A stretch of 64,000 nucleotides of DNA, from the IMG/VR virus record IMGVR_UViG_3300021368_000002; one strand, 5' to 3'. This stretch comes from a virus (lineage: Duplodnaviria; Caudoviricetes). The notes beneath the pieces were generated by a model that made no database searches, was not told the DNA's origin, and saw only the letters and a program-made list of their open reading frames with translations. A program made the translations under genes and the position numbers. Below are positions 1-64,000 of the stretch, in pieces (positions within the stretch are counted from its first letter, which is position 1; each line of letters opens with the position of its first letter).

Positions 1-51
1 TTATATTGCTGAGAAGCATTATGATGATATGGTAAACAAAAATCTAGTGGG

Positions 52-267
52 GTGGGTGTAATGACTGCAATAACTCACACTAGTTTTTATACAATCACCT
101 GTAAAGTTTGTACTGTAATTAGAAATGCACTAATTGCATTTTTTGTTGGCATGATCGCAATGGGCGAAAATGCTGGCAGATCAAGAGCTGCTGCTGAACT
201 AGCTCGTAACGGAATGATGGATGAAGCCAAAGCTCTAATGCTAAGAAAGGATAAAGAAGATGTATAG
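52..267 (+). CDS. small hypothetical protein
   Basis: ORF track; stop overlaps next ATG at 260; exact start uncertain (52 or 61). Confidence 0.6.
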   Translation: MGVMTAITHTSFYTITCKVCTVIRNALIAFFVGMIAMGENAGRSRAAAELARNGMMDEAKALMLRKDKEDV

Positions 268-370
268 TTGGAAAGACTTAGTTAAAACAACTGCTATCTT
301 TATCGGAATGATGGCATTCCTTGCTGCATTCCTAACATTAAACGGATTGCATTACGCAGGAGTTCTATAA
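260..370 (+). CDS. 36-aa single-TM membrane peptide (MYSWKDLVKTTAIFIGMMAFLAAFLTLNGLHYAGVL)
   Basis: read by eye; below ORF-track cutoff; fills gap between co-oriented genes; hydrophobic core. Confidence 0.5.
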   Translation: MYSWKDLVKTTAIFIGMMAFLAAFLTLNGLHYAGVL

Positions 371-374
371 TAAG

Positions 375-584
375 ATGAGCGGACAACGCCGCTGGTTGAA
401 ATGGTGGGCAAGAACTGTTGGTATGCCTATTGGTATTACCGATGACGACAAACCAGAGTTCCTGCCTATTAGCCAAAAAGACGTAAAGCGAGCTTTATGG
501 GCTCGCACCTTTTGGATCATACTGCACATTCTAACGTGTTTTATGATCATTGCAGGAAACGGCAGAGCATTAGGTCTGTGGTAA
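375..584 (+). CDS. small membrane protein, hypothetical
   Basis: ORF track; C-terminal hydrophobic helix; operon context. Confidence 0.65.
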   Translation: MSGQRRWLKWWARTVGMPIGITDDDKPEFLPISQKDVKRALWARTFWIILHILTCFMIIAGNGRALGLW

Positions 585-618
585 CTGCTACAAAACAGCA
601 CATCACCTATCGCAAGGG

Positions 619-649
619 TTGACATTACGCCAAACCCTTGCTATATATT
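619..649 (+). promoter_or_regulatory. sigma70-like promoter for pseudoazurin operon
   Basis: TTGACA at 619, 17-nt spacer, TATATA/TATATT. Confidence 0.65.
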
Positions 650-678
650 ATACACAGATTTACACGGAAGGAATCGTA

Positions 679-1110
679 ATGAGAAATCTTATCACTGCCG
701 CCGCCCTTGCCAGTTTTATTACAGTACCAGCATTTGCAGCGGATATTTCAATCGATATGTTAAACAAGCGAGATGACGGAGCCAAAATGGTTTACGGTCA
801 AGATATTGCTACTGTTGACGTAGGCGACACTATTACTTGGCTACCAACATCTAAAGGACACAATGTAGAATTTATTGCAGGTCCAGATGGTTGGGAAGCG
901 CCAAAGAAATCTAAACTATCAAAAGAATATTCATATACATTTGACACACCAGGTGTATACTTGTATCAATGCACGCCACACAAAAGCATGGGCATGATTG
1001 CTCTTGTCGTAGTTGGTGAAGACACTTCTAACCTAGACGCAGTAGCTGACGCAAAGGTGCGTGGCAAATCCAAGAAGAAACTCAAGGAACTGCTAGGTGA
1101 CATTAACTAA
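679..1110 (+). CDS. paz: pseudoazurin (type-1 blue copper protein, secreted)
   Basis: signal peptide (..VPAFA); cupredoxin ligands GHNV and YLYQCTPHKSMGM (His, Cys, His, Met); C-terminal pseudoazurin helices; start reassigned to ATG 679. Confidence 0.92.
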   Translation: MRNLITAAALASFITVPAFAADISIDMLNKRDDGAKMVYGQDIATVDVGDTITWLPTSKGHNVEFIAGPDGWEAPKKSKLSKEYSYTFDTPGVYLYQCTPHKSMGMIALVVVGEDTSNLDAVADAKVRGKSKKKLKELLGDIN

Positions 1111-1513
1111 GATAACATCCCGCATACCGGAGTTCTGTATGAGTCATTGGCTCATACGGATTCCACTCATTGTAGTATTCCTACAGCAAGGCTTTGCCAA
1201 ATGGCCTATTGATCTTGACACTGCTGAATCGTTTGGACTAACACTGTTGGTTTGGACGTTTGTTGTGTTGGGTGAGATTGGTGCAGGCTTTGGACTTATT
1301 GCTGGAGGAATACTTTATTATTTTAAAAACTGGATTAAGGAACTAGGTGATCTAATCACACGTTTCTCAGGCATTGTTATCACAGGTATTATGACTGGTG
1401 TCATATGGGTAGGAGAGCCAGACAGTTTTTGGGACGTAATACTTTATGATAACTTCCACGTCCTGTTATGGGTCGGCGGTATGTATTTTGCACTAAGAGG
1501 GAATAGAACATGA
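1097..1513 (+). CDS. DoxX-family membrane protein
   Basis: LIRIPLIVVFLQQGFAKW and LGEIGAGFGLIAG pattern; 3-4 TM helices; start uncertain. Confidence 0.7.
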   Translation: MTLTKITSRIPEFCMSHWLIRIPLIVVFLQQGFAKWPIDLDTAESFGLTLLVWTFVVLGEIGAGFGLIAGGILYYFKNWIKELGDLITRFSGIVITGIMTGVIWVGEPDSFWDVILYDNFHVLLWVGGMYFALRGNRT

Positions 1514-1731
1514 ATAAGCCAAATACAAAATTTGAACTGAGTGTGAAAGATATTAGGATTATCGAAGAAGCACTTAACAATAAAGTATCTCGTAGAAGCA
1601 AGCGGATGCTTGAAGGAGAAGATCCTGAAATACTAATGTCTGAAGCAAAAGAAATTAGAGATCTATTAGGCCGATTGCATAATCAAAAACAGTTTTATCG
1701 TCCAACCAAAGGCGTCTACGTTGGTGGTTGA
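1510..1731 (+). CDS. hypothetical protein
   Basis: ORF track; ATGA overlap with upstream gene. Confidence 0.7.
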   Translation: MNKPNTKFELSVKDIRIIEEALNNKVSRRSKRMLEGEDPEILMSEAKEIRDLLGRLHNQKQFYRPTKGVYVGG

Positions 1732-1756
1732 CAAATACTAAATAATACGTTATATT
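1728..1756 (+). promoter_or_regulatory. sigma70-like promoter with an embedded CTAAATA late-type motif
   Basis: TTGACA(1728)-N17-TATATT(1751). Confidence 0.7.
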
Positions 1757-1791
1757 AATAACACTACACACAGACACAGAAGGAGAATACA

Positions 1792-2103
1792 ATGTCAAAA
1801 GTAGAAACAACCTACGGGGAAACTATCCTCAAACAAACACAAGAAATTGCCGATATGTTTAAACAGGCAATGCCAAAAGTATCAACTAATAAAAACGGTT
1901 ACGAAATTCGCACTAAAGTACTAGAGATGGCTCAAAATAATGTTTGGCAAGATTATCACGCTAAACTGGGTGCATTTGAAACTTCAATTAAGAAGGATGG
2001 TGACGAAGTAGTGACCAAAGTAACAATGCCAGAAGTACCAGGCGTTGACGCTGTGATGGAAGCTGCTGAAAAGTTTTATGCTTTCGTTAACGGTAATAAA
2101 TAA
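1792..2103 (+). CDS. hypothetical protein
   Basis: AGGAG RBS; own promoter and terminator. Confidence 0.8.
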   Translation: MSKVETTYGETILKQTQEIADMFKQAMPKVSTNKNGYEIRTKVLEMAQNNVWQDYHAKLGAFETSIKKDGDEVVTKVTMPEVPGVDAVMEAAEKFYAFVNGNK

Positions 2104-2160
2104 AGTATAACAAAAAGAACATTGTGGGCATAGCCCAGCGTAAAGTAATTTAAAGTAGCA

Positions 2161-2190
2161 GCCCCTAGTTATTAATTTAGCTAGGGGTTA
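2161..2190. terminator. intrinsic terminator hairpin between convergent genes
   Basis: CCCCTAG..CTAGGGG inverted repeat. Confidence 0.65.
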
Positions 2191-2195
2191 ATCTT

Positions 2196-2945
2196 TTATG
2201 GGCTACGATTATTTAGATGTTCTTGATTATCCATTTCGTGTAACACACCTTCACCAAACACGCCCATTTCGTGCGAGCCTGAGATACTTGCTAGTTGGAA
2301 TTGGATGTCAGTCTTTTCTGCGTACACAAATGGTATGCGTCTTTGGATATTCATATTGTTGAAGAATGTTGTTCGTGCTACGTTTAAGATCCTGCCTGAT
2401 TCATTAGCAACATAGTTTCTAAACACCGCAGGTTTTGCCGCTGTGTTATCTGCTGAGAAAGCATCAATACGATATAGAGCAAACTGGTAGCCTCTAGGTA
2501 TAGTCGATATGCTGTCTTGGCAACGACCATCCCCTGGACGTATGCCTTTGTAGTATGTGGGTGTTCCAGCTAAGTCATCGCCTATGTCAATTGTTCCTGC
2601 GTTTGATCCTGCAAGTATGATAGCACCATTTAGTCTTAGATATTCTTTTGTAGTGCTAACCACACTTGTGCCTGCGAGTGTGACTGTTTCACTTATCCTG
2701 TCATAGTTAGCATCTAGTCCTTGTATGAGCAAGTTCATTGTGTCTGCGGCATTGGTGCTTTTGACTTGCATTATCTGTGCGGCTGGAGGAAACACATAGT
2801 CTGTGGTATCACCTCTATACCACATTGCTCTTAGGTTAGTGCCAGCATCTTCATTATAGCCAAATATGTTCCACGCTTCGTTGCCATTAGTTTTACCTAG
2901 TGCAACTGCGGCTTCCCAGTTGATATACTTGTCATTACTTGCCAT
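2196..2945 (-). CDS. hypothetical, beta-rich, possibly virion protein
   Basis: 249-aa ORF downstream of late-type promoter at 3250. Confidence 0.75.
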   Translation of the reverse strand: MASNDKYINWEAAVALGKTNGNEAWNIFGYNEDAGTNLRAMWYRGDTTDYVFPPAAQIMQVKSTNAADTMNLLIQGLDANYDRISETVTLAGTSVVSTTKEYLRLNGAIILAGSNAGTIDIGDDLAGTPTYYKGIRPGDGRCQDSISTIPRGYQFALYRIDAFSADNTAAKPAVFRNYVANESGRILNVARTTFFNNMNIQRRIPFVYAEKTDIQFQLASISGSHEMGVFGEGVLHEMDNQEHLNNRSP

Positions 2946-3231
2946 ATGGTGAAGGGTCCTTCACTCTAATATCTGCTGGATGCTTAGGACCATTTACACC
3001 GCCGCCTGCGTCAGTTGTGACAGCGTCAACTGGAGCAACTACCTCGTTTGGAGCATTACTTAACGGGCTTGCATTGTCTCTATTTTGTAACATTGCAAGT
3101 ATTTGCTTAAATCTACTTGTTTGCTCACCTGGTTCATTAGGTACACTCACATCAACACTCATTGTAGGTTGTTGTTGTTCTTCTTGGTCTAGTAAATCTA
3201 GTACAGCTCTAATAATATCTTGCGCTCGCAT
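2935..3231 (-). CDS. hypothetical protein
   Basis: AGGAG RBS and TAAATA motif upstream; + strand ORF 2939-3235 is its shadow. Confidence 0.75.
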   Translation of the reverse strand: MRAQDIIRAVLDLLDQEEQQQPTMSVDVSVPNEPGEQTSRFKQILAMLQNRDNASPLSNAPNEVVAPVDAVTTDAGGGVNGPKHPADIRVKDPSPYGK

Positions 3232-3249
3232 TTAAAACTCCTGTTATTG

Positions 3250-3264
3250 TATTTAGCGTAAATA
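3250..3264. promoter_or_regulatory. divergent pair of late-type TAAATA promoters
   Basis: TATTTA-GCG-TAAATA between divergent genes; T4 late promoter core is TATAAATA. Confidence 0.6.
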
Positions 3265-3268
3265 ACAT

Positions 3269-4468
3269 ATGATAGATAAAGAACCATTTGAACAGATACT
3301 TAAAGATTTAAAAGATCAAGGCAAGTATCGAGTTTTCAACGATATTGTTAGAGAGCGAGGGGATTTCCCTACAGCCATATGGTATGGACCGTATGCAATC
3401 AAAAATATTGTTAACTGGTGTTCGAATGACTATCTAGGTATGGGTCAAAACAAGGTAGTTATTGACGCAATGCATACTGCACTTGATCAAACAGGAAGTG
3501 GATCAGGTGGCACTAGAAACATTGGCGGCACATCACATTATCATGTTGCCCTTGAATTGGAACTAGCGTCTCTACACAGTAAAGAGAGTGCGCTCTTGTT
3601 CACTTCGGCATATGTCGCCAATGAATGGTCACTAATAGCTCTAAGCAAAATTGTTCCCGACATTGTGTTTTTGAGTGATTCAAAAAATCATGCAAGCCTC
3701 ATACAGGGTATCCGACACAGTGGTGCTGACAAACTAATATGGCAGCACAACAATATGAGTGATTTAGAGGAGAAGTTAGCACAAGTTACCGCCGAAGGAC
3801 GAACACCTTGCATAGTCTTTGAGTCTGTGTATAGCATGGATGGTGATGTCTCGCCAATTTCTTCGATCTGCGATCTAGCAGACACTTATGGTGCTATGAC
3901 CTATATTGACGAAGTCCACGCTGTAGGATTGTATGGAGAAGCTGGAGCAGGGTATCTAGAGAAGCTAGGTATTAAAGATAGGGTTGATATAGTCAATGGC
4001 ACTTTAGGTAAGGCCTTTGGTGTACAGGGTGGATACATAGCTGCCGATAGGACCGTTATAGACGCAATCAGATCTGTGTCTAGTGGATTCATATTCACCA
4101 CCAGCACTAGTCCTGTGATTTGTGCCGGTGCCCTTGCATCTATAAAATATCTAAAAGACCATAATGAGCTAAGAGAACAACATCAAGAAAGAGCTGCTTC
4201 TTTAAAACTTATGCTGAAACAAAAAGGTATAGAAGTATTAGAAGATGCTTGTACACACATCATACCAGTAATGGTAAGAGATGCCAAAAGATGCAAATCA
4301 ATGAGTGATGCATTATTAAATGATTATGGTATATACATACAGCCAATTAATTATCCAACAGTGGCTGTCGGGGAAGAACGTTTACGCATCGCGCCTACTC
4401 CTTTACATACAGATGCGATGATGCATCATTTAGTTGATGCACTTAGAAAGGTATTCGATGAATATTAA
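3269..4468 (+). CDS. hemA: 5-aminolevulinate synthase (PLP-dependent, Shemin pathway)
   Basis: [53 protein letters not shown] (PLP Lys), [13 protein letters not shown]. Confidence 0.95.
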
Positions 4469-4874
4469 AAAAACGTTTTGGCTAGTCTTGGGCTTTATGA
4501 GTCTCGGAATGGCCTATGTAGGAGTTGTCGTTCCTGGCATTCCATTTAGTATCTTCTTAGTATTTGCTGCCTATTGTTTTGCAAAAAGTTCTAAGCGGAT
4601 GCATGATTGGATTTACAATCACAAATACTTTGGTCCTTTCCTAACTAACTGGACGCAAAAAAGTGTGTTTCCTACCAAAGGCAAATACGCAATGATTCTA
4701 GTGATGGCATCGTCACTTGCATTCCTTTGGTTCACTACAGAAAATATCAAAGCTGTTGCTTGGAGCGGAGGGTTCATGGCACTGGTTGCAATTTGGGCAT
4801 GGAGGTTTCCAGGAACAGTCGACGAATGGCAAAGACGAAAAGATCAAGGTCTAAAGATAGGCTGGATAAAGTAA
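4458..4874 (+). CDS. ybaN: YbaN/DUF454 family inner-membrane protein
   Basis: [47 protein letters not shown] matches DUF454 pattern; start ATG 4458. Confidence 0.85.
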
Positions 4875-4885
4875 AGGCCCCGCTG

Positions 4886-5395
4886 TTACAGGTAGGGTTC
4901 CCAACTAGGATGCCGTACATCAATTTCTAATTGCTTACGCTTGTTCACAAGTTCCCAGTAATCAGGTTGGTACGGCATTTTTAGTGGCTTCATTTTCATT
5001 TTGTTGCCTTTGGAACTATTACATGGCCCGCAAGCAGCGACAATGTTGTTCCATGCGGTTTTGCCTCCCATACTAAGTGGTCGGACGTGATCTAATGTTA
5101 ATAATCTTCTAGGGAATTGTGTGTTGCAGTATTGACAAGTGTAAAGGTCGCGGAGGTAAAGGTTAGTTTTAGAGAATCTAGGCGTTCGCCGTCGCCGTTG
5201 AAATTCTTTAAGCATAATCACAGCAGGAACTTTAGTTTCCCAATTTGCACTGCTAACAACCCAATCATCATACCATTCAAGTACATCACACTTGTCTAGC
5301 CACATATAGGTAATGGCTTCTTTCCATTGTACAGCTGATAAAGGTAAGTATGAAACGGGTTGTGCGTCTGCATTTAACACAAGAACATCTGACAC
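4886..5395 (-). CDS. HNH endonuclease
   Basis: RDLYTCQYC..TLDHVRPLSMGGKTAWNNIVAACGPCNSSK; GTG start after AAGGAG. Confidence 0.9.
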   Translation of the reverse strand: MSDVLVLNADAQPVSYLPLSAVQWKEAITYMWLDKCDVLEWYDDWVVSSANWETKVPAVIMLKEFQRRRRTPRFSKTNLYLRDLYTCQYCNTQFPRRLLTLDHVRPLSMGGKTAWNNIVAACGPCNSSKGNKMKMKPLKMPYQPDYWELVNKRKQLEIDVRHPSWEPYL

Positions 5396-5420
5396 AACTA
5401 GAACTCCTTTTGGACTAGTA

Positions 5421-5621
5421 TTAATATTTATCAGTGGGAATACACACAGCTTGAGTATTGGTAGGAAAATAGCCTTCAGAACCACCTACTGTGAAACTTA
5501 GTTTTTCTCTTGCTTCAAAGCATTCTATCATATCATCGAACACATCACCATTAGGTCCTAGTGCATTCACTGCAATAGGATCAGTACCGCCTAAGATAAT
5601 ATATACCAACATCCATTTCAT
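5421..5621 (-). CDS. hypothetical protein (paired Cys)
   Basis: ORF track; tightly packed operon. Confidence 0.65.
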   Translation of the reverse strand: MKWMLVYIILGGTDPIAVNALGPNGDVFDDMIECFEAREKLSFTVGGSEGYFPTNTQAVCIPTDKY

Positions 5622-5872
5622 ATCGATTCACCTTGTTCTATTTGGCTTGCTTCAAGAAAATCTTTTAGTTTGTCCTCATTGACACACAAGAGCTTCTCTA
5701 GGCCATCTCCAGGAAATTCATCTTTCAAATGTAGATATATTGTAGGACCATTATCCTTTACCCATTCTACGCATTGTTCGGGATTATCAAAAATAGGATT
5801 GCTCCAAATGTAAACATCCTTTTGGTCTCCACTATAAACAAGAGACATAATTGCAACTAGGAAGACTTTCAT
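5618..5872 (-). CDS. hypothetical protein
   Basis: ORF track; 4-nt overlaps. Confidence 0.7.
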   Translation of the reverse strand: MKVFLVAIMSLVYSGDQKDVYIWSNPIFDNPEQCVEWVKDNGPTIYLHLKDEFPGDGLEKLLCVNEDKLKDFLEASQIEQGESI

Positions 5873-6222
5873 TGAGTAGGCCCTCCACTATAGGGTGCGA
5901 AATTTTTTCCTGTCATTAACATACAGCCTATTCCATCACCAAAAATCTGCATTACCGAAAATGTTCCTGTGTCTTGATTGGTAAAGAAAAATAATCCTCC
6001 CGTCATCATTTGGCCACTTCGTGCTTCAAAAGTAACCCCGTCGCCAAAAAACAAAAGTTCTTCACCATATTTTTCTGTTACCAGTGTCATCATTTCCGGT
6101 GCATAGTCACACGCTGAACGTGTGAAATAAAATCTCTCTTGGGGTTGGGTTTCTTGGGCTATACTTTGAGCTCCAAACACAACCGCAAGCAGAAAAAATG
6201 CAACCGCGGTTAGTTTGGTCAT
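5869..6222 (-). CDS. secreted hypothetical protein
   Basis: signal peptide; AGGAG RBS. Confidence 0.75.
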   Translation of the reverse strand: MTKLTAVAFFLLAVVFGAQSIAQETQPQERFYFTRSACDYAPEMMTLVTEKYGEELLFFGDGVTFEARSGQMMTGGLFFFTNQDTGTFSVMQIFGDGIGCMLMTGKNFAPYSGGPTQ

Positions 6223-6232
6223 ATCCGTTCTC

Positions 6233-6346
6233 CTATCTGTTCAGATACTCCAAATAGTTTTGAGCCACAAGCTGATCTATTTTGTCTTGTAACTTTCGCC
6301 ACTCCTTGGAGTCTTCAGCATAACGGCTTTGATCCTGTCTAAGCAT
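6233..6346 (-). CDS. 37-aa hypothetical peptide
   Basis: read by eye; fills gap in operon. Confidence 0.4.
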   Translation of the reverse strand: MLRQDQSRYAEDSKEWRKLQDKIDQLVAQNYLEYLNR

Positions 6347-6348
6347 TT

Positions 6349-6900
6349 TTAGAACCAGGCTGATATTGTTTCCTTCGTGCATTGTTCTAACGCCTTTTCC
6401 CATTGTTTTTCACCATCATACTGAAATACTATAGCACGGTCTGCTGGCATTGTCAACCACCCATTGTAATTTTGATAAGGAAAAGTTCCGTTTATCTCTG
6501 CTTGGAGCTGACCCTTAGACCATACTGCTAATCCTGTGAACACTCTATACTGTCTTGGAGCGTTACCAGTGCCTATTTTTTCTATCATAAATTCATCACT
6601 ACTAGCGGCTAGGCCCCGCTGTAGCAGGTAGGTATTACCACTATACCAATCATCTTCATGCACCAATGTGACGGCTTGCCCATTTACAGGCCCACCACAA
6701 TGTATCACTTCGTCTGTGATTGCAGGGCAACCTTTAGATTCTAAAAAACTCTGGAATGGAAAATTACTAGGTTTATTTAATACTACACCAACGCTGCCAT
6801 TATCAGCGTCTTCAATCATTAACACCACAGACCGGGTAAACATCCTATCTTTTAGATTAGGATGTGCGATTAGTAGATAGCCTTGGAGACTTTTTGACAT
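6349..6900 (-). CDS. yqgE: YqgE/AlgH (DUF179) family protein
   Basis: LLIAHPNLKDRMFTRSVVL, GSVGVVLNKP, GGPV, RVFTGLAVWSKGQLQAEI..GW. Confidence 0.9.
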   Translation of the reverse strand: MSKSLQGYLLIAHPNLKDRMFTRSVVLMIEDADNGSVGVVLNKPSNFPFQSFLESKGCPAITDEVIHCGGPVNGQAVTLVHEDDWYSGNTYLLQRGLAASSDEFMIEKIGTGNAPRQYRVFTGLAVWSKGQLQAEINGTFPYQNYNGWLTMPADRAIVFQYDGEKQWEKALEQCTKETISAWF

Positions 6901-6908
6901 AATATCTC

Positions 6909-7154
6909 CTAACTGTAATCCGGTAAAGGTCCGCCGTGAGCTTTTCCTTTAATCTTTTTACCACCAACCTTAATTCTTCTCTTGCCTACCTTATGACTTT
7001 TATTGCCACTACGGGTTCTAAGGCCTTGGCTTTTACAACTAGCCAACGCTGAGGCTCCTAATTTAGAATTAGGTTTGGAAGAACGACAAAGCTCTTTAGA
7101 GGCTTGCCATTCTTCAATATCTTCGACTAATGTTAATAATTCATCTATTCTCAT
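6909..7154 (-). CDS. small basic protein, hypothetical
   Basis: ATG 7154 just downstream of GATAAATA; Lys/Gly-rich. Confidence 0.7.
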   Translation of the reverse strand: MRIDELLTLVEDIEEWQASKELCRSSKPNSKLGASALASCKSQGLRTRSGNKSHKVGKRRIKVGGKKIKGKAHGGPLPDYS

Positions 7155-7155
7155 G

Positions 7156-7371
7156 CTATCTGTATTTATCCGCAGGATTATCAAAATCCGTGTCGGCTGA
7201 TTCGCATAATCTGAAAGTCAGCGCCTTTCGAGGTCCCCTGGTTGTATTGATATTGATCTCTCCTGATTTCTCATGGAATTCTATTTTCGTGATTTTAGCT
7301 CTATCATTTTTTGGTCCGACAAGTATCTCTTGTCCTAACTCTAGGTTAAGATTGATATTCTTCAATGTCAT
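7156..7371 (-). CDS. hypothetical protein
   Basis: AGGAG RBS; ATAAATA upstream at 7413. Confidence 0.7.
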   Translation of the reverse strand: MTLKNINLNLELGQEILVGPKNDRAKITKIEFHEKSGEININTTRGPRKALTFRLCESADTDFDNPADKYR

Positions 7372-7499
7372 GGGATTCTCCTTTTCGACTCAAAGGGCTG
7401 AGGCCTTCAAAGTATTTATTTTTCCAAAACAGGTTGACAATCTGTAGAGACTATAGTATATTGTATAGACAATGAGGCAACGAACTGAGGGGTTCAAAC

Positions 7500-7772
7500 A
7501 TGAAAACACTTAAACAATATATCAACGACAACAACCGTTGGATCGCAATTTTTGGCAATCCGCAGATGTCGTTTCCATTATCGCAAAAAGATGTAGATGA
7601 ACTGGCACAGACACTAGACAGCAACCTGTCTCCAGAAAATTTACATTGCGATGGTGAGATTTCGGTTGCAGAAGCAAATCGTAAATATCGCTTCTATGCA
7701 ACGGTAGCCGCAGAGCTTGAGGCATACTGCCGTTCAAACTCGCTTGCAATGCCAACCATTTACGAACTTTAA
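7500..7772 (+). CDS. early hypothetical protein
   Basis: behind promoter 7434 and GAGGGG RBS. Confidence 0.85.
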   Translation: MKTLKQYINDNNRWIAIFGNPQMSFPLSQKDVDELAQTLDSNLSPENLHCDGEISVAEANRKYRFYATVAAELEAYCRSNSLAMPTIYEL

Positions 7773-7783
7773 GAGGGACTGAT

Positions 7784-8116
7784 ATGTATTACATCTACGA
7801 ACAATCGACTACCTATATCATTGGCAAGCCAGACCGCAATGGTGTGGCTCGTCCAGATCATCGTCAGAGCTATAAAACAATGGCGGCGGCCAAAGCCGGG
7901 CTCACACGAATTGCAAAGGCGGAAGGCTTGTTGAAGACAGATCCTAACCATGCTGAGTATCGTTATGCGATAGCAGAAGCAGATTATTTCCATAAGAACA
8001 TTGAGAAGCAGGTGAAGCGAAAGGTGCTTGAAGGCTTTGGTGGCAAGGAGTTTATGGAACCTATCAACACCCCTTCCTATATGTCACCGTCAAGTGAATC
8101 ATATTGGAGTATGTGA
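7784..8116 (+). CDS. early hypothetical protein
   Basis: GAGGG RBS. Confidence 0.8.
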   Translation: MYYIYEQSTTYIIGKPDRNGVARPDHRQSYKTMAAAKAGLTRIAKAEGLLKTDPNHAEYRYAIAEADYFHKNIEKQVKRKVLEGFGGKEFMEPINTPSYMSPSSESYWSM

Positions 8117-8117
8117 T

Positions 8118-8642
8118 ATGGGAATGAAAATTACAGATTTTGTCCACGATGGTTTTTGCAAGATTGCTGATGTAAGATGGCATCCATGCGAACAAAGAAT
8201 TAGAGAGGGTAAATGGACTTTGGTAAACACAAACGACCTACTCCTCTTTTCAGAGCATGATAGTTGGATCTATTGTATTGTAGAAGGCGACATCATTAAG
8301 AAACTTGGCGAAACAGGTAACCCCTTAGGCGTGCAGAACAAAGATGGATCTTTGGCTACAGGCACCCAGGGCAGACTAGGACGTCTTTGTTCTATGGGCA
8401 GTATCAACTCCGACACCACCGACACCGACACCCGTATTAGATATGAATTGCAAGATTCTATAGATGCAGAGGTTGTATCTATTTGGGCCAAACCATGTGA
8501 GATTGTATATACTACAGTTTCGTTCCATGGACAGGAAAAACAAGTCAAGCTCACCACCCATAAGGATTTAGAAAGAGTGATGCTGGATCATATCTATGCT
8601 GAAACAGGAACATATCCTGATCTAAACAAAGGCAGAAAGTAA
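8118..8642 (+). CDS. GIY-YIG nuclease resembling T4 endonuclease II (DenA)
   Basis: WIYCIVEGDIIKKLGET ~ IYAIAINDELVYIGKT; SIWAKPC ~ EFYARQC; KDLE; PDLN ~ PPWN (by-eye comparison from memory). Confidence 0.6.
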   Translation: MGMKITDFVHDGFCKIADVRWHPCEQRIREGKWTLVNTNDLLLFSEHDSWIYCIVEGDIIKKLGETGNPLGVQNKDGSLATGTQGRLGRLCSMGSINSDTTDTDTRIRYELQDSIDAEVVSIWAKPCEIVYTTVSFHGQEKQVKLTTHKDLERVMLDHIYAETGTYPDLNKGRK

Positions 8643-8718
8643 CCAAAAGAGGTTGACATTTGCTAGTGTCGACCTTATTATGTATGTATAAGTTGAAACA
8701 ACAGACAAGAGGGTAACA

Positions 8719-8994
8719 ATGTCTAATTCAGTAACAAAAGCCGTCCAAGAGATTTACAAAATGGACAACGATCAGCTCAACCAAGTCGTTGAAGCGATTA
8801 AACTTCGTAGAACTTATTTGACTCGTGAGGCAGCTCGGTCTTTCCGAACAGGACAGATTGTGTCGTTTACATCTCGCACAGGTGGCAAAATTACAGGTTC
8901 TATTCAAAAGGTCAACCGTAAGTATATTATCGTTGATGCCCATGTAGGTGGCACACGATACAAGGTGCCTGCGTCAATGCTGGAGACTGTATAA
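8719..8994 (+). CDS. early hypothetical protein, SH3-like pattern
   Basis: promoter 8653; GQIVSF..ITGSIQKVNRKYIIV. Confidence 0.8.
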   Translation: MSNSVTKAVQEIYKMDNDQLNQVVEAIKLRRTYLTREAARSFRTGQIVSFTSRTGGKITGSIQKVNRKYIIVDAHVGGTRYKVPASMLETV

Positions 8995-9194
8995 TGTTAG
9001 CCTATTGCGATTACATTGCAGACACTATCAAGCGATCATTTAATAATGACAAGCCTGATAATATGATTAAAAGTGTAGGTCCTATTCAAATGGACCTACA
9101 TCCAACCGAAGGGTATTTCCTGTCTACCAAAAAGACGATGAGCATGACAGACATGAACGGAAAGACCTATATGATTACAATAGAGGAGGCGTAA
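8994..9194 (+). CDS. early hypothetical protein
   Basis: TAATG coupling. Confidence 0.75.
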   Translation: MLAYCDYIADTIKRSFNNDKPDNMIKSVGPIQMDLHPTEGYFLSTKKTMSMTDMNGKTYMITIEEA

Positions 9195-9359
9195 ATGAAC
9201 GAACTTGTTGAAATGATCGAAGACCTTGAAACGATCTCTACCATGACCATGCACCCTGCATTGGAAGAAACAATCGAACGCATCACCCAGAAGTATGAAC
9301 AGCGTTTGGCTGATGCAGAAGCAGATCTTGAACGCCAATACGAGATGGACTTTGCTTAA
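9195..9359 (+). CDS. 54-aa acidic hypothetical protein
   Basis: GAGGAGG RBS; read by eye. Confidence 0.7.
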   Translation: MNELVEMIEDLETISTMTMHPALEETIERITQKYEQRLADAEADLERQYEMDFA

Positions 9360-10002
9360 TCCTAACACCATAACAGGGAGGTATCTTGCATTCTACCAAG
9401 ACCTCCTTGAACATTGCGACACCTGCGTAGGTGAAGCATTGGGTTCCAATCAGCCAGCGGCTCGTGCTAAAGATTTGAGAAACAGAGGCTATGTTTTTAA
9501 GAAGCACGGCAACCAATATGTTCGCTCAGTGTTCTGCGAAACCTGTGGCAAGTCTACTCCACATCGTCAATTGGAAAGTGCCGAGCCGGTCAATGCTGCC
9601 ATACACAGAGCAGGATGGAGCGCCAAGTTCGTCAAGCGAGTAAAAAAGGTCCTTTCCAACTACGATGAAATAGAACGGCGGACACTCAACCCTGCCCAAC
9701 TAGAAATTGATCACCGTGTTCCCCATATCCGATTTGAAGAAAGTGAACAGCTCGACGAAGCGACAATCACGGACAATGAAATCCGTGAACGGTATATGCT
9801 CCTCAAGCGAGACAATAACCTGCTCAAAAGTCGTGCCTGCGAAAGATGCGAACGAGACGGAAAGAGACAGCCTAGTCGCGATGGTGTCCAGTTCTTTTAC
9901 GAAGGCTCAGATGTATTCACAGGATCTTGTGTAGGGTGCTATTGGCACAATCCAAGTCTCTGGACAGAAAAACTTAATCAAAATCTCTTGACAAATGCCT
10001 AG
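9295..10002 (+). CDS. HNH nuclease resembling NlaIII/IceA-type restriction endonucleases; start uncertain
   Basis: EIDHRVP, N..KSRACERC, FYEG, CVGCY; comparable motifs recalled in NlaIII (EIDHK, CKKC, FYVG, CVGCY). Confidence 0.65.
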   Translation: MNSVWLMQKQILNANTRWTLLNPNTITGRYLAFYQDLLEHCDTCVGEALGSNQPAARAKDLRNRGYVFKKHGNQYVRSVFCETCGKSTPHRQLESAEPVNAAIHRAGWSAKFVKRVKKVLSNYDEIERRTLNPAQLEIDHRVPHIRFEESEQLDEATITDNEIRERYMLLKRDNNLLKSRACERCERDGKRQPSRDGVQFFYEGSDVFTGSCVGCYWHNPSLWTEKLNQNLLTNA

Positions 10003-10050
10003 ACTGACGCTATATTGTATGTATAGTTAGAAACAACGGAGGGCAATCCA

Positions 10051-10269
10051 ATGGCAACAGATTTGAAAAGCACCACAGAAGATGTTAGTTTGACTCGCTT
10101 CTGGGGTGGCAAAGACCGCGGAACTTGTGTTCAAGTCACAACCACATACACCGCTCGTAGAGAAGACTTCTTCAAACATATATCGTTGACTCGAGAACAG
10201 GCTCGTTCTGTTGCTGAGGATTTGATGGCATTTGCTGAAGGTAATGAAGAGGCAGACTATTCATTATGA
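10051..10269 (+). CDS. early hypothetical protein
   Basis: promoter 9988; GGAGGG RBS. Confidence 0.8.
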   Translation: MATDLKSTTEDVSLTRFWGGKDRGTCVQVTTTYTARREDFFKHISLTREQARSVAEDLMAFAEGNEEADYSL

Positions 10270-10409
10270 TTTATGTGGTTAAGGACTCAAAAGGCAATAC
10301 GGTAGCACTCTGCTCAGATATAAAAGACGCTGAAGCATATCTAAAGAGTGCTGCCGTTGATAAAACAACCTACACGATTGAAACAATAAAAAACAAGGAA
10401 GAAAAATGA
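10266..10409 (+). CDS. 47-aa hypothetical protein
   Basis: read by eye; ATGA overlaps at both ends. Confidence 0.6.
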   Translation: MIYVVKDSKGNTVALCSDIKDAEAYLKSAAVDKTTYTIETIKNKEEK

Positions 10410-10807
10410 CCCATACCTTTTTCGAAAAAAATTCAAACTATATTGTAGAAGAACAATTCGACTCCGAACCGTTCATCGTCGAAGTGTCATGGGCACCAGA
10501 CTCAACCCAACTGGAGTTGGTATTTGATCCTTCAGAAGACTATTTCGAAGAGCTCCAGGAAAAGATCCGTGATGGTGTTTGGGAGCATTTCATCCTTAAA
10601 GTGGCTGTCTATTATGATGGACTGGAAGTAGGCAGTTCCTATCTGGGATCTATCGTTGCAGAATCACCTGCAGATTATATCAAAGACGATCCAGACAATC
10701 ATGTAGACGAAATGGTCAGAGAAGCACTCGACGAAGCCCAGAACGAATGTCTTAAACGATTAGACCGTTTGAAAGAAGATTTCCTAGGATTGTCCATTAC
10801 TGGTTGA
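10406..10807 (+). CDS. very acidic early protein
   Basis: AAGGA RBS; D/E-rich. Confidence 0.8.
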   Translation: MTHTFFEKNSNYIVEEQFDSEPFIVEVSWAPDSTQLELVFDPSEDYFEELQEKIRDGVWEHFILKVAVYYDGLEVGSSYLGSIVAESPADYIKDDPDNHVDEMVREALDEAQNECLKRLDRLKEDFLGLSITG

Positions 10808-10864
10808 CACGAGTGTGATCAGAATGTATTATTAGGGTATAGTTAGAAACAACGGAGGGCTCCG

Positions 10865-11149
10865 ATGGCTTATTACACCTACACTCAAAAACCAATTGGT
10901 GTTTTTGTAGAAAAAGACACTGGCAATTATTTTGAATATTCGGTTAATGACGAGCCCTATTCAAACCCACTTGCTGAGGACTTTCCACACAAGGTATGGG
11001 TAGGTGGAGGAGGTGTTGCTGGCATGACTGGCTGGCGCTTTGCCCATGTTCGCAAGACTGTGGCAACTATAGTCGTAGACGAAGATGAGTATGGTCTACC
11101 TGTTGTAGAGAAATGGTATTTGAAATCCAATAAGGAGTATGCGGTATGA
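10865..11149 (+). CDS. early hypothetical protein
   Basis: promoter 10804. Confidence 0.85.
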   Translation: MAYYTYTQKPIGVFVEKDTGNYFEYSVNDEPYSNPLAEDFPHKVWVGGGGVAGMTGWRFAHVRKTVATIVVDEDEYGLPVVEKWYLKSNKEYAV

Positions 11150-11418
11150 GATTTGATAATCTCGTGTTTTTCGGATCGCCTGAAGGCATCAAAAGAGCAA
11201 AGGTTCAGTTCGGCAAGTATGAACTGAGTGTGATACAGGAGCCCAAAAAGAACTCCTATGAAATCGCAATCTTTGACGAACAAGGAAGTTTCGTTCAGCT
11301 CCCTGGTATCCATAGAATCCCTGTGGATGATAGAGACTTCGTAGACGATGTGATCCCTTATCTTCAACCCGAGGCTGTTTCGGCAATCATGCTCAAGTTG
11401 GCATCCATTTCAGGTTGA
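11146..11418 (+). CDS. early hypothetical protein
   Basis: AAGGAG RBS; ATGA overlap. Confidence 0.75.
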   Translation: MRFDNLVFFGSPEGIKRAKVQFGKYELSVIQEPKKNSYEIAIFDEQGSFVQLPGIHRIPVDDRDFVDDVIPYLQPEAVSAIMLKLASISG

Positions 11419-11488
11419 CAATACAAAAATAGATGTTATAGTAAGAGTATAGTTAGAAACAACAAAACGCCTTAGGAGGGCTCCACAA

Positions 11489-11944
11489 ATGGCAACTCGT
11501 TCAAATATCGCTTACAAAACCGCAGAAGGCAAAATCCGTTCAGTGTATTGTCACTGGGATGGCTACCCTGCTCACAATGGTGAAATGCTCACTCGTCACT
11601 ATAGCGAACTAGACAAGGTGCGTCAGTTGATTGCACTAGGTTCTATCTCGTCTTTGCGTGAGGAGATCGGCGACAAGCAGGACTTTGATGATCGTTCGAC
11701 ACAGAATGACGCATGGACACTTGCCTATCACAGAGATCGCGGCGAGCAATTGAGCATCCAAGAATATGATGATGTTCCCAGCTGGATCGAAGACATGGAG
11801 GAGTATGCCTATCTTTGGACGGAAAACGGTTGGTTGGTAAACGACCACGGTGCAAAAGATGCCAACGGCTTTCCTATCTTCGACTATGTTGAAACGGTAG
11901 TCACAGATGAGATGCGAAAGCAGATTGGATGGGATAACGAATAA
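11489..11944 (+). CDS. conserved phage early protein (YCHWDGYP motif)
   Basis: MATRS.I..IRSVYCHWDGYPAHNG..L..HY; promoter 11415. Confidence 0.85.
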   Translation: MATRSNIAYKTAEGKIRSVYCHWDGYPAHNGEMLTRHYSELDKVRQLIALGSISSLREEIGDKQDFDDRSTQNDAWTLAYHRDRGEQLSIQEYDDVPSWIEDMEEYAYLWTENGWLVNDHGAKDANGFPIFDYVETVVTDEMRKQIGWDNE

Positions 11945-12114
11945 TGACAGAGATGCATATGGCGTGGGATGCCTTACAAGCCCTTCTTATCGTAGGATTC
12001 ACAATCGGTGTGGTTTGTGCAGTGATATTCGCTGCCATTAGACTGGGCTGGCAACTAGCCCCTTGGCTGTTTATTGGTGCATTTATCGTATGGTTTTTCA
12101 ATCAAATCACTTGA
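11944..12114 (+). CDS. 56-aa two-TM membrane protein
   Basis: read by eye; TAATG coupling; stop lies in next -35. Confidence 0.6.
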   Translation: MTEMHMAWDALQALLIVGFTIGVVCAVIFAAIRLGWQLAPWLFIGAFIVWFFNQIT

Positions 12115-12175
12115 CATTACGTCTAGAGATGTTATTATATATGTATAGTTAGAAACAAGGCAATGGAGGGTAACA

Positions 12176-12730
12176 ATGCCAAACTGGTGTAACAACACAA
12201 TCACAATCAAAGGTTCAACTGAAACTGTAAAGGCTCTTTGGGACCAAGCCACACAAGAAGACTCAGGTTTGCTGGATGCAATGATTCCTATGCCTGAAGC
12301 ACTCAAAGGCACTACTTCACCTGATCCTCAGCCAGGACAAGCCAATTACAAAGGTCCACAGCCTGTGGTTGATGGCTTCACTAATTGGTATGATTGGGCT
12401 ATCAAGAACTGGGGCGTCAAGTGGGATGTTTCAACCGAAGGGCTTGAGTATGAAGATCTAGGTGACGGCACTGCCTCTATCACAGGCTGGTTTGATTCGC
12501 CTTGGGGACCTCCTATTGAAGCCATGCAGAAGTTCGCAGACGATATGGACGGTGCCTATGTCGAACTGTTCTATCACGAGCCAGGCATGGCATTCGTAGG
12601 CTGTTGGGACTCAGAAGGTGGAGATGACTATTATGAATATGCCTCTGCTGATGACATTCCCGATTACCTAGACGAAGCCTTTGGCATCTCAGAAGATCTT
12701 GCGATGTGGGCAGAAGAGGAGACAGCGTAA
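12176..12730 (+). CDS. DUF1281/YubB-like (Api92-like) protein
   Basis: MPNWCNN.I.I.G, WYDWAIKNWGVKWD, FDSPWGPP, L.Y.EPGM.F.G. Confidence 0.8.
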   Translation: MPNWCNNTITIKGSTETVKALWDQATQEDSGLLDAMIPMPEALKGTTSPDPQPGQANYKGPQPVVDGFTNWYDWAIKNWGVKWDVSTEGLEYEDLGDGTASITGWFDSPWGPPIEAMQKFADDMDGAYVELFYHEPGMAFVGCWDSEGGDDYYEYASADDIPDYLDEAFGISEDLAMWAEEETA

Positions 12731-12894
12731 TGGATGCGGTATTGTTTGAAGACGTGGATCCAATGGAACTGGTATTAGAAGCAGTAGAGGACGCACTCAA
12801 AGGTCAGTGCGCCTCGTTTGAAATCATGAGTATTGATGGCGATGACACGGGCTTGACCTTTACTGTCTCTGCAGAATACAAGGAGAACTCTTAA
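12730..12894 (+). CDS. acidic 54-aa protein
   Basis: TAATG coupling. Confidence 0.65.
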   Translation: MDAVLFEDVDPMELVLEAVEDALKGQCASFEIMSIDGDDTGLTFTVSAEYKENS

Positions 12895-13139
12895 TGGTAA
12901 TGAGCCTGCGTGAAACTTTCAAAAGCCCCGGCGTAAAAGCTCGCTGGGTCTGCGTGTATGAGAATGCACCTATGACGGTTCATGCTACCAAAGAAGATGC
13001 AATGAACCAATTGATCCGTGAACACAATCCTGCGATTCGTGTAACTGATCCTAGAGGCGTGACACGGGTGACCATAGACGAGCATCGATCGTTCGTATAT
13101 CACACCCACGAACCGGAGGCAGATGATGGGACCGTATAG
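12894..13139 (+). CDS. hypothetical protein
   Basis: AAGGAG RBS. Confidence 0.7.
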   Translation: MVMSLRETFKSPGVKARWVCVYENAPMTVHATKEDAMNQLIREHNPAIRVTDPRGVTRVTIDEHRSFVYHTHEPEADDGTV

Positions 13140-13335
13140 CGAAGAAACACAATATCGCAGAGCTCAGAGCATCTGCAACCTGTTGGAGCGATCGCCTGAT
13201 CTGCCCGCAGAAACTAGAGCTATTTGGCAGAATCACCTCGCCAATCTCGCTAGAAACGAAACCACTTACAATTGGCGAGTGAAAGAAATCTATTCTAAAC
13301 TAACAAGGAGGCCTTTGATCCAATGGGACGAGTAA
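13123..13335 (+). CDS. hypothetical protein
   Basis: GGAGG RBS. Confidence 0.7.
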   Translation: MMGPYSEETQYRRAQSICNLLERSPDLPAETRAIWQNHLANLARNETTYNWRVKEIYSKLTRRPLIQWDE

Positions 13336-13508
13336 ACGACTGGACACTTGGTATGGAAGAAGATGCGAGCTGGATGAGCAGAGACGTGTTCGTTCGAGTG
13401 TATGGCATCCGTCAACAAGACATCTGGGAACGGATTAACAACCCTGAGGACTACTACGAACCAGAGCCTGACTTTGAAGCAATGGAAGAAGGTTTCTATG
13501 GCTCGTAA
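13323..13508 (+). CDS. acidic hypothetical protein
   Basis: AAGGAGG RBS. Confidence 0.7.
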   Translation: MGRVNDWTLGMEEDASWMSRDVFVRVYGIRQQDIWERINNPEDYYEPEPDFEAMEEGFYGS

Positions 13509-13722
13509 GTTCGCAAAAAGATATTTGAAGCCTACAGTATTTGATCCCAAGGATCATTGGATGGTAGGCATTGAATGGCCCGTGCAAGGTTCCAAAGGCA
13601 ATGAATATCTAGTGACCTTGCACGACCAAGGCTTTGAATGTGAATGCACAGGATTCCAATTCCACGGTGCTTGCAAGCATAGCAAAGCCGTTCTCGCTCA
13701 AGTAGAAGGAGCAATGACATGA
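13498..13722 (+). CDS. SWIM zinc-finger protein
   Basis: CECTGFQFHGACKH (CxCxnCxH); start ATG 13498. Confidence 0.8.
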   Translation: MARKFAKRYLKPTVFDPKDHWMVGIEWPVQGSKGNEYLVTLHDQGFECECTGFQFHGACKHSKAVLAQVEGAMT

Positions 13723-13928
13723 GCAAACCTAAACAGTTTAAGGGCCGGGTCTACACCTATTCACAGCCCTACACAACCTACAATACCTTTCCTAACTCTG
13801 CACCATTCACCAAACAGGAGATGCAGACACAACAGGAATTAGGTCGTTGGAAAACAATCGACTCAATCGTAGATAAGATGGATGAGTTCCCTGAAGTTGA
13901 GAGGTTGCTGGCCCAAATAGTGCGATAG
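13719..13928 (+). CDS. hypothetical protein
   Basis: AAGGAG RBS; ATGA overlap. Confidence 0.7.
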   Translation: MSKPKQFKGRVYTYSQPYTTYNTFPNSAPFTKQEMQTQQELGRWKTIDSIVDKMDEFPEVERLLAQIVR

Positions 13929-13953
13929 CACCTGCGGTTCTAAAAAAAATTTT

Positions 13954-14247
13954 ATGAGCATTGTATACGATATAGATGATGAAACACGGCAATACCTAGA
14001 GGCAGCTCTTAACTGTCTTGTTCATGTAGCAGATTGCCAAATACAAGATGCAGACGCAGAAGCTCTTTATCACATAGGTGACACACTAGCAGATAGATTC
14101 GGCATTGAAAAGATAGATGTTGAAACCGTGCAGGGCACTGACGAGAATGGTGAAGAGGTTACTGTGATCAGAGAACGCAAGCGACCTTCAAAAGGATTGA
14201 GTTGGAGTATTAGCCACGAAGATCCAGATGATATGAACGAAGATTAA
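13954..14247 (+). CDS. acidic hypothetical protein
   Basis: ORF track. Confidence 0.65.
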   Translation: MSIVYDIDDETRQYLEAALNCLVHVADCQIQDADAEALYHIGDTLADRFGIEKIDVETVQGTDENGEEVTVIRERKRPSKGLSWSISHEDPDDMNED

Positions 14248-14257
14248 CACACCACGA

Positions 14258-14310
14258 GGCCCCGCTGTTAGAACCTAGATTACCTACACGACCTACAGGC
14301 CCCGCTGTAT
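14258..14310 (+). repeat. two copies of GGCCCCGCTGT, 40 bp apart
   Basis: 14258-14268 and 14298-14308; further copies at 4876 and 18357. Confidence 0.85.
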
Positions 14311-14342
14311 GGTCTCTGCGATCTGCGATAAATATCTTTCAC

Positions 14343-14495
14343 ATGGCACATGAACGAGATTTTGCAGACGAAACAGACGATCCTTGCGATCACATACCTA
14401 TCGAACGACTGTTGTTATGGTATACGTCAAATGAGCCACATCCTGAATACCCCAAGCAAATAGAAACACGAGATACTGAAGGCGATGCCCTATGA
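14343..14495 (+). CDS. 50-aa hypothetical protein
   Basis: read by eye; GATAAATA upstream. Confidence 0.5.
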   Translation: MAHERDFADETDDPCDHIPIERLLLWYTSNEPHPEYPKQIETRDTEGDAL

Positions 14496-14635
14496 TCTCA
14501 GTAGTAGAGAAACAGAATCGTAACCGTAAAACCTATTGGGTGGTAGAGCGGAACGGTAGTATATTGCTTATCACACACTCAAAAAGCATTGCCCAAGACT
14601 ATGCAGATAAACTACGAGCCAACACTAGAGACTAG
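14492..14635 (+). CDS. 47-aa hypothetical protein
   Basis: read by eye; ATGA overlap. Confidence 0.5.
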   Translation: MISVVEKQNRNRKTYWVVERNGSILLITHSKSIAQDYADKLRANTRD

Positions 14636-15228
14636 TGTGAGTGCGAGTATAGTTAGAGTGAAAAACGGTGAAAAGTATTTGAACTATGCCTCTCGTCACC
14701 TTCCGTGACTCGAAAAAATTCACACTTAGAACCGTAGAGAACCGTGATTGTTGGATGGTTTTCTGCACACTAGCCACCATTTAACCACCATTGCAGGGCC
14801 CTTAAAACCGTCTTAAAAGGCGAGTTTGACCTTGGTCCACGGCTCGCAGGGAGAGGTGGTTTGAGGGGCCTCCGGCCCCACTTTGCCCCTACTCTACTAC
14901 TACAGTTTCAACCTACTCTGTCGCTAGTAGTGTTTCAACCTAAGACTCTGATTCTGCACATTTTTTCCACTCTTTGCTAGCCGTATATTATACACTCTCT
15001 ACACTATATAAGCAAGTTAAAAGACACATTAACTATACGATGTAACCTACTGTTATTATTAGACTTTTTCCTAAGTATTTGATTTTATTGGATTTTTTCT
15101 CGCGGCCATCGTGGTCTTTCGTTCTTTAGGTGTCGTTCGTTCTTTTTGCGATTTTGGATAAAAAGAGGTTGACAGGTGTGTAGGCAGGTGCTATAGTGTA
15201 TGTATAGTTAGAAATTAGGAGGGCACCT

Positions 15229-15444
15229 ATGCAATACGGAATGTTTACTAAAGAAGGCGATGCGAAAGTCCACAAGTTGGTCCTGCAAGCGAGGCAGTAT
15301 GCGGATTTGGATGGACCGATTAATCCTGTAGAGCAGGCGTGGAATTGGTTGCTAAACGAGCTCCATGCACTAGGCGAGGATCCGGCTTTTGAAGAGGCGA
15401 CCGACACAGCCGTTAGAGAGGCCTGTTACGACAGGCTAATTTAA
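15229..15444 (+). CDS. early hypothetical protein
   Basis: promoter 15169; GGAGGG RBS. Confidence 0.85.
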   Translation: MQYGMFTKEGDAKVHKLVLQARQYADLDGPINPVEQAWNWLLNELHALGEDPAFEEATDTAVREACYDRLI

Positions 15445-15521
15445 TCGCCAAAAGAGGTTGACACTATAGCGAACAGGTGCTATAGTGTATGTATAGTTAG
15501 AAACGCAGAGAGGGCACAATC

Positions 15522-15869
15522 ATGCAATTCATCGTAAGCACACAGGGACTTGAGAACTATGGCGCACACTGTGAGGACGGCAAGTTCCGTTCGGGCAATG
15601 CCTACTGGAAGTTCAAGTCAGGCACGGACTACCTTGTGTCGGGCCTAGAGCGGCCGCAAGATGCGATGGCATTCGTTGCCTCGTTCGGTATGGACAATTC
15701 AATCGGTTGGAAGGAGTTCCCATGCGAGGTTGTGAGCGAGGATGAATGGGAGTCACAGTGGAACATGGACGACGAGTTCGATGTGGAACACAGAGAGTTC
15801 AAGCTCTCTATTATGGTTAAGGTGGATCCGAGAGATCCGGCGACCTACAAACGGTTTTTGGCAAGGTAG
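15522..15869 (+). CDS. early hypothetical protein
   Basis: promoter 15458. Confidence 0.85.
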   Translation: MQFIVSTQGLENYGAHCEDGKFRSGNAYWKFKSGTDYLVSGLERPQDAMAFVASFGMDNSIGWKEFPCEVVSEDEWESQWNMDDEFDVEHREFKLSIMVKVDPRDPATYKRFLAR

Positions 15870-15932
15870 GGGTTGACAACCCCGCCACCTGGTGTTATAG
15901 TAGTTGTATAGTTAATAGAGAGGGTGATGACA

Positions 15933-16136
15933 ATGTTTGTACTGATTTGGAAAGGTGAAGAGATTGATTCGTTTGAGTCCGAGGCAGAGGCCCGGAGCAT
16001 GGCGAGTGAATACAACATGGCCTACGGTGGAGGTGTCCACGTAGAGTTTGTCGAGGAAGACGACGGACAGCCAAGTTGGGAGCAGGAGTGGGAAGACTTC
16101 GGCGAAGACGCAGGATACGAGATGGAGTATCTCTAA
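15933..16136 (+). CDS. extremely acidic small early protein
   Basis: promoter 15873; D/E-rich C-terminus. Confidence 0.8.
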   Translation: MFVLIWKGEEIDSFESEAEARSMASEYNMAYGGGVHVEFVEEDDGQPSWEQEWEDFGEDAGYEMEYL

Positions 16137-16139
16137 AGA

Positions 16140-16336
16140 GGCCCTCAGGTCGGGAGTATAAACCCAGTTAGACCGGAACACCTACATACAAGTTCCGGCG
16201 GGAGATGGGAAGGCGCCCTCGAGAAAGGCCTCCCACTTTTAACGCCCGCGGTTTTAACGCCCGTGACTTTTTGGGTCCTTTCGTGCGGTAAAAAGGTCAG
16301 AGCTCCGTGCCCTCCCGTTCCAGCTCTCCGGTCCTC
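16140..16336 (-). ncRNA. candidate structured RNA from the divergent promoter
   Basis: GC-rich; several inverted repeats (GACCGGA/TCCGGTC, CCGGAAC/GTTCCGG, AGAGCT/AGCTCT); TTTTAACGCCCG direct repeat; no start codon after its RBS-like motif. Confidence 0.4.
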
Positions 16337-16342
16337 AATTAT

Positions 16343-16371
16343 AATATAGCACAAGCCTAGCACTATGTCAA
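16343..16371 (-). promoter_or_regulatory. divergent sigma70-like promoter
   Basis: reverse strand GGGG-TTGACA-N17-TATATT. Confidence 0.8.
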
Positions 16372-16399
16372 CCCCTTGTGCGAAAAAAGAATCCTTTGT

Positions 16400-16453
16400 T
16401 TTCAAGAGGTTAGAAAAAAAATAAAAATAAATTTTTCTGCTAAGTCATTGTTT
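16400..16453. promoter_or_regulatory. inverted pair of IHF-consensus-like sites flanking an A/T tract
   Basis: TTTCAAGAGGTTA (16400) and TAAGTCATTGTTT (16441), each 1 mismatch from WATCAANNNNTTR. Confidence 0.45.
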
Positions 16454-16537
16454 TTAAACAAAACATTTTGCTTTACAAGTACGTATTGTTGTGTTATATT
16501 GTTTGTATGTTAACAAATGCATATAGGAGGGCAACAT

Positions 16538-16852
16538 ATGCAAACAACAACAAAAACATTAGACTGTGCTGTACGTGTAAATTGGGTAGCAGAGGATGCA
16601 GAATGGAAAGCAGAGTTTGAACAGTATGGCTATGACACAGATATGTGGGTTGCTGTAGGTGACTTTGATTATGAATGGAGAGATAACGTAGAAACTGTGG
16701 CTGTATTAAAAGACGAAGAATACGGTTTTATGTGTGGAAACGAAAGTGACAGGCGCTGCTACGGATTTACTGTGGATGTGTACAAAGCAGAGGAAGCAGA
16801 TGGCAACTACAGTTTTTGGATAACAGAGGAAGACTTTGAAAAAATAGGTTGA
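16538..16852 (+). CDS. acidic Pro-free early protein
   Basis: TTTACA promoter; GGAGGG RBS; ATG 16538. Confidence 0.85.
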   Translation: MQTTTKTLDCAVRVNWVAEDAEWKAEFEQYGYDTDMWVAVGDFDYEWRDNVETVAVLKDEEYGFMCGNESDRRCYGFTVDVYKAEEADGNYSFWITEEDFEKIG

Positions 16853-16913
16853 CAACTGTGTGTATGTGTGCTACTATGTACACATACACTAACAAGCAAT
16901 AGAGGGCAATGCT

Positions 16914-17165
16914 ATGCTTACAAAATACGAAAACGCAGTAACAAAAGCAATTGAATATTTTGCACTGCAAATTAACAACTGTGCGCACGACAGCGTAGTA
17001 GAAAACAACGACTACGGAATTTACGACAGCATAGACAGCATAAACTTTTTGTTTAGCAACTACAAAAATTTTGACAGCGTAACAGCACTTGCAAACTTTG
17101 CACTAGACAGCACACTGGATACTGTAGTGCGCGAAAACATATACTACGTGCTAACGGAAAAATAA
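16914..17165 (+). CDS. acidic Pro-free early protein
   Basis: hairpin promoter 16849. Confidence 0.8.
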   Translation: MLTKYENAVTKAIEYFALQINNCAHDSVVENNDYGIYDSIDSINFLFSNYKNFDSVTALANFALDSTLDTVVRENIYYVLTEK

Positions 17166-17231
17166 CACTTGACAACTGTGTATGTGTGCTATAGTGTACA
17201 CATACACTAAACATAGCAGAGAGGGCAAACT

Positions 17232-17447
17232 ATGCTACAAGTACACATTTTACAACTGCAAGGCACAGGCGACGACGAGAAGGCTTGGGAGAACGCAGGG
17301 GTGTTTGCAAGTTGGGAAGAAGCACAAGAACGTGCAGCAGAATTTAGCAAAGAAGACATTGAGGAGTACGGCGAAGCGTTTTGGATAATGGGCGAGAATA
17401 TGCGTATTGAAACACATGACGTAGTAGACAACAACTGGGGGTACTAG
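17232..17447 (+). CDS. acidic Pro-free early protein
   Basis: hairpin promoter 17169. Confidence 0.8.
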   Translation: MLQVHILQLQGTGDDEKAWENAGVFASWEEAQERAAEFSKEDIEEYGEAFWIMGENMRIETHDVVDNNWGY

Positions 17448-17519
17448 TAAAAAAAACAGTTGACAGCAGCAAGTTTTGTGTTATACTGTATGTACAGTTA
17501 AACAAAACGAGGGCTACGT

Positions 17520-17768
17520 ATGTTAACTACAAAACAACTTGCACGTAATGTGTTTTTAACTTATTGCAGCACTAGCAATACAATGTTTAAACATTGTAGC
17601 AAAACAAAGCCGCAGCACGTTAGCACAACAAACGTAAAAGCAGTAAAGCGCAACGTAAGCGCACAACTTGTGCAACAGTACAAAATGCTTCCTGCACTGT
17701 ACAACTTGTACAACAAAAACAAAAGTGTTAAGCAAACAGCAACACAACTAATTAACAGCATTGTGTAA
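17520..17768 (+). CDS. basic early protein with no Asp, Glu, Gly or Trp
   Basis: promoter 17460; GAGGG RBS. Confidence 0.75.
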   Translation: MLTTKQLARNVFLTYCSTSNTMFKHCSKTKPQHVSTTNVKAVKRNVSAQLVQQYKMLPALYNLYNKNKSVKQTATQLINSIV

Positions 17769-17842
17769 AAAAAACTTGACAACTGTGTGTATGTGTGCTA
17801 CTATGTACACATACACTAAACATTGCAACTAGTGAGGGCTAC

Positions 17843-18316
17843 ATGGCAATACATTACAGTACACAGGTACAAGACTACTTTGAACACTTGACAAACGAGT
17901 GTGCAGACGAAACACGTTTTACACAAGACGAAAAGTGTTTTGTGTTAGAATTTTTAGCAAACACACTGTATGGCTTAACGGAAGTAAACAGCGAAAGTTT
18001 GCGTGACGACAAGCAATTTGTGCGTATGCAAGATTGCAGTGAGGTAGCAGACAACTACGTAATGCTACTAAACAAACACAAACGCAGTGACTATACTGTA
18101 GTAAACGGCAAGTATGTGGAAAGTGACGAATACTATACGTTTACACTAGAAGATGCAGGCACTGCTATTTGCAGTTATGACACAGAGTATAGAGAGTGCA
18201 TAACAGAGCAATTTGAAGATGCACTTAACGAGTACTTTGCATTAAGCAAAGCAAACAAAATTGCAACACTTGATATTGCAAACTGTTTAGCGTGGCGAGT
18301 GTTTAACAGTTACTAA
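17843..18316 (+). CDS. acidic Pro-free early protein
   Basis: hairpin promoter 17776; ATG 17843. Confidence 0.85.
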   Translation: MAIHYSTQVQDYFEHLTNECADETRFTQDEKCFVLEFLANTLYGLTEVNSESLRDDKQFVRMQDCSEVADNYVMLLNKHKRSDYTVVNGKYVESDEYYTFTLEDAGTAICSYDTEYRECITEQFEDALNEYFALSKANKIATLDIANCLAWRVFNSY

Positions 18317-18386
18317 CGCTAACACTGTGCAGTGTGTGCAAATGCGTACACTGTGCGGCCCCGCTGTATAGCGGATAAAACATAAC

Positions 18387-18428
18387 AAAAACAAGCACTT
18401 ACAAAAAAAATGCTAAGTGCTTGTTTTT
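18387..18428. repeat. perfect 15-bp inverted repeat with IHF-like arms
   Basis: AAAAACAAGCACTTA-N12-TAAGTGCTTGTTTTT. Confidence 0.85.
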
Positions 18429-18513
18429 AAACGAAACTTTTTGCTTGCATTGTGCAAATAGTTGTGTTATATTGTTTGTATAAATTAAATGTAACAGCAT
18501 AGAGGGTAATAAT

Positions 18514-18774
18514 ATGCAAAACACACAAACAAACAACTATGTATTTTTAGCAGCAGCAAACGCTGCTATTGTTGTAACTGTAAACAACAAAGTTGTTGCT
18601 ACAGACGTACAAACAGCAGACGCACTTGTGCAAGTGTTTTTAACACATAATATTAATGTACTAAAAGACACTATTATGTGTAGCAGCAGCATAGATTTTG
18701 CAGAAGAAGAGGGCTTTGCTAGTGACGCAAGTGCGCATAATATAATAGATGAAGCATTTGAAGCATTAGCATAG
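18514..18774 (+). CDS. Pro-free early protein
   Basis: TTGCAT promoter; GAGGG RBS. Confidence 0.8.
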   Translation: MQNTQTNNYVFLAAANAAIVVTVNNKVVATDVQTADALVQVFLTHNINVLKDTIMCSSSIDFAEEEGFASDASAHNIIDEAFEALA

Positions 18775-18879
18775 TACGCTAATACTTTAGTATAGCAAGC
18801 ACTATACAAAAAAGTGCTTGCTATTTTTATTTTTTGTGTTATATTAGTTGTATAAGTTAACAAGCATATGAGGGCTATT

Positions 18880-19149
18880 ATGCAAAATACAACAACAAAA
18901 ACCGCACGTAGCATTGTGCGTAACATCCTAAAGCAAAACAACGTAATGTATTCCTCACATAGTTATACAAACAAATGTGCAAATCCTGCGCTGCGTAATA
19001 TTTGCTTCCTCACTAAAAACTTAACTCCTGCTGTGCTGCAACAAATTGCTTCTTCGCTTAATGTTAGCAAAGTACACGCAACAAAGCCTAAGTTTTACAA
19101 TGTGCATCCGGATGCACGTTACCTACGCATTGTGCATTGCAAAATGTAA
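18880..19149 (+). CDS. basic early protein (one Asp, no Glu/Gly/Trp)
   Basis: TTGCTA promoter; GAGGG RBS; ATG 18880. Confidence 0.75.
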   Translation: MQNTTTKTARSIVRNILKQNNVMYSSHSYTNKCANPALRNICFLTKNLTPAVLQQIASSLNVSKVHATKPKFYNVHPDARYLRIVHCKM

Positions 19150-19222
19150 AAAAAACGGTTGACAAGTGTGTTTGTGTGTGCTACTATGTACACATAAACA
19201 CTAAAAAGCATAGGAGGGTTAT

Positions 19223-19414
19223 ATGCTTACACTTTGCAACAAAAAACTGCTGCGTGACGGCAGTTGCGTTTTTACAAACTTTAACTTTTACAACAAAGTA
19301 AAAGATGCAGACGGAGACGTGTGCTACTACTACGCAAACTTGCACTACAAAGGCACTACGCAAAAATGCAGTGTTAGTGTGCAAAACGGAAACGTAGTAG
19401 GTTGGCAAACGTAA
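19223..19414 (+). CDS. Pro-free early protein
   Basis: hairpin promoter 19159. Confidence 0.8.
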   Translation: MLTLCNKKLLRDGSCVFTNFNFYNKVKDADGDVCYYYANLHYKGTTQKCSVSVQNGNVVGWQT

Positions 19415-19498
19415 AAAGTTAAAAAAAATGCAAATTAGGGGTTGACAAACGGCTCCTCCTTTGCTATAGTGTATGTATAGTTAGAGAGCGAGGGCAAG

Positions 19499-19660
19499 AT
19501 GATACGTTTTATGACAGGACTTTTTGTAGTGATGGCAGCAGTAGGTACGCTAGAGGCGAACCACGAGGCGAGCTTGCTATGGTACGGAATGCTAGGCTTG
19601 GTTGGTTGTGCTGCAATGGCATGGCCGGTATGTGACGGAACACTGACAGGAGACGAATAA
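19499..19660 (+). CDS. 53-aa membrane protein
   Basis: promoter 19442; read by eye; two hydrophobic stretches. Confidence 0.65.
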   Translation: MIRFMTGLFVVMAAVGTLEANHEASLLWYGMLGLVGCAAMAWPVCDGTLTGDE

Positions 19661-19860
19661 TGGATTGGCGTGAGTATGCACTAGAGCAGGTAGAGATTGG
19701 AACCATCGATCCTGAGCTGCTGGCGACTTGTTTGCTGAAGTATATGTCGCAGGACGACATCCAGGACTGCCTGGACACGAACGAGCTGACCCCTCGTTTC
19801 GCTGACGATCCCAACTTCCCAGCTGAGAGCAGCGATGCAGATATTTGCCTAGTTTGGTAA
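19660..19860 (+). CDS. acidic hypothetical protein
   Basis: TAATG coupling; AGGAG RBS. Confidence 0.75.
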   Translation: MDWREYALEQVEIGTIDPELLATCLLKYMSQDDIQDCLDTNELTPRFADDPNFPAESSDADICLVW

Positions 19861-19933
19861 AAAAGTGGTTGACAGGTGTGTGGTTAGGCCATATACTGTA
19901 AGAGTAAGTTAAACAAAGCAGAGGGCTTTATAG

Positions 19934-20221
19934 ATGAAAACTTTTAGTGTAGCAGGAACTTCGCGTTTGAACGGTACGGTTAAGATTCGCTTTGCAAATG
20001 ACTTTGTAAGCCGTATGAAGGTGCTGTTTAAGAACGGACACGAAGACGTCGAGTTGATCGAACTTGGCGGTGAGTTTACTAAATCCGAAGTTTGCCAGAT
20101 CCTAATGGCACATCCTAACTTCCAATCGGAAGAACAACAAGCAGCGATTTACGAATATGTAATCCGCAACTGCCGTGACATTAAAACCGAAATAGAGGAG
20201 AAGATGCTACAAGAGGCATAA
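19934..20221 (+). CDS. early hypothetical protein
   Basis: promoter 19869. Confidence 0.85.
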   Translation: MKTFSVAGTSRLNGTVKIRFANDFVSRMKVLFKNGHEDVELIELGGEFTKSEVCQILMAHPNFQSEEQQAAIYEYVIRNCRDIKTEIEEKMLQEA

Positions 20222-20302
20222 GATCACCTCGGGCGAAGTACGGTGAAGCCTACTTCGAGATTGGTAGAGCGGTGGGGCTCCAATCACTTTTCGAATTTCA
20301 TA

Positions 20303-20379
20303 GGGCCATTAGCTCAATTGGTTAGAGCACCGGACTCATAATCCGTAGGTTGACAGTTCGAGTCTGTCATGGCCCACCA
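20303..20379 (+). tRNA. tRNA with CAT anticodon, most likely Ile2 (lysidine type)
   Basis: GGGCCAT/ATGGCCC acceptor, CT-CAT-AA loop, TTCGAGT T-loop, encoded CCA; paired G1:C72 argues against initiator. Confidence 0.88.
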
Positions 20380-20382
20380 GAA

Positions 20383-20459
<77 letters not shown>

Positions 20460-20464
20460 ATACC

Positions 20465-20549
20465 GCTCGCGTGGTGAAATAGGTAAACACAACGGACTTA
20501 AAATCCGTCGCCGATAGGCTTGCCGGTTCGATTCCGGCCGCGAGCACCA
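20465..20549 (+). tRNA. tRNA-Leu(TAA)
   Basis: GCTCGCG/CGCGAGC acceptor, ACGGA-CT-TAA-AA-TCCGT, long variable arm, CCA. Confidence 0.95.
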
Positions 20550-20631
20550 AAACTTTTTTTAAAAAAGAGGTTGACAACCGCACTAAAAGATCGTATAGTG
20601 TATGTATAAGTTAAGCAAGAGGGCAAACACA

Positions 20632-20820
20632 ATGATTAGAATTTTTAACTCAGCACTAGAAGGCGAGCGTTGGATTCCACTGGACGAGGTCAACATTGTA
20701 ACACAAGGCATCGATCCTGTGTTTTCATCACCTTACATTTTGTTTGAGCACAAAGACTATCCACTAGGTGCGCTGCGAGCTGAGTTTACAGACGGCCATT
20801 GGGCTGCGGATTTGAATTAA
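20632..20820 (+). CDS. early hypothetical protein
   Basis: promoter 20571; ATG 20632. Confidence 0.8.
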   Translation: MIRIFNSALEGERWIPLDEVNIVTQGIDPVFSSPYILFEHKDYPLGALRAEFTDGHWAADLN

Positions 20821-20889
20821 TTAGGGGTTGACATTCTAACGTTAGAGTGTATACTGTAAGAGTAAGTTAACAAAGGGCAAGAGGCGCAA

Positions 20890-21882
20890 ATGAATATCAT
20901 TATTAACGAAGGCACGTACAAGATACGAGGCAAAGACACTAGTGTAGCCGGTATGGTGTTTCCACTAGTAGAGGAATTTAAAATGGGTGCTGCAGGAGGT
21001 TACGTAACAGTCGACGGCAAGGCAGTCGCAGGCTTTCCAGATCGTAACATCAAGATCAAGGTGTCGGATGCGGATGCATACGAGTCAGTAGATGCTGCAC
21101 CTACGCAGAGAGAAGAGACCGACGAAGAGACCATTGAACGGTTGCGTGAACGATTTGAAATGCTCGAAGACATGACCCGAGCTGCTAAGAAAGGTGATGT
21201 GCGAGCAATGATCGTATCAGGACCTCCTGGTGTTGGTAAGTCGCACGGTGTAGAAAAAGTACTAGGCAAGCACGACTTGATTGCGCAGTTAGGCGATCGT
21301 CCTGCAAAGTACCAGGTGGTGAAAGGTGCTATGTCGCCCATCGGCCTCTACTGTAAACTGTTCAACTATGCCGACAAGGATAATGTATTGGTGTTCGACG
21401 ACTGTGACTCAATCTTCAGCGACGAACTATCGTTGAACATCCTCAAAGCAGCACTTGATTCGAAGAAGACACGTACCATCCATTGGAACACTGATTCATT
21501 CAAGCTACGTAACGAAGGCGTGCCGGATTCATTCGAGTTCAAAGGTTCAGCGATCTTTATCACGAACTTGAAGTTCGACAAGACCAAAGGCAAATTGCGT
21601 GAGCATCTAATGGCACTAGAAAGTCGTTGCCATTACATCGACCTTACGATTGATACCGAGCGAGAGAAGATGCTGCGTATCAAACAGATCGTCGGCGATG
21701 GTATGCTCCGTGAGTACAAGTTCGGTGAAGAACTACAGCAAGAGATCGTAGACTTCGTTGATATTAATAAGAAGCGACTAAGAGAACTGTCATTGCGTAC
21801 AGTACTAAAGGTCGCCGATTTGGCCAAGGCATTTCCTACCAAGTGGGAAGCCATGGCAGAGAACACTGTGATGAAGCGTTAA
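20890..21882 (+). CDS. P-loop AAA+-type ATPase with N-terminal extra domain
   Basis: Walker A GPPGVGKS; Walker B VLVFDDCD; FITN; ALESR. Confidence 0.88.
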   Translation: MNIIINEGTYKIRGKDTSVAGMVFPLVEEFKMGAAGGYVTVDGKAVAGFPDRNIKIKVSDADAYESVDAAPTQREETDEETIERLRERFEMLEDMTRAAKKGDVRAMIVSGPPGVGKSHGVEKVLGKHDLIAQLGDRPAKYQVVKGAMSPIGLYCKLFNYADKDNVLVFDDCDSIFSDELSLNILKAALDSKKTRTIHWNTDSFKLRNEGVPDSFEFKGSAIFITNLKFDKTKGKLREHLMALESRCHYIDLTIDTEREKMLRIKQIVGDGMLREYKFGEELQQEIVDFVDINKKRLRELSLRTVLKVADLAKAFPTKWEAMAENTVMKR

Positions 21883-21948
21883 GCCCTCAACGCTCACAGT
21901 GAGTACAGCATACGAGCAACAGCCCTCACGCTCTGCTGTACGTCCGTG

Positions 21949-21994
21949 GCCCGGGTTGAGCTCTATGCCCTCAGAGCTCCCCGGGCTTTTTTTT
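21949..21994 (+). terminator. intrinsic terminator
   Basis: GCCCGGG..GAGCTCT/AGAGCTC..CCCGGGC followed by a T run. Confidence 0.85.
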
Positions 21995-22064
21995 ACCAAA
22001 AGTGGTTGACATATGAGCACAGTGATCATATACTAATAATAAGAGTTAAGGAAACGAGGGTAAC

Positions 22065-22421
22065 ATGAAAAAATTCGCAATCAACACAACATCAAATCTT
22101 CTTTCAGCACTGGTTATTGCAGGCGCGATCTTTGTAGCACAACCTGCCAAAGCCGGTGACGACTTTGTGAAAGGACTGTTTGGTGTGCTGATACTTAATG
22201 AGATTCTAAACAACAACAGTTCGAACCACACACACTCTACGACGATTATCGATCGCCAGGTGTATAACGATCACGCTCGATCAATCCACAGCCGTTCAGA
22301 GACGATCCGTAGAGCAAGCCAACGAACTGTATGCTATTCGGAATACCGTGAAGCAACGAACGGCACGATCGTTCGTTACGATTACAACTGCCAAGGAAAT
22401 GTTCTTTCAGTAAGCAGATAG
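22065..22421 (+). CDS. secreted or membrane hypothetical protein
   Basis: signal-peptide-like N-terminus; promoter 22006. Confidence 0.8.
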   Translation: MKKFAINTTSNLLSALVIAGAIFVAQPAKAGDDFVKGLFGVLILNEILNNNSSNHTHSTTIIDRQVYNDHARSIHSRSETIRRASQRTVCYSEYREATNGTIVRYDYNCQGNVLSVSR

Positions 22422-22488
22422 GGGTTGACAGACACACAGTCAGATCATATACTGTAAGAGTAAGTTAAACAAAGAGAGGGCACACTCA

Positions 22489-22815
22489 ATGACACAAGTA
22501 GCAGTAATCCACACAGCATTCGAAGACACTCCCCGCACTGTAGCACTGGTAGACGCACCAGAAGGCACAGTAGAACAGCAGCTGGAGTATGCTTACCGTT
22601 GGACACAAAACATCATGGACAGTTGGTCAATGAAAGGTGAAGCCGATGGCAACGATCGAGTAACACTTATGGCTCCACTGTATGAAGATGAGAACGGTAA
22701 GCAATGGGGACACCGCAGCACAAGCATGGGAGATCATATGCTGCTAGGCACTACCAAGTACGTAGTATCAGCTGTCGGGTTTGAACAATTAGAGGTTGAC
22801 AGTGTAGCCAACTGA
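22489..22815 (+). CDS. early hypothetical protein
   Basis: promoter 22425. Confidence 0.85.
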   Translation: MTQVAVIHTAFEDTPRTVALVDAPEGTVEQQLEYAYRWTQNIMDSWSMKGEADGNDRVTLMAPLYEDENGKQWGHRSTSMGDHMLLGTTKYVVSAVGFEQLEVDSVAN

Positions 22816-22861
22816 GGCTATACTGTAAGAGTAAGTTAACAAAGCAAGAGGGCAATACGCT

Positions 22862-23200
22862 ATGAACTACACTGTAAACGATCTTAAAGTAATCCTAAAC
22901 AAAGCACAGGCAGCAGCAGAAGCAGCAGCCGATCAGTTCGAGAACGAATACTTTCCGAACGGTGGCTGGGGAGCGTGTGGCTTTGCTTGGGTAGACATTC
23001 CAGTAAAAGGCAACACCAAGTTGGGCCGTGCGCTTAAGGCAGCAGGTGTAAGCAAGCATTGGAAGTCGGGCTTCCAACTGTGGAACCCAAGCAAGTATCC
23101 TACACAGAACGTGGACACGCTAGAAGCAGGTGCACGAGCAGCAGCAAGAGTGCTGCAAGGCTACGACATTCCAGCTTACGCAGGCAGTCGACTAGACTAA
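22862..23200 (+). CDS. early hypothetical protein
   Basis: promoter 22796; GACGFAWV motif. Confidence 0.85.
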   Translation: MNYTVNDLKVILNKAQAAAEAAADQFENEYFPNGGWGACGFAWVDIPVKGNTKLGRALKAAGVSKHWKSGFQLWNPSKYPTQNVDTLEAGARAAARVLQGYDIPAYAGSRLD

Positions 23201-23252
23201 CAGTAGCAGTCCTAGACTGTTACACTCAACTGATAAATGAGGTTAGTAGAGA

Positions 23253-23281
23253 GGGAGTAGCGGAGACGCTGCTCCTTTTTT
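23253..23281 (+). terminator. intrinsic terminator ending the early region
   Basis: GGAGTAGCG-GAGA-CGCTGCTCC followed by T run. Confidence 0.8.
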
Positions 23282-23473
23282 CTTTTCAAAAAAAAATTTC
23301 TCGAGAGGTCGGGAGGTATATAAAATAAATTTTGTTCTTGCAGTTTAGCGTAGTAGTCCTTTCTAAAAAATGGGGTGATGCAAAATCACCACCCAGAAAC
23401 GATAAGTACTTCACCATAATTTTTTGCGCGACCAAATTTTTTCACTACAGGACCCATTTCGGATAAACACTGT

Positions 23474-23677
23474 ATGCAACATCAATACTGTGCTTATACT
23501 GAGGATCGCGAATCAATGCGTCTAGCATATAAGCTAATACAAGAACACAATCTAAAGTTTGAAGCTCACATTAATCGTACACGCTTTTGGGTAGACTCAG
23601 ACACAGAACTCAACACACTATGCGCTCTACGCTTTAAGTGTATAGATTCAGAAACCAATCATTCACTAGGTGTGTAG
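23474..23677 (+). CDS. hypothetical protein
   Basis: GATAAACA 4 nt upstream of ATG. Confidence 0.6.
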   Translation: MQHQYCAYTEDRESMRLAYKLIQEHNLKFEAHINRTRFWVDSDTELNTLCALRFKCIDSETNHSLGV

Positions 23678-23880
23678 CTAGTACGAGTGCAAACGAGTAC
23701 GTATTGAGCGTAGCTCAATATCAGAACCTCTTAACAATGAGGTAGCGTAGCTTACATCATAAATACTCTTGTGCGTACAGTGCTTACTCACAGTTTGAAC
23801 ACTTGTCACAGGTATGCTTTAGTGTAGCTACATACTACTTGCAAACTAGTTGACACGCTGTACGCACTATTTTATTAAAG

Positions 23881-24099
23881 ATGTATAAACTAAAACTCAT
23901 ATACGATCCAGAGCCAAGAACACAAACGCTCAAAGAGTCAGTTACATTCTGTGCTGCCAATGACTTGTATATATCGCATGGTATTGATGCTTGTCAATGT
24001 AGTGCGAGTGAACTACTGTTTGATACAGATAGGGATCGTATGTTTGCACTTATAGTATTGAGCGCAAGCAAATCATTTACTCCAGTAGCAGTAAAATAA
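23881..24099 (+). CDS. hypothetical protein
   Basis: ORF track only. Confidence 0.5.
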   Translation: MYKLKLIYDPEPRTQTLKESVTFCAANDLYISHGIDACQCSASELLFDTDRDRMFALIVLSASKSFTPVAVK

Positions 24100-24301
24100 A
24101 CACCATCTTTTAGTCAATCGCCATTTACGAATGGTTTTAGGGCTATACAAATGGTGTTGCTGCATGGTTGACTGGGAATTGTTTTTATAGTGTTGCCGAG
24201 TATCGTTGTACTGGCCTACAAATTTTTGCGTAAAACAGCTTCGCTGCTTGTTGAAAAATCGCGGAACCGCAAGCGGCTTTTGGGCTTCCGACCTTGCAGG
24301 C

Positions 24302-25606
24302 TTATTCGGCTTTGATCGCCATCCAGCGGATTGAACGTGGATCTGAAGTTGGAGGTGAATCTGTAAACGTAAATCCAGTTGAGTTGAATGTAGGACGGAA
24401 TGTTACGTTTTGCTGTTCTAGTTCGTTTCTCAGTGTGTGATGGAACTGTGTGCCACGCTGTGCATCGTATATGCGAATCTCGCCATCGTATGAGTCAATC
24501 GTAAATAGATACTGTGGTTCCCATCCCAGTGTTACAGTTACAGTACCAGCGGAGTTTGTGCAGTCAAATGAGCCGCCTCTTACAACACCTGAGCTTGCTG
24601 TGTCATGTGCAAATATGTATGCAACATAGTTATGGCTCAGTGCATTGGTTCTTGCGTTGTTGCCCACTAGTATTGATTCGTCAGTAAACAGTGTTCTGTT
24701 GGGGAATACCGTTGAGTCTGTTGCGTATCCTGTGGTGCCTGATTGGCGGTTTAGATCTTTGTACTGTAGATTGTCAAAGTTTCTATGCCATAGTGTGTTT
24801 CTTACTGTTTGGTTGTAGCACACAACGATCACCATTGACGGTTCTTCGCCTAGGTCGTGTGTGATTACTCTGTTGGCAGCGCCATTGCCTACCCAAGTCT
24901 GTACATCCATAAAACGCTGTGCTTTTTTGAATGTTGTGGCGATCATGTTCTCGCCGTCTGTTCGTGCGTGAGCACCTTGATCCGTGTTGTTTATGATCGG
25001 CGATGCTTCTATGTCGTAACCTGTAGCAAGGAACTGGCTTACACCTTGTGCATCTGCTTGTGCAGGACCTGTTTCTGTAGGTTGATAGAAGTTTGCACCC
25101 CATGCTGTTGAAAGCAACACAGCAGGTGCAGTTGAACTTGCGTCTTTGGTTAGCACAAAGCCCGTGTTGTTGGTTATGTCAACACCAGTTGCAATGGTTT
25201 GTGCTAGTAGTGTACCTGCGAATGTTCTGTTGTCAAACACGTTGCTCATTGTAGGAGCAGAGATTCCACTCAGCAGTTCACCTGTTGGTGTTTCAATTCC
25301 TGTTACCACACAACTGCAATCACCATAACTAACCCAGCCGACCAATCTATCTCCGTAGCCCATTACAACATTTGATTTTTCAAAAACACCCTTGGGAGGA
25401 ACTTCTGTGTCATATTCAATATATTCGCCTGTCACAGGATCGTTGCCTACAGTTTCTTTTGTAGTAGCAAGCCTAATAGCTTGTGTTTGGTTTGATCTGT
25501 TCACAAAGGAAACGTTCACAACTGAAAAATTTGCTTCTGGAGTTGCGTATAGGTCTGTTAGTGTGTTTCCTGCTAGGTTTTCTGCTGCTAGTCTTCCTGA
25601 TGCCAT
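24302..25606 (-). CDS. virion fibre or appendage protein
   Basis: WVGNGAANRVITHDLGEEPSMVIVV module typical of marine phage fibre proteins; N-terminus paralogous to next gene. Confidence 0.7.
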   Translation of the reverse strand: MASGRLAAENLAGNTLTDLYATPEANFSVVNVSFVNRSNQTQAIRLATTKETVGNDPVTGEYIEYDTEVPPKGVFEKSNVVMGYGDRLVGWVSYGDCSCVVTGIETPTGELLSGISAPTMSNVFDNRTFAGTLLAQTIATGVDITNNTGFVLTKDASSTAPAVLLSTAWGANFYQPTETGPAQADAQGVSQFLATGYDIEASPIINNTDQGAHARTDGENMIATTFKKAQRFMDVQTWVGNGAANRVITHDLGEEPSMVIVVCYNQTVRNTLWHRNFDNLQYKDLNRQSGTTGYATDSTVFPNRTLFTDESILVGNNARTNALSHNYVAYIFAHDTASSGVVRGGSFDCTNSAGTVTVTLGWEPQYLFTIDSYDGEIRIYDAQRGTQFHHTLRNELEQQNVTFRPTFNSTGFTFTDSPPTSDPRSIRWMAIKAE

Positions 25607-25614
25607 TTTAGTTC

Positions 25615-27201
25615 CTATGCTATCTTAGTTATGATTACCTGTCCGTGTGCGTCTGAGGTGCTGCCAACGTTTACACGGCTTGCACCACGTGTTCCGTTGA
25701 AGTATGAACCTCCTCCACCACCAGTGGAGTTTTCTGATGTACCAGCGCCACCTGAGTAGCCACCGCCACCTGAACCTTGGTCGTCGGTTGATCCGCCGCC
25801 TCCACCAAAGCCACCGCCGCCATTACCACCGTACAGTGAGTTTGAATTAAATGTGCTGCCACCTTGTAGATATCCATAGCCACCGTTGTTTGGAGTGCTT
25901 GCACCGTTGCCTAGATATCCGCCGCCAGCACCACCGTTTGAACTTGGACCTGAACCACCCGAACCGTTTGAACCGCCGTTGTATCCATCTGTTGAATTTA
26001 CACCACTTGTGCCTGAAACAGCATCACCATTTGTGTGAGTGTAACGTCCGTCTTGGCCTCCACCGCCTCCTGCGATAATCAAAGGATCTCTCGAGTTGTC
26101 TGATCCTATAGCAATAACAAACGTACCACCACCTGATCCGCCCTGACCGTGGCCACCTTGACCTACAGCAATTTCAAGCACTTCTTCTCTTGTGAGTTCG
26201 AAGAGGCCTTTGAGTCTATATCCATATCCTCGTCTATTGTTTGATGAATATGCTAGACCTGATGCGCCTCTTACGTCTATTTCGTATGTACCATCTTCAG
26301 GTACAGTCCAAAGTTGGAAACCTTGTGTTTCGACTGATATATATTCTCCTGCCCAAGACACTGACGAGTATGCGCTTGTTACTTGTGCAGAAGTAGGACC
26401 TTGACGACCAGTTTGTCCTGCATTAGTAAACGTATGAGATGTGAAATCATACAAAGGTGGTACAACAATCGGACCTCCGCCGCCACCTTCTCCTGTATCT
26501 TCAGCAACCTCAGGTTCCCATGCTAGTGGGCCAGTTTCAGGTGCGTTTACTACTTCAACTGAGACAGGTGATGCTTCTCCACCGTCTAGTGTCATTGTAA
26601 CTGTTTGTGTGTCTACAGTACCATCTCTCGGCACGTTAAAACTTTTGTTTGCACGTTCGCCCTCTACAATCATTGTACCTGTTAAGCTATTACCGCCTAT
26701 TTCTCCTGCGTCGGTAATACCGCTAAGTGTGTAAGGTATCGAAGTGCCGTCTGCTACATTTTTAGCTTCGATGTCAAAGCTAATTGTTTGTCCTTCTGTT
26801 ACGCTTGAACTATGCGCAGTAAACGTGTATGCTGCTGTTGATGTAATAGGAGACTGTCCAGGAACAACAATAGTATCCGAACTTGCAACACCTGTCATAA
26901 CAGCGTTTACGCTACCTTGTGTTGTTCTTATGATTACTCTGTCACCTGCTGAACACTGTAGTCCTGTGCGCTCAATTGTTTGTCTTGGCTGCATATGGAC
27001 TTCGTTTTCAATTACGCCTGCTAGGTCGAACGTGTCGTTTGGTGTTATGCATACAGACACTTTATTAACTGCGTTATGTCTGTTTACCAAGTGTAGAGTA
27101 AACGTTACAAACGAACCTACATCGTCATCTGTTTGATAAATGACATAGTCTGTAAACGGTGTTGCACAATCTTGGCTTGCAAGTTTACCATATACGGCCA
27201 T
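25615..27201 (-). CDS. virion protein with Ig-like middle and glycine-rich C-terminal domain
   Basis: WTVPEDGTYEIDVRGASG..GGGGTF..IIAGGGGG; late motif at 27235. Confidence 0.75.
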   Translation of the reverse strand: MAVYGKLASQDCATPFTDYVIYQTDDDVGSFVTFTLHLVNRHNAVNKVSVCITPNDTFDLAGVIENEVHMQPRQTIERTGLQCSAGDRVIIRTTQGSVNAVMTGVASSDTIVVPGQSPITSTAAYTFTAHSSSVTEGQTISFDIEAKNVADGTSIPYTLSGITDAGEIGGNSLTGTMIVEGERANKSFNVPRDGTVDTQTVTMTLDGGEASPVSVEVVNAPETGPLAWEPEVAEDTGEGGGGGPIVVPPLYDFTSHTFTNAGQTGRQGPTSAQVTSAYSSVSWAGEYISVETQGFQLWTVPEDGTYEIDVRGASGLAYSSNNRRGYGYRLKGLFELTREEVLEIAVGQGGHGQGGSGGGTFVIAIGSDNSRDPLIIAGGGGGQDGRYTHTNGDAVSGTSGVNSTDGYNGGSNGSGGSGPSSNGGAGGGYLGNGASTPNNGGYGYLQGGSTFNSNSLYGGNGGGGFGGGGGSTDDQGSGGGGYSGGAGTSENSTGGGGGSYFNGTRGASRVNVGSTSDAHGQVIITKIA

Positions 27202-27275
27202 GCTCTCGGTCTCCTTGAAATTATTATCTACTGTTATTTATCTTGAGCCATTGGTTTAAATTCCAAACTCGAGCA

Positions 27276-27710
27276 TCAAAGGCTATATTCAAAATTCTGG
27301 CAAGTGTCTCCTTTACGAAGAAATAATGCACCGTTGCGTAAATGAAATTTTTCTGCCATTTCGGTAAGAGGACTTAGTGTACAGAAACGCTGTATGTGTG
27401 GTTTATTTGTTTTTATAGCATCAGCTGCTTTGAAAATTATCTCTCTGCCTGCACCTTTGTCATAACTCCATACAGTATAAAACATAGCTGTATTAGGATT
27501 TTCGGTATGAGAGTCCATATATTTTTCATCTAATGCTACACCATTAGTATAGGCTACACAAACAATAGCTCTTGGAGAACTAGTTTGTTCATCTTCTAGC
27601 ATATAAACTTCTCTACCATCGCTTACACGCCAAGCAAGGGGAATATGCGGTCTAACAGGATCATCTTTTACATATCCTAAAGACCAATCATCGCTAACAA
27701 TTTTAAGCAT
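27276..27710 (-). CDS. GNAT-like fold protein (motifs recalling malonyl-CoA decarboxylase C-terminal domain)
   Basis: AMFYTVWSY..GAGREII..FCTLSP..AEKFHLRNGA. Confidence 0.5.
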   Translation of the reverse strand: MLKIVSDDWSLGYVKDDPVRPHIPLAWRVSDGREVYMLEDEQTSSPRAIVCVAYTNGVALDEKYMDSHTENPNTAMFYTVWSYDKGAGREIIFKAADAIKTNKPHIQRFCTLSPLTEMAEKFHLRNGALFLRKGDTCQNFEYSL

Positions 27711-29138
27711 TTATTCTGTTCCTAAGTTATTTAAAAACTGTTTTAGTTTAGTAGAATCTGCTTCGGCACGTATTTTACCTACGGTATCACCTTCTGCTGG
27801 ATCTTCTCTAACTTCACTAGTTTCTGACGGCATACTACCGTTACGTTTTATTTGATCGTAGATTGTAGATTTGCGTTTATCAAATTCTTTAAATTCTTCT
27901 TCATCGCCTAAGTCTCGAATACGAAGACTATCTACATCAAATTCTAAATCAATTTTTTGACCAACACCACTTGATGAACGTGTTTTCATTAACTGTATCT
28001 GATAACGTCCACGCTCACGCATAGCCCTACTTGTAAAGATACCAATTAAGTTGTCAGCAGTATTAATCTTACTAATACCACCCGAAATATGCGAGTGATC
28101 AAATTCAATTTCTTCCACACTGCTTCTGTTCAACTGCGATGCTGTTACAAACAAACAGTTCAGTTCCATAGCCAAGTTACGCAGTTCTTCTGATACATAC
28201 TTGTCTTTAACAAACAAGTTCTCTGCACTAATCTTGGCAGCAATCGGATGCATCAAATCCAAGTAGTCTACAAGCAATACGTCTACCTTCTTGCCTGTTT
28301 TAATTTCATACTCTTTCAAATAACTGCGGATGTCATTTGCATTCTTACCTGTGGGCATATACTTAACTTGGAACGCACCTGACTTCTTACCAATCATCTT
28401 AACTTTCATTTCAACATCATCAATTGATTTGAAAATATCTCTGCTTGGAATATCTGTAGTCATTGAATCTACACGCATACTAACCAAGTTCTCTGAAAGC
28501 TCAAACGTCAAGTAAATAACATTCAATCCTGCTAGTGCCCAGTTCACACCCAAGTTAGCCAAGAACAAACTCTTACCCGAACCTGATCCACCTGCAAAGA
28601 TGTTTAGCTCGCCTCTGTTGAATCCTCCGAACAGTTTCTTATCCAATGCCGGCCAGCCTGTGCTTACTTGTCCGTTCTTGTCTTTAATCGCTTCCAAACG
28701 TGAACGAGGATCTTTCCAATAGTCAGTACCAAGATCTTTTTGAAGGCCAATCTGCACAGCTTTCTTAACCAAGTCTTCACAACTGCCATATTCACCTTTC
28801 TCAAGCAAGTCAGCACTCTTAAGGATAGCAGCTTCTAGTGCCTTGTGCTTGCTAAATGTTTCAAACTCTTGTAACAGCCAATCATAGTGATTTTCTGCCA
28901 AGTCACCTGGGTGTTTCAAGTTTGCATCTGTTGCTGCATTTATCATGTCAAACGTAGGCAGTGCATTGTGTTCTGTTACATAGTCATTCAAAAACTTTGC
29001 AGGTTCCTGCAAACGTCTATCAAATGTTTTTGGATCAAACACCGCTTGACAACGAACAAAGCTCTCTGCGTCTGTCATCATCATCTCAAGATATACTTTT
29101 TGTATATCATAACCATAATCTGTATTCTGTCTTGTCAT
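27711..29138 (-). CDS. gp41: DnaB/gp41-like replicative helicase
   Basis: STGWPALD, GGSGSGKS, YLTFELSE, LLVDYLDLM, TASQLNR, MKTRSS; start ATG 29138. Confidence 0.95.
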   Translation of the reverse strand: MTRQNTDYGYDIQKVYLEMMMTDAESFVRCQAVFDPKTFDRRLQEPAKFLNDYVTEHNALPTFDMINAATDANLKHPGDLAENHYDWLLQEFETFSKHKALEAAILKSADLLEKGEYGSCEDLVKKAVQIGLQKDLGTDYWKDPRSRLEAIKDKNGQVSTGWPALDKKLFGGFNRGELNIFAGGSGSGKSLFLANLGVNWALAGLNVIYLTFELSENLVSMRVDSMTTDIPSRDIFKSIDDVEMKVKMIGKKSGAFQVKYMPTGKNANDIRSYLKEYEIKTGKKVDVLLVDYLDLMHPIAAKISAENLFVKDKYVSEELRNLAMELNCLFVTASQLNRSSVEEIEFDHSHISGGISKINTADNLIGIFTSRAMRERGRYQIQLMKTRSSSGVGQKIDLEFDVDSLRIRDLGDEEEFKEFDKRKSTIYDQIKRNGSMPSETSEVREDPAEGDTVGKIRAEADSTKLKQFLNNLGTE

Positions 29139-29144
29139 GTTTAT

Positions 29145-29174
29145 ATTATACTGCCTTATACCACACTTTGTCAA
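29145..29174 (-). promoter_or_regulatory. sigma70-like promoter for helicase
   Basis: TTGACA-N18-TATAAT on reverse strand. Confidence 0.7.
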
Positions 29175-30117
29175 CATCTACTTTGGTTTTTGTTTTTGCC
29201 AAAACAGCACCAATACAACTACCAGGGTCACCAGGATTAGGAGGTACCCATACGTTTTTCCAGTCTTTACTTATATTATCAATTGCACTTTTATTAAGGG
29301 CCCCTCCACCTGCAACAGCTAAGGCTTGTCCATTATTAGTTTTCCAATGAGCATAGTTACTTAAAATTTTTACACACCATTCAAAAATACCTTGGGTAGC
29401 GGCTGCAATGTCTGCAATATCTTGAACTGTTTTTAATTCTGGACGCCACCATAAGCACCCTCTATGCAAATTTTCTCGCATTTTAATATAAGGTATAGTT
29501 TTATCTTGGTCTACCCTAATTATTTCATTACAAATTGTATGCCATAACCTTGTAGGGTCTCCGGCTTTTGCGTGTTGGGCTATTAAATATTCATCACGTT
29601 GCGGAGTAAACCCCATACGTTGGGTCATAGCACTGTAAAATAACCCTAAGCTATGCGGATACCCTTGTGAAAATATTTTCTTTAGTTGTCCGTCCTTACC
29701 GTGCCATATTGTAAGGGTTTCAAACTCACCTATGCTATCTAAACATATCACTGCACAATCATCATGGGGTTGTGTATAATAAGCATATGCAGCATGACTA
29801 AGGTGATGTTGTGTATATTCAATAGGACAATCTATATTCCAGCGTTGCAAATAATTTTTTATATTATTCTCTTTTAGTTTCCAACCTTGTCCAGCACGAA
29901 GTTGACGAAGAGTTTTAAGAACAGGTCTTTCATACCAAATAACTTTGTTAGGGTAACCAAAACTTTGAATAGCTACATCTATTTGCATATTATTAAAATC
30001 AGGGTCATGTTGAATTCCGGAAAAGTCTTTTGCAAGACTTGCCCAGCCTAATTTGTTGTTTTCAAAAACTGCTAGACTGGCATCATGACTATTGCCAACC
30101 ATACCCCAAGTTATCAT
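29146..30117 (-). CDS. carbamoyltransferase (NodU/CmcH) N-terminal Kae1-like domain only
   Basis: HDASLA, HHLSHAAYAYY, DSIGE, HSLGLFYSA.T, DIAAATQ, LAVAGGGALN, PNPGDPGSCIGA. Confidence 0.85.
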   Translation of the reverse strand: MITWGMVGNSHDASLAVFENNKLGWASLAKDFSGIQHDPDFNNMQIDVAIQSFGYPNKVIWYERPVLKTLRQLRAGQGWKLKENNIKNYLQRWNIDCPIEYTQHHLSHAAYAYYTQPHDDCAVICLDSIGEFETLTIWHGKDGQLKKIFSQGYPHSLGLFYSAMTQRMGFTPQRDEYLIAQHAKAGDPTRLWHTICNEIIRVDQDKTIPYIKMRENLHRGCLWWRPELKTVQDIADIAAATQGIFEWCVKILSNYAHWKTNNGQALAVAGGGALNKSAIDNISKDWKNVWVPPNPGDPGSCIGAVLAKTKTKVDVDKVWYKAV

Positions 30118-30223
30118 TTGTATATAAAAGGATCCTTTTCTTTCATTTCTTTAAGTTTACGTCTAAACTTAATCTCTTCTTTTAATTTTGTATAGGGCCA
30201 GGTAATCCAAGCCCATAACTTTT

Positions 30224-31207
30224 TTATGTAAACCATTTTTTTGCTCTCAACCTAATTTTCAATGGAGATTGTTCTGCTTGTGTTGCTATACTATGTAATG
30301 TATACAACCTACCGTATTTATCAACCGCCTCGCTGACATCTGTTACCTCTGAAGGCCATTCAGGCATACTAACCATATAGCCTAACTCTATTGCTTGTTC
30401 GACAAGTTTTTTACCCGCTTTATCTCTATCAGGAACAACAATTATATCTTTGTCTAATTTATTCAATAACATAGATTGTTGTTCAGAAATTTCAGATCCA
30501 CCTAATGCACACCCTTCGATGTGTATTGCATCAATTTGTCCTTCACAAACAATAGCAAAAACTTTGTTATATCCTTGTTCGTCTAGTCCGTACACAAAGC
30601 CGGGTTGTACTTCAGTAAGATACTTAGGTTTCTTGTCAGGTACAACACTACGCCCTGTCCAACCTACAATGCGTCCTTCATAATAAAAAGGAATAATAAG
30701 ACGATCACGATAACCTAAACTAGGCGACCAGTAATAGTCTGTATCGTCTACGTTTAGATTACGTGATGCCATATACTCAAGCACAGCTATACTAAACTTG
30801 TTGAAGTCAGTAATGTCTGTAATCTTGATAGCATCTTCTGGCAACGGAACAGTATTGAATGTAGGTAGTAGTGCAATTCGTGTTTGTGCTTCAACCCCTT
30901 CATTCTCTCTCATCACTTCAAGTGCCACCTTGTTGATTACATCGTCAGGCGCTCCTGTCCATTGTAAGAGCCTTCGCAACTTGTGTGAGAAATTCCTGCC
31001 CGGTTGCCAGGATGCTTTGAAGCCGCAGTTAAAACAATGATAACTAACGCCTCCGTCTGGGTTGCTTATTAAGCCACCTCTGCCTCGAGTGTCTGCACTG
31101 TGTCCGTTATGATGACAGCACGGCGCATTAAAGGAGAGCCATCCACTAGGCGTTTGTTTACGCTTAGACGGCAAGTATGTCAGAACTATATCTCTTACTA
31201 CACTCAT
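30224..31207 (-). CDS. gp61: DNA primase (gp61-like)
   Basis: CCHH..HCFNC zinc finger; IIPFY..WTGR; CEGQIDA; PDRDKAG; DVSEA (TOPRIM). Confidence 0.92.
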   Translation of the reverse strand: MSVVRDIVLTYLPSKRKQTPSGWLSFNAPCCHHNGHSADTRGRGGLISNPDGGVSYHCFNCGFKASWQPGRNFSHKLRRLLQWTGAPDDVINKVALEVMRENEGVEAQTRIALLPTFNTVPLPEDAIKITDITDFNKFSIAVLEYMASRNLNVDDTDYYWSPSLGYRDRLIIPFYYEGRIVGWTGRSVVPDKKPKYLTEVQPGFVYGLDEQGYNKVFAIVCEGQIDAIHIEGCALGGSEISEQQSMLLNKLDKDIIVVPDRDKAGKKLVEQAIELGYMVSMPEWPSEVTDVSEAVDKYGRLYTLHSIATQAEQSPLKIRLRAKKWFT

Positions 31208-31213
31208 ACTATT

Positions 31214-31242
31214 ATTATAGCGTAGTTATCTAATAATGTCAA
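31214..31242 (-). promoter_or_regulatory. consensus sigma70 promoter for primase operon
   Basis: TTGACA-N17-TATAAT exactly. Confidence 0.85.
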
Positions 31243-32016
31243 TCAGTTTCGGACAAGTATTTTAGTTATTTTATTTGCTGGATCAGCTGTAGCAACAAAT
31301 CTTATAAAGCTATATACTCCATTGAAATTTATTGCTGTTGGTTGTGTTTCTGATCCAGAAAAAGTTACAGTGTCAATATCACTCCAGTATGTACCGCCTA
31401 TGATTTGGTTTTCTAAAGTTCCTTGAACTTTTACATCTCCTGAATAAGAATCTGTGTAAATTGCAGCAGTATGTAGTGCATCGTTGCCATTTATTCCTGG
31501 CTCAGCAGATACGGCTTCACTAACCCATGTTTCGTTGTCCTGGAGGAAGGTTTTTACTTCTACAGAAGCTAACGCTCCTGGAAATGCACAACTACTTAGT
31601 TTCATTGAACCACAAGCATCAAATGCAGTGTTAACATAGGTTAAGGTATTACTGTTTGTATCTTCTAAATAGATTGTATAACTTAAAAATTGATCATTAA
31701 CATTAAGTGTATCGTTGTCTGCAATTACGAATTTAAATAAACCTTTTGTAGAAGTAGTAGAACCGTCATCTAAAACAGTAGCGGACTTTTTTATAATCTG
31801 TCTATTGCTTTCATCGTGTATTACAATATATGGTGTGGTTGTAACTGTAATAGGTTTTTGATCTGCATTTAACAGCCTGAATTCGACCGTGTTATCGATC
31901 CCTCTGTATAAATTAATTTGTCTATGATACACTGGCTTGTACTCCGTAATGAAACCTGCTTCGTTTGAAACAATGTTGATTCTGTTTTTTACTAAATAGG
32001 TATAATGTAATTGCAT
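31243..32016 (-). CDS. hypothetical, beta-rich, probably virion protein
   Basis: late motif 4 nt upstream of ATG. Confidence 0.75.
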   Translation of the reverse strand: MQLHYTYLVKNRINIVSNEAGFITEYKPVYHRQINLYRGIDNTVEFRLLNADQKPITVTTTPYIVIHDESNRQIIKKSATVLDDGSTTSTKGLFKFVIADNDTLNVNDQFLSYTIYLEDTNSNTLTYVNTAFDACGSMKLSSCAFPGALASVEVKTFLQDNETWVSEAVSAEPGINGNDALHTAAIYTDSYSGDVKVQGTLENQIIGGTYWSDIDTVTFSGSETQPTAINFNGVYSFIRFVATADPANKITKILVRN

Positions 32017-32036
32017 ATTGTATTTATTGGATTTAG

Positions 32037-32408
32037 ATGTTATTAAAAGAAATTGCAGAAAACTTTCCCTTTGTTAGCGTTGTTACATACGGCGGGCAAG
32101 AGTTTGTCGGAATAGTCATTAACCAGGATCAATGGGTGACTAGTATGTATGTATACACAGATTTAAGAACACAGGAAGAAAAACAACTCTTACTAGATTT
32201 AGGAGAGATTTGGTGGTGGGAATCAAATAGAATGATTCCTATTAATATCTTTTTGAGAGAAGAAATGAGTCCTTTCAAATATGCTATTCAAACAATGAAT
32301 AGTAAGGACGTAAAGGTAAGCATAGGGCCTGTTGTTAACTTAAATGATATGCAAATAAAACGTGTAAAAAGAAAAAGCGTACAACTTGTGCGTAAACCAA
32401 AAAATTAA
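32037..32408 (+). CDS. hypothetical protein
   Basis: ORF track; isolated + strand gene. Confidence 0.75.
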   Translation: MLLKEIAENFPFVSVVTYGGQEFVGIVINQDQWVTSMYVYTDLRTQEEKQLLLDLGEIWWWESNRMIPINIFLREEMSPFKYAIQTMNSKDVKVSIGPVVNLNDMQIKRVKRKSVQLVRKPKN

Positions 32409-32980
32409 CTACCTGCAGACTGAGCAGATATCTTTTCACATATCAAGTTCATATGGACTACTACTGCTACTGCGTAAGATATAGCGTGTGCTTTCTTAAA
32501 GTAGTAATCATCATTTTCCGGTTTTATCCATACTTCGTTTAAGATGCTGTTCCACGGCTTCCCAATAAGATGTCGCTTCGCCGGACGAATCATTGCCAAT
32601 ACTGCTGCTAACTGTTCTATTGTTTCCGGCTTGGTTTGTTGGAGGATGTGTGAGTGGTCTCCTACGTGAAATAGCTGTTTGCTGAATTCTTCGTGCGTGA
32701 GCAGATCCCATAATGGTTCCTTTGTCATAAGTTCTTGTAAATGAGTTTCATTCTTAATGTCTTTGTATATAGACACATTAAGAAAGTCTAGTTTAAAGTA
32801 GCCACGGTCTTCTGCTGTTTTATAATCTATTGTGGCTAAATTATCCACAGGATTATGTGGAATTTCTGTTGTATAGATACCAGTATTGTGTTTCTTTTCA
32901 GTATTCAACTTTGCTACTCTATGAGTAAGTTTAGATAGAACTTCTTCTCTATTTGCAAAGTCAATGTCGATATCAGGCAT
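32405..32980 (-). CDS. miniature DNA polymerase III alpha (DnaE)-like protein
   Basis: MPDIDIDF, KHNTGIY, GYFKLDFL, FKKAHAISYA. Confidence 0.85.
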   Translation of the reverse strand: MPDIDIDFANREEVLSKLTHRVAKLNTEKKHNTGIYTTEIPHNPVDNLATIDYKTAEDRGYFKLDFLNVSIYKDIKNETHLQELMTKEPLWDLLTHEEFSKQLFHVGDHSHILQQTKPETIEQLAAVLAMIRPAKRHLIGKPWNSILNEVWIKPENDDYYFKKAHAISYAVAVVVHMNLICEKISAQSAGS

Positions 32981-33675
32981 TATAAATTTGCTTCCTTTGC
33001 AACATCTTTAACAAGTGCTATATCACTTGGTTGTCTTTTAAATCTCATTGCCCAGTGTTCGGGATTTATAACATGATAAACAAGTTGTAGTTGTTCATCG
33101 TTAAATTTACTTAGCATTTCTTTACCACTTTTACAATTTAAAATAAGCCACGGAGACATCTTTCCGTCTTTAATTTGCCACACAGCTCTATTCAAACTTA
33201 CATAGTAAAAATACGTATTCCATACTGCATCGTTTTCTTCAGCCCATTCCATCATTGTTTGGACACTGCGTTCTAATGCAGTTGTAACATCTTCTTTCAA
33301 AATAAACTGAAGTACATATTTTTCATATAATTCGTCTTTACACCAGTGGTCAAGTTTCACACCAGATTTAACTACATAGTCAATATATTTTTCAGGATAT
33401 AATGGACGAACATTAGAAATATAACTACCGAACCTAACAAACGCATTGTAGTACGGTGATTTGCTAAAGTCTTCATAGGTTTTTTCTTTTTTCGTTCCTG
33501 TACTGAGCGCATAAAATCTTTGAAACGCATAAAGCCCATATCTTACTCTTTTCTCATCTTTCTGTAATGCACGCCTTTTAGGTTCGCACATATGCGCCGC
33601 AAGTGTTTTTTCTTTTACATAACCATTACCGCAGTATTCACACTTATACGGCTTTTCTATCAAATCCATGTTGTT
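32980..33675 (-). CDS. hypothetical protein with N-terminal CxxC..H..C zinc finger
   Basis: YKCEYC..LAAHMC; start uncertain. Confidence 0.75.
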   Translation of the reverse strand, partial: NNMDLIEKPYKCEYCGNGYVKEKTLAAHMCEPKRRALQKDEKRVRYGLYAFQRFYALSTGTKKEKTYEDFSKSPYYNAFVRFGSYISNVRPLYPEKYIDYVVKSGVKLDHWCKDELYEKYVLQFILKEDVTTALERSVQTMMEWAEENDAVWNTYFYYVSLNRAVWQIKDGKMSPWLILNCKSGKEMLSKFNDEQLQLVYHVINPEHWAMRFKRQPSDIALVKDVAKEANL

Positions 33676-34099
33676 CAGCCAATTCTTGGACTTCTTTTTT
33701 TGTACATATTCTAGCAAGTAATTCTACCTCATCCTGTTTCATGTTAGGGTATATTTGTTCTAGTACTTTTACAACTTTACTATTGTCTGCTGTTTTCTTT
33801 TTAAACCCAACCCAGGGATGATATTCTATTTTTCCAGTTGCGCCGCTCATGCAAAGTAGTTGCCATTGTAATTGCTGGTGCTTACTTACTTCCATGTAGT
33901 TTTTATTGTAATATTCATTTGTTTTAAAAACTGCAAGTTCTTGCTTGTCTCTGTTGCCTTTTACACTACTAACGTATCTATTAAGCAACCAAAAGCTAAC
34001 TTGCTTACGTTCATCGTCAGACAGTTCTTTCCATACGTTTTTTCCGTCCATATCTATAGCAGCAAGTATATCTTTTATTGGTAGTTTTTGCTGTGCCAT
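33644..34099 (-). CDS. clamp-loader small subunit (gp62-like)
   Basis: FWLLNRYVS..TNEYYN..QWQLL..HPWV pattern; replication context. Confidence 0.55.
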   Translation of the reverse strand: MAQQKLPIKDILAAIDMDGKNVWKELSDDERKQVSFWLLNRYVSSVKGNRDKQELAVFKTNEYYNKNYMEVSKHQQLQWQLLCMSGATGKIEYHPWVGFKKKTADNSKVVKVLEQIYPNMKQDEVELLARICTKKEVQELAEQHGFDRKAV

Positions 34100-34761
34100 T
34101 CTTCTACATCCTTAGGTGTATTAATCTCAGTACCTTTATATTGTACACTCAAACAACCTATTTGCCAACCACTTTTTAGCCATCGTAGCTGTTCTAATTT
34201 TTCAACTTGTTCTTCACGTTCTTGTGGCAGCGACATATACATATTCAGTGCATTGCGTTTATAACCATATACACCTAGATGCCATTCGCCGTACCCAGTC
34301 ATACCTCTACCAAACCATAGTGCTTGATCACCTGCACGTACCATTTTTACACTGCTTGGTTCATTTTGTTTTTCTTCTGGCATTTCAGTAAAGACTGTTG
34401 TTACTGAATAATGTTTTAAGTGCCATTCTGCTTTGTCGATCATTTCTTCTGTGACATCAGGCATATCACCTTGTACGTTTATAAAATTATCATACTTGCT
34501 AAGTAAATCACCGTCAATAGCACCAGCACATCTTTCGGTTCCGTTTTCATAACGAACAGTTTGATCAATCCAACAAGTCTGCCAATCGAATAGCCCAGCG
34601 ATCGCCATACTGTCTGTGAGTACGTATGTGTCTCTTCCTGTTGCTTTACATTTTTCATACACAGTCTCGATCATAGTTTTATCGCCTAGCTTAATTAAAG
34701 GCTTGCCAGGTAACCTTGTACTTTTATACCTAGCGGGTATAATTATAGCCGACGATGTCAC
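34075..34761 (-). CDS. kdsB: CMP-Kdo synthetase
   Basis: IIIPARYKSTRLPGKPL, GTERCA, INVQGDMP, HLGVYGY, EKLEQLRWL; GTG start 34761. Confidence 0.93.
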   Translation of the reverse strand: MTSSAIIIPARYKSTRLPGKPLIKLGDKTMIETVYEKCKATGRDTYVLTDSMAIAGLFDWQTCWIDQTVRYENGTERCAGAIDGDLLSKYDNFINVQGDMPDVTEEMIDKAEWHLKHYSVTTVFTEMPEEKQNEPSSVKMVRAGDQALWFGRGMTGYGEWHLGVYGYKRNALNMYMSLPQEREEQVEKLEQLRWLKSGWQIGCLSVQYKGTEINTPKDVEEWHSKNYQ

Positions 34762-35509
34762 GTACAGTCTCCTCAAAATCATCTAGTCGAAGCATATTCG
34801 GACCATCGCTTGGTGCGTTATCAGGCAATTTGTGTACTTCGAGGAAGAAATTGCTGACCCCCAGAGCAGACCCGCTACGAGCGAACCCAGGTACAAGATC
34901 ACGATTGCCCCCACTGCTAGACCCTTGTCCCCCGGGTTTTTGGGCAGAGTGTGTACAATCCAACACGATAGGAACAGAAAGATTACTGAGCATCCAGTCA
35001 ATACCAGCGTAATCAACAACAAGGGTGTTATATCCAAAACAAGTACCTCTTTCTGTTATCCAGACTTCCTTAGCACCATTTGTTTTAGAAAGTATTCCTT
35101 TTACATCCCATGGCGCAAGGAATTGTCCTTTTTTAATATTTACTATCTTACCAGTATTTACCGCACTTTTAATGATATCTGTTTGTCTACAAAGAAATGC
35201 AGGTATTTGTATTACGTCTACAGCATTCATCCATTTATCAACGCCTTTAAAACTTTCAATCTCAAAGACACTATGAAAATCAGTTAAAATTTTAACTTTT
35301 AGTTTTTGTTTCAAAATAACAAAATCATCTAATGTTTTACGCATTCCTAACCCACGAATACCGTCAACACTTGTGCGATTGGCTTTATCAAAACTTGCTT
35401 TAAAATAATATTCGATTCCGTATTTGTCACATACACGTTTACATTCTGTTGCAATTTCTAAACTTTGTTCTATACTTTCGTGTTGGCACGGACCGGCTAT
35501 TATTCTCAT
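34730..35509 (-). CDS. kdsA: Kdo-8-phosphate synthase
   Basis: IAGPC, KASFDKANRTS, QIPAFLCRQTD, KKGQFLAPWD, ERG.CFGY, D.THS.Q.PG, SDG. Confidence 0.95.
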   Translation of the reverse strand: MRIIAGPCQHESIEQSLEIATECKRVCDKYGIEYYFKASFDKANRTSVDGIRGLGMRKTLDDFVILKQKLKVKILTDFHSVFEIESFKGVDKWMNAVDVIQIPAFLCRQTDIIKSAVNTGKIVNIKKGQFLAPWDVKGILSKTNGAKEVWITERGTCFGYNTLVVDYAGIDWMLSNLSVPIVLDCTHSAQKPGGQGSSSGGNRDLVPGFARSGSALGVSNFFLEVHKLPDNAPSDGPNMLRLDDFEETVRDIVGYNYTR

Positions 35510-35772
35510 TTGTTATCCTTAAGTATATAATATGTTGTTAATAGTTTTTTCATTTGGTTTTTTAATGTAGGATATTCTTTTGCGAGTTCCATCATTTCTC
35601 GCCATTCACCGTAACTAAACAAATTACCTTCTGCTTTACTTACACCTTCAGGTGACCCACCAATTATCCATCTTGGTATCTGATTGTGCGGCGGGTCTCT
35701 ATAACGGGCATACACCACATCATCGACCCGTTCATAAACTAATGCCTCGCCATTTATAAGTTTAGCCGACAT
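35506..35772 (-). CDS. hypothetical protein
   Basis: ORF track; operon overlaps. Confidence 0.7.
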   Translation of the reverse strand: MSAKLINGEALVYERVDDVVYARYRDPPHNQIPRWIIGGSPEGVSKAEGNLFSYGEWREMMELAKEYPTLKNQMKKLLTTYYILKDNK

Positions 35773-36115
35773 ATGATCCTACAGTGCGTCTTACTATATC
35801 GTCATGGTTAAACTCTGCCCAGTATAGTTCAAATGCTACACCATCTTCAATACCTTCGAACTGATGTATCTTGCCTGGCTTTACTTGCATAAAGTCACCT
35901 GCCTCAAGAATAGTTTCATCTACTAAACCATCTTGGTCTCCGTCCTGCCAAACACGTACAAGCATTTTGCCTGACTCTACAAAGAAGCCATTCCATTTAT
36001 AACGGTGTTCATGTTCGCTACACTTGTAGCCTCCTTTGTATTCAATACGATGAAACTCTAGTACACCGTTAGCGTGAATAAGTTCTGTTTGTCCCCAAAT
36101 CTTTCCTGCTTTCAT
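35762..36115 (-). CDS. cupin, probable sugar isomerase/epimerase
   Basis: KIWG, CSEHEHRYK..FFVESG, V.PGKIHQF. Confidence 0.8.
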   Translation of the reverse strand: MKAGKIWGQTELIHANGVLEFHRIEYKGGYKCSEHEHRYKWNGFFVESGKMLVRVWQDGDQDGLVDETILEAGDFMQVKPGKIHQFEGIEDGVAFELYWAEFNHDDIVRRTVGSYVG

Positions 36116-36621
36116 TATAACAACTTTCCATATTCTATAACTTCGCTTTGTCTACTTATTTCTTTTATAAAAAAAGCACACAAAGGATTTTCATCATTTG
36201 TTAATGGTATGCTCAGTAACTGTCCATTTTTTGTTTTAGGAAAGTACCATTTCACATCATTATAAAAATTAATTATTTTTATGCTGTTCCATTCAAATTT
36301 AGATCCAGTTAACGGATTGAAACAAAATGCATCAAATCCTCTATCATTTAAACTTGTTAATGGAAGTATTTCTAAATCAGCATCGGAGAATTGATCTCCT
36401 ACAGCTATACTCCAATCTAGCGGCATAGTAATTTCATTTCCACCTATCTCTAATACCATAGCAGGGGAACTAAAAGATTCTAAAAAGATTAACGGAATAA
36501 AATAAAAGTCAGGATCTTTTGGATCTGAATTATCTAATACACTAAAACGTATATCTTCCTCAATCTCATCAGGCATTTTGTTTAAATCATATGCGCTGTT
36601 TTCTAATGTTAATATTCTCAT
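36115..36621 (-). CDS. hypothetical protein
   Basis: ATG overlaps uvsW stop. Confidence 0.75.
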   Translation of the reverse strand: MRILTLENSAYDLNKMPDEIEEDIRFSVLDNSDPKDPDFYFIPLIFLESFSSPAMVLEIGGNEITMPLDWSIAVGDQFSDADLEILPLTSLNDRGFDAFCFNPLTGSKFEWNSIKIINFYNDVKWYFPKTKNGQLLSIPLTNDENPLCAFFIKEISRQSEVIEYGKLL

Positions 36622-38081
36622 TGCCAATCTACCTTTTCTATTGTAAAGGGATATTGAGCTTCCTTATAAAACTTTTTACGCTGTGTAAGGTGCCGCTTCG
36701 CAAACTTACAAGTACTTGTAAGGTCCCATATTTGTACGAAGTCTTTGTCCTTTGCCTTTCTTACGCCTCTACCTATTGATTGAATAACCCTTACAAATGA
36801 CTTGCCTGGTTCTATAAGAACAAGATTAAAAATACGAGGAATATTAATGCCGACGGCAGCAACGCCATACGTAGCAATGACCACGTGATTTGTTCCTTCG
36901 TTAATTTCGTCATATGCGTCCTTTCTATCTTTTAATTTTACATCGCCTTTAACAAAAACTGATCCTGGAATAAGTTCTTGTAATGCTTCGCCTGCTGATA
37001 TTCTATCTACTAGAATAAGTGTATTGCCTGATTCTTTTACTGTGGTTAACAGCTTGCCTATATATTCTAATCTGTTTGTATTTGTTGTTAAGTATTTTAA
37101 TTCTTCTTGATAGTTTGTATGTGCCGCAGTGTCCATTAATTGTACAATATTAACATGACATTGAGATAGTACGCCTTTGTCTTGTAATTCTTTAGCACTA
37201 ATTTGTCCTATTACTGGGCCTAGCGAAGCGTGTATTGCCTCAAACTCAAAACGTTCTTTAGGAACTGTACCAGTTAGTCCCCAACGTATTGGTGCATTGC
37301 GTAGGTTGCGTGTAAGCAAGTTTTTAAGGACTTCTGCTTTCGCTTGGTGTACTTCGTCAACAATAATAGTGCTAACACCGTCTAAGAACTCTGCGAGGCT
37401 TAGTACTGCACTGCCGTCTTTGAACTTCTTGTCTAGAATGTTCAAGCTCTGCCAAGTACAGATAGTGTGAGTCTTACCTAACTCTTTTCTGTCTCCGAAG
37501 TACACCCCTACGTCTAACCCACAATTGATGTAGTCTTCTTCTGTTTGTGTAACAAGTGATTTGTTAGGCACAATTACAAGACTACGTCCGTACGGCTCAC
37601 TAATGTGTGACAGTGTGGCAGTTGTGATTGTCTTACCTGCTCCTGTTGCAATCTCTTGCAAGCTCTGTGGGTTTTTTAAAAAGTTGTTAATTGCTTCTAC
37701 TTGATAGTCACGGAGAATTATTTCTTCGCCTTCTGCAGGATGTCCTTTGGGCCAGCATACACCTTGGTCAGCCCAGTAGCGTTCTGTAATAGGTTGTAAG
37801 TCTAATTTTATAGGATGACGTCTATCTTCAATGTCTACAATACTTACTTTGTTTTTCTCAAGTACTGAAACAATAGTGTCGAGATGATTAACATAACCTG
37901 TGCCGCCGATACCAAAAAAAGCAACTTTACCGTCCCAGCGTCCAAGTTTATACTGGGGCATATATCTTGCATAAGGCACTTCAAACTTGAGAGCATTTGA
38001 TAACTTTCGCCGTACATCTACTTCAAGTCCTTCTATCTTTATGTTTACTTCATCTTCAATTATTAGTTTACAAGTTGCCAT
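36618..38081 (-). CDS. uvsW: SF2 helicase UvsW
   Basis: LRDYQ, ATGAGKT, IVDEVH, GLTGT, AVGINIP, QSIGRGVR. Confidence 0.93.
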   Translation of the reverse strand: MATCKLIIEDEVNIKIEGLEVDVRRKLSNALKFEVPYARYMPQYKLGRWDGKVAFFGIGGTGYVNHLDTIVSVLEKNKVSIVDIEDRRHPIKLDLQPITERYWADQGVCWPKGHPAEGEEIILRDYQVEAINNFLKNPQSLQEIATGAGKTITTATLSHISEPYGRSLVIVPNKSLVTQTEEDYINCGLDVGVYFGDRKELGKTHTICTWQSLNILDKKFKDGSAVLSLAEFLDGVSTIIVDEVHQAKAEVLKNLLTRNLRNAPIRWGLTGTVPKERFEFEAIHASLGPVIGQISAKELQDKGVLSQCHVNIVQLMDTAAHTNYQEELKYLTTNTNRLEYIGKLLTTVKESGNTLILVDRISAGEALQELIPGSVFVKGDVKLKDRKDAYDEINEGTNHVVIATYGVAAVGINIPRIFNLVLIEPGKSFVRVIQSIGRGVRKAKDKDFVQIWDLTSTCKFAKRHLTQRKKFYKEAQYPFTIEKVDWQ

Positions 38082-39256
38082 TATATCTCTTCAAATAAAT
38101 TTCGATTTAACACACTGTTTAGTTCATCGATTGCAATATTCAAATCAGTACTTTTAAATATTGTTTGTCTATGACCTTGATAAGAAGCATCAAATCTTAT
38201 AGTTGCGCCTGCACTCCAATCTGACTGGATAAGAGGTTTTGGAGGCTTTGCATTACTTTTAATATACACTATATCTGGATTATTGTCAAGTGAAACATTC
38301 ATATTGTTATTTTTAATAAAAGTATTAAATGGAGAAATCTCGTTGTCTTTATTTTCTAGTCTAAATAGCACAGAATGTTTTTTGTAAGGACAAGATGAAT
38401 AAATTCTTTCCAGTGTTTTTACATTATCATCTATAAAACACAAAACTGGTAGTCTATTCAAATTGAACAAGGCTTGCATAACATCTTGAATAGAAAACTC
38501 TTTAGGATTAATTATTACATTTATCTTTTTTCTATTAACGATTCTATTTTCTAAGCTGCTATTATCAATGTCGATATCTACAGAATATAATCCATATTTT
38601 ATAGATCTATCTTTTATTAGTTTCAAATCTAAATTAGTTTCTGCGTTTAATAACTCAAGTTTGCTATCCTCAAGATTATATACACCTGTATTATCAGCAT
38701 AAGGCATATATTTTTTAGGATTATCGATAATTTCTGAAACTTTGGCATAATAGTTTAACACATCATCTGATATTGTAAAATCTTTATTTTTAAATTTGTT
38801 TACAATATCATAAACAGTCATTTCAGTTAATTTAAGATAATGAATATGAGAACCTCTCGGGTGTATATGATATTTTCTATGCTTTAATAACACTTCTTCT
38901 AAAGCAAGTATAGTCTTTTTATTAAATGGGAACTTAATTGCAATCCATGTCCATGAGGTTTTAAATTCTTCATACTGTGTACGTTTTATAGGAACATCTG
39001 AAGAATCAACAATTTTAATATATTTTTCTCTGTCTATTTCCCGCAACGGCATACGAAGTTTATCATTAAACTTTACACCATAGTAATTTAATTTTTCAAC
39101 AATTACGTTACGCTGCCTGTCTGTAAGAGCTTTTTGTCTAAAGACTTGCCTGCCAATACTATTTAATATAGTATGGTCGGTACTTTCTATTTTAATATCT
39201 AAACCTTCTTGAAGACCTACAAGGTGTTCAAGAGCATCTTCTATTGTGTTAAACAT
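38081..39256 (-). CDS. hypothetical protein
   Basis: 391-aa ORF; TTGACA-N17-TATTAT at 39263-39291. Confidence 0.8.
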   Translation of the reverse strand: MFNTIEDALEHLVGLQEGLDIKIESTDHTILNSIGRQVFRQKALTDRQRNVIVEKLNYYGVKFNDKLRMPLREIDREKYIKIVDSSDVPIKRTQYEEFKTSWTWIAIKFPFNKKTILALEEVLLKHRKYHIHPRGSHIHYLKLTEMTVYDIVNKFKNKDFTISDDVLNYYAKVSEIIDNPKKYMPYADNTGVYNLEDSKLELLNAETNLDLKLIKDRSIKYGLYSVDIDIDNSSLENRIVNRKKINVIINPKEFSIQDVMQALFNLNRLPVLCFIDDNVKTLERIYSSCPYKKHSVLFRLENKDNEISPFNTFIKNNNMNVSLDNNPDIVYIKSNAKPPKPLIQSDWSAGATIRFDASYQGHRQTIFKSTDLNIAIDELNSVLNRNLFEEI

Positions 39257-39270
39257 ACAACTATAATAAA

Positions 39271-40122
39271 CTATAAAAGCATATTTGTCAAGTATTTAAG
39301 TGGCAAACCTTGGGAAATTTCTTCAATTGTATACTCTGTATGTGCATAGTCATTTAGCCATTGAGTTCTATCTGGTCTTAAAGGATTCTCTATATCATGC
39401 AAAAAGTCTATGTCGTTAGCTACATCATATGCTAGGCTATGTGTGCTTACAAATGCAGGTACGCCTTCTATGATACTGTGTATTCCTGGATTACTACTAT
39501 AACTTACAGTAGCAAATACATTATTAAACTGCATATCAAAATCGTCATAAGTTCCACTAATATATTTTGGCTCCTGTCTAAACACATTTCTGTATTGGTG
39601 TTCTATTGCTTCTAATTTACACCTTGGATGAGGTCTAAAAATTATAGGACGGTCACTGTGTTTTTGGATACTTTCAATAGTATCCATTACCCAATTAGAC
39701 ATAGAAGGCATTCCTTGCCATTGTAAACTTTTATCGTGCTGCCCACATATTAAAATGTATTCGCCGTTATTTTGCCAAGGCTTTAGTTCAAGGTCAAGTT
39801 TCTTTGCCCTGTCATCGGTATTTCCTTTTTCACTAAAATATGCATCACGATTTATTCCATTAAGTCCGACTTTCCACGTTTGCCCTCTCTTGATGCCCCC
39901 GACTTCCAGTACAATGGTCGGTTTGGATTGTGCCATGTTTCTTTTCCATATATCACGGTTTCTAGCCATACGGCCGTTGAACAATACGCTCCATATAACA
40001 TCAATACTATTATCAGAGCTATCGTCAACGCTATGCCCAAGAGCCATAGCGCCAGCGTGAAAGGCGTCAAAAACAGGGCCAGAATTAAGTGCGCCATATT
40101 GTCTCCATAATTTAAAATTCAT
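39271..40122 (-). CDS. KpsS/KpsC-like (capsule synthesis) glycosyltransferase domain
   Basis: LICGQ, IIFRPHP, TVSYSSNPGIHSIIEGVPAF. Confidence 0.55.
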   Translation of the reverse strand: MNFKLWRQYGALNSGPVFDAFHAGAMALGHSVDDSSDNSIDVIWSVLFNGRMARNRDIWKRNMAQSKPTIVLEVGGIKRGQTWKVGLNGINRDAYFSEKGNTDDRAKKLDLELKPWQNNGEYILICGQHDKSLQWQGMPSMSNWVMDTIESIQKHSDRPIIFRPHPRCKLEAIEHQYRNVFRQEPKYISGTYDDFDMQFNNVFATVSYSSNPGIHSIIEGVPAFVSTHSLAYDVANDIDFLHDIENPLRPDRTQWLNDYAHTEYTIEEISQGLPLKYLTNMLL

Positions 40123-40160
40123 CTGTAAATACCTTGTATACTATTTACAAAGGAATTTAA

Positions 40161-41006
40161 ATGCAAGATATAACTGTGGTTACAACTTTTCATAAACCCG
40201 GCTTAGAAGAATACGGTCAAAGATTTTTAGATAGTTTTGCTGAACGAGTTGATAAGAAAATTAAGTTACTTGTGTACGCAGAAGGCTGTTCACCTACTAT
40301 AGATCCTATGTGTGAAAACATTAGAGTTTTTGACCAATTTGAAGCATTACCTAAACTTAATGCATTTAAAAGCACCTGGAGTGCTGTTCCTAAAGCAAAT
40401 GGTATACCACCAGATGACATTAAAGCAAGAAGACCGAGAGACTGGCATAAAAAGTTCAAATGGGATGCTGTAAGATTTGCTAATAAGGTATATGCTGTAT
40501 TTGATGCTTGTGAACGTAGTAGTGATTGGTGTGTATGGATGGATGCTGATAGCTATATTCATAGCGATTGGAGTTATGAAGATTTTAAAAAACTATTACC
40601 AGACGACAAATGGATTACGTATGTAGGTAGAGGCAAAGGATCACAAACTTGGCCTGAGTGTGGATTTTATGGATTGAACTTAAAGCATGGTGCTTGCCAA
40701 ACATTTTTAGAAGAATTTGAACGGTTCTATGAAGATGCAGAGAATGGAATTTTTACATTAGAAGAATGGCATGATAGTTTTGTGTTTGGACATATTCTAA
40801 ATAAAATGAAAACCTTACGTCCAGATATTTTAGACTACAGTGCTAATATGTATATGCGTGAAGCAAAAACAGGTGGTGGAGGACATCCACTAATTAATGG
40901 ACCATTAGGCAAATTTATGGACCACATGAAAGGTGACAGGAAAGTTACTGGAAAAAGTAAAAAGTCTGATATGCTAGTACAGAGAAAAGAATCTTACTGG
41001 ACATAA
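40161..41006 (+). CDS. GT-A nucleotide-diphospho-sugar transferase
   Basis: TVVTTF, RFANKVYA, VWMDAD (DxD), WHDSFVF. Confidence 0.8.
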   Translation: MQDITVVTTFHKPGLEEYGQRFLDSFAERVDKKIKLLVYAEGCSPTIDPMCENIRVFDQFEALPKLNAFKSTWSAVPKANGIPPDDIKARRPRDWHKKFKWDAVRFANKVYAVFDACERSSDWCVWMDADSYIHSDWSYEDFKKLLPDDKWITYVGRGKGSQTWPECGFYGLNLKHGACQTFLEEFERFYEDAENGIFTLEEWHDSFVFGHILNKMKTLRPDILDYSANMYMREAKTGGGGHPLINGPLGKFMDHMKGDRKVTGKSKKSDMLVQRKESYWT

Positions 41007-41917
41007 GTTCTCATATGTGCCCATGCTTCGCCACTCTGCAATTCTTCAAAGTTCCAATGCGACATACTAAGACGCTCTAGCCATTTTTCTCTATTAAAGG
41101 TTTTAGGGCTTTCTATTAAAGAAAAGTCAGTATTACTTACTTCGTTACATTGGCTATATGTAGGATCGGTAAGAAAGCAATGACACCCTTCTACTATAGG
41201 ACCTACTGCTGCACTGCTGTTATGATTTACTACTGCATAGCAATTTTTGATAGCTTCGTACATAGGAACATTTAGATCGCTAAAAACAACATTATTAAAT
41301 CCTGCAAGAGTTTCTGCTTTATAATATTCTCTAAATTTTTTATCACCAGGATGTGGACGTATCACAATGCGCCTATCAGTATATGAGCGTATTTTAGAAA
41401 GCGTTTCTTTTATCCATGTAGAAACATCATAACCTTTCATACTCCATCCTCCTGTCCTTTGAACAAGTAATATTATTTCTGAACCTTTAGATGTGTATGG
41501 CTTTATATCGATTTTTAGATTTTGTTTTAATTTTTGCCATCTTTGCGGATTAGGATTAGTATCGCAATAAATTCCAGTTCGGGGAAATATTCCGTTAAAA
41601 CTATATCTTAAGTAAGTTCTTTTATTTTTTGGATCAGCAAATAAAAAACAATTTGCATCAGCAGTTACAACGTAGCGATTATTTTTAATTTGATAATCTA
41701 TAACGTTTTTTCTCAACCTTAAATGTGGAGTTGTAACTTGATCATAAACCCAACCTTGAATAACAGCAACATCGCAATCAACTGGTGTATTTGAATTTGA
41801 TAAATCTGCAGAATCACCGCAAGTAATTGCACCTTGTGCAAATCTATGTAGCAGCTCTGTCTTTTGATTATTACTATTTCTAGAAGGCACAGACCCTAAA
41901 TAACTAACTACTTTCAT
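40994..41917 (-). CDS. KpsS/KpsC-like glycosyltransferase domain
   Basis: ILLVQ, IVIRPHPGD, VVNHNSSAAVGPIVEG. Confidence 0.55.
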   Translation of the reverse strand: MKVVSYLGSVPSRNSNNQKTELLHRFAQGAITCGDSADLSNSNTPVDCDVAVIQGWVYDQVTTPHLRLRKNVIDYQIKNNRYVVTADANCFLFADPKNKRTYLRYSFNGIFPRTGIYCDTNPNPQRWQKLKQNLKIDIKPYTSKGSEIILLVQRTGGWSMKGYDVSTWIKETLSKIRSYTDRRIVIRPHPGDKKFREYYKAETLAGFNNVVFSDLNVPMYEAIKNCYAVVNHNSSAAVGPIVEGCHCFLTDPTYSQCNEVSNTDFSLIESPKTFNREKWLERLSMSHWNFEELQSGEAWAHMRTYVQ

Positions 41918-43607
41918 TTAATACTTCCCATGCATAACCACTACGCATTTCTATTTCAGTAAATTGACAATAACTTAAATGAGCTGCAAAAGCCATTATG
42001 TCATCTTCGTATGGCATATACAAGTCGTTTAATTGATCTAATTTGGTATTACACAATACAGTTGCACTATTAGGTGCAAGTGCTATCGCAGGACATCCAT
42101 AGAGTAATGCTTCAGTTGCTGCAATACTATTATATGTTACTACAACATGAGCTTCGTCCATTGCTTTCCAAATAGTGTTTGTTGTAACTCTATCCGATCT
42201 TGAAGGTTTTTGTCTAACTATAATTTGTCTTGATGAATATTTTGATATTTCTGCTATGGTATCTTTTAACCATTTGTCTAAGTCTTGACCATAAAATTTC
42301 ATAACTTTTTCGCTTGGAGGACATATTAAAATTGTCTCTCCTTTTTTCTTTCTTGGTCTAAACTTGTATCTTAACTTTTCTAGTCTATCAAAAGGTCTTT
42401 CTATAATAGGACCAGGATGTTGTAACGCATTTTTTGTAACTCGATGATATTCTTTTTTTGTACCTGGTTGAATATATCCTGTATCAACAGCAAAAAAGTC
42501 TCTACCTTTTGTTCTACAATGTTTAAGAGCTTTTTGACTACTTCCTCCCAATCCTCTGATTACCATAGGAGTTTTTTCATTACTATCTATGTTTTTATCC
42601 CATTTTGTAATATGTCCTTGCGAACCATATGCAAAATTTGTTAACACTGGATCAAACTCTAAATTTTTATGCTCTAAATCAAAGTCTTCAGGATCAGGTG
42701 ATAGAACGATAGTTTTTGGTTTTTTCGTCATGTTATCTACCTTCATCTTTTTAAAAAAATCAAAATTAGGATCTATTGATTTATGAAGCTCATTACTTAA
42801 ATGATTTTTTAAATTTTCCGAAAATCCTATTTCTTCAAATTGTTTTTGTCTATTTTTTTCGGTTCGTAAGTTATCTCTTATAATTCTATTTTCTTTATCT
42901 TTGTATGAGATAGCAACTTGCAACCAATCATTACTATATTCGCAATCAGTATATTCATCAAACCAAGGTCCGCCTTCTGTATAATGTAATGCTTTAGGTT
43001 CGCCGTCTTCAGGTTCATTATACCATCCTACAAGCCAATTCCATTCATGCGACACTTCGCCTATTTCTGAATCGTCAAGCCAACTAAATCTATGTAGGTA
43101 TGCGCCGGTAGTATCTGGGTCATTTACAAGTTCTAAGTCTACTGCTTTATTACTAGGATGTCCGCAGTTCCATAATACCATACTTGACCAGTTTTTTCTT
43201 GGATAGACTGTTTGTTGTTGTCCATCCATTTTTGTTCCTTCTTTAGGAGTGTAATCGTGATGCGCACACATAACTGCATATCTATCATCACACTGATTAA
43301 TTAATTTTTTAATATCAGCTTTGAATAAAAAATCACAATCAATGAATAATGCCCAGCCATCATAATTGCATAAATGGGGAATTAAAAATCTTGTAAATGT
43401 AAACTCGGTACTAGCAAGGGCATCTATTTCTCGTGTATATAATCCCTTTGTTCGTAATTCTTTTTGTTTTATAGGTATAACTGTAACTGGTACAGTTGAC
43501 TTTTTCATAATGCTATGTTTTGCTACTTCATATGCTATATTTTCTCTACTGTCATAACCTACAAAGACCTTGAACGGTTTATTTCCTTTCAATATCTTCC
43601 TCCACAC
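41904..43607 (-). CDS. two-domain glycosyltransferase (GT-A plus KpsS/KpsC-like)
   Basis: N: FVGYDSRE, EFTFTRFL, FIDCDFL, RKNWSS, HYTEGGPW; C: ILICPPS, VVTYNSIAATEALLYG.P. Confidence 0.8.
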   Translation of the reverse strand: MWRKILKGNKPFKVFVGYDSRENIAYEVAKHSIMKKSTVPVTVIPIKQKELRTKGLYTREIDALASTEFTFTRFLIPHLCNYDGWALFIDCDFLFKADIKKLINQCDDRYAVMCAHHDYTPKEGTKMDGQQQTVYPRKNWSSMVLWNCGHPSNKAVDLELVNDPDTTGAYLHRFSWLDDSEIGEVSHEWNWLVGWYNEPEDGEPKALHYTEGGPWFDEYTDCEYSNDWLQVAISYKDKENRIIRDNLRTEKNRQKQFEEIGFSENLKNHLSNELHKSIDPNFDFFKKMKVDNMTKKPKTIVLSPDPEDFDLEHKNLEFDPVLTNFAYGSQGHITKWDKNIDSNEKTPMVIRGLGGSSQKALKHCRTKGRDFFAVDTGYIQPGTKKEYHRVTKNALQHPGPIIERPFDRLEKLRYKFRPRKKKGETILICPPSEKVMKFYGQDLDKWLKDTIAEISKYSSRQIIVRQKPSRSDRVTTNTIWKAMDEAHVVVTYNSIAATEALLYGCPAIALAPNSATVLCNTKLDQLNDLYMPYEDDIMAFAAHLSYCQFTEIEMRSGYAWEVLNESS

Positions 43608-44349
43608 AATTTGTTCCGTACTGTATTTCTATTAATTTCAAAGGTTGTTGGCTTTCATTGCAAAGTTGATGCCATTGTCCTTGATGTATATGCAACGACT
43701 CATGTTCTTTATATCTGCCGTATAATTCTATATCTGTTGATGCATTTAATGTATAAACAGTTGCTTCTCCCTCATCAACAAACCAGTGTTCTGCCCTATG
43801 TTTGTGCCTTTGCATAGACAACCTCTGTCCTGGTTCGACTGTTAATTCTTTTACCTTAACTTCTTTTCTCGGTTCATGTAACACTCTATAATACCCCCAA
43901 TTTCTTATAGTCTTAGGTGCTTTCCATTCGTCTAGCAACCAACTTGAAGAATTTTTTTTGTCAGTACCTCCTACACCAAATGCAAATTGAACATTTGGCA
44001 TATCCCCGTATGTTTTATATTCTGGAGTTGTGAAGTCTGTGCGATCTCCGCCATTGGCGAAAATTATTTTTTTTCTGCCGTTAGTGGCCATCGTTTTATA
44101 AATGGCTCCACACGCAGTACCATCTTTGTCATCGAAGCTGAGGACTCTATCTACAACATCTAATTGTTCTATTACACTTACTCTATCCTTAAAAGGCATA
44201 AAAGGTCTGCCCTTTTTATTAGTAAGCCATTCGTCAGAGTTAACCCCAACGTGGAGTTCATCTCCTAACTTTTTTGCTTCTTTAAAATATTCAATATGAC
44301 CGTGATGAAGTGGATCAAATCCACCTGTGACAAGAACTATGGTTTTCAT
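43579..44349 (-). CDS. cytidylyltransferase (RfaE/TagD-like) fused to mannose-6-P-isomerase-type cupin
   Basis: TGGFDPLHHGH, VGVNSDEWL..KKG, FANGGDR, NSSS; R.WG.Y, LSMQRHKHRAEHW, WHQLCN, EDIER. Confidence 0.88.
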   Translation of the reverse strand: MKTIVLVTGGFDPLHHGHIEYFKEAKKLGDELHVGVNSDEWLTNKKGRPFMPFKDRVSVIEQLDVVDRVLSFDDKDGTACGAIYKTMATNGRKKIIFANGGDRTDFTTPEYKTYGDMPNVQFAFGVGGTDKKNSSSWLLDEWKAPKTIRNWGYYRVLHEPRKEVKVKELTVEPGQRLSMQRHKHRAEHWFVDEGEATVYTLNASTDIELYGRYKEHESLHIHQGQWHQLCNESQQPLKLIEIQYGTNCVEEDIERK

Positions 44350-44364
44350 GTACGTATTTAACTG

Positions 44365-45000
44365 TTACCAGCCAAATATGTAATCTTTTCTGATGTTGGT
44401 GATTTCTACTGCGCCTAAACTTTTTAAGTATGTTCCTGCACAGTATTCTGATTCAGGATGCTGTTCTACAACTACAATAGGTTTATATTTTTTGATTGTT
44501 TCTACCCCGCCTTTAATGACTTCTAATTCGTGACCTTCACAATCTATTTTAATAAGTCCAAAAGTTGGTAGATTCAAATCGTCCATTCTACGTATATCTA
44601 TATTGCCTGTGCCAATTTCGCTTACATAACTGCTTCCGGTATTTTCGCTATCGTATATCATTTCTACTTTATCGTTTACACTGCCTAAAGCAAATTTATG
44701 AACTTCTACAGGTAGGCCTTCTACGTTTAATTCTAAACATTTATAAACTTGGGGCAGTGGTTCGAAAGATTTAACGTGTGCAAATTTACTTGCTAATGGT
44801 CTTGCCCATAATCCAACATTTGCACCTACATCTATTGCTAAAGAAAAATCTTTAACATATCTGTATGCTTCATCTCTAACATCATCTTGATACTCTGGAG
44901 GGCCGCCTTTTGATATTCTTTTCGCAATAAGTCTTTCGAAATGATTATCGCTATCTGGCATATAATAATTATAAACTTTTTTCATTTTCGAGGACAACAA
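44365..45000 (-). CDS. FkbM-family SAM methyltransferase
   Basis: IDVGANVG, SFEP, FALG, IKIDCEGHELEVIKGG; start may be ATG 44985. Confidence 0.88.
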   Translation of the reverse strand: MLSSKMKKVYNYYMPDSDNHFERLIAKRISKGGPPEYQDDVRDEAYRYVKDFSLAIDVGANVGLWARPLASKFAHVKSFEPLPQVYKCLELNVEGLPVEVHKFALGSVNDKVEMIYDSENTGSSYVSEIGTGNIDIRRMDDLNLPTFGLIKIDCEGHELEVIKGGVETIKKYKPIVVVEQHPESEYCAGTYLKSLGAVEITNIRKDYIFGW

Positions 45001-45532
45001 TATATTTTATCACATGGACAGGTGGACCTTTTTTTACTTTTGCAACAAAGTCTTTTATATCTTCCTCTACTATTTTCCAGCCTTCTAATTTTTCAATTTT
45101 GTTTTTCCACCATTCTGGGTTTTCAATAATTAGATGTGCATTACGTCCATCACTTAATGCTTTTTTTGCTGGATGACAGGCAATTAAATGATACTGATAT
45201 TTCGATGCTCTATTACAAAGATCTTGTAAAGTTTCATCTATAAGATCAGGTTCGACGTGTTCTAATACATCGCTACTATAAATGAAATCAACCTTTTCTG
45301 GTAGTTCAATAGGAAATGTAACCGGATCGTAAGTATACAATTCAATGTCAGGAAAACGTTCTTTTATACCTGCACTTGTTTTTCCTTGTCCTGCTCCGAA
45401 ATCTAACATACTGGAAATGTTGCCGCTTGATAGCAATTTTTTAACAGATAGAGGAACGGTTTTACCTTTTCCGAAAGTTTTTCTATCGTGCAGTATTTCT
45501 AATTCTTTTTTATATTCTTCACTTAATGCCAT
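44969..45532 (-). CDS. class I SAM methyltransferase
   Basis: MLDFGAGQG, YDP, SSDVLEHV, NAHLII..WW. Confidence 0.85.
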   Translation of the reverse strand: MALSEEYKKELEILHDRKTFGKGKTVPLSVKKLLSSGNISSMLDFGAGQGKTSAGIKERFPDIELYTYDPVTFPIELPEKVDFIYSSDVLEHVEPDLIDETLQDLCNRASKYQYHLIACHPAKKALSDGRNAHLIIENPEWWKNKIEKLEGWKIVEEDIKDFVAKVKKGPPVHVIKYIVVLENEKSL

Positions 45533-45987
45533 TACAATGTTGCATCCTCCATACCTGCTACTCTTAGCTTTACAACATTAGTTATCTGCCATTGCTTCTG
45601 ATCAAGTGCCTTTAGGACTCCTAACCACTTATTACGTAATAAAGCAAATTCGTTAATAATTTTTTCATAGTCAACAACGTCTGCCTCACCGTCAACGTAT
45701 TTTTCAACGTCACGGCTAGACAGAGCTCGTTGATAGTTTTCGAGATATTTTTTGAAGAAAGAGCTACGCAACCTACGTAGCTCAATATTTAAGTAATTTA
45801 GGATTGCTTCAATCTCTTGAAGCTGATTAAATCGATGTTCAACAATGCCAGGCATTGCTGCCGCCGCACGTTCAACATTACCAGTAAGTTTACATTCAAT
45901 CCTTGCATCATTTAGCTCAGATTCAAAGTATGCAATCGCATTAGGTATTTCTCCTATATTGCGTGAAACCTTACTGTACCAACCCAT
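45532..45987 (-). CDS. uvsY: UvsY-like recombination mediator
   Basis: helical protein; next to uvsX. Confidence 0.65.
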   Translation of the reverse strand: MGWYSKVSRNIGEIPNAIAYFESELNDARIECKLTGNVERAAAAMPGIVEHRFNQLQEIEAILNYLNIELRRLRSSFFKKYLENYQRALSSRDVEKYVDGEADVVDYEKIINEFALLRNKWLGVLKALDQKQWQITNVVKLRVAGMEDATL

Positions 45988-46224
45988 TTAGTCATCCCAT
46001 TCATCAATTTCATCGTCAAACATTTCGACAGTTTCGATATCTAGATAATAGTTTATAGCATTATCTAAGTAAGCATCAGTGCCTAAACATTCTTGAAATG
46101 TTTCATCAGCGACACCATAATCTGCTAATAGATCAACATACTTTTCTGCTGCCAAATCTATATGTTTTTTATCTAAAAACTCTTTCATAGTCATCCAGAC
46201 ATCGGATATTTGCGATTCGTCCAT
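45988..46224 (-). CDS. acidic hypothetical protein
   Basis: ORF track. Confidence 0.75.
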   Translation of the reverse strand: MDESQISDVWMTMKEFLDKKHIDLAAEKYVDLLADYGVADETFQECLGTDAYLDNAINYYLDIETVEMFDDEIDEWDD

Positions 46225-46227
46225 AGT

Positions 46228-47307
46228 TTACTCCTCGACTAGGTCTTCTTCGATATTAACCTCAATATCGTCAGCGGTATTTACCACAGCTGACTCTTTT
46301 TCGAGATAATCTGACATAACCTTATCGAGCAATTCACCTTTCCAGTTTTTACGATATTCAAGAAGTTCTTCACCGTCTAGTGTAGTGTACTTTAACCTAT
46401 TACCAGACTTTTCAATTACACCTTTTGATTCAAAAAGCTCAAGTAGTCCACTGTAAGGATTCATACCTGTTTCGTATGGAATCTTTACTTGTACACCTTC
46501 AAACGGTTTAGCGTATCTAGTCTTCATAACCTTACAGCCAGCACGAATACCCATAACTTGACTGATCTTGTTGCCATCTTCATCTTCTTTTAGTTTTAGT
46601 TTTTTCATTGCTACAACAATTGAAGATGCATAGATAAAGCCTTGACCACCTGAAATCTTATCATCTGGATCGAACATATCTTGGGATGCATATGTGTGGT
46701 TAGTACATACAAGTCCTACGTTGTGTGAGCCGATCATATTAACAGTGTTACGAACAAGTGCAGTCAATGCTTTAGGCTTACGACCCATATCACCTTTCAT
46801 ATCACCTTTGTTAAACTGATCAACATCGGTGGGTGTTAATAACATACCCAAACTGTCAATTACAAATAACACCTTAGGGCGTTCTTCTTCAGGCATTGCT
46901 TTGTAGTCTGTCATAAACACACTAATAGTTTTAGCAACGTCATCGATCATTGACATATTAAGTTTAAGTAGTTTATCTTCTGACGTGTCAACGTCGAGTG
47001 CGTGTAGCCAACTTTCGTCAAGTGCATTTTCCGAGTCAATAAGGACTACAAAAATACCTTGCTGTTGTGCATACTTTACAATATTACCTGCACAAATATA
47101 AGATTTGCCTGCACCTGATTCGCCTGCAAACACAGTTACCTTGCCCATTGGAACACCTTTGTTCCAATCACCTGAAATAAGATAATTCAATGCATAGTTA
47201 CCTGTGCTAATCCAATCAGTTGGATCATTAAATCCTGCACTCATGCCTGTAATAGATTTAGTCAATTGTGTCCGAAACTTGCTCGGATCAAATGCCTTTA
47301 CTGCCAT
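46228..47307 (-). CDS. uvsX: RecA/UvsX recombinase
   Basis: GESGAGKS, IDSEN, VIDSLGML, NH.Y, SGG.GF.YASS. Confidence 0.95.
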   Translation of the reverse strand: MAVKAFDPSKFRTQLTKSITGMSAGFNDPTDWISTGNYALNYLISGDWNKGVPMGKVTVFAGESGAGKSYICAGNIVKYAQQQGIFVVLIDSENALDESWLHALDVDTSEDKLLKLNMSMIDDVAKTISVFMTDYKAMPEEERPKVLFVIDSLGMLLTPTDVDQFNKGDMKGDMGRKPKALTALVRNTVNMIGSHNVGLVCTNHTYASQDMFDPDDKISGGQGFIYASSIVVAMKKLKLKEDEDGNKISQVMGIRAGCKVMKTRYAKPFEGVQVKIPYETGMNPYSGLLELFESKGVIEKSGNRLKYTTLDGEELLEYRKNWKGELLDKVMSDYLEKESAVVNTADDIEVNIEEDLVEE

Positions 47308-47329
47308 TAATTTCTCCTATAAAGCCTAA

Positions 47330-47349
47330 GTAGGGGATTGCTCCCCTAC
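47330..47349 (-). terminator. hairpin between SSB and uvsX
   Basis: GTAGGGGA-TTGC-TCCCCTAC. Confidence 0.6.
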
Positions 47350-47360
47350 TGTTGTATATA

Positions 47361-48368
47361 TTACTGTCCTTGTCTTGCACGGATCATTGCGAGAATGTCC
47401 TGTGCATTGCCGTCACCTGCTGGAGCTTCTTCAGCTGCTGGTGCTGCTGCTGGAGCAACATCTTGCCAACCTGTATCAGTTGTAGTTTCAGCTACTGGTG
47501 CTGGTGCTGGTGCTGGAGCACTTTGGCTTACAGCAGTTGCTTGTGGACTTGCTGTTACGTTAGGATCGCCTGTACGTGCTGCCATACCTGCCGGACGGAA
47601 ATATTGACCCCAACGATCTGCATCATATGCTTCACCGTCAACTGACGCTTCAAACATTTCTTGCATTACTTTGACTTCAACTTCCCCTGGCTTCTTAGGA
47701 AGAAACTCTGACAAATTAAACAAGCCATGTGTTTCAATAGCTTTCATTTCAGCATCGCCTAATGGACGCTCTCTACGTGCCCAATTAGAAGTGCTATAAT
47801 CAGCATATCCGCCTTTTGAAGTTTTATTAAGACGGAAGTCTACACCAGCAGTATAATCTGTTGGTAGCTCTTCCATATCAGGATCCATAAGTGCCTGCTT
47901 AATAATTTGAAAAATTTGCGGACCAATAATGAAGCGTCTGATCGGATTCTCAGGTGCTTCGTCATCCGCTAGTGGATTGTCCGTTACAAAACCTTGGAAG
48001 ATATAAGAACGCTTTTTCCAATACTTACGACCCATATCTTCAAGACTTGGATCTTTAAACCAGCCACGTACTTCGTTAAGAATATTACAAGTATCTCCAT
48101 ACATTTCCATACATGGAACTTGTACTTGTACGGGCTTACTACTAGTTTCGCCTTTTACACCAGCAAATGGAAGTTTAATCATTAAACGCTCAACCCAAAA
48201 GAAGTCTGCGTTAGGATTTCCATCAGGAAGGAATCGGAGTGTTGCACTCTCGCCTTCTTTGATATTCCAAAATGGGTAAATTGGGCTAGGACCACTTGGT
48301 CCAGTATTGCCAGATGAGCGATTCTCTTGCTCTTTTAGTTTTGCACGAATTTCTGCTAATGTTGCCAT
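47361..48368 (-). CDS. gp32: ssDNA-binding protein (gp32-like)
   Basis: LRFLP, PC..C, KKRSY, YADYSTS, low-complexity AP linker; TTGACA-N17-TAATAT at 48425-48453. Confidence 0.88.
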   Translation of the reverse strand: MATLAEIRAKLKEQENRSSGNTGPSGPSPIYPFWNIKEGESATLRFLPDGNPNADFFWVERLMIKLPFAGVKGETSSKPVQVQVPCMEMYGDTCNILNEVRGWFKDPSLEDMGRKYWKKRSYIFQGFVTDNPLADDEAPENPIRRFIIGPQIFQIIKQALMDPDMEELPTDYTAGVDFRLNKTSKGGYADYSTSNWARRERPLGDAEMKAIETHGLFNLSEFLPKKPGEVEVKVMQEMFEASVDGEAYDADRWGQYFRPAGMAARTGDPNVTASPQATAVSQSAPAPAPAPVAETTTDTGWQDVAPAAAPAAEEAPAGDGNAQDILAMIRARQGQ

Positions 48369-48472
48369 AGTTATGCCTCCTTATAAATGCCTATGTTGTG
48401 TGCCTTTTTTTCAAGCACAGTCTTATATTACTATAGAACTGTGCTTATGTCAAGTGTTTTTTTTAATTTTTT

Positions 48473-50311
48473 TTACATTCCTGCAAGTGCAAGAATATCG
48501 TTTTGTTCTTGATTCATACGTTCGTGTGTAACAAATGTTTCATGAACTTTTTCTATGAATGCCATTGCTGGCTTTACATAATTGTCTCCATAGTCTTTTT
48601 CGACCATAGTAAGTATGGCTGTTTCTCCTTTTGGGAAACTACCTGTTTCTCTATCATAGTATGATAGAATAAATTCGCCTAATGGTGTCTTTTGATCTTT
48701 TTCAATAGTAATATCATCTTCATCATCGTCTGGATGATCAATCTTGTCACCTTTTTTAGCACCGTTCATTTTAGCTTGTCTAACTGCGTGTGCGTATGCA
48801 TTACCTTCTTCAATACCCATATTAGCAAGTAGCTCAGGCACTAGTTCTGCAGGATCAGTTTCACCATCGTTAAATGTTTTGCCTTTTTCAGTTGCTAGTT
48901 GTTCTAGCTCACCGTATAAAAACTTACCTTCTGGACCATCTTTGTCAATTAAATCCATAACCATTTGTTCTGGATCGTCAGCATTTGCAATCATATCTAT
49001 AATTGCTTTTACATTTGACTCACTAAACTGACCCATTAGCTCTTCTATTGTATCTTCTAGTTCTTCGTCTACTGACTTTGCTTTTTTCTTTTTACGCTCT
49101 TTTGCTTCTGCATCTGCTTTAGCATTTCCTGCTTTTTTCATTGCTGCTATACCTGGGCTATCTGCTTCCATAATATCTGGAACACCATTGCCGTTCTCGT
49201 CTCTCCACCATGAACCTGTTTCATCGTGTGAATCGTGTTCGCAGTTACAATCTGGCTTACAGTTATGCATTTGGCAACCGCAATCTTTGCAGTGATATTT
49301 TTCGTATCCTGCCATATGTGCCTCACCTAGTAAATCATCTGGACCTAGTTCAACTGCCTTAGTGCCTTCTTTAACTAGATTGTAAATGTATGGGAAGATG
49401 TCTTGTAGTTCTTCATTAAATTGTTTGATAGTTAATTCGTCAATCCAATTTTCAGCAACGTCACTTGGTACATCTTCTAGTACTGGGGGATTAAACGATT
49501 CAAATGTTTCCTTGTAATATGCTGGCTTTTGTAAACTTTCAATTGTCTTTTTAACTGTAGCAATACGCTCTTTTACCACATCCATGTATCCTGCAAGACT
49601 TTCTGCCATTACTGCTGAACGTCCCATGTAAGTTTTAAACTTACGTAATTTTGATAACTCTTCACTAAGTCCTACAATATGCTTACCAAAATCATCATAA
49701 GCATTGCCGCCTTCTGCTACGTGACGAGCCATTGCTCTAGCACCACTTAGATGTTTAAATGGATACTTAAATCTTTCACCTTCTGGAGACTCTATATAAA
49801 TCTTTCCGATTTTTTGAGTGCGTCCTGTGGCACTTTCTTGATTTATACTTTCGGTATGCTTTAGAATAATACGTGCATTATCTACATTTTGATAACTTAC
49901 CTTACTTGTACCGTATAATTTTGATTCGTTCATGGTGTCCTCTCCGGCAGCGTTTTTTGCTAGAAAATTATAATCTCTTTTTGTTAAATTACTCTTTGTA
50001 ATATCCCTAGTATCAAAATTTAAAAGTCTCTTTTTTGCAAACTGTCTTAGTTCTCTTAAAAAGTTATACCAGTCTTTTAATTCTGATTCACTTTCTCCTG
50101 CTAAAATATCTGCACCGTGCATTACAACAAGTCCATTGTCTTCTGATAAACTAAGGCTTACTTTGCCTTTGTTTTTATAATCAAATTCAATAAATCTTGC
50201 TTCAGATGGATTATTGGTTATCATGCCTTCTTCAGTGCCTATAGTAACACTTGGAAATCTTCCTCTAATCTTGGCAAAAAGCTCTTCACTTATTTTATCT
50301 AGGTTCTGCAT
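48473..50311 (-). CDS. large acidic modular protein, probable prohead core/scaffold
   Basis: ATG 50311 4 nt after late motif; next to terminase; acidic helical modules. Confidence 0.6.
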   Translation of the reverse strand: MQNLDKISEELFAKIRGRFPSVTIGTEEGMITNNPSEARFIEFDYKNKGKVSLSLSEDNGLVVMHGADILAGESESELKDWYNFLRELRQFAKKRLLNFDTRDITKSNLTKRDYNFLAKNAAGEDTMNESKLYGTSKVSYQNVDNARIILKHTESINQESATGRTQKIGKIYIESPEGERFKYPFKHLSGARAMARHVAEGGNAYDDFGKHIVGLSEELSKLRKFKTYMGRSAVMAESLAGYMDVVKERIATVKKTIESLQKPAYYKETFESFNPPVLEDVPSDVAENWIDELTIKQFNEELQDIFPYIYNLVKEGTKAVELGPDDLLGEAHMAGYEKYHCKDCGCQMHNCKPDCNCEHDSHDETGSWWRDENGNGVPDIMEADSPGIAAMKKAGNAKADAEAKERKKKKAKSVDEELEDTIEELMGQFSESNVKAIIDMIANADDPEQMVMDLIDKDGPEGKFLYGELEQLATEKGKTFNDGETDPAELVPELLANMGIEEGNAYAHAVRQAKMNGAKKGDKIDHPDDDEDDITIEKDQKTPLGEFILSYYDRETGSFPKGETAILTMVEKDYGDNYVKPAMAFIEKVHETFVTHERMNQEQNDILALAGM

Positions 50312-50321
50312 ATTGTATTTA

Positions 50322-51899
50322 TCAATAACTACTAATAAAGATAGGCATTGGCGGTTCGTAATCTTCATCCATCTCGGCTGCATTAAAAGTATTATACACT
50401 CTAGGATCCCAATCTTTCATAACACTCATCATACGTATGCAAAGTAGCGCAGCACTGACTAAGTCGTCAGTCATTCCTACCTTGGCTTGGTAACTAGAAC
50501 CTGTTGCCACATAGCCTTTAAGTTCTGATACAAAAGGTTTGGAATGTATTAACATTTTATCATTCTCTATCATTGTTTTTAATCTTGAACAGGCTGTAAT
50601 CTTTGTGCTATGTGTAGTATTAAATCCTTTACGAAACTTTCTTACGTGTCCTTTACGCATGGGTTCACTTATAAACAATCCGGGAATATTCTCTTCCCCA
50701 AAATCGTTTATAACGATTAGTGCTGCTTCTCCTATGCCGTTGTTTTCTACACTCCAATATATACCTGCAGGATTTTGTGTTTCATTTTCTATATATTTGC
50801 ATATATCAGCAAGCACTCTAACTTGGCCTGGTATAGCTGTTGTATTATGTTGCCATTCTGCAACTTGTTCGTATGTAGGAAGCTCAAAAACTTGTATTGC
50901 TGAATAATCGCCACCAGTTCCCATACTAGGATCTAAACCAACAACGTATGAATATTCACTTGATAATTTTTTATACCAGCGTGTTTGTCCCATATTAAGT
51001 AATGGACTTTGTCCCTCAAGGACAGCAAGTTTTATAGAATTTATAAGTGTTTCATCAAATACTAGAAACTCACAGCCATATTCACGTCTAAATTTTTCTT
51101 CGCCAATACGGCCTATTTCTGCTGTTTTCCATTCTTCATCTCTGTCAGGATGCTCGTCCCAAGTTGCAACAAAACTATGGAAGCCGTTTCTTCCTACCTC
51201 ATTTTCATTTCCATGATCATCAAATTTATCTTCTGCTTGTTTCCAAATTGTAGCAAATGTATCTTCATCTGAGTTTGGTGTGCTTGTAATAATAGCACGA
51301 CCACCTGTTGCTAGTGTAGGAGATATTGAAGTCCAAAACTCTTCTGCAATGTTAGGCATAACAAATGCAAACTCGTCACAGTATAGTAGCGAGATAGACA
51401 TACCACGTCCTGTGTTGCCTGTTGTTGTTTGTGAAACAATCCTACTACCGTTCTCAAACTCTATGCTGCCTTTATTGTAACTTGTAACACCTGCTCTAAT
51501 ATGATCAGGACAAGTTTCGTACACATAGCGTATACGTGCCATAATCTCTTGAGCACCTGTGTACTTATGAGCAGCAATAAGAATAGTTTGATCTGGGTTA
51601 AACATTGCGTACCAAGCAAGATAGATTGCCGCACAAGTTGTTTTACCAGTTTGTCTAGGCATCATATTGATGTTAAATCTATATGAATGATAACTGTGCA
51701 TTAGTCGCAGTTGATACTCGTAAGGATCAAACAACAACTTACCTTGCACAGGATGTTGAATATATGCAAAATTTCTAGCAAAGTGCAAGTAGCCTTCGTC
51801 AGGATCCATACATTTCATAAGATCTTCAATTTGATCTTCTGTATATGTTTCTTTTGTATTTGCTTTTTTTGTTAAAACGCCGTCTAAACTTTTACTCAT
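50322..51899 (-). CDS. gp17: terminase large subunit
   Basis: PRQTGKT, GMSISLLYCDEFAF, ITSTPN, GLDPS.G.GGD.S, DDLVSA. Confidence 0.96.
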   Translation of the reverse strand: MSKSLDGVLTKKANTKETYTEDQIEDLMKCMDPDEGYLHFARNFAYIQHPVQGKLLFDPYEYQLRLMHSYHSYRFNINMMPRQTGKTTCAAIYLAWYAMFNPDQTILIAAHKYTGAQEIMARIRYVYETCPDHIRAGVTSYNKGSIEFENGSRIVSQTTTGNTGRGMSISLLYCDEFAFVMPNIAEEFWTSISPTLATGGRAIITSTPNSDEDTFATIWKQAEDKFDDHGNENEVGRNGFHSFVATWDEHPDRDEEWKTAEIGRIGEEKFRREYGCEFLVFDETLINSIKLAVLEGQSPLLNMGQTRWYKKLSSEYSYVVGLDPSMGTGGDYSAIQVFELPTYEQVAEWQHNTTAIPGQVRVLADICKYIENETQNPAGIYWSVENNGIGEAALIVINDFGEENIPGLFISEPMRKGHVRKFRKGFNTTHSTKITACSRLKTMIENDKMLIHSKPFVSELKGYVATGSSYQAKVGMTDDLVSAALLCIRMMSVMKDWDPRVYNTFNAAEMDEDYEPPMPIFISSY

Positions 51900-51906
51900 A
51901 TAGTAT

Positions 51907-52257
51907 TTAACCTATTATATCATCGTAATAACCTGTATCGAATCTCAAGTCAAATAATTTACGTCTACTTTGTTGAATTAATATAGGCACAGGACTGCCG
52001 TAATCTCCGTACTTAGGCTCGCTCCAAAGCCATTCATACTCGTAACTTGTATTAAGTTTTTTTGCTAGTTTTTTTATGCGTCTACGATTTGTATTAGCTA
52101 CAATATAAACAATGGCCTGGTAATTTTCTAAGTGTTGCCACTCACCAGACCATTGCTCTATTTTTATTTCGCCCTTTTTCCAGGCTGCTAAACTCCAAGG
52201 ACAAACAACTTTAATTTTTTTAAAGTATGCTTCCCAATCAACCTTTTCCTCTGCCAC
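51907..52257 (-). CDS. hypothetical protein; start overlaps upstream gene
   Basis: VCPWS..WLWSEP; only GTG starts lie within the upstream gene's tail. Confidence 0.55.
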   Translation of the reverse strand: MAEEKVDWEAYFKKIKVVCPWSLAAWKKGEIKIEQWSGEWQHLENYQAIVYIVANTNRRRIKKLAKKLNTSYEYEWLWSEPKYGDYGSPVPILIQQSRRKLFDLRFDTGYYDDIIG

Positions 52258-52930
52258 GGCCTTTACCTTTACCACGGCCCTCGGTTGTTTTAATTTCTTC
52301 AGTTTTCTTTTTAGCTTTGCCTCTGCCACGTCCCTCTGCAAATGTATCTTCGCCTACCTTGACACAGTTGTCTACAGTTTTACCGCCTTTTTGTTTAGTG
52401 CCCATACGCTTGTAGCCTTTCCAGCATACTTTGCTATCAACACCTTTTTGCTTTTCTTCGTCTAGTGTGCGCCAGCTTGGGTTACCACAATCTTCGCATA
52501 CTCCGTCCTGTTTTTTCTTTTCAGTTAATGCATTCCAAAGTCTTTCTTTAATAGATTCAACTGCTGGGTCTTTTACACGGATTGCTTTACGGTCTTTTTC
52601 TCTATTAAGTCCACCTGACAAATCTTTTGTCATTAACTGCGTATCGCCATATTCTTCATCAGGCTCATTGGCGTATTCTTCTTCAGTTGTTTCGTCCTTT
52701 GGCCCCATAATAGCTTTAAGTTTTGCCATTTCGCCATCGCCTGTATCCATTGGTGGTTGCGGATGCTCATGTTGTCCGCCCATTAGTTTTATTAAGTCTG
52801 AAATTGCATCAGTACCTTGTGCGTTTAGGTTAACATTCATTGTAACCTTTTCAGGCTCAGGCATTGACGGTTGTGCCATTGGAGGCATAGGACCTTCATC
52901 TAATGCTTTTAGTATTTTTTTCATATCCAT
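52238..52930 (-). CDS. hypothetical head-associated protein
   Basis: CWKGYKRMGTKQKGGKTVDNCVK module seen in T4-like phage proteins; GRG tail. Confidence 0.75.
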   Translation of the reverse strand: MDMKKILKALDEGPMPPMAQPSMPEPEKVTMNVNLNAQGTDAISDLIKLMGGQHEHPQPPMDTGDGEMAKLKAIMGPKDETTEEEYANEPDEEYGDTQLMTKDLSGGLNREKDRKAIRVKDPAVESIKERLWNALTEKKKQDGVCEDCGNPSWRTLDEEKQKGVDSKVCWKGYKRMGTKQKGGKTVDNCVKVGEDTFAEGRGRGKAKKKTEEIKTTEGRGKGKGRGRGKG

Positions 52931-52932
52931 AA

Positions 52933-53490
52933 TTAGCTCCCTACTACACTTTTAGTGTTTTCGCTATCGTTAATGTCTTTAGATTCGCCTGGAGTAACGC
53001 CTTCTAAAGGATTATTATCTCTTTCTTTTCTTGCAGTTTCTAGCTCTTTAAGAAGATCCATTACTCTGTTTCCTGCAACATCTTCTTGTGCATTCATACC
53101 GCCCATATCTTCTTTACCTAAAACTGCTTCGTATGGTTCGTCACTTTTAGGTTCTTGATAAATTTCCTGCATTGCATTAGGATCTCTTACAATGATGTGT
53201 CCTTGGTCAACACCACAGCACTTTCCGATATATTCTTGCATAACTTGTGGTGTAGTAGGATAATTTACTTCTACGTCCCAGTATGTAACTTCCATGTTTT
53301 CTAACTGAGGAAAATCTAATGGTCTTTCTTGGATTGGTGTTTTCTTACCAGCTGAAATATTAGCTAGTTGATATTTGCCTAACGCATTTTCCATCTTATC
53401 AGCAAAACCTTCTGCAAGGCTACCTGCAACTCCAATTTTAAATGCATATGTCTTTTTCGACTCAGTTAAATATTCTGTAAATGACTTCAT
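52933..53490 (-). CDS. hypothetical head-region protein
   Basis: MKSFTEYLTES start typical of T4-like head/core proteins. Confidence 0.75.
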   Translation of the reverse strand: MKSFTEYLTESKKTYAFKIGVAGSLAEGFADKMENALGKYQLANISAGKKTPIQERPLDFPQLENMEVTYWDVEVNYPTTPQVMQEYIGKCCGVDQGHIIVRDPNAMQEIYQEPKSDEPYEAVLGKEDMGGMNAQEDVAGNRVMDLLKELETARKERDNNPLEGVTPGESKDINDSENTKSVVGS

Positions 53491-53506
53491 TTTAACATCC
53501 TAAACT

Positions 53507-54247
53507 TTATATTGTATTTATCCTAGTTAAATATTTTTCTTCTAAGATCTGTGCAAACCTTGCTTGCATTTTTGGCGTTGTATGATAGCCAGGATCTTCT
53601 TCTATCCAGGATCTGTTTAATTCAGAAAGATAAGATAAACTATCTTTTTTCTCGACAAGTATACTATCAAAGTTATAAAACATATTTTTTACATTGTAAT
53701 CTTCGTAATCCCATTCGGCGTTGTGCTGACCCATGAAATAGCCCGGTTGGAAAATTACAGGTATTTTCTTATATGCAAGAAAATTCAAAGCATCTCTAAT
53801 AATCCATTCATCTTGCTGACTTGCCCATTTTTCATCGCCGAAATATTTTAACCATGTTTTCATAATTTTTGATTTATCTTTAGAAAGTTTGGAAACAGAA
53901 GAAATAGCATGGATAGAATATCCTGTATGTCCTTCATTTTTGTCCATATCGGCAATATTACCTAAACTTTTAGTAAGTAACGATTGATCATACGGACCTC
54001 TAAAAATTTCAATTCGAGGGCCGTTTGTTGGAGTATATATTACAACATCTGGATTCCACGCAGCTACTTCTTGTATTTGTAAACGTATGTGAGAATTGCT
54101 TACACCAGTTTTAGCCAAATTTAAAACAGTGTGTCCTTTTCTTTCTAATATTGAGCTAAAATGTGTTCCGACAAACTGTGGTCTAAGTTGTCGATGATAA
54201 TCATCTGGTTTAGCACTTAAACTACACCCACAAACGGCTATTCTCAT
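53507..54247 (-). CDS. SGNH/GDSL hydrolase-like protein
   Basis: IAVCGCSLS (block I), LAK.GVSN (block II), DPGYH (block V). Confidence 0.6.
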   Translation of the reverse strand: MRIAVCGCSLSAKPDDYHRQLRPQFVGTHFSSILERKGHTVLNLAKTGVSNSHIRLQIQEVAAWNPDVVIYTPTNGPRIEIFRGPYDQSLLTKSLGNIADMDKNEGHTGYSIHAISSVSKLSKDKSKIMKTWLKYFGDEKWASQQDEWIIRDALNFLAYKKIPVIFQPGYFMGQHNAEWDYEDYNVKNMFYNFDSILVEKKDSLSYLSELNRSWIEEDPGYHTTPKMQARFAQILEEKYLTRINTI

Positions 54248-54732
54248 TTATCTAAGCCTTTAAGCCTCTCTAATAAACTATTGCGGTCTGTAACTACGTA
54301 TCCGTCTCCGTTAACAATATCTCCAGTATCAACAGTGTCTCTATCCATCTTTTCTTTTTTCAATTGGAGTTCTATCATTTTAAGTTTTTTATCTAGCTTT
54401 GCAGTTTTTGCATCTAACCCTGTTTTTAACATACTACCTGCAACTTCAAAGACCCTGCCACTATAACGACTTTCCACATTCATACCAAGATCCATAAGGT
54501 CTTCGTAGCTTTGCAAAGCTCTCTGTGCAATATCTTCTAGCTCTGAATCTGCTTTGTCGCCTAAACCTTTTACACTAGGTAATGCTGATGCAATTTTATC
54601 TAATTCAGCAATGTCACGCACAGCATCTTCTTGTTCAACTATTGCTTGCTGTGCTTTTTCTTGTTGTTTTGATTGGTCTATCAAATCTTTTGAATCTTGC
54701 AAATCTAATAGTTCTTCTAGTTTCTTAGTCAT
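54244..54732 (-). CDS. terminase small subunit (gp16-like)
   Basis: GRVFEVAGSMLK resembles PRAYEVAGQLIK of T4-like gp16. Confidence 0.55.
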   Translation of the reverse strand: MTKKLEELLDLQDSKDLIDQSKQQEKAQQAIVEQEDAVRDIAELDKIASALPSVKGLGDKADSELEDIAQRALQSYEDLMDLGMNVESRYSGRVFEVAGSMLKTGLDAKTAKLDKKLKMIELQLKKEKMDRDTVDTGDIVNGDGYVVTDRNSLLERLKGLDK

Positions 54733-54764
54733 GGTTGTTTTCCATTATATATGTATATAACTAT

Positions 54765-55202
54765 TTATCTTCTAGCACCGTTATGAAATATGTCATCTTC
54801 AGTAACTACTCTAAAGTGTATACCATTTTGCTTGCAGTAAGCTCTAGCAGCTTCCCATTTTGCTTGATTTAGAATCCAATGTGCTTGATTCTTTTGCGAT
54901 CTACCTACTCTTTCTTTTATTGCTTGATTAGCAGGTTTGACTTCTATCAACTCAACTCTTTGTTTACCTTTTTTATCATTATATGCAATAAAAAAATCAG
55001 GAACATAAATTGTATGCTTACCTGATAATGGGTTTCTATAAGGTATTTTGATTGCTTCACTTGCCCATTTATTAATACTAGGGTGTTCGTCGCAAAATTT
55101 CATGAAAGCAAATTCCCAACTGCTTCTGTAAGTTGGTGTTTTTCCGCCTACATATTTTTCTGGATTTTTTAGAGCAAACTTGCCCTGTGCAAAACGTGGC
55201 AT
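54765..55202 (-). CDS. gp4: head completion nuclease (gp4-like, TnsA fold)
   Basis: YRSSWE, WASE..IPY, YVPDF, EVKP, NQAKWEAA. Confidence 0.9.
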   Translation of the reverse strand: MPRFAQGKFALKNPEKYVGGKTPTYRSSWEFAFMKFCDEHPSINKWASEAIKIPYRNPLSGKHTIYVPDFFIAYNDKKGKQRVELIEVKPANQAIKERVGRSQKNQAHWILNQAKWEAARAYCKQNGIHFRVVTEDDIFHNGARR

Positions 55203-55531
55203 TATACTACAATATTTCTTGACTCTGTTGTGTTAACTTTTGTATCTGTTTTAACACCAAGCGTTTGTGTTTTATTACTGTTAGCATTAATAACTTCTAA
55301 TACGACTTTATTTAATTTAAGCTGTTCTAAATTGCCAAGGCTTTCTAGTAATTGGAATATTTTAACACCGTCAAGTTTTGCTTGCTTTAATAGTATAGCA
55401 CTAATATTAGCTGCACTTTCGTTACTAAATCCACGCTTTTCAAAAAATGCGATTACTGCATCAACTTGGTTACTTGGAAACGATAGTTCTTTTACAAAAT
55501 AATTATCAAAAAATTTCTGTTCATTTGCCAT
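55202..55531 (-). CDS. hypothetical protein
   Basis: ORF track. Confidence 0.7.
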   Translation of the reverse strand: MANEQKFFDNYFVKELSFPSNQVDAVIAFFEKRGFSNESAANISAILLKQAKLDGVKIFQLLESLGNLEQLKLNKVVLEVINANSNKTQTLGVKTDTKVNTTESRNIVV

Positions 55532-55543
55532 TTAATCTTCCTT

Positions 55544-56776
55544 TTATCTACTTAGTGCATTACTTGCTAATCTTATAGATTTTGGATTATTATTTCTAAT
55601 ATTTGTAAAAAATTCTTCTATATAATAATCTTGGGTACTCTGCGGCAATGATCTAAAATTATTGCCGTTAGTTGTCAACATAAAATGTTGCTCTACTATA
55701 TTATATTTTAATGTGTTGTTTGTTTGCAAAGTGTTTAAAATGTAGTTAGGATCAAGTTTTCTTTCCTCTGATCCTTTTTGAACTGCATTAGTTAAGTTTT
55801 TTTCATTTTTTGGATTTGCAAAAAACACCCCGTTTATTCCTACTTGGTTCTTTGAGTCTTCTTCGCTAAATGTAAGTTCTAAACCATTTGGACGTAAACC
55901 TTCTAGGGATTTATCTTTTGTATTTTGATATGCATCTATTGTTGCTTGATTTATTTGTGCATAATTAGGTTCATGTTTTGTATAAAATGTGTTATCAAAT
56001 ACTTCATCTAAATTATTAACAGTAGATCCTGATTGGTTAGGACTTTCGCTATTTAATCCTACAAAACTTTTTTCTTGATCATAATGCTCAGGCGATGCAA
56101 ATCCTTTTGGTGATTCTAATTCCTCAATTTTGCCTGTGTCATATATAACACTTTCGTATTGTATTTGCATACTATTTTCTAATATTTCAGCACTGCCATA
56201 TGCGTCTAAATTATCATGTTGCCAGGAAGTAATTTTTGGTAATATTAATTTAGCAGTATGAAACGTATGCCTACTAAGAGCAGTTATTTCTATATTATAG
56301 AAGAAAGGTAAATCACTTCCGTTATCAAGACCATAACGCTGACTTTCTCCCATTGGCTGGTATGTGCTATTAACTAGGTAAGGTGCTTGCGTGTCTGCAT
56401 AATAATAATCGTAATATGCTTGCCAAAGTCTTGAACTTACGCCTTCATTATCATCATGAAATCTCACTAGAACAGGAGAATAATCTAATCTTGTTTGTAC
56501 AACTTTTTTTCTATTGTATTGTTGTAGCGTTGTTGTTTCTATATCAAATTTTGGCAAATCAACATATTTTACAAGAAGTCCGATCTCGTTGCCGTGTTTC
56601 TCAACAAAACCTCCAGCGACTTGACTGTTTATTTGAAATGCAACATGATAGAGGAATTTGTTTTTTGGTGCTAATCTATAAAAGTTTTGCACAAAGGTAT
56701 GCGAGGCGTGCCAATAGTCTGCCTGTGAAACATTACCTTTTTGGTTAGTATTGCCGTATTTTACTGTCTTTGCCAT
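55544..56776 (-). CDS. tail-tube-like or baseplate initiator protein (gp54/gp48-like)
   Basis: VDLPKF..QYNRK..PV.VRFHDD tube-fold pattern; adjacent to gp19. Confidence 0.65.
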   Translation of the reverse strand: MAKTVKYGNTNQKGNVSQADYWHASHTFVQNFYRLAPKNKFLYHVAFQINSQVAGGFVEKHGNEIGLLVKYVDLPKFDIETTTLQQYNRKKVVQTRLDYSPVLVRFHDDNEGVSSRLWQAYYDYYYADTQAPYLVNSTYQPMGESQRYGLDNGSDLPFFYNIEITALSRHTFHTAKLILPKITSWQHDNLDAYGSAEILENSMQIQYESVIYDTGKIEELESPKGFASPEHYDQEKSFVGLNSESPNQSGSTVNNLDEVFDNTFYTKHEPNYAQINQATIDAYQNTKDKSLEGLRPNGLELTFSEEDSKNQVGINGVFFANPKNEKNLTNAVQKGSEERKLDPNYILNTLQTNNTLKYNIVEQHFMLTTNGNNFRSLPQSTQDYYIEEFFTNIRNNNPKSIRLASNALSR

Positions 56777-56814
56777 ACTAATATTTATCTGTTTTTTTAA
56801 CTACGTATAAAATA

Positions 56815-56838
56815 AAAAAGGGACCTTATGGCCCCTTC
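56815..56838 (-). terminator. intrinsic terminator after tail tube
   Basis: GGGG..CCCC plus T run on reverse strand. Confidence 0.7.
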
Positions 56839-56863
56839 TCTATATTAGTCAATTACGGTGCTA

Positions 56864-57481
56864 TTAACCTGTTGATAAAGAGCCGCCACCAGTTGGAACA
56901 GATTCAGCACTAATGCCTCCACCAACTGTTTGCACTGCATTATCATAACGGATTGCAAGTGTAACCTGCACTGGGTCGTTTGTTGCATATGCTAATGTAT
57001 TATAGTTAGCATTTTGTATGAAACAACCGTATAGCTCAAATGTATCTAAAACGCCTACATCTGTGTTTCCGTTGCCCCCGTCTAATATTTCTATTTTTGT
57101 TGTAAACTTGTAATCAATACCTGATGGTGCGCTTGCTTGCTCAAAGAAATCGTATTGTTTCTGAAGCTGTTCACCAACAAGTTTTTGAACGTTATTGTTT
57201 ACATCTTCACGTAAGTTAAGTGTAACTGCTTCCCAGGCAGGTTTTCCTGCTAGGTAAACACGTGAATTGTAAACAGGTAGTTCAATTTCTTCAAAGTTGA
57301 TTACTGGACGAGTTACATCTACTACTTGCTTTGTTAATTCAGTAGTTGCAGTGCCTAGTCCGAAGTTTGTCATTGTGACTCTAAAACGATACTGAAGTTT
57401 TGGCATTAACAAACCTTGTGTCTGATTGCCTCCTCCACCGTCTAGTGGCACAGTAATTTTTGATAGTGTTGAAATTGCCAT
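56864..57481 (-). CDS. gp19: tail tube protein
   Basis: QYRFRV, RP.INFEEI, YLAGK..WE..TL; downstream of sheath. Confidence 0.9.
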   Translation of the reverse strand: MAISTLSKITVPLDGGGGNQTQGLLMPKLQYRFRVTMTNFGLGTATTELTKQVVDVTRPVINFEEIELPVYNSRVYLAGKPAWEAVTLNLREDVNNNVQKLVGEQLQKQYDFFEQASAPSGIDYKFTTKIEILDGGNGNTDVGVLDTFELYGCFIQNANYNTLAYATNDPVQVTLAIRYDNAVQTVGGGISAESVPTGGGSLSTG

Positions 57482-57514
57482 ATTCTACTCCTGTACGCAA
57501 GTATTTATCAATTA

Positions 57515-57540
57515 ATGAGCCCTATATTTCAAGGGCTCAT
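57515..57540 (-). terminator. hairpin after tail sheath
   Basis: ATGAGCCCT-N8-AGGGCTCAT. Confidence 0.65.
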
Positions 57541-57548
57541 TATGTTAT

Positions 57549-60500
57549 TTAAAGACCTGCAATCTCTCCTGTATTTTTCAAGCGTAGCGGAATGTAAATA
57601 AATTCAACTGCCTTGATTGGTTCAATTGCTATATCTAAGTATAGTTCGTTTCTGTCTATTCTTGCAGGTGTGTTGTTTGTTTCATCACACACAACTAAGA
57701 AGTCGTTTAACGCTCTAAGTCCAACTAGTTCAAGTAGTAAACTTTCTGCTGCTGTCTTAATGTCGTCGCGTGTTACCTTATCATTTGGTTCAAAAATGTA
57801 AGGCTTAGCAAGTTTATTAAGCTGGCTGCGTAAGTATACAACGAGTCTTGATACGTTGATTCTGTCTAGTGCGCTTGCATTTCTTGCACGAGTCTTTTGA
57901 CCGAAGTTAACAAGTCCTGCACCAGTAATAAATGTAATTGGGTTTACATTATTGCTGTACAGTGTATCACGCTGTCCTTCGTTAAGTGCAACTGCAACAA
58001 ATTCACCTTCGCTATTTACATAGCCTGTTGATGTTGCATTTGAAATACCACCACGTCTTGTACCTGCTGGTGCAAACCATGGGAACGATACTTGATCACT
58101 TAGTGCCATTGTTCTTAGCATCATATGCGAAGCTGGAACAACAATGTTGTTTCCAAAGTTATCGCTGCTAAATCCGCTTGGATAAAACACACCTAAGTAT
58201 TCATCACTACTTACAAGTCCACGATCATTATCTTCAACTGCTGTGTTAACATTGGTTGCCCAGTTATTCAGTGAAGTTGCATCTGGAGTAAGTCTCATTG
58301 GCGAATCACCTATGATAAATGCACTTAGTCCTCTATCATAGTTTAGTGTAATCATTTCACCAATTAGTTCTGGATAACCAGGTGTTGCCATGATGTTAAA
58401 CAATCTTGCTTCGTCATCACGTATTTCGTCGTTGTTGTTAACAACTGCTTGTAGTCGTTGTACAACAACTTTACGCTGTGCCATACGTCCAAAGCTACCT
58501 GCACCTGTTGCTTGGTTAGCTGACTCAGTGACCCAACGATGTGGATAGTAAGAAGCCATGCTTGGATCGCCTGCTTGTCTTTTGTTTTCAGCTGTTGTAT
58601 CAATATAGTTACGAACAAACTTCTTAACATTAAATCCACTTCTACGTGTGTTCCATAGCAGCATTCCTTTTGGATAAAGTGCTGGATCTGGAGCATCTGG
58701 ATCAAGGTAATCGCTAACTGCTAAGTCTGCAATAGTTGCCTCGTCACTGTTAGCACCAGCATCGCTCCAACGTGCATCGGCGTAAAGTACACCATTTTCT
58801 GTTGTTTGATCTGTGCTATCAAGTAGTACCCAACCTGTTGGAGTTGGCATTGTTGAGTCATATCTATAAACTCTTGGGAAGTTTTCTAAATCTCCTGTAT
58901 CAATCCAAATATCTCCATCAACAAGTGCGCTTGTTCCATCGCTTTGCTTTGTTGGTGTGCTTGCACTTACGATTGGGTCATCAACTCCTGTAAGTCCTGA
59001 ACCTGTATGCTTACGTCCTACCCATGTAGAACCATTGTGTACAAGCATATCAACTTCATCAACAATTGAGTTGTACCATAATGTTCCGTCTGCTGTTAAT
59101 GCAGTTGGAGCATCATCGCTTGCTGTATAAGTCATTACTTTCCAGTTAGAAGCAATAAAGTATACTGTTGAATCTTCAGCCATGTAATCGTATAAGTTTG
59201 TTGTTGTTCCTGGAACAAAACCAGCTGCTGCTAATGCACCATCGTGGTCAACAAATCTAATTTCACCGCCTGTTGCGTGACTTATTACAACTCTGTTTAG
59301 TGCATCAACACTTGCAGTAACATGATTTAAACCAGCAGCGTTAATAGCATTTGCCATATCTTCTGCATCGTTTGCTGTTCCGTTGTAAGCAACAGTTATC
59401 GTAGTAGCTGCACTCATTGCACGGTTACCTTTAACGCTTTCTATAATATCAAATCTAGCTGTAGCGTTTGGAATAGTACTAGTTGTAATTTTGTCTGATG
59501 TTACAACAGTAGCACCTGCAACTTGACGTCTAAAGATTTTAAAGTTTGCTTCTTTTTGACTTACTTCACCTGTGTTAGTTTGAATGTAAACTGTACCTAC
59601 TGTTAAGTTTGCACCGCCACCTGATTTATCAAGGTTAAAAATAGCATCTGCATTATCTTCGTACAGTGGAGCATTTACATCTGCCCAAAGTTTTGTAGTT
59701 GCATTGTACTGCTTTACTGCCCACTTAGAACCACTATTTGGTTCAGTTGTTTTAATCCAAATAGAACCTGTTGGACGTGGAGTAGTGTCGTTTGTTTTCC
59801 ATTCTGGAACACTTGTATGAGCTGCAATAGCAACTGCTGGTGCTGCGTAAGTTCCTGCTGTAATTCCTAGGTCTGTTTCTAGTCCTGGGGTGCCGCCGCC
59901 GTTGCCAATTACAATACTAACCCCGTTTGAAAATAGTGATAGTACTCCGCCAACTGATTGTGCTGTTACTCCAGTTACTAGTACACCAATGTCGTTTGCT
60001 AATGAAGCTGCATCTGTGCCTGAAGCTGTAATTGTAACACCGTTGATTGTCATTGTTTTACCAGCTGTATGTGTTGAGCTTGTTGCAGTTACAGTTGCAT
60101 GGCTATTTTGCCAGTCATCTGTTCCTACTTCAACCCATGTACCAGCTGAATTTTTATACCATAGTTTGTTTAGTGTGCTTACAGCAACTACTGCGTAGTC
60201 GCCAACTGCGCCAACTGAACCTTTTGGTGCGCCCGGTGCTGTTGATGTTCCTGTAACTTTAGAAACTTCTGTAATTACTATAGGTGTTTTTACTGAAAAA
60301 GTTTGTCCGCCAGTTGTTGTTCTAGCTGCTCCATTCCATTCAAATACACCAAATTTTGTATTTTTTGTATCAAACCAATATGTTCCATCTGCAGGAGCAG
60401 CGCCTGGAGCATTTGCTGATGCTTTTAATTGATTTAAATCAATGTCTGCACGTACAACGTATGCTCTATTTGCAACGCCTAAGAATGAATATGCAGCTTG

Positions 60501-60782
60501 CAAACCGTATTCATTAAGCTCTCCTCCGTGGATTGGATTGTTGCCTGAATCTGTATAAAATGTCGGGTCTCCAAAGGTATCTGCAAGATCACGCTGGCTA
60601 GTAATTAGGTATGGTTTGCCAGCATTAGCTTTAGTTGTACCTTGGGCAATACCACTGCCTGAAGCATTGGTTTTATCTTGTGACGATGTCACAAAGATCA
60701 TTGGTACGGTGCCTGGTTCTGCTGGTGTATAGAACGATTCGTCTATTACCTTAACCTCTACACCTGGTGATGTTAATGCCAT
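57549..60782 (-). CDS. gp18: tail sheath protein with large insertions (1077 aa)
   Basis: SPGVEVKVID, WFAPAG..RG, GQKT, ALDRINVSRL, FEPND, FLVVCDETNNTP, EFIYI. Confidence 0.96.
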   Translation of the reverse strand: MALTSPGVEVKVIDESFYTPAEPGTVPMIFVTSSQDKTNASGSGIAQGTTKANAGKPYLITSQRDLADTFGDPTFYTDSGNNPIHGGELNEYGLQAAYSFLGVANRAYVVRADIDLNQLKASANAPGAAPADGTYWFDTKNTKFGVFEWNGAARTTTGGQTFSVKTPIVITEVSKVTGTSTAPGAPKGSVGAVGDYAVVAVSTLNKLWYKNSAGTWVEVGTDDWQNSHATVTATSSTHTAGKTMTINGVTITASGTDAASLANDIGVLVTGVTAQSVGGVLSLFSNGVSIVIGNGGGTPGLETDLGITAGTYAAPAVAIAAHTSVPEWKTNDTTPRPTGSIWIKTTEPNSGSKWAVKQYNATTKLWADVNAPLYEDNADAIFNLDKSGGGANLTVGTVYIQTNTGEVSQKEANFKIFRRQVAGATVVTSDKITTSTIPNATARFDIIESVKGNRAMSAATTITVAYNGTANDAEDMANAINAAGLNHVTASVDALNRVVISHATGGEIRFVDHDGALAAAGFVPGTTTNLYDYMAEDSTVYFIASNWKVMTYTASDDAPTALTADGTLWYNSIVDEVDMLVHNGSTWVGRKHTGSGLTGVDDPIVSASTPTKQSDGTSALVDGDIWIDTGDLENFPRVYRYDSTMPTPTGWVLLDSTDQTTENGVLYADARWSDAGANSDEATIADLAVSDYLDPDAPDPALYPKGMLLWNTRRSGFNVKKFVRNYIDTTAENKRQAGDPSMASYYPHRWVTESANQATGAGSFGRMAQRKVVVQRLQAVVNNNDEIRDDEARLFNIMATPGYPELIGEMITLNYDRGLSAFIIGDSPMRLTPDATSLNNWATNVNTAVEDNDRGLVSSDEYLGVFYPSGFSSDNFGNNIVVPASHMMLRTMALSDQVSFPWFAPAGTRRGGISNATSTGYVNSEGEFVAVALNEGQRDTLYSNNVNPITFITGAGLVNFGQKTRARNASALDRINVSRLVVYLRSQLNKLAKPYIFEPNDKVTRDDIKTAAESLLLELVGLRALNDFLVVCDETNNTPARIDRNELYLDIAIEPIKAVEFIYIPLRLKNTGEIAGL

Positions 60783-60892
60783 TGCGTTTTCTCCTTGAAA
60801 GTAAACTGTTTATGCTACTGTATTTAGCATTATGAAACGAAAACACTGTTGTTTACCCCATTAAAAAGGGGCACAAAAGGTGTAAATATAGT

Positions 60893-61231
60893 ATGAGACC
60901 TTTATGTATATGCGGAATGCGCCCTGCTGCTGTTAATTATAAAAAGGGCAAGAAAACCTACTATAGAAAAAAGTGTGAAATTTGTAATAAACACGGCGGA
61001 TTTGGACACGGCATACCAAAATGGAAAATGAAAGGTTATGAGAAAAAAGATACTTGTGAAAAGTGTGGTTTTAAATCTAAGCATCAAGAACAATTTAATG
61101 TTTTCCATATAGATGGAAATTTAGATAATTGTAGATATAATAATCTAAAAACAATATGTGCCAACTGTCAAAGAATTTTACAAAAAGAAGGCAGTAAGTG
61201 GAAACAAGGAGATCTTATAGCAGATTTTTAG
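60893..61231 (+). CDS. HNH/zinc-finger protein
   Basis: CxC, CxxC, CEKC..HIDGN..N...NL..ICANC. Confidence 0.8.
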   Translation: MRPLCICGMRPAAVNYKKGKKTYYRKKCEICNKHGGFGHGIPKWKMKGYEKKDTCEKCGFKSKHQEQFNVFHIDGNLDNCRYNNLKTICANCQRILQKEGSKWKQGDLIADF

Positions 61232-61232
61232 G

Positions 61233-61261
61233 TTGACTTTTTGTTTGTCATATAGTATAAT
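61233..61261 (+). promoter_or_regulatory. sigma70-like promoter
   Basis: TTGACT-N17-TATAAT. Confidence 0.75.
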
Positions 61262-61285
61262 TTAACTTATTATTTAGGAGCAATT

Positions 61286-61567
61286 ATGTCTAACAAAATC
61301 GACTACAAATTTGACGAAAAAAAGTACATTGAAGAATTTCAAGCATATATCGATAAAACATACAACGGCCATTATAGTACAAATAAATTTCAGTCAACTG
61401 AAGTAATTATTGACAGAGGACACGGAACTGGGTTCTGTATGGGCAATGTTGACAAGTATTCAAACCGTTATGGTAAAAAAGGTACAGCAGATGATGCTCG
61501 TAAAGATCTAATGAAAATTTTACACTATGCACTAATTCAATTATACGTACACGATAACGATCTTTAG
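61286..61567 (+). CDS. DUF3310-like protein
   Basis: HY..FQ..GFCMGNV.KY..RYGKKG..DL.KILHY. Confidence 0.8.
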   Translation: MSNKIDYKFDEKKYIEEFQAYIDKTYNGHYSTNKFQSTEVIIDRGHGTGFCMGNVDKYSNRYGKKGTADDARKDLMKILHYALIQLYVHDNDL

Positions 61568-62322
61568 CCGATTAAAAATCCGTAGCCTGTACCGCCTGGC
61601 ACAGCTTGGCTAACTTCTTGCTCTAGTTTTTCCATTTCTTGCTGTGCTTCTGCTTTTAATGCATCACCGTTAAGAGTAGAGCCGCCTTGTGGGCCAGCAA
61701 TAGTAGCAAACTTTGAACGTGCTTCACCTAGCATATATTTACAACCAGCAAGTGTATAGTCTTTGATCCACTGTTTTGCCAAATAATCATCTAATAATTG
61801 TTCGTCTGGACGATAGTTGTAAACATATAAAAGTAATGTTTCTTCTGCTCTAGGTCTTTGTAGTAAAGTTAGCTGCTTAGTTGTACTATTCCATTTAAAT
61901 TCAATAAAAGAACCAAACATACGTCCTACAAGTTCCTGATATTGTGAGAACAAGTCATATGTAGCAAGTCCTCCCATATTCGAACTAGCTAACAAGTATG
62001 TATTTGTGTATGCTAAATTAAATGGTTCAAAGATAGTACCGCCATCGCCGCCACCTGTACGTGATCCTACACTTCTACGGAATAATTTTCTAACTTCCAT
62101 AACTTCATTAGGCAATGTATAAGTATTTTGATCAACAATAGTAGGCATAAACATATATGATTCTTCAACGGAGTTGTCACTGCGTTGTCTAAAACGTGTT
62201 AATGCTTTTGTAAGTGCAGTTTCATAATGTACAGGGTCTAATTCTACATCTATCATACCGCCGCCTAGAAAGGCATTTACATAATCAAATATTTCTTGCT
62301 TTTTTGTTGCTAAATTTGCCAT
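61564..62322 (-). CDS. gp13: neck protein (gp13-like)
   Basis: LGGGMIDVEL, W.K.Y.LA..K..LGE.R.KF, G.TLNG; start ATG 62322. Confidence 0.88.
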   Translation of the reverse strand: MANLATKKQEIFDYVNAFLGGGMIDVELDPVHYETALTKALTRFRQRSDNSVEESYMFMPTIVDQNTYTLPNEVMEVRKLFRRSVGSRTGGGDGGTIFEPFNLAYTNTYLLASSNMGGLATYDLFSQYQELVGRMFGSFIEFKWNSTTKQLTLLQRPRAEETLLLYVYNYRPDEQLLDDYLAKQWIKDYTLAGCKYMLGEARSKFATIAGPQGGSTLNGDALKAEAQQEMEKLEQEVSQAVPGGTGYGFLIG

Positions 62323-62339
62323 ACAAGTTCTCCACATAG

Positions 62340-62360
62340 TATTTATCGTAACGATAAATA
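62340..62360. promoter_or_regulatory. palindromic divergent late promoter pair
   Basis: TATTTATCG-TAA-CGATAAATA. Confidence 0.75.
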
Positions 62361-62365
62361 TACAT

Positions 62366-63514
62366 ATGCCGAGACTTAGTTTATATAGACCAGAAAAAGG
62401 CAAGGATTATAGCTTCCTTGACAGACAAATTTCAGAAATGTTTTCTGTTGGGGGTACAGACGTACATTTACACAAATATTTAGGTCCTGTAAATACAGAA
62501 GAAAGTGCTAGTACAGCAGATAGGCCCCAATACGACAGTGTAAAAGAAACCAACATACAAGACCTCCTGTTTATGGAAAACAGAGACAGGAAATACGATC
62601 CTGATGTATACACAATAAGAGGCATATACAATGTAGCAGATATTGATTTTAATTTAAGCCAGTTTGGTTTGTTTATGAGTAATGATACATTGTTTATGAC
62701 AGTCCATATAAATGATAGTGTTAAAAGTATTGGTAGAAAAATTATGAGCGGAGATGTTATAGAACTTCCGCATCTAAAAGATGAATATGCTTTAAATGAT
62801 TACGAAGTTTCATTAAAAAGATTTTATGTAATAGACGAAATAAGTCGTGCTGCTGAAGGTTTTTCTCAAACTTGGTATCCGCACTTATATAGACTTAAAC
62901 TAAAAAGCATATACGACGGGCAAGAATTTAAAGATATACTCGACTTGCCAGCTAGTGAAGATAGTGATTTAACTTTGCGTAATGTCCTGTCTACATTTGA
63001 AAAAGAAATGCAAGTAAATGAAGCTGTGGTACAACAAGCCGAAGCAGATAGTCCACTTAGTGGATATGAAACTAGCCATTTATACACTAAACGTGTTGCA
63101 GAAGATGGTACAAATATTATTGAACAAAGTTTTCCAGAAGAAGTTCCTGAAACTGTTTTTGAGCGTATCACAGAAGAAGGCATCAAAGATGATTACGATG
63201 GATACTTAGTTGGCGATGGGTTAGCACCAAATGGCGAATCTTTCGGCTTTGGTATTAACTTTCCATTAGGTGCAGATAGCGGAGATTATTTTTTGAGAAC
63301 AGATTTTTTACCTAATAAATTGTTTAGGTACAATGGATCAAAATGGGTTAGACAAGAAGATAGTGTAAGAATGACTCTGTCTAATACTACAACAAGACAG
63401 ACACAAAAAACTTCGTTTATTAACAATACAAGTACTAGTACAATTAACGGTAGTGAAGTTAAAGAAAGACAAAGTTTAAGTAAGGCTCTAAAAGCTAAGG
63501 CGGATAATAGCTAA
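62366..63514 (+). CDS. neck protein (gp14-like)
   Basis: LSQFGL..DTLF.T, GDVIELP, WYPHLY; between gp13 and gp15 homologues. Confidence 0.75.
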   Translation: MPRLSLYRPEKGKDYSFLDRQISEMFSVGGTDVHLHKYLGPVNTEESASTADRPQYDSVKETNIQDLLFMENRDRKYDPDVYTIRGIYNVADIDFNLSQFGLFMSNDTLFMTVHINDSVKSIGRKIMSGDVIELPHLKDEYALNDYEVSLKRFYVIDEISRAAEGFSQTWYPHLYRLKLKSIYDGQEFKDILDLPASEDSDLTLRNVLSTFEKEMQVNEAVVQQAEADSPLSGYETSHLYTKRVAEDGTNIIEQSFPEEVPETVFERITEEGIKDDYDGYLVGDGLAPNGESFGFGINFPLGADSGDYFLRTDFLPNKLFRYNGSKWVRQEDSVRMTLSNTTTRQTQKTSFINNTSTSTINGSEVKERQSLSKALKAKADNS

Positions 63515-64000
63515 TGCAACACTTTTATGACGGACAAATTAGAAGATATATTACTCAAATTATAAGATTAATGAGTAATTTTCAATATCAAGATAATTCT
63601 GGCAATTTTACTGGTATTCCTGTGATGTACGGTGACTTAACAAGGCAAGTGGCAAGTATTATACGTGATAACTCTGAAAACAAAATACCGTCAGCACCTC
63701 GTATGGCCGTTTATGTAACAACATTAGAAATGGATAGATCTAGAACGAGTGATGCTAGTTATGTTAGTAAGCTAAATGTTAGAGAAAGATCATACAATAC
63801 AGCAACAGGAGAATATGGTTCAGAGGCAGGTCCGGCCTACACTGTAGAACGTATTATGCCTGTGCCTTATATATTAGGAGTCAATGTAGATGTTTGGTCT
63901 ACAAGCACTGATCAAAAATTACAAATATTAGAACAATTACTATGCCTATTTAATCCTAGCTTAGAAATACAAACAACAGATAATTATGTAGATTGGACAA
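63514..64000 (+). CDS. tail sheath stabilizer/completion protein (gp15-like), runs off window
   Basis: read by eye: MQHFYDGQIRRYITQIIRLMSNF..IPVMYG..PRM..PVPY..QILEQ.L.LFNP. Confidence 0.8.
   Translation, partial: MQHFYDGQIRRYITQIIRLMSNFQYQDNSGNFTGIPVMYGDLTRQVASIIRDNSENKIPSAPRMAVYVTTLEMDRSRTSDASYVSKLNVRERSYNTATGEYGSEAGPAYTVERIMPVPYILGVNVDVWSTSTDQKLQILEQLLCLFNPSLEIQTTDNYVDWT

Follow-up and report, generated by a model that had tools for sequence, protein, structure and literature searches.

What does a hairpin do in a promoter whose -10 box is exposed in its loop? In the 64,000-nt stretch of viral DNA analysed here (the window), four sigma70-type promoters, at 16849, 17169, 17776 and 19159, carry stems of 12-14 bp whose loop is exactly the -10 hexamer. 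The initial annotation read them as structure-dependent or cruciform-regulated promoters, or as operators for a dimeric regulator. Here, we combine inverted-repeat searches and RNA folding with a comparison set of ~1000 unique promoters (1012) from 103 related viral contigs, and we argue that the stems probably act in transcripts running on from the upstream gene.

Results

The inverted-repeat search recovers perfect 10-nt arms, GTGTATGTGT/ACACATACAC, 10 nt apart, at 16860-16869/16880-16889, 17178-17187/17198-17207 and 17787-17796/17807-17816, and for the fourth copy a 12-nt pair (92%; GTGTTTGTGTGT/ACACATAAACAC) at 19168-19179/19190-19201. Upon RNA folding the stems lengthen to 12, 12, 12 and 14 pairs with G:U counted, with segment z-scores of -3.0 to -3.6, bearing out the -10-in-loop stem first noticed at 16849, 17169 and 17776. 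All four cassettes lie on the + strand. In the first (16849-16889), the -35 TTGACA (16849-16854) contains the TGA stop codon of the upstream ORF, the 5' arm GTGTATGTGTGC (16860-16871) lies in the spacer, the -10 TACTAT (16872-16877) forms the loop and the 3' arm GTACACATACAC (16878-16889) lies in the initial transcribed region, followed by a Shine-Dalgarno GAGGG (16902-16906) and an ATG at 16914. The second (17169-17207) has its -35 at 17169-17174, arms at 17178-17189 and 17196-17207 and TATAGT (17190-17195) as -10 and loop; the third (17776-17816) has its -35 at 17776-17781, arms at 17787-17798 and 17805-17816 and TACTAT (17799-17804) between them. These promoters had been described as sharing the stem, and they do, but the spacer of the 17169 copy is 15 nt long and has lost a GT outside the stem. 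In the fourth cassette (19159-19201), the -35 (19159-19164) precedes arms GTGTTTGTGTGTGC (19168-19181) and GTACACATAAACAC (19188-19201), which enclose TACTAT (19182-19187) and form 14 pairs, two of them G:U. The four stems are AU-rich, 12-14 bp long and followed by TAAACA or TAACAA; the downstream sequences (TAACAAGC, TAAACATA, TAAACATT and TAAAAAGC) hold no U-tract, and the 3' arms end at least 12 nt ahead of the ribosome-binding site (in copy 1, arm end 16889 and Shine-Dalgarno start 16902).

The copies at 16849, 17169 and 17776 are near-identical paralogues, so that compensatory evidence within the window reduces to the 19159 copy, in which one G:C pair has become T:A through a double change and one A:T pair has become G:T. 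Its arms were said to have changed with pairing kept, and pairing is indeed kept; slippage of the GT/AC repeat is, however, an alternative origin, as a partner slid by 2 columns pairs equally well. Both sequence elements are in excess in the window: TTGACA-N17-TAnnnT matches 24 times against 1.3 expected, and perfect inverted repeats of at least 9 nt with loops of 3-14 nt number 14 against 3.15 in shuffles. Of these 14, 4 fall inside promoter cassettes, although such cassettes occupy 2.6% of the sequence. Some 24 cassettes are spread between 7.4 and 22.8 kb of the window, each followed by GAGGG and an ATG, with A-runs upstream of the -35 and putative TGn extended -10 elements.

Stems of other kinds accompany further promoters. 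The inverted repeat noted at the 17460 promoter (17460-17508, + strand) is present within a composite imperfect stem, in which spacer GTTTTGT (17473-17479) pairs with leader ACAAAAC (17502-17508) and, further in, ACTGT (17485-17489) with ACAGT (17494-17498), enclosing the -10 TATACT (17482-17487). In a TTGCAT-N17-TATATT promoter (18446-18483, +), a spacer arm (18450-18462) faces the end of the -10 and the leader (18471-18483) with nine Watson-Crick plus G:U pairs. The repeat reported over the -35 at 18818 does hold the -35, TTGCTA, in its 3' arm, but it proved to be an ordinary intrinsic terminator: in this terminator-promoter composite (18792-18845, +) the stem ATAGCAAGCACT/AGTGCTTGCTAT (18792-18803/18813-18824, nine nucleotides between) is followed by TTTTTATTTTTT, the T-run (18825-18836) forms the promoter spacer and the -10 TATATT ends at 18845. 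A stem followed by a T-run, as in rho-independent terminators, is found there (18792-18836) and at 18387-18428, where a stand-alone, bidirectional-looking intrinsic terminator (no strand assigned) with a perfect 15-bp stem flanked by an A-run and a T-run follows the 17843-18316 gene.

Cassettes outside the island of small genes were stated to be free of the stem; they lack this particular one but carry others, at 8650-8675, 15461-15488 and 22799-22826. The first encloses or overlaps the -35 of the 8653 promoter (8650-8675, +; AGGTTGACATT/AGTGTCGACCT). The other two are of a second type: at 15458-15488 (+), ACACTATAGC (15461-15470) overlaps the -35, and its reverse complement, GCTATAGTGT (15479-15488), forms the extended -10; at 22796-22826 (+), ACAGTGTAGCC (22799-22809) pairs with GGCTATACTGT (22816-22826), including a G:U pair. 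We considered this second type as a bidirectional promoter, since the variants with 6-nt loops could have a mirror-image extended -10 on their bottom strand; this reading was set aside because the 8-nt-loop variants have no bottom-strand TG, and because of the G:T bias described below. A role of the -10 in the RNA loop as a sigma70 decoy was likewise rejected: the second type has its -10 in the stem.

The window derives from a jumbo myovirus of marine origin whose nearest cultured relative, Pseudomonas phage PA5oct, is distant (56% TerL identity); the carrier has a T4-like terminase and an nrdC.10-like gene. A megablast search for near-identical phage genomes among 50,697 records returned tRNA matches only, and an Rfam scan found tRNAs and nothing else. 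The PA5oct paper reports TTGAC/TATAATA promoters without stem-loops; in 40 kb around the nrdC.10 homologue of that phage we found few promoters and no dense cassette array, and PA5oct was set aside as a cultured model on these grounds. Two marsh metatranscriptome runs contain small shares, in contigs of 150-240 nt that, like the DNA contigs, break off at the repeated cassettes; they are uninformative on transcript ends and on read-through.

The related contigs supply the wider evidence. Compared with controls made as left/right chimeras of promoters, promoter stems are 6-7 times commoner: a stem score of at least 9 is reached by 70 of the 1012 unique promoters against 9.8 in chimeras, and at least 10 pairs, with 30 nt of upstream sequence added, by 12.3% of promoters against 2.2% of controls. 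One arm lies in the free promoter spacer and its partner on the -10, on the transcript start or upstream of the -35 (spacer/-10, 69; upstream/spacer, 52; spacer/initial transcribed sequence, 51; upstream only, 35). The same position is taken by 15 or more unrelated arm sequences. A single genome can have several of them; contigs L022, L036 and L042 have 3-7 different stems each. The spacer arm GTGTATGTGTGC is accompanied by a complementary 3' arm in 12 of 12 contigs, whereas the 3' arm GTACACATACAC stands without a complementary spacer in 12 of 23; the dependence between the arms thus runs one way, the spacer arm needing the 3' arm and not the converse. Stems also follow gene packing: at least 9 pairs are present in 23.7% of promoters with a co-directional ORF ending at most 60 nt upstream, compared to 6.8% of those without (odds ratio 4.3, p 1e-7); only about a quarter of tightly packed promoters bear a strong stem. 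Among these relatives, five or more T in the 8 nt after an embedded stem occur in 2-3%, which equals background. The embedded stems are mostly not classical terminators, and efficient intrinsic termination is unlikely because the T-run is missing.

Does selection act on the pairing itself, and in which strand? In L042 (5036-5088) the orthologous promoter of the 17843 gene, that of cassette 3, bears a different stem, in which two pairs are compensatory and two have changed from G:C to G:U. Covariation across related phages had been proposed as a check; together with the many stem sequences in one position, this orthologue upholds the claim that the stem is selected as a structure, with pairing kept through changes on both arms. 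RNAalifold gave no consensus for 28 hand-picked promoters because their loop registers differ; on the same alignment a count of paired columns beats shuffles, but this alignment was chosen for stems, and a slide by -2 pairs equally well because the arms are GT/AC repeats, so that it carries little weight. Interior mismatches of the stems, read on the sense strand, comprise 31 G:T/T:G, 3 A:C/C:A and 7 others; chance stems of matched composition have 26% G:T, which makes the excess of G:T significant (p 3e-11). In stem-bearing promoters the folded sense RNA is 3.7 kcal/mol more stable than the antisense, compared to 0.2 in the remaining promoters. The bias of G:T over A:C points to a fold of the single-stranded sense strand, with RNA as the simplest candidate, and away from a cruciform; this bias would also be compatible with a hairpin in the non-template DNA strand.

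Discussion

We think it probable that the sites are cassettes of the promoter-early stem-loop (PeSL) type, whose stem folds in read-through RNA and insulates adjacent cassettes, and whose repeats double as joints for shuffling. Such a cassette consists of an A-rich tract, a near-consensus sigma70 promoter with extended -10, a conserved transcript start, GAGGG and a small gene without assigned function. So little room separates the genes that the stop codon adjoins the -35 or runs into it, which leaves the 17-nt promoter spacer as the sole free sequence. The spacer has probably evolved complementarity to a neighbouring sequence that is itself constrained. In the four copies described here this neighbour is the initial transcribed sequence, in the second type the extended -10 and in a third the sequence upstream of the -35. 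As a promoter's own transcript is predicted to begin inside or after the 3' arm, the hairpin would form only in RNA reading through from the upstream gene. There it could punctuate or insulate neighbouring cassettes and leave each gene mainly reliant on its own promoter. Candidate routes are attenuation of read-through, capping of the 3' end of the upstream message, or masking of the downstream leader or ribosome site; direct masking of the ribosome site would not apply to the four window copies, because their 3' arms end at least 12 nt before it.

A more general and more tentative proposal, which we offer as a possibility, goes beyond the PeSL papers. The spacer would be a built-in antisense arm against its own -10 or leader, and the RNA hairpin, free of a U-tract, would mark the origin of a transcript (read-through or own promoter) and insulate cassettes by a route other than termination, such as 3'-end capping, blocked ribosome carry-over or leader masking. 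Throughout a large uncultured clade of marine jumbo phages, this might be a general and evolvable rule of design.

Could the stems instead serve mainly recombination? The island genes, in the order 16517, 16914, 17232, 17520, 17843, 18514, 18868 in the window, are ordered 17843, 17232, 16517, 18868, 18514, 16914 in L042 (70-90% amino-acid identity to the window genes), where they stand behind different promoter cassettes. In addition, DNA contigs of one sample join different cassettes at promoters, weakly, with sides of less than 30 nt, and in PeSL phages crossovers were mapped to the stem-loop itself or beside it (Arbiol et al, 2010, PMC2839356). A hairpin or cruciform that is cut or paired by phage machinery and drives cassette excision and insertion, as in the PeSL mini-circle model, would account for such shuffling. 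Nonetheless, we consider it unlikely that this is the main function: homology from the shared promoter sequence is already enough, the diversity of stem sequences lowers homology between cassettes, and neither the strand-specific tolerance of G:T nor the dependence on an upstream co-directional gene is predicted.

The stems might also have no function, being inverted repeats left by template-switch mutation or cassette duplication in T4-like replication. Three of the window copies are plain duplicates, GT/AC-repeat arms are prone to slippage, and only a minority of promoters has a strong stem. However, decay predicts about as many G:T as A:C mismatches together with many others, instead of counts of 31, 3 and 7; enrichment varies with gene context, and stems turn over yet persist at orthologous genes. 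A neutral by-product is in our judgement improbable.

We give still less credence to a structural promoter at the DNA level, in which activity is tuned or timed by a cruciform or hairpin that is extruded under supercoiling and either exposes the -10 or destroys it, as initially proposed. Perfect 10-bp palindromes centred on the -10 hexamer invite this idea, and a laboratory-derived E. coli promoter was reportedly found by Horwitz and Loeb in 1988 to be repressed by cruciform extrusion. Extrusion requires both strands to fold, and long central spacers disfavour it. Here the central spacers of 6-14 nt are unfavourable, the antisense strand folds worse, and the bottom strand would bear A:C wherever the top strand bears one of the 31 G:T mismatches (against 3 A:C). 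Moreover, once the spacer was extruded the -35 and -10 would no longer be properly spaced, and the link to an upstream co-directional ORF would be left without explanation. An operator through which a dimeric phage or host regulator shuts off a subset of early promoters is very improbable: the four island promoters do have a palindrome in common, its half-sites separated by two helical turns and its 3' half-site widely conserved, but unrelated palindromes occupy the same position within single genomes (3-7 each in L022, L036 and L042), the L042 orthologue of the cassette 3 promoter pairs through a different, compensated stem, G:T is tolerated and A:C is not, and the ten small ORFs at 16517-20221 have no Pfam family match and no recognisable DNA-binding domain.

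How does the insulating read-through hairpin that we favour relate to known systems? Promoters of the N4 virion RNA polymerase have 5-7 bp stems with 3-nt loops and are read by a phage polymerase, and in Frpo a hairpin rebuilds double-stranded -35 and -10 boxes inside the stem at proper spacing. The promoter region described here is likewise able to form a hairpin, but its stems are 12-14 bp long with loops of 6-10 nt, its sigma70 boxes are near consensus, and the stem excludes the -35 and leaves the -10 unpaired as loop, which argues against a promoter of the N4 type or the single-stranded Frpo type, the two precedents first named. Unlike rho-independent terminators, the four hairpins have no U-tract, and the terminator at 18792-18836 doubles as -35 and spacer of the next promoter.

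In the T4 genes e, soc, 49 and I-TevI, a promoter lies inside an inhibitory hairpin, which forms in the longer transcripts alone (McPheeters et al, 1986; reviewed in PMC3014915). Similarly, the window promoters lie within hairpin-coding DNA, such that transcripts from upstream would fold and those from the proximal promoter would be without the 5' arm. The T4 promoter is late, however, and its 3' arm holds the Shine-Dalgarno or AUG, in contrast to the window 3' arms, which end at least 12 nt upstream of the Shine-Dalgarno. Only some relatives come closer: in L056, L040 and L052 the spacer pairs with AGGGCA and would sequester the Shine-Dalgarno.

The nearest precedent is the PeSL cassette of the T4-like phages RB49/phi1, PST/T4 and nt-1/KVP40 (Arbiol et al, 2010, PMC2839356; Comeau et al, 2014, PMC4122927), with stems that include ones 'overlapping the -10 box' and G-T pairs, and of which one lowered reporter expression like rrnB T1 (PMC2839356). 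Both systems have repeated compact cassettes in a variable region, with an AT-rich tract, a near-consensus TTGACA-N17 promoter, a stem-loop, a Shine-Dalgarno and a small orphan gene; in both, stems lie between -35 and -10 or over the -10 and contain G-T pairs, and in both the cassettes are associated with gene shuffling between relatives. Judged by sequence, the window thus holds a strong sigma70-type promoter, a superimposed or adjacent stem-loop, a Shine-Dalgarno with a small orphan gene, clustering and reordering joints. By contrast, the carrier belongs to an uncultured marine jumbo-phage clade nearest PA5oct and not to Straboviridae, the stems are derived from GT/AC or from the -10 and not of the GGGG...CCCC or A3G3...C3T3 kind, and, as the embedded stems here have no T-runs, the 'effective terminator' activity of one RB49/phi1 stem is not transferable by assumption. 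The sites are therefore best read not as a new kind of promoter but as an apparent extension of the PeSL architecture to an abundant uncultured marine jumbo-phage clade. To our knowledge, such cassettes have so far been described only in a few cultured T4-like phages, with little mechanistic follow-up. The comparative evidence added here indicates that the stems are selected, on the sense strand with G:U tolerated, and so as RNA; that the free spacer adapts to a constrained -10 or leader; and that stems accompany tightly packed co-directional genes. The function of the PeSL stem becomes a testable question, and the results may explain how strings of orphan genes could shuffle while each gene retains autonomous expression.

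Results

The hairpin promoters lie among about two dozen compact early-gene cassettes on the + strand, at ~7.4–22.8 kb of the window. Each cassette runs from an A-rich tract through TTGACA and a 17-nt spacer ending in TGn to a TAnnnT -10 box, after which the initial transcribed sequence is conserved and leads to a GAGGG ribosome-binding site and a small ORF. The window contains 24 matches to TTGACA-N17-TAnnnT where 1.3 would be expected. No Pfam family matches any of the ten small ORFs located at 16517–20221. The ORF at 16517–16852 leaves zero intergenic space, as its TGA stop (16850–16852) lies inside the -35 TTGACA of the next promoter. Downstream of the -10, the initial ~20 nt of the + strand promoters (7434–22830) belong to a small number of conserved families (GTATGTATAGTTAGAAAC, GTAAGAGTAAGTTAAAC, GTACACATACACTAAAC, GTATGTACAGTTAAAC), and the GTATGTATAGTTAGAAAC family includes a second TATAGT. 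The window shares the GTACACATACAC start family with unrelated-looking viral contigs that have a GGAGC ribosome site. In RNA folds, the island translation starts each sit within a small hairpin (16893–16920, 17213–17240, 17822–17850, 18492–18520, 18853–18875, 19205–19229) with a short stem, such as GCAUA...UAUGC or AAGCAUA...UAUGCUU, GAGGG in the loop and AUG in the 3' arm, which may tune translation.

Both an inverted-repeat search and RNA folding bear out the four promoters with the -10 box in a hairpin loop (16849, 17169, 17776, 19159). Perfect 10-nt arms, GTGTATGTGT/ACACATACAC, separated by 10 nt, start from 16860, 17178 and 17787, and a 12-nt arm pair at 19168 matches at 92%. The RNA folds contain 12, 12, 12 and 14 pairs around a 6-nt loop that is the -10 hexamer, with segment z-scores of -3.0 to -3.6. 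Window-wide there are 14 perfect inverted repeats of at least 9 nt (loops of 3–14 nt), compared with 3.15 in shuffles, and 4 of the 14 are inside promoter cassettes although these make up 2.6% of the sequence. Some details of the initial annotation change. At 17169 the spacer is only 15 nt long, its GT run (17175–17189) having lost one GT, and judging by its sequence this promoter probably depends on the TGn extended -10, or on TAGTGT at 17-nt spacing. The repeat at 18792–18824, described as an inverted repeat over a -35, is an intrinsic terminator directly followed by a T-run, with the next -35 in its 3' arm. A stand-alone terminator lies at 18387–18428, and between 16517 and 18316 there is no classical terminator.

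For comparison, 79 related IMG/VR loci were gathered via the nrdC.10-like protein (20890–21882; 51–86% identity), and up to 10 kb of the early region upstream was included for each. Every TTGACN-N16-18-TAnnnT in the window and 103 loci gave 1012 unique promoters. When the two arms must mirror each other around the -10 hexamer, the exact register of the four hairpins, runs of at least 10 pairs occur in 8 promoters; random re-pairing of spacers with downstream parts gives 0.4. In any register, 70 of the 1012 score at least 9 versus 9.8 in chimeras, and with 30 nt added upstream 12.3% reach at least 10 pairs versus 2.2% in the control.

By position, the stems form four classes: spacer paired with initial transcribed sequence, as in the four hairpins (n=51); spacer with extended -10, e.g. 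ACAGTATAGCA-N6-TGCTATACTGT (n=69); upstream sequence with spacer, enclosing the -35 (n=52); and stand-alone upstream (n=35). Arms of the first class are often unrelated (CGTGTACATA/TATGTACACG, GTGTTAGTGTGT/ACACACTAACAC, TGCTCTGTGCAGA/TCTGCACAGGGCA, TTTTTATTAT/ATAATAAAAA), and single contigs bear several different ones. In the second class the 5' arm tracks the local -10 variant (TATACT, TATAGT, TACAGT, TACATT). Cassettes outside the island, annotated as lacking the stem, do carry other stems, at 8650–8675, 15461–15488 and 22799–22826; the latter two, like many loci, have the reverse complement of the extended -10 right after the -35. The bottom strand of this type presents a mirror-image promoter-like site, CTTACA-N17-TATACT, and another was flagged at 20860–20833. 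At the 17460 promoter, RNA folding gives a composite stem formed between spacer and leader.

Selection for structure is supported by this enrichment over chimeras and by compensatory changes in L042, a 275-kb relative. There, the orthologue of the 17843 gene encodes a protein with 72% identity and has the same leader; its promoter has the stem AGTGTGCGTGTACT/AGTATACGCATACT, which differs from the window copy by two compensatory double changes and two G:C to G:U changes. The 19159 copy, initially read as compensatory, is weak evidence on its own, as GT/AC arms pair as well after a slide. Across 28 such promoters, 80% of cells are paired and 26 are doubly changed versus 12 in shuffles, a count that we discount because the rows were picked for stems, a -2 slide pairs equally well owing to the GT/AC repeats of the arms, and RNAalifold finds no consensus in these hand-picked promoters.

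Discussion

Which molecule folds? We counted interior non-Watson–Crick oppositions, with two pairs flanking each side, in 118 distinct stems: G:T 27, T:G 4, C:A 3, A:C 0 and other 7, scattered over many positions and stems. Chance stems from chimeras matched in composition have 26% G:T/T:G and 19% A:C/C:A among their mismatches; against these, the observed 31 of 41 gives p = 3e-11 and the split of 31 versus 3 gives p = 2e-5. Sense RNA also folds 3.7 kcal/mol better than antisense in stem-bearing promoters, and 0.2 better in others. The selected structure is therefore single-stranded and on the sense strand, and its simplest reading is a G:U-tolerant RNA; formally, the hairpin could instead form in the non-template strand of the DNA. 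The cruciform promoters initially proposed would require the bottom strand to fold as well, with A:C mismatches there, in conflict with the G:T bias and fold energies that place the selected fold on the sense strand only. The other initial proposal, an operator for a dimeric regulator, would need a common half-site, and none is present.

A collection-wide pattern search found the 3' arm behind a -10 in 23 contigs, with a non-complementary spacer in 12, and the 5' arm in the spacer in 12 contigs, all 12 with the complementary 3' arm. It follows from this asymmetry that the initial transcribed sequence is kept for reasons of its own, with the free spacer evolving to match it. As a promoter's own transcript must start in the loop or 3' arm, only RNA from upstream holds both arms. 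We compared 631 unique promoters that have a ribosome site and start codon downstream and no ORF running across them. Where a co-directional ORF (at least 50 codons) ends within 60 nt upstream, 23.7% carry stems of at least 9 pairs; elsewhere 6.8% do (odds ratio 4.3, p = 1e-7). Embedded stems are most frequent, at 34%, with a stop codon 5–15 nt before the -35. At least five T in the next 8 nt follow embedded stems in 2–3%, no excess over background, so these are not canonical intrinsic terminators.

The stem is thus under selection as a sense-strand fold, most simply in read-through RNA. We infer read-through transcription, and a role of the hairpin in insulating the cassettes; this could work by attenuation, 3'-end protection or translational insulation. 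Direct masking of the ribosome site was rejected for the four window copies, whose 3' arm stops at least 12 nt short of it, and is applicable in some relatives whose spacer pairs with an AGGGCA ribosome site. Very short leaders with a spacer arm on AGGGCA occur in three related loci (L056:1145–1197, L056:5947–5999, L040:9048–9100, L052:8316–8368), where the ribosome site of read-through RNA would be locked in a 12–13 bp stem, as in T4 gene e.

The window encodes a 1077-aa tail sheath, large terminase and helicases, and by its structural genes the virus is a large myovirus. Its closest cultured relative is the Pseudomonas jumbo phage PA5oct (TerL identity 56%), megablast against 50,697 records returned no near-identical phage, and its DNA is present in seawater, marine, marsh and estuary metagenomes. 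The same six small island genes (16517–19414) recur reordered at 70–90% identity in L042:5036–7900, and the same genes stand behind different promoter cassettes in different relatives, several in L042. DNA contigs from marsh metagenomes link 15174–15226, 16878, 17187, 19885, 20551–20575 and 22819, all within promoter or ribosome-site cassettes, and contigs of one marsh sample connect different cassettes at promoters. This suggests that relatives differing in gene content co-occur; the joins are weak evidence because their sides are short (<30 nt).

PA5oct is reported to have TTGAC/TATAATA promoters with separate terminators, and the 40 kb around its nrdC.10 homologue contains no such cassette array. 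For T4 genes e, soc, 49 and I-TevI it is established that the promoter sits inside a hairpin, so that folding is confined to the longer transcripts (PMC3014915). Promoter-early stem-loops (PeSLs) of RB49/phi1 are repeated cassettes of a strong sigma70-like promoter, AT-rich tract, stem-loop and orphan-gene ribosome site, with G-T pairs marked in the stems and some stems overlapping the -10 box; one stem reduced reporter expression like rrnB T1, and recombination between cassettes yields gene shuffling and mini-circles (Arbiol 2010, PMC2839356). PeSLs with different stem sequences also occur in the PST/T4 and nt-1/KVP40 pairs (Comeau 2014, PMC4122927). At the sequence level, the window cassettes have every feature of PeSLs, shuffling among them, and the hairpin promoters belong to this known kind, in a new lineage.

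Follow-up and report, generated by a model that had tools for sequence, protein, structure and literature searches.

Phage T7 carries all of its EcoP15I sites in one orientation, the first-step-transfer DNA of T5 is without EcoRI sites, and the depletion of CpG in vertebrate RNA viruses evades ZAP. Other phages mark their DNA with 7-deazaguanines (dPreQ0, dG+) in short motifs: GA in iggy, GA together with GGC in CAjan and 9g, and what was deduced to be GA and/or GG in PA5oct. DpdA enzymes with GA or GA plus GGC motifs are known (PMC10484667, PMC7544227). PA5oct, whose modified G was assigned to the GA and/or GG motif by deduction, carries QueE and QueD and is restricted by END nucleases (bioRxiv 10.1101/2025.03.31.646159); the assignment comes from restriction digests, and ApaLI (GTGCAC) is at odds with it. 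The glycosylase Dag1 removes 7-deazaguanines and leaves nicks behind, with fragmentation that scales with the density of the mark (bioRxiv 10.1101/2025.10.29.685425).

We write YC for TC and CC and GR for GA and GG, a GR on one strand being a YC on the other. The DNA analyzed here, which we call the window, is a 64-kb stretch of the genome of an uncultured marine giant phage. It contains an early-gene block of about 3 kb, the island (16446..19453, + strand), in which eight tandem promoter-gene cassettes hold 25 YC in 3008 nt and GR is halved; the mean YC density of the window is 0.096 per nt. On the + strand of the island lie YC-free runs of 1165, 668, 541, and 332 nt, and gaps of such size were found for no other dinucleotide and nowhere else in the two relatives that complete our comparison set (G001 and G002, with genomes of 237-275 kb). 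Both are close relatives, with terminases 87% identical to that of the window phage; PA5oct, at 56% identity, is a distant one. A metagenome search found island DNA in at least 11 independent studies. The C content is 17% in the island versus 21% in the flanks, with AC and GC enriched, and the island shows no avoidance of TT or of AA, which is TT on the template strand. A search of the three islands for further avoided words of three or four letters gave nothing convincing.

The original prediction had called for a count of YC and GR co-occurrence, and the count upheld it. The 25 YC and 218 GR of the island form 7 pairs within 10 nt where 37.9 are expected, a value reached in 0 of 5000 random placements; expressed as a density, pairs no more than 10 nt apart number 2.3 per kb in the island versus 194-213 per kb in the flanking early genes. 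Resampling the synonymous codons of each protein gave far higher values of both steps, with 5-29 YC expected per gene and zero reached in none of 5000 resamplings for most genes. For the two genes that do contain YC, gA and gX, the same procedure predicts 9.9 and 12.5 GR, whereas 0 and 2 are observed. The one-strand pattern was confirmed to lie far above chance.

Six of the genes, all on the + strand, have no YC and encode no proline: g1 (16538..16852; 104 aa, acidic; 52 GR), g2 (16914..17165; 83 aa; 16 GR, with a minimum of 13 and 22.7 expected), g3 (17232..17447; 71 aa; 40 GR), which has orthologs in both relatives, g5 (17843..18316; 157 aa; 41 GR), g6 (18514..18774; 86 aa; 13 GR, with a minimum of 12 and 23.8 expected), and g8 (19223..19414; 63 aa; 12 GR), the last gene of the island. 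As g2 and g6 illustrate, many YC-free genes are also close to the lowest GR count that their proteins allow. For every island gene called in the window phage and its two relatives, the smaller of the YC and GR counts is at most 3. Up to 56 GR are tolerated in a single gene, yet such genes have zero YC and zero proline codons; conversely, the families with at least 3 YC among the island genes of the three phages always have 3 GR or fewer. Genes with proline codons, in which YC is unavoidable, have been brought to 0-3 GR through synonymous sites where 10-14 are expected. YC is used freely only in the gX family, and in the gA family and one other both steps are near the minimum that the proteins permit. 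We tabulated 26 island genes across the three phages, and 21 of them have the purge on their sense strand.

This arrangement is maintained while the sequences themselves change. In five YC-free ortholog pairs between the window phage and G002, 306 of 1452 aligned nucleotides differ and no YC has been created, an outcome with a probability of about 2e-3 to 1e-12 per pair under random substitution. The possibility that the composition is unselected, which the original prediction had named as its undoing, is contradicted by these substitutions and by dN/dS ratios of 0.11-0.30. Gene-level exclusivity is real, conserved, and selected despite heavy sequence divergence, and its cost to the proteins is plain: island genes with GR have given up all proline, and those with proline have lost almost every Asp, Glu, Gly, and Trp residue. 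The unit of recoding can be read from a gene outside the island (10051..10263, + strand), which has 16 YC in the window phage; recoding has left the G001 homolog with 0 YC over its entire length, promoter and stop codon included, so the unit is the transcription unit.

The two genes of opposite polarity are short and basic. The first, gA (17520..17768, + strand; 82 aa), has no GR and 3 YC, of which two fall at its 2 proline codons. The earlier claim of a stretch without GA or GG at 17515-17777, encoding a product without Asp, Glu, Gly, or Trp, proved accurate, and the gap as measured spans 17513-17777 (266 nt). The second, gX (18880..19149, + strand; 89 aa), has 19 YC (10 TC and 9 CC; minimum 7, expected 26) and 2 GR (minimum 1). 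Also as foreseen for 18876-19157, it is rich in YC and has a lone GGA (19110-19112) after a tract without GA or GG at 18874-19109; the encoded protein has a single Asp and is devoid of Glu, Gly, and Trp. The gA family forms 15 clusters with 0-2 GR in all DNA versions seen and dN/dS of 0.12-0.19. The gX family, represented by 68 metagenomic DNA versions, shows a basal split between versions with no YC and 3-25 GR and versions with 3-19 YC and mostly 0-4 GR, the window's own subclade keeping 11-19 YC; in phages without an island, the family carries both steps (9 YC, 11 GR). The dN/dS range of 0.11-0.30 given above is that of gX and includes the gA values, and synonymous divergence lies between about 0.6 and saturation. 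Judged from their sequences, both are real genes. The predicted fold of gX is a confident one (pLDDT 93.6); when it was compared with the PDB and with AlphaFold clusters, the only matches were two-layer alpha/beta folds of a generic kind (TM about 0.5), which assign the protein no function. None of the island proteins had a significant match in Pfam or PHROGs, and searches of cultured phages with the island and its left flank as nucleotide queries and with g5 and gX as protein queries gave no match. In two metatranscriptomes, g1, g2, and g5 are covered by short, low-depth contigs, which may reflect DNA carry-over; neither gA nor gX is covered. Antisense transcription was considered as the cause of the switched polarity of gA and gX and was rejected because no minus-strand promoter lies over either.

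Signals between the genes follow the same composition. The first island promoter (TTTACA-17-TATATT with TG; 16472..16500, + strand), the g6 promoter (TTGCAT-17-TATATT; 18445..18473, + strand), and the gX promoter (TTGCTA-16-TATATT; 18818..18845, + strand) are free of both YC and GR, as is the terminator hairpin in front of the g6 promoter (about 18393-18428). The GA-free -35 boxes noted previously at 16472, 18445, and 18818 are therefore present, but they belong to a separate promoter class, each being paired with a TG-extended TATATT -10 box. The YC-free tract begins 27 nt upstream of the first -35 box (about 110 nt in G002). At the right edge, YC returns at 19454, in the spacer of the promoter of the next gene (19442..19470, + strand), which lies outside the island. 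The sole noncoding YC of the island is in the element GGCCCCGCTGT just 3' of g5 (18357..18367, + strand), of which a copy, GGCCCCGCTG, is retained in the islands of both relatives. Each island also keeps a few close bistranded sites: the palindrome TCCGGA in gX (19107..19112, encoding His-Pro-Asp), which places YC beside GR on both strands and is conserved in G002, the sequence GGCCCCGC, conserved in all three phages, and a few others. The original prediction that YC does not occur on both strands of the same stretch consequently stands for whole genes and breaks down at short range, where TCCGGA and GGCCCCGC persist.

Several of these observations indicate at what level the rule acts. Genes with 40-56 GR admit zero YC, so it is the second strand that matters and not total density. 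Together with the removal of GR from the proline-containing genes and the near-minimum GR of many YC-free genes, this argues that the rule acts on the duplex and not on RNA alone. The genetic code can account for the usual removal of YC from the coding strand, since dropping proline and the TCN codons of serine is cheap, whereas only basic proteins such as those of gA and gX can do without Asp, Glu, Gly, and Trp.

The explanation that we favor, tentatively and at somewhat short of an even chance, is that the island is DNA that can be modified on one strand only and that survives modification-dependent host nucleases or glycosylases, with GR as the context of the modified guanine. The early cassettes have been rewritten to keep the guanine-purine/pyrimidine-cytosine step on one strand per cassette, often thinned there too. 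GR would be the context in which this phage lineage swaps guanine for a 7-deazaguanine-type base, and the marks of a given cassette could then all lie on a single strand, in most cases the non-template one. Host enzymes that remove the mark or cut at it (Dag1-like bifunctional glycosylases, END, or other modification-dependent nucleases) would nick only that strand, no double-strand break would arise inside the cassette, the template strand would stay intact in most genes, and the incoming DNA could still serve for expression of the first genes, perhaps counter-defense genes. The earlier suggestion that the arrangement stops opposed single-strand lesions from becoming double-strand breaks is plausible, and the candidate agent is now a concrete one. 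A clean template cannot be the whole story, because gX keeps the motif on its template strand. The one-strand rule entails the absence of GR-containing palindromes as a by-product, so thin marking of the island would not increase its exposure to classical restriction there. In its strongest form, the proposal is that of a break-proof early-gene array, in which the phage has purged its own modification motif from one strand per cassette so that host enzymes nick but never break the DNA or block the template; this is conceivable and on the doubtful side. Counter-defense written into coding sequence through the two-strand geometry of damage would, if true, be a new principle, and we claim this with equal reserve.

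The gene content of the relatives bears on this proposal. G001 and G002 encode FolE, a QueD-like protein, and a QueE-like protein, and PA5oct has these in common with them. The search for 7-deazaguanine precursor genes found no QueC, and none of FolE, QueD, and QueE lies in the 64-kb window, which is part of the genome. Profiles PF01702 and PF20314 had no match in G001, G002, or PA5oct, and PF01702 likewise fails to detect the DpdA known from 9g and CAjan; BLAST with the ORFs of 9g and CAjan, including the CAjan DpdA, gave no DpdA match. Observed/expected ratios of palindromes with and without GR did not differ genome-wide, in a comparison in which the positive controls likewise failed.

The main rival places selection at the level of RNA, with messages kept free of YC against a host or phage factor that reads YC; the transcription terminator Rho is the best documented reader of this kind, and a YC-specific ribonuclease would be another candidate. 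Rho accepts 5'-YC, with Y being U or C, at its primary binding site (review PMC12360218). The purged pair is exactly this ligand, the purge favors the sense strand as counted above, and it proceeds by transcription unit from promoter to stop; six of the eight island genes have a sense RNA without YC and that of gA comes close, but gX has 19 YC. A reader of RNA leaves unexplained the purge of GA and GG at synonymous sites of the YC-bearing genes, the near-minimum GR of many YC-free genes, and the 11-19 YC in gX of the window's own subclade, and it does not account for the YC-free DNA that precedes the first transcription start, beginning 27 nt ahead of the -35 box in the window phage and about 110 nt ahead in G002. 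We consider this reading unlikely, with more in its favor than the alternatives that follow.

In a further alternative, a host or phage enzyme, either a deaminase followed by uracil excision or a dC-specific nickase, would attack cytosine at TC or CC in DNA, and the island would confine its targets to one strand so that lesions never face each other, by the same duplex-level logic as in our preferred explanation. Cytosine deaminases of single-strand DNA typically act at TC and CC, and TC is also the preferred context of T4 endonuclease IV. We nevertheless regard this as improbable: evidence of such an enzyme is lacking for these phages and their hosts, the remaining 270 kb or so of each relative shows no YC avoidance, and there is no signature of C-to-T decay, C being near normal with AC and GC enriched.

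Generic avoidance of restriction, in which palindromes with GR or YC are removed and asymmetric sites are held in one orientation, could block enzymes of type III and type ISP, whose sites must lie head to head. Palindromes with these steps do fall from 11-19 to 0.7 per kb (4-base) and from 3.6-6.3 to 0.3 per kb (6-base), and the single orientation of the EcoP15I sites of T7 is a similar case. The loss of such sites was thus rightly foreseen, but it is not the driver, as palindromes without GA, TC, GG, or CC are enriched 1.7- to 3-fold in the island and only those with such steps are missing. Four-base palindromes without GR or YC reach 58 versus 32-34 per kb, with 45 copies of TGCA, 22 of GTAC, and 21 of ACGT. 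Furthermore, a ban on isolated YC with no GR nearby eliminates no palindromic site, yet the GR-rich genes tolerate none, and site avoidance is not known to have stripped any protein of its proline altogether. We judge this reading very improbable. That the island is a mutational relic of strand-coordinated hypermutation or an unselected, non-gene composition is scarcely credible, since the clustered, strand-coordinated loss of TC/CC or GA/GG resembles deaminase footprints but the reading frames are unbroken and come with promoters and ribosome-binding sites, the dN/dS values, synonymous divergence, and gX fold are those described above, C is not depleted as decay would need, the trait survives hundreds of substitutions, and the DNA recurs in at least 11 independent studies.

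Three further ideas were rejected. UV 6-4 photoproducts form at TC and CC, but their avoidance would leave the template unprotected, and TT and AA are not avoided. Avoidance of CRISPR PAMs (CC, TTC) fails because GG and GA remain on the duplex and the PAMs persist on the other strand, and a general reduction of RNA structure is at odds with the abundance of perfect GT/AC hairpins.

If one-strand guanine marking is correct, a phage's own DNA modification shapes its coding sequence down to amino acid composition, and the strand geometry of modified bases, on one strand or both, is a selectable trait against modification-dependent defenses. Motif-free cassettes would also serve as a computational marker of motif-marked phages, of the identity of the motif, and of first-acting, likely counter-defense genes. 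Even if the agent is Rho or an RNase, the island represents a set of proteins without proline codons in a widespread marine phage clade and a case of nucleic acid selection overriding protein composition.

Relative to known systems, the island is closest to 7-deazaguanine marking, with which it shares the same guanine-purine dinucleotides, FolE, QueD, and QueE in close relatives, and the lineage of PA5oct. It differs in that those papers describe marking of whole genomes, in that scans of 9g, CAjan, and PA5oct revealed no island, and in that no DpdA was found here; we found no report of a one-strand motif purge of a gene block in the 7-deazaguanine phage literature searched. The likeness to Rho utilization sites lies in the same TC/CC dinucleotides on the sense RNA, a comparison that leaves the GA/GG purge unaccounted for, and our literature search returned no natural set of YC-free transcripts escaping Rho. 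As in the restriction escape of T7 and T5, immunity would be written into the first-acting DNA by an asymmetry of strand or orientation, with no inhibitor protein; unlike in those phages, the unit is a dinucleotide pair and not a 5-6-bp site, whole proteins are recoded gene by gene, and other palindromes are kept. Finally, as in CpG depletion against ZAP, a dinucleotide is purged by codon choice and hidden from a sequence reader of the host. That depletion is partial, genome-wide, and at the RNA level, whereas the purge in the island is total, local, and strand-exclusive and alters the amino acid composition of the proteins.

The plus strand of the island at 16446-19453, which comprises eight tandem promoter-gene cassettes (g1, g2, g3, gA, g5, g6, gX, and g8), is free of TC and CC (YC) over 16446-17609, 17692-18358, 18362-18901, and 19123-19453; the window mean is 0.096 YC per nt. 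The two genes named as exceptions in the original prediction are exactly those found, together with one more interruption, the element GGCCCCGC at 18357. The first, gA (17520-17768, plus strand, 82 residues), has three YC and sits inside a 266-nt stretch without GA or GG (GR). The second, gX (18880-19149, plus strand, 89 residues), has 10 TC and 9 CC and runs without GR for 237 nt before a single GGA within TCCGGA. The C content of the island is not lowered as decay would demand; each C follows a purine, AC, CA, and AA are enriched, and no other dinucleotide shows a gap of comparable size. No other such tract occurs in the window, and the related contigs G001 and G002 hold one main island each, with one extra gene in G001. 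The observation is confirmed, and no description of such islands was found in the literature searched. The purge tapers off past the right edge instead of ending sharply, and the first gene beyond it (19499-19660, 53 residues, hydrophobic) has 2 YC where about 11 are expected. Just beyond the left edge, a near-consensus promoter on the minus strand (TTGACA-17-TATATT, 16343-16371) points leftward, and the DNA downstream of it carries both steps.

Across all island genes called in the window, G001, and G002, the smaller of the YC and GR counts is at most three. Island genes reach 56 GR, and then have zero YC, and where Pro forces YC, GR falls to about zero, which shows that the second strand matters and not total density. 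Mutual exclusivity of the two steps, as predicted, thus holds at the level of the gene. The short-range count proposed as its check also came out far below random placement: island DNA has 2.3 YC-GR pairs within 10 nt per kb and the flanks 194-213, and the separation of the island's 25 YC from its 218 GR at 10, 20, and 50 nt was matched by 0 of 5000 random placements. At this range the prediction was nevertheless overstated, since a few closely spaced YC/GR pairs have been conserved: gX keeps TCCGGA, one ribosome-binding site has GAGGGCC, and all three phages share GGCCCCGC. The only conserved noncoding island site where YC meets GR is the GGCCCCGCTG element, just 3′ of a gene and kept in all three islands (window 18357-18367; G002 locus L013, ~8892-8902; G001 locus L012, reverse complement, ~8039-8049). 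The either/or rule is a strong tendency and no law.

The YC purge is under selection at the levels of both codons and amino acids. When each protein was held fixed and synonymous codons were drawn from flanking early genes (5000 redraws), 5-29 YC were expected per island gene, and zero was reached in 0 of 5000 for most genes; for gA and gX, 9.9 and 12.5 GR were expected and 0 and 2 observed. Pro makes up 0.6% of island residues vs 3.2% in the flanks and is absent from all GR-bearing island genes, and nearly all Ser codons are AGY. The least possible counts per protein, computed by dynamic programming, place GR near its minimum in many YC-free genes (g2, 16 vs 13, with 22.7 expected; g6, 13 vs 12, with 23.8 expected) and not close to it in others, g3 and two G001 genes among them. 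Both steps are at their minimum in gA (3 YC, 0 GR) and in a third family, found in G002 (5 YC, 2 GR); gX alone leaves YC relaxed, at 19 vs a minimum of 7.

The same property marks the 3.2-3.5 kb islands of G001 and G002, in which gene order is shuffled and the genes are partly different. Five ortholog pairs that the window shares with G002, all free of YC, differ at 306 of 1452 aligned nucleotides without one YC created on either side; random substitution would create YC about 1 time in 5, which puts the chance per pair at ~2e-3 to 1e-12. Among the metagenome-contig strain variants listed, 27 of 28 create no YC, and the exception lies close to the end of one divergent contig. Outside its main island, G001 has a second, single-gene unit (G001:C1:77037-77318, in L012) with zero YC from promoter to stop, which identifies the transcription unit as the unit of recoding. 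Its homologs have 16 YC in the window (10051-10263) and 6 in G002, and from these sequences the set looks like recoding caught at differing stages. Contigs of other strains (window 16849-19200) order the cassettes differently, with joints from 16850, 17135, and 17440 to 18377/18383, and lack 0.9-2.1 kb, the breaks falling precisely at gene ends or promoters, so the cassettes seem to be shuffled between strains, or lost, as whole units.

The possibility that gA and gX are unreal or unselected reading frames fails on dN/dS (0.11-0.30, at synonymous divergences of 0.6 up to saturation), on the family data, and on the confidently predicted fold of gX, a small alpha/beta sandwich (pLDDT 93.6) for which a fold search gave no informative match. 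Both genes are under purifying selection. The gA family (15 clusters) has no Asp, Glu, Gly, or Trp except in two short divergent clusters, and 0-2 GR in all DNA versions seen. For gX, 62 protein clusters and 68 distinct DNA versions were recovered from metagenomes, and a well-supported basal split separates eight sequences with 0-1 YC, 3-25 GR, and no Pro from sixty-one with 3-19 YC and mostly 0-4 GR. Two versions amid ordinary neighboring genes carry both steps (9 YC, 11 GR); mixed versions also occur inside islands (14 YC/7 GR and 14/6), in part with YC adjoining GR. Direct evidence of expression is weak, with metatranscriptome contigs, at low depth, over g1, g2, and g5 only.

The source is an uncultured giant myovirus, and the window encodes a tail sheath, a T4-type terminase, DnaB-like and UvsW-like helicases, and three tRNAs. 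The phage's terminase is 87% and its DnaB 84% identical to those of its close relatives G001 (237 kb) and G002 (275 kb), two IMG/VR contigs that share a sample of origin. Island sequence was recovered from seawater, marine, and marsh metagenomes in at least 11 studies, which excludes an assembly artifact or a construct. G002 also has 19 matches to the Radical_SAM family (PF04055), 15 above the family cutoff, mostly within ~45 kb (G002:C1:19800-64100); the incomplete G001 has almost none.

Two documented readers fit the dinucleotide set exactly, a guanine mark in DNA and Rho on RNA. We tentatively favor the mark, with GR as its candidate context, because one duplex-level agent would account for the purge of GR from Pro-containing genes, its thinning elsewhere, the lack of YC in promoter DNA ahead of the first start site, and the either/or states seen across the gX family. 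Rho, whose primary binding clefts hold 5′-YC in RNA (PMC12360218), is an unlikelier reader, accounting for the sense-strand purge only. General restriction-site avoidance is not the driver, and in its appeal to palindromic sites the original prediction was mistaken: palindromes with GR/YC steps are almost gone, but those without them are enriched (per 3 kb, TGCA 45, TTAA 23, GTAC 22, ACGT 21). Separately, AGCT is absent from the island vs 2-4 per kb in the flanks (not significant in a Markov check over three islands), CATG is scarce there, and TGCA is enriched about threefold.

If tied to a GR-specific guanine mark, the predicted protection from double-strand breaks is the best available mechanism. 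Host enzymes that act on such marks include END nucleases and Dag1. Dag1 excises 7-deazaguanine and nicks DNA, with fragmentation that scales with the density of marks (bioRxiv 10.1101/2025.10.29.685425). We infer that a nicking enzyme would produce a double-strand break only where marks oppose each other, and that RNA polymerase should be stopped by template-strand lesions only; a cassette marked on one strand would then be break-proof and usually readable. Against the guanine mark count the template-strand motif kept in gX and the finding of no islands in PA5oct, 9g, or CAjan. A genome-wide comparison of palindromes with and without GR steps was uninformative, since it showed no difference and failed on the positive controls too. 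DpdA was not found, in a search equally blind to known DpdA: the PF01702 profile matched nothing in 9g (NC_024146) or CAjan (NC_028776), both known encoders, CAjan gp35 being annotated as queuine tRNA-ribosyltransferase, so negatives by this route are untrustworthy. At G001:C1:157339-160719, a QueD-like gene lies between one that matches phrog_1962 (a phage glycosyltransferase family, E 5e-26) and one for a UvsE-like UV-damage endonuclease; these neighbors hint that the candidate mark may undergo further elaboration.

Among known systems, DpdA enzymes of other phages have GA or GA plus GGC motifs (PMC10484667, PMC7544227). The nearest cultured relatives of the source are the PA5oct-like Pseudomonas jumbo phages (terminase identity 56%), and the FolE, QueD-like, and QueE-like proteins of G001 and G002 are common to PA5oct. 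For that phage, a preprint reports QueE and QueD, infers a modified G whose motif is GA and/or GG, and describes restriction by END nucleases, which act early (bioRxiv 10.1101/2025.03.31.646159).

Follow-up and report, generated by a model that had tools for sequence, protein, structure and literature searches.

The occurrence of genes for the synthesis of CMP-Kdo together with a group of glycosyltransferase genes in one region of a phage raises the question of what such a virus could build with them, and whether both sets serve a single product. The window analysed here, 64,000 nucleotides of the IMG/VR record IMGVR_UViG_3300021368_000002, belongs to an uncultured marine T4-like jumbo myovirus, whose own contig is ~304 kb and whose closest cultured relative is Pseudomonas phage PA5oct. 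Its glycan gene set comprises KdsA, a KdsB-like cytidylyltransferase, a small cupin and three paralogous GT-B domains (here K1, K2 and K3), together with two GT-A enzymes, a fusion of a nucleotidyltransferase with a PMI cupin, and two methyltransferases; each gene described in a first-pass annotation of this DNA was found where it had been placed. With a probability of roughly 0.55, we consider the stretch to be a conserved module by which this phage makes glycans and in which CMP-Kdo supply is combined with KpsC/WbbB-fold transferases and decorating enzymes, and the phage probably builds an acidic, methylated glycan of its own. The genes assigned to donor supply and those adjoining them are as follows.

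34075..34782, minus strand: KdsB-like CMP-Kdo synthetase (cytidylyltransferase); PF02348 86.3 bits, cut-off 22.6
34730..35509, minus strand: KdsA, 3-deoxy-8-phosphooctulonate (Kdo-8-P) synthase; NF003543 312.6 bits, cut-off 242; PF00793 173 bits
35506..35772, minus strand: 88-aa ORF separating the cupin from kdsA; identity among related loci 49-63%
35762..36115, minus strand: 117-aa metal-binding cupin (Cupin_2); PF07883 34.6 bits

KdsA scored above the equivalog cut-off of NF003543 and slightly below that of TIGR01362 (306.8 against 314 bits), and was 65-91% identical across 80 IMG/VR phage loci. The start of the KdsB-like gene overlaps the end of kdsA; every significant NCBIfam match of its product (E <= 1.6e-27) was to a KdsB model, with a maximum of 165.8 bits and each below the respective cut-off (193-281 bits). 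The 88-aa ORF gave no match in family searches and is kept beside the cupin and kdsA in related loci. Although kdsA and kdsB adjoin each other as first annotated, the cupin is not directly adjacent to them as had been claimed, but lies two genes upstream of kdsA with the 88-aa ORF between. The first ORF of the range (151 aa, 33644-34099) gave no detectable cupin match. The 117-aa cupin was 82-96% identical in most relatives and 67% in one, a conservation about that of UvsW, stays beside kdsA/kdsB in three different gene orders, and bears a weak likeness to PMI. KdsC and a SIS-type KdsD, already noted as missing, were not found in the scanned part of the window (~24.3-63.5 kb), nor in four related phage records, and the cupin may be a stand-in for the missing arabinose-5-P isomerase. 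NeuB was likewise not found in four long related records, KdsA being the sole ulosonic-acid synthase found in the lineage.

The glycosyltransferases and the genes accompanying them occupy the other end of the region.

39271..40122, minus strand: K1, KpsC/WbbB-fold GT-B with motifs GQHDKS and RPHP
40161..41006, plus (opposite) strand: GT-A-like nucleotide-sugar transferase with a DAD motif
40994..41917, minus strand: K2, KpsC/WbbB-fold GT-B with motifs LVQRTGG and RPHP
41904..43607, minus strand: 567-aa fusion of an N-terminal GT8-type GT-A (residues ~13-233, DCD motif) with K3 (residues ~290-567, motifs PSEKV and RQKP); phrog_28018 1.9e-48
43579..44349, minus strand: HIGH-motif nucleotidyltransferase fused to a type II phosphomannose-isomerase cupin; PF01467 59.8 bits (cut-off 21), PF01050 87.6 bits (cut-off 23.6)
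44365..45000, minus strand: FkbM-family SAM methyltransferase; PF05050 53.3 bits, cut-off 22.7
44969..45532, minus strand: second class I SAM methyltransferase; Methyltransf_23 (PF13489) 26.9 bits, E 4.7e-6, slightly below the 27-bit cut-off

K1, K2 and K3 are true paralogues (BLASTP E 1e-17 between K1 and K2, 2e-10 and 9e-13 for the others), sharing an NS....E...G.P motif in addition to RPHP, RPHP and RQKP, respectively. K1 is the copy found in every relative carrying the module, with family HMM matches of ~1e-100 in 44 loci and a motif nearly invariant among orthologues. The fold was modelled for K2, and K1 and K3 were assigned to it through paralogy. With the AlphaFold2 model of K2 (pLDDT 94.8), the top 25 Foldseek matches were all beta-Kdo transferases (KpsC, KrkA and WbbB; E 1e-7 to 1e-5), and VIA-align gave Z scores of 14.8, 14.0, 13.2 and 12.6 for KpsC, WbbB and KrkA, the next fold reaching 10.3. 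The top AFDB clusters were named 'Capsule polysaccharide biosynthesis protein', in agreement with the ESM Atlas search. When the PDB was searched with a profile of the 119-sequence family, the matches were beta-Kdo transferases without exception (WbbB, E 0.0018, and four KpsC entries), and the HP, NS..E..G and Q motifs lined up. The KpsS/KpsC-like assignment proposed earlier was upheld by the HMM and structure comparison suggested for it, through the profile search and the modelled fold. In a direct Pfam search PF05159 did not match K1, K2 or K3 even at E 10, and was matched by seven of the 119 family members (best E 3.2e-8). The family as a whole comprises ~4,400 clusters at 50% identity.

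The active-site motifs place a limit on this assignment. In the characterised beta-Kdo transferases, from which the roles of the CMP, carboxylate and nucleophile residues are taken (PMC10148158; PMC12887879), the Gln of QXXXD binds the Kdo carboxylate and the Asp is the covalent nucleophile, while the (K/R)XHP motif, common also to sialyltransferases, binds CMP (PMC12887879). The RPHP of K1 and K2 was aligned by HMMER with RAHP of WbbB and KPHP of KpsC, and both domains keep the Gln aligned to that of QVESD in KpsC, whereas K3 has Pro at this position and, in RQKP, Lys in place of His. At Q+4, K1 has Ser, K2 Gly and K3 Val, and the Asp is thus absent from all three. Across the family this position is Ser in 58, Gly in 25 and Asp in 24 of the 119 sequences, QXXXD being kept by about one fifth of the wider family. 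Gln153, Arg187, His189, Pro190 and Ser234 were each present in 106-116 of the 119 members, and the variant motifs are nearly invariant within each subfamily, i.e., GQH(D/N/E)KS, QR(N/D/E)GG and P...K. Since the defining Asp nucleophile is missing in all three domains, and the Gln and His in K3 as well, the earlier name of KpsS/KpsC-type beta-Kdo transferases is too strong; judged from sequence, K1-K3 are relatives of the retaining Kdo transferases and not members of that group. The modified GT-B fold of K1 and K2 would hold CMP through Arg-x-His-Pro and the Ser pair after a strand, and the sugar carboxylate through Gln, and putative Kdo transfer from CMP-Kdo is their most likely activity. With Asp replaced by Ser or Gly, the known double-displacement route would be closed to them, and they probably use another mechanism, for which direct inverting transfer yielding alpha-Kdo is a plausible alternative. 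K3 probably assists the GT8 domain fused to it, as an acceptor-binding unit or in some other altered capacity.

The presence of two GT-A enzymes, as first annotated, was supported to different degrees. The N-terminus of the 567-aa fusion matched GT8 (PF01501) at E 0.003 and 17.6 bits, against a cut-off of 24.3, but many homologues at 60-73% identity carry PF01501 and the DCD motif is present; the GT8 and K3 halves are fused or separate depending on the relative. The evidence for 40161-41006 is weaker: a Pfam search gave no direct match, its neighbours in the ESM Atlas bear the name nucleotide-diphospho-sugar transferase, in related clusters 31% of members each carry PF01501 or PF03407, and the ortholog profile matches PBCV-1 A064R (E 0.04) in the region of the DxD motif. 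The nucleotidyltransferase-cupin fusion and the two SAM methyltransferases were borne out by the Pfam matches listed above, with the reservation that PF13489 fell just short of its cut-off. Both halves of the former exceed their gathering scores. Its nucleotidyltransferase is closest to RfaE domain II and TagD-like proteins (TIGR02199, 2.7e-19, below cut-off); the RfaE domain II, TagD and ECT-like matches all stay below equivalog cut-offs, and the PDB matches are various cytidylyltransferases. This fusion probably supplies a second activated sugar. The FkbM-family enzyme weakly matches V. cholerae RfbT.

Dozens of contigs from related marine phages share the gene order of the module, with one to four domain copies in 44 IMG/VR loci, and synteny holds at ~53% protein identity. 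Elsewhere, family members neighbour methyl-, sulfo- and pyruvyl-transferases and a CTP_transf_3 gene. The proposed coupling of the Kdo pathway to the transferase domains was not sustained in the form given. All four long related records with kdsA have three to four family copies, in one of them ~20 kb away, yet the kdsA-kdsB-cupin trio relocates independently of the glycosyltransferase genes in some relatives, and three cultured complete phage genomes carry either KpsC-like domains or kdsA/kdsB, never both. Synechococcus phage S-SCSM2R has KdsA and KdsB with no family member genome-wide, while Mosig and CcrColossus have two family members each and no KdsB. The link between the glycosyltransferase genes and kdsA/kdsB is thus circumstantial.

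These patterns of distribution could also be explained if two unrelated functions were present, KdsA, KdsB and the cupin being auxiliary metabolic genes that sustain or reshape host LPS, and the KpsC-like and GT-A genes forming a separate glycosylation system with a host-supplied donor, not necessarily Kdo. The independent movement of the trio, the cultured phages with one set only and the missing QXXXD Asp agree with this explanation, as does the published interpretation of kdsA/kdsB in S-SCSM2R as host cell-wall modification genes (PMC12801897). However, the co-occurrence in all long records of the lineage that have kdsA, the conserved CMP-binding and sugar-carboxylate residues, the want of a second ulosonic-acid synthase in the lineage, and the position of KdsA/KdsB in S-SCSM2R, where a protein 50% identical to the K3-fused GT8 domain is encoded two genes away, argue for a shared product, and we regard separate functions as unlikely. 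It is very improbable that K1-K3 are Kdo transferase remnants devoid of catalysis, with a binding or scaffold role only, as the loss of the nucleophile from all three, and of Gln and His from K3, might suggest: the near invariance of each subfamily's variant motif, the conservation of the CMP-binding residues and the size of the family form a pattern that fits selection on an active site. For K3 alone such a loss of activity is possible.

A different target altogether would be the phage DNA, with Kdo and further sugars placed on a modified base as a shield from host nucleases. The module indeed lies within a replication and recombination block, with gp41, primase, UvsW, UvsY, UvsX and gp32 surrounding it on the same strand; a heptose pathway is likewise encoded by the phage, and a preprint reported phage glycosyltransferases that place Kdo-sized and heptose adducts, assigned as such by mass, on 5hmC (10.1101/2023.12.21.572611). 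Those enzymes similarly use host LPS sugar nucleotides, but their GT-B fold resembles T4 beta-GT, BshA and MshA and not the KpsC-like K1-K3, and their clusters adjoin genes for C5-methyltransferases and TET-like proteins, which were not found in this phage. The three nearest long records, which are 57-72% complete, likewise yielded no thymidylate-synthase-family or TET/JBP gene, the TET/JBP search being one without a positive control. Moreover, the known acceptors of the KpsC-like fold are glycans and lipids (PMC10148158; PMC12887879), and related modules include sulfotransferases (Mosig) or adjoin tail and lysis genes (CcrColossus). DNA hypermodification is therefore quite improbable as an account of this locus.

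For the glycan-building module that we favour, the homology of KdsA and the KdsB-like enzyme indicates that they raise the CMP-Kdo supply in the infected cell; the two GT-A enzymes would add neutral sugars, the nucleotidyltransferase-cupin fusion would activate the second sugar, and the two methyltransferases would decorate the product. As acceptors, virion proteins or fibres are our tentative choice, the host envelope glycolipid or LPS core is possible with less confidence, and DNA is improbable. A bolder and rather doubtful extension is that the KpsC/WbbB-fold proteins form a very large, unnamed and mostly viral branch of CMP-Kdo transferases without the covalent Asp mechanism (e.g., inverting, alpha-Kdo), which, with phage CMP-Kdo and NDP-heptose supply and cupins replacing SIS isomerases, would assemble a methylated glycan of Kdo, heptose and hexose, resembling the LPS core, on virion fibres or phage DNA.

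Compared with KpsC/KpsS (GT107, PF05159), WbbB (GT99) and KrkA (GT140), the phage domains have the same modified GT-B fold by the K2 model, and K1 and K2 share the (K/R)XHP motif, the phosphate Ser pair and the carboxylate Gln; they differ in the substitutions described above and in being short lone modules (280-310 aa), and Kps export genes are missing from their surroundings. The giant viruses CroV and Fadolivirus also encode a Kdo-8-P synthase and a cytidylyltransferase clustered with glycosyltransferases and sugar methyltransferases, a pathway whose function was inferred in silico only (PMC9614988). Both, however, have in addition a SIS isomerase and a phosphatase, neither of which was found in this phage, where a cupin occurs instead, and unlike in their case the host here is a bacterium already making CMP-Kdo; KpsC-like transferases have not been described in CroV, as against three such domains here. 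S-SCSM2R, another T4-like marine phage, has adjacent KdsA and KdsB (KdsA 37% identical to that of the window), and the genes annotated beside them include none named cupin. Pelagibacter phage Mosig and the Caulobacter phages of the CcrColossus group have the same adjacent GT8 and KpsC-like pair without kdsA/kdsB. In Mosig two methyltransferases lie upstream in the order seen here, with an extra sulfotransferase, and in CcrColossus the pair, placed between tail and lysis genes, is accompanied by sialyltransferase-like and GT9-like genes.

The retaining beta-Kdo transferases are a small, recently defined group, the evolutionary origin of which has been described as unclear. If our reading is correct, new Kdo-transferring enzymes would be added, and a huge phage-borne sister family with CMP and carboxylate sites and a swapped nucleophile could show by what route the mechanism came about or disappeared. 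A widespread, conserved and copy-number-variable glycan system of abundant marine jumbo phages would likewise come to light, with consequences for host range, superinfection exclusion and defence evasion whether its product coats the virion, masks the host surface or modifies DNA. Being tied to kdsA/kdsB in a lineage in which no SIS isomerase was found, the 117-aa cupin is a candidate arabinose-5-phosphate isomerase without homology to the SIS type, and one that can be tested directly.

The range 33644-45532 also includes UvsW (36618-38081), a 170-aa ORF and a 391-aa helicase-like ORF, none of which is a glycan gene. The low-GC block in which the first-pass annotation had placed the transferases is real only in mild form for the glycosyltransferase genes (0.30-0.38), whereas the marked dip (0.26-0.29) corresponds to the 391-aa ORF.

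The window derives from a T4-like myovirus, with genes for a DnaB-type helicase, primase, UvsW, UvsY, a RecA-like UvsX, gp32, the large terminase and the tail sheath. One of the window's own proteins is listed on a 303,728-bp contig, and among cultured phages the Pseudomonas jumbo phage PA5oct is nearest in its terminase (56% identity); Megablast of the region against deposited phage records gave no near DNA match. Apart from small corrections, the gene inventory of the first-pass annotation was correct, and the genes are located as follows.

Genes of the glycan region (coordinates, strand, feature)
34075-34782, minus: KdsB-like (PF02348, 86 bits; the significant NCBIfam matches are all KdsB models, each below its cut-off)
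34730-35509, minus: KdsA (NF003543, 312.6 bits vs a 242-bit cut-off)
35506-35772, minus: 88-aa ORF, function not assigned
35762-36115, minus: 117-aa Cupin_2 protein
between the 117-aa cupin and UvsW, minus: 170-aa ORF
36618-38081, minus: UvsW
38081-39256, minus: 391-aa ORF, between UvsW and K1
39271-40122, minus: K1
40161-41006, plus: GT-A-like gene
40994-41917, minus: K2
41904-43607, minus: 567-aa fusion of a GT8-type GT-A domain and K3
43579-44349, minus: fusion of a nucleotidyltransferase (PF01467) and a PMI-type cupin (PF01050)
44365-45000, minus: FkbM methyltransferase
44969-45532, minus: second SAM methyltransferase

Most adjacent genes overlap or abut, which points to co-transcription.

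The GT-B domains K1, K2 and K3 are mutually paralogous (E values of 1e-17, 2e-10 and 9e-13), and none was directly recognised by a curated model in scans of Pfam, NCBIfam and PHROGs; the sole direct matches, weak and below cut-off, were those of K2 to the BFO_1060 glycosyltransferase and TIGR04396. No matches to the PDB were obtained by phmmer with the single sequences of K1 and K2. An exhaustive profile search for the family of related proteins gave 4,409 representative clusters at E <= 0.001. When the profile of 119 members was searched against the PDB (E <= 10), eight sequences were matched and all eight were beta-Kdo transferases, i.e., four WbbB sequences (six PDB entries) with E of about 0.002 and four KpsC with E of 0.02-0.6. 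The family motif iiRpHPr was aligned by HMMER with RAHP of WbbB and KPHP of KpsC, ynSnpaveaiieGiP with INSSVGLEAILTG and TSLFGFEALIAGKP, and the Gln following the first C-domain strand with the Gln of KpsC QVESD. Individually, 7 of the 119 members matched PF05159 and 9 matched DUF6716. The AlphaFold2 model of K2 (pLDDT 94.8, pTM 0.91) had only KpsC, KrkA or WbbB among its best 25 Foldseek matches in the PDB, and an independent all-against-representatives aligner ranked KpsC (Z 14.8 and 14.0), WbbB (13.2) and KrkA (12.6) above generic GT-B enzymes, which begin at Z 10.3. The AFDB search was topped by the clusters 'Capsule polysaccharide biosynthesis protein' and 'Glycosyltransferase 99 N-terminal domain', and the neighbours in the ESM Atlas were viral clusters, in one of which 18% of the members carry PF05159.

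Retaining Kdo transferases are defined by two motifs: (K/R)XHP, whose Arg/Lys and Pro bind the cytosine and whose His binds the phosphate, and QXXXD, whose Gln binds the Kdo carboxylate and whose Asp acts as covalent nucleophile (PMC10148158, PMC12887879). Most of these positions are conserved in the family (Gln153 in 108/119, Arg187 in 116/119, His189 in 106/119, Pro190 in 115/119 and Ser234 in 110/119), and at Q+4, 58 of the 119 have Ser, 25 have Gly and only 24 have Asp. Four motif subfamilies could be distinguished, QxxxS, QxxGG, P...K and the canonical QxxxD; K1 has GQHDKS and RPHP, K2 has VQRTGG and RPHP, and K3 has PPSEKV and RQKP. The KpsS/KpsC-like character proposed in the first-pass annotation was therefore borne out by profile and structure as regards fold and superfamily, but did not extend to QXXXD, since Q+4 is S in K1, G in K2 and V in K3. 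In other words, the transferases of the module are the closest known relatives of the beta-Kdo transferases, yet without their defining catalytic motif. Each variant motif is nearly invariant across its orthologues in related phages, which speaks for selection acting on a functional site and against decay. From these residues, K1 and K2 would be expected to bind a CMP-activated 2-keto-3-deoxy acid sugar, and the known double-displacement chemistry would be closed to them; the simplest alternative would be inverting transfer, as in sialyltransferases with the same HP motif. K3 could be non-catalytic, or its substrate could have changed. In the motif tally, the canonical QxxxD was found in four family domains of relatives (best-guess loci on related phage contigs: L021/L023 3182-4090, L054 145-1131, and L083) and was absent from the window's phage.

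We put at about 0.55 the probability that the module builds a glycan derived from CMP-Kdo. No ulosonic-acid synthase other than KdsA was seen, and NeuB was not found in four related records, the three closest of which are only 57-72% complete. The glycosyltransferase module and kdsA/kdsB lie on either side of UvsW in the window, and likewise in relatives with a protein identity of about 53%. Eighty IMG/VR loci were recovered through KdsA, and the 44 that extend far enough carry one to four family copies, usually three; all four long records with kdsA have three or four copies, in one case about 20 kb from kdsA. On the other hand, the position of the kdsA-kdsB-cupin trio varies relative to the glycosyltransferase genes, and in three complete cultured genomes kdsA/kdsB and family members do not occur together, both of which count against the Kdo link. 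The Synechococcus phage S-SCSM2R has KdsA and KdsB, with a GT8 50% identical two genes off, and no family member, whereas the Pelagibacter phage Mosig and the Caulobacter phage CcrColossus each have two family members adjoining a GT8 and no KdsB. The ORFs between KdsB and GT8 in S-SCSM2R were rejected as family members because they are without RPHP-type motifs and the family profile matches nothing genome-wide. These hosts all make CMP-Kdo themselves, and therefore the phage genes may simply boost its supply. The proposal that the phage makes CMP-Kdo and transfers it into a methylated glycan is partly supported: the phage glycan module stands, the catalytic motif does not, and the connection with Kdo is one that we infer. 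In another set of related contigs (L060 3879-4334 and neighbours), KdsA occurs without KdsB, next to a PMM-like HAD protein, UvdE, a Cu/Zn superoxide dismutase, a QueD/PTPS homologue and two Asp/Asn hydroxylase-like genes.

In most of the relatives with 65-91% identity in KdsA, the 117-aa cupin has 82-96% identity; its conservation is on a par with that of UvsW, and it stays adjacent to kdsA/kdsB across three gene orders (also in the related loci L033, L055 and L086). Neither a SIS isomerase nor KdsC was found in the four related records (the three closest 57-72% complete). Since the cupin is conserved beside kdsA/kdsB where no SIS isomerase was found, it is a reasonable candidate for the missing enzyme, i.e., a non-homologous arabinose-5-P isomerase. 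Its likeness to PMI (E 0.11 and 0.014) was discounted as too weak.

Among the remaining enzymes, the GT8 domain is a member of a marine viral family of very high abundance (at least 7,863 clusters at 90% identity). Many of these clusters have PF01501 and bear the JGI name 'lipopolysaccharide biosynthesis glycosyltransferase'. The evidence that the plus-strand gene is GT-A-like is weaker. Its orthologue lies on the strand of the K genes in about one third of related loci, so this single gene has undergone inversion in the course of evolution. K1 and this gene start divergently, and the 38 bp between their starts (40112-40161) contain a 20-nt inverted repeat, 85% complementary with arms 10 nt apart, bearing TGTAAATA on each strand; TGTAAATA is not enriched in the window. 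In the 43579-44349 fusion, the nucleotidyltransferase half is about equally similar to RfaE domain II, TagD and ethanolamine-phosphate cytidylyltransferase, and the cupin half is clearly a PMI domain of type II. On the near-identical contig L007 (12589-15398, about 1.1-3.9 kb past the window's end), gp15 is followed by genes for a NUDIX protein, an HldE-like PfkB plus cytidylyltransferase-like protein (kinase/adenylyltransferase), an NAD epimerase and a 130-aa cupin, and the phage thus supplies a heptose nucleotide as well. No GT9 genes were found in the three closest long records (57-72% complete).

For the glycan itself, three candidate acceptors could be considered. Virion proteins would suit enzymes that all look like ordinary soluble cytoplasmic proteins, and the same reading has been published for giant-virus Kdo clusters (PMC9614988); the CcrColossus genes are placed between tail and lysis genes, the L007 sugar genes form a second sugar-nucleotide module within the structural block, adjoining or preceding the gene for a protein of >2,300 aa, and the only PDB lead for the plus-strand GT-A is a chlorovirus capsid glycosyltransferase. 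Transfer to the host envelope would agree with the lipid- or glycan-linked acceptors used at the inner membrane by known enzymes of the KpsC/WbbB fold and with the LPS core set of Kdo, heptose and GT8 hexoses, and phage kdsA/kdsB have been interpreted in published work as serving to modify the host cell wall (PMC12801897). Phage DNA could possibly be the acceptor as the module lies within the replication block and Kdo- and heptose-sized adducts on 5hmC have been reported (preprint 10.1101/2023.12.21.572611); however, the DNA-modifying enzymes of that preprint differ in fold, no hydroxymethylase-type (thymidylate-synthase family) gene was found in the three closest records (57-72% complete), and sulfotransferases are present in related modules.

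The 391-aa ORF was excluded from the module as an acceptor or glycan enzyme because the C-terminal half of its model (pLDDT 91.8) is like a RecA-type SF2 helicase domain (Z 8-10; T4 UvsW Z 8.4); no GxGKT-type Walker A was seen by eye around residues 233-280. It has the lowest GC of the region (0.26-0.29) and is fast-evolving, with 27-38% identity in relatives that share 83-99% identity in UvsW. A promoter and terminator scan gave no more sites than shuffled sequence, and the T4 late-promoter octamer TATAAATA had 0 copies in 64 kb vs about 5.9 expected from shuffles (sd 2.5); the sheath and terminase genes are within the window.

Elsewhere in the window, a 144-aa ORF (27276-27710, minus) weakly matches the malonyl-CoA decarboxylase C-terminal domain (E 1.3e-5), and a 145-aa ORF (54765-55202, minus) has, in the existing annotation of a near-identical contig, a Tn7 TnsA-like N-terminal endonuclease domain (PF08722). 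The gene for a 323-aa protein (29146-30117, minus) lies between those of the gp41-type helicase and primase; of the two domains of NodU/CmcH carbamoyltransferases, this protein has the N-terminal (Kae1-like) one alone (PF02543, 102 bits).
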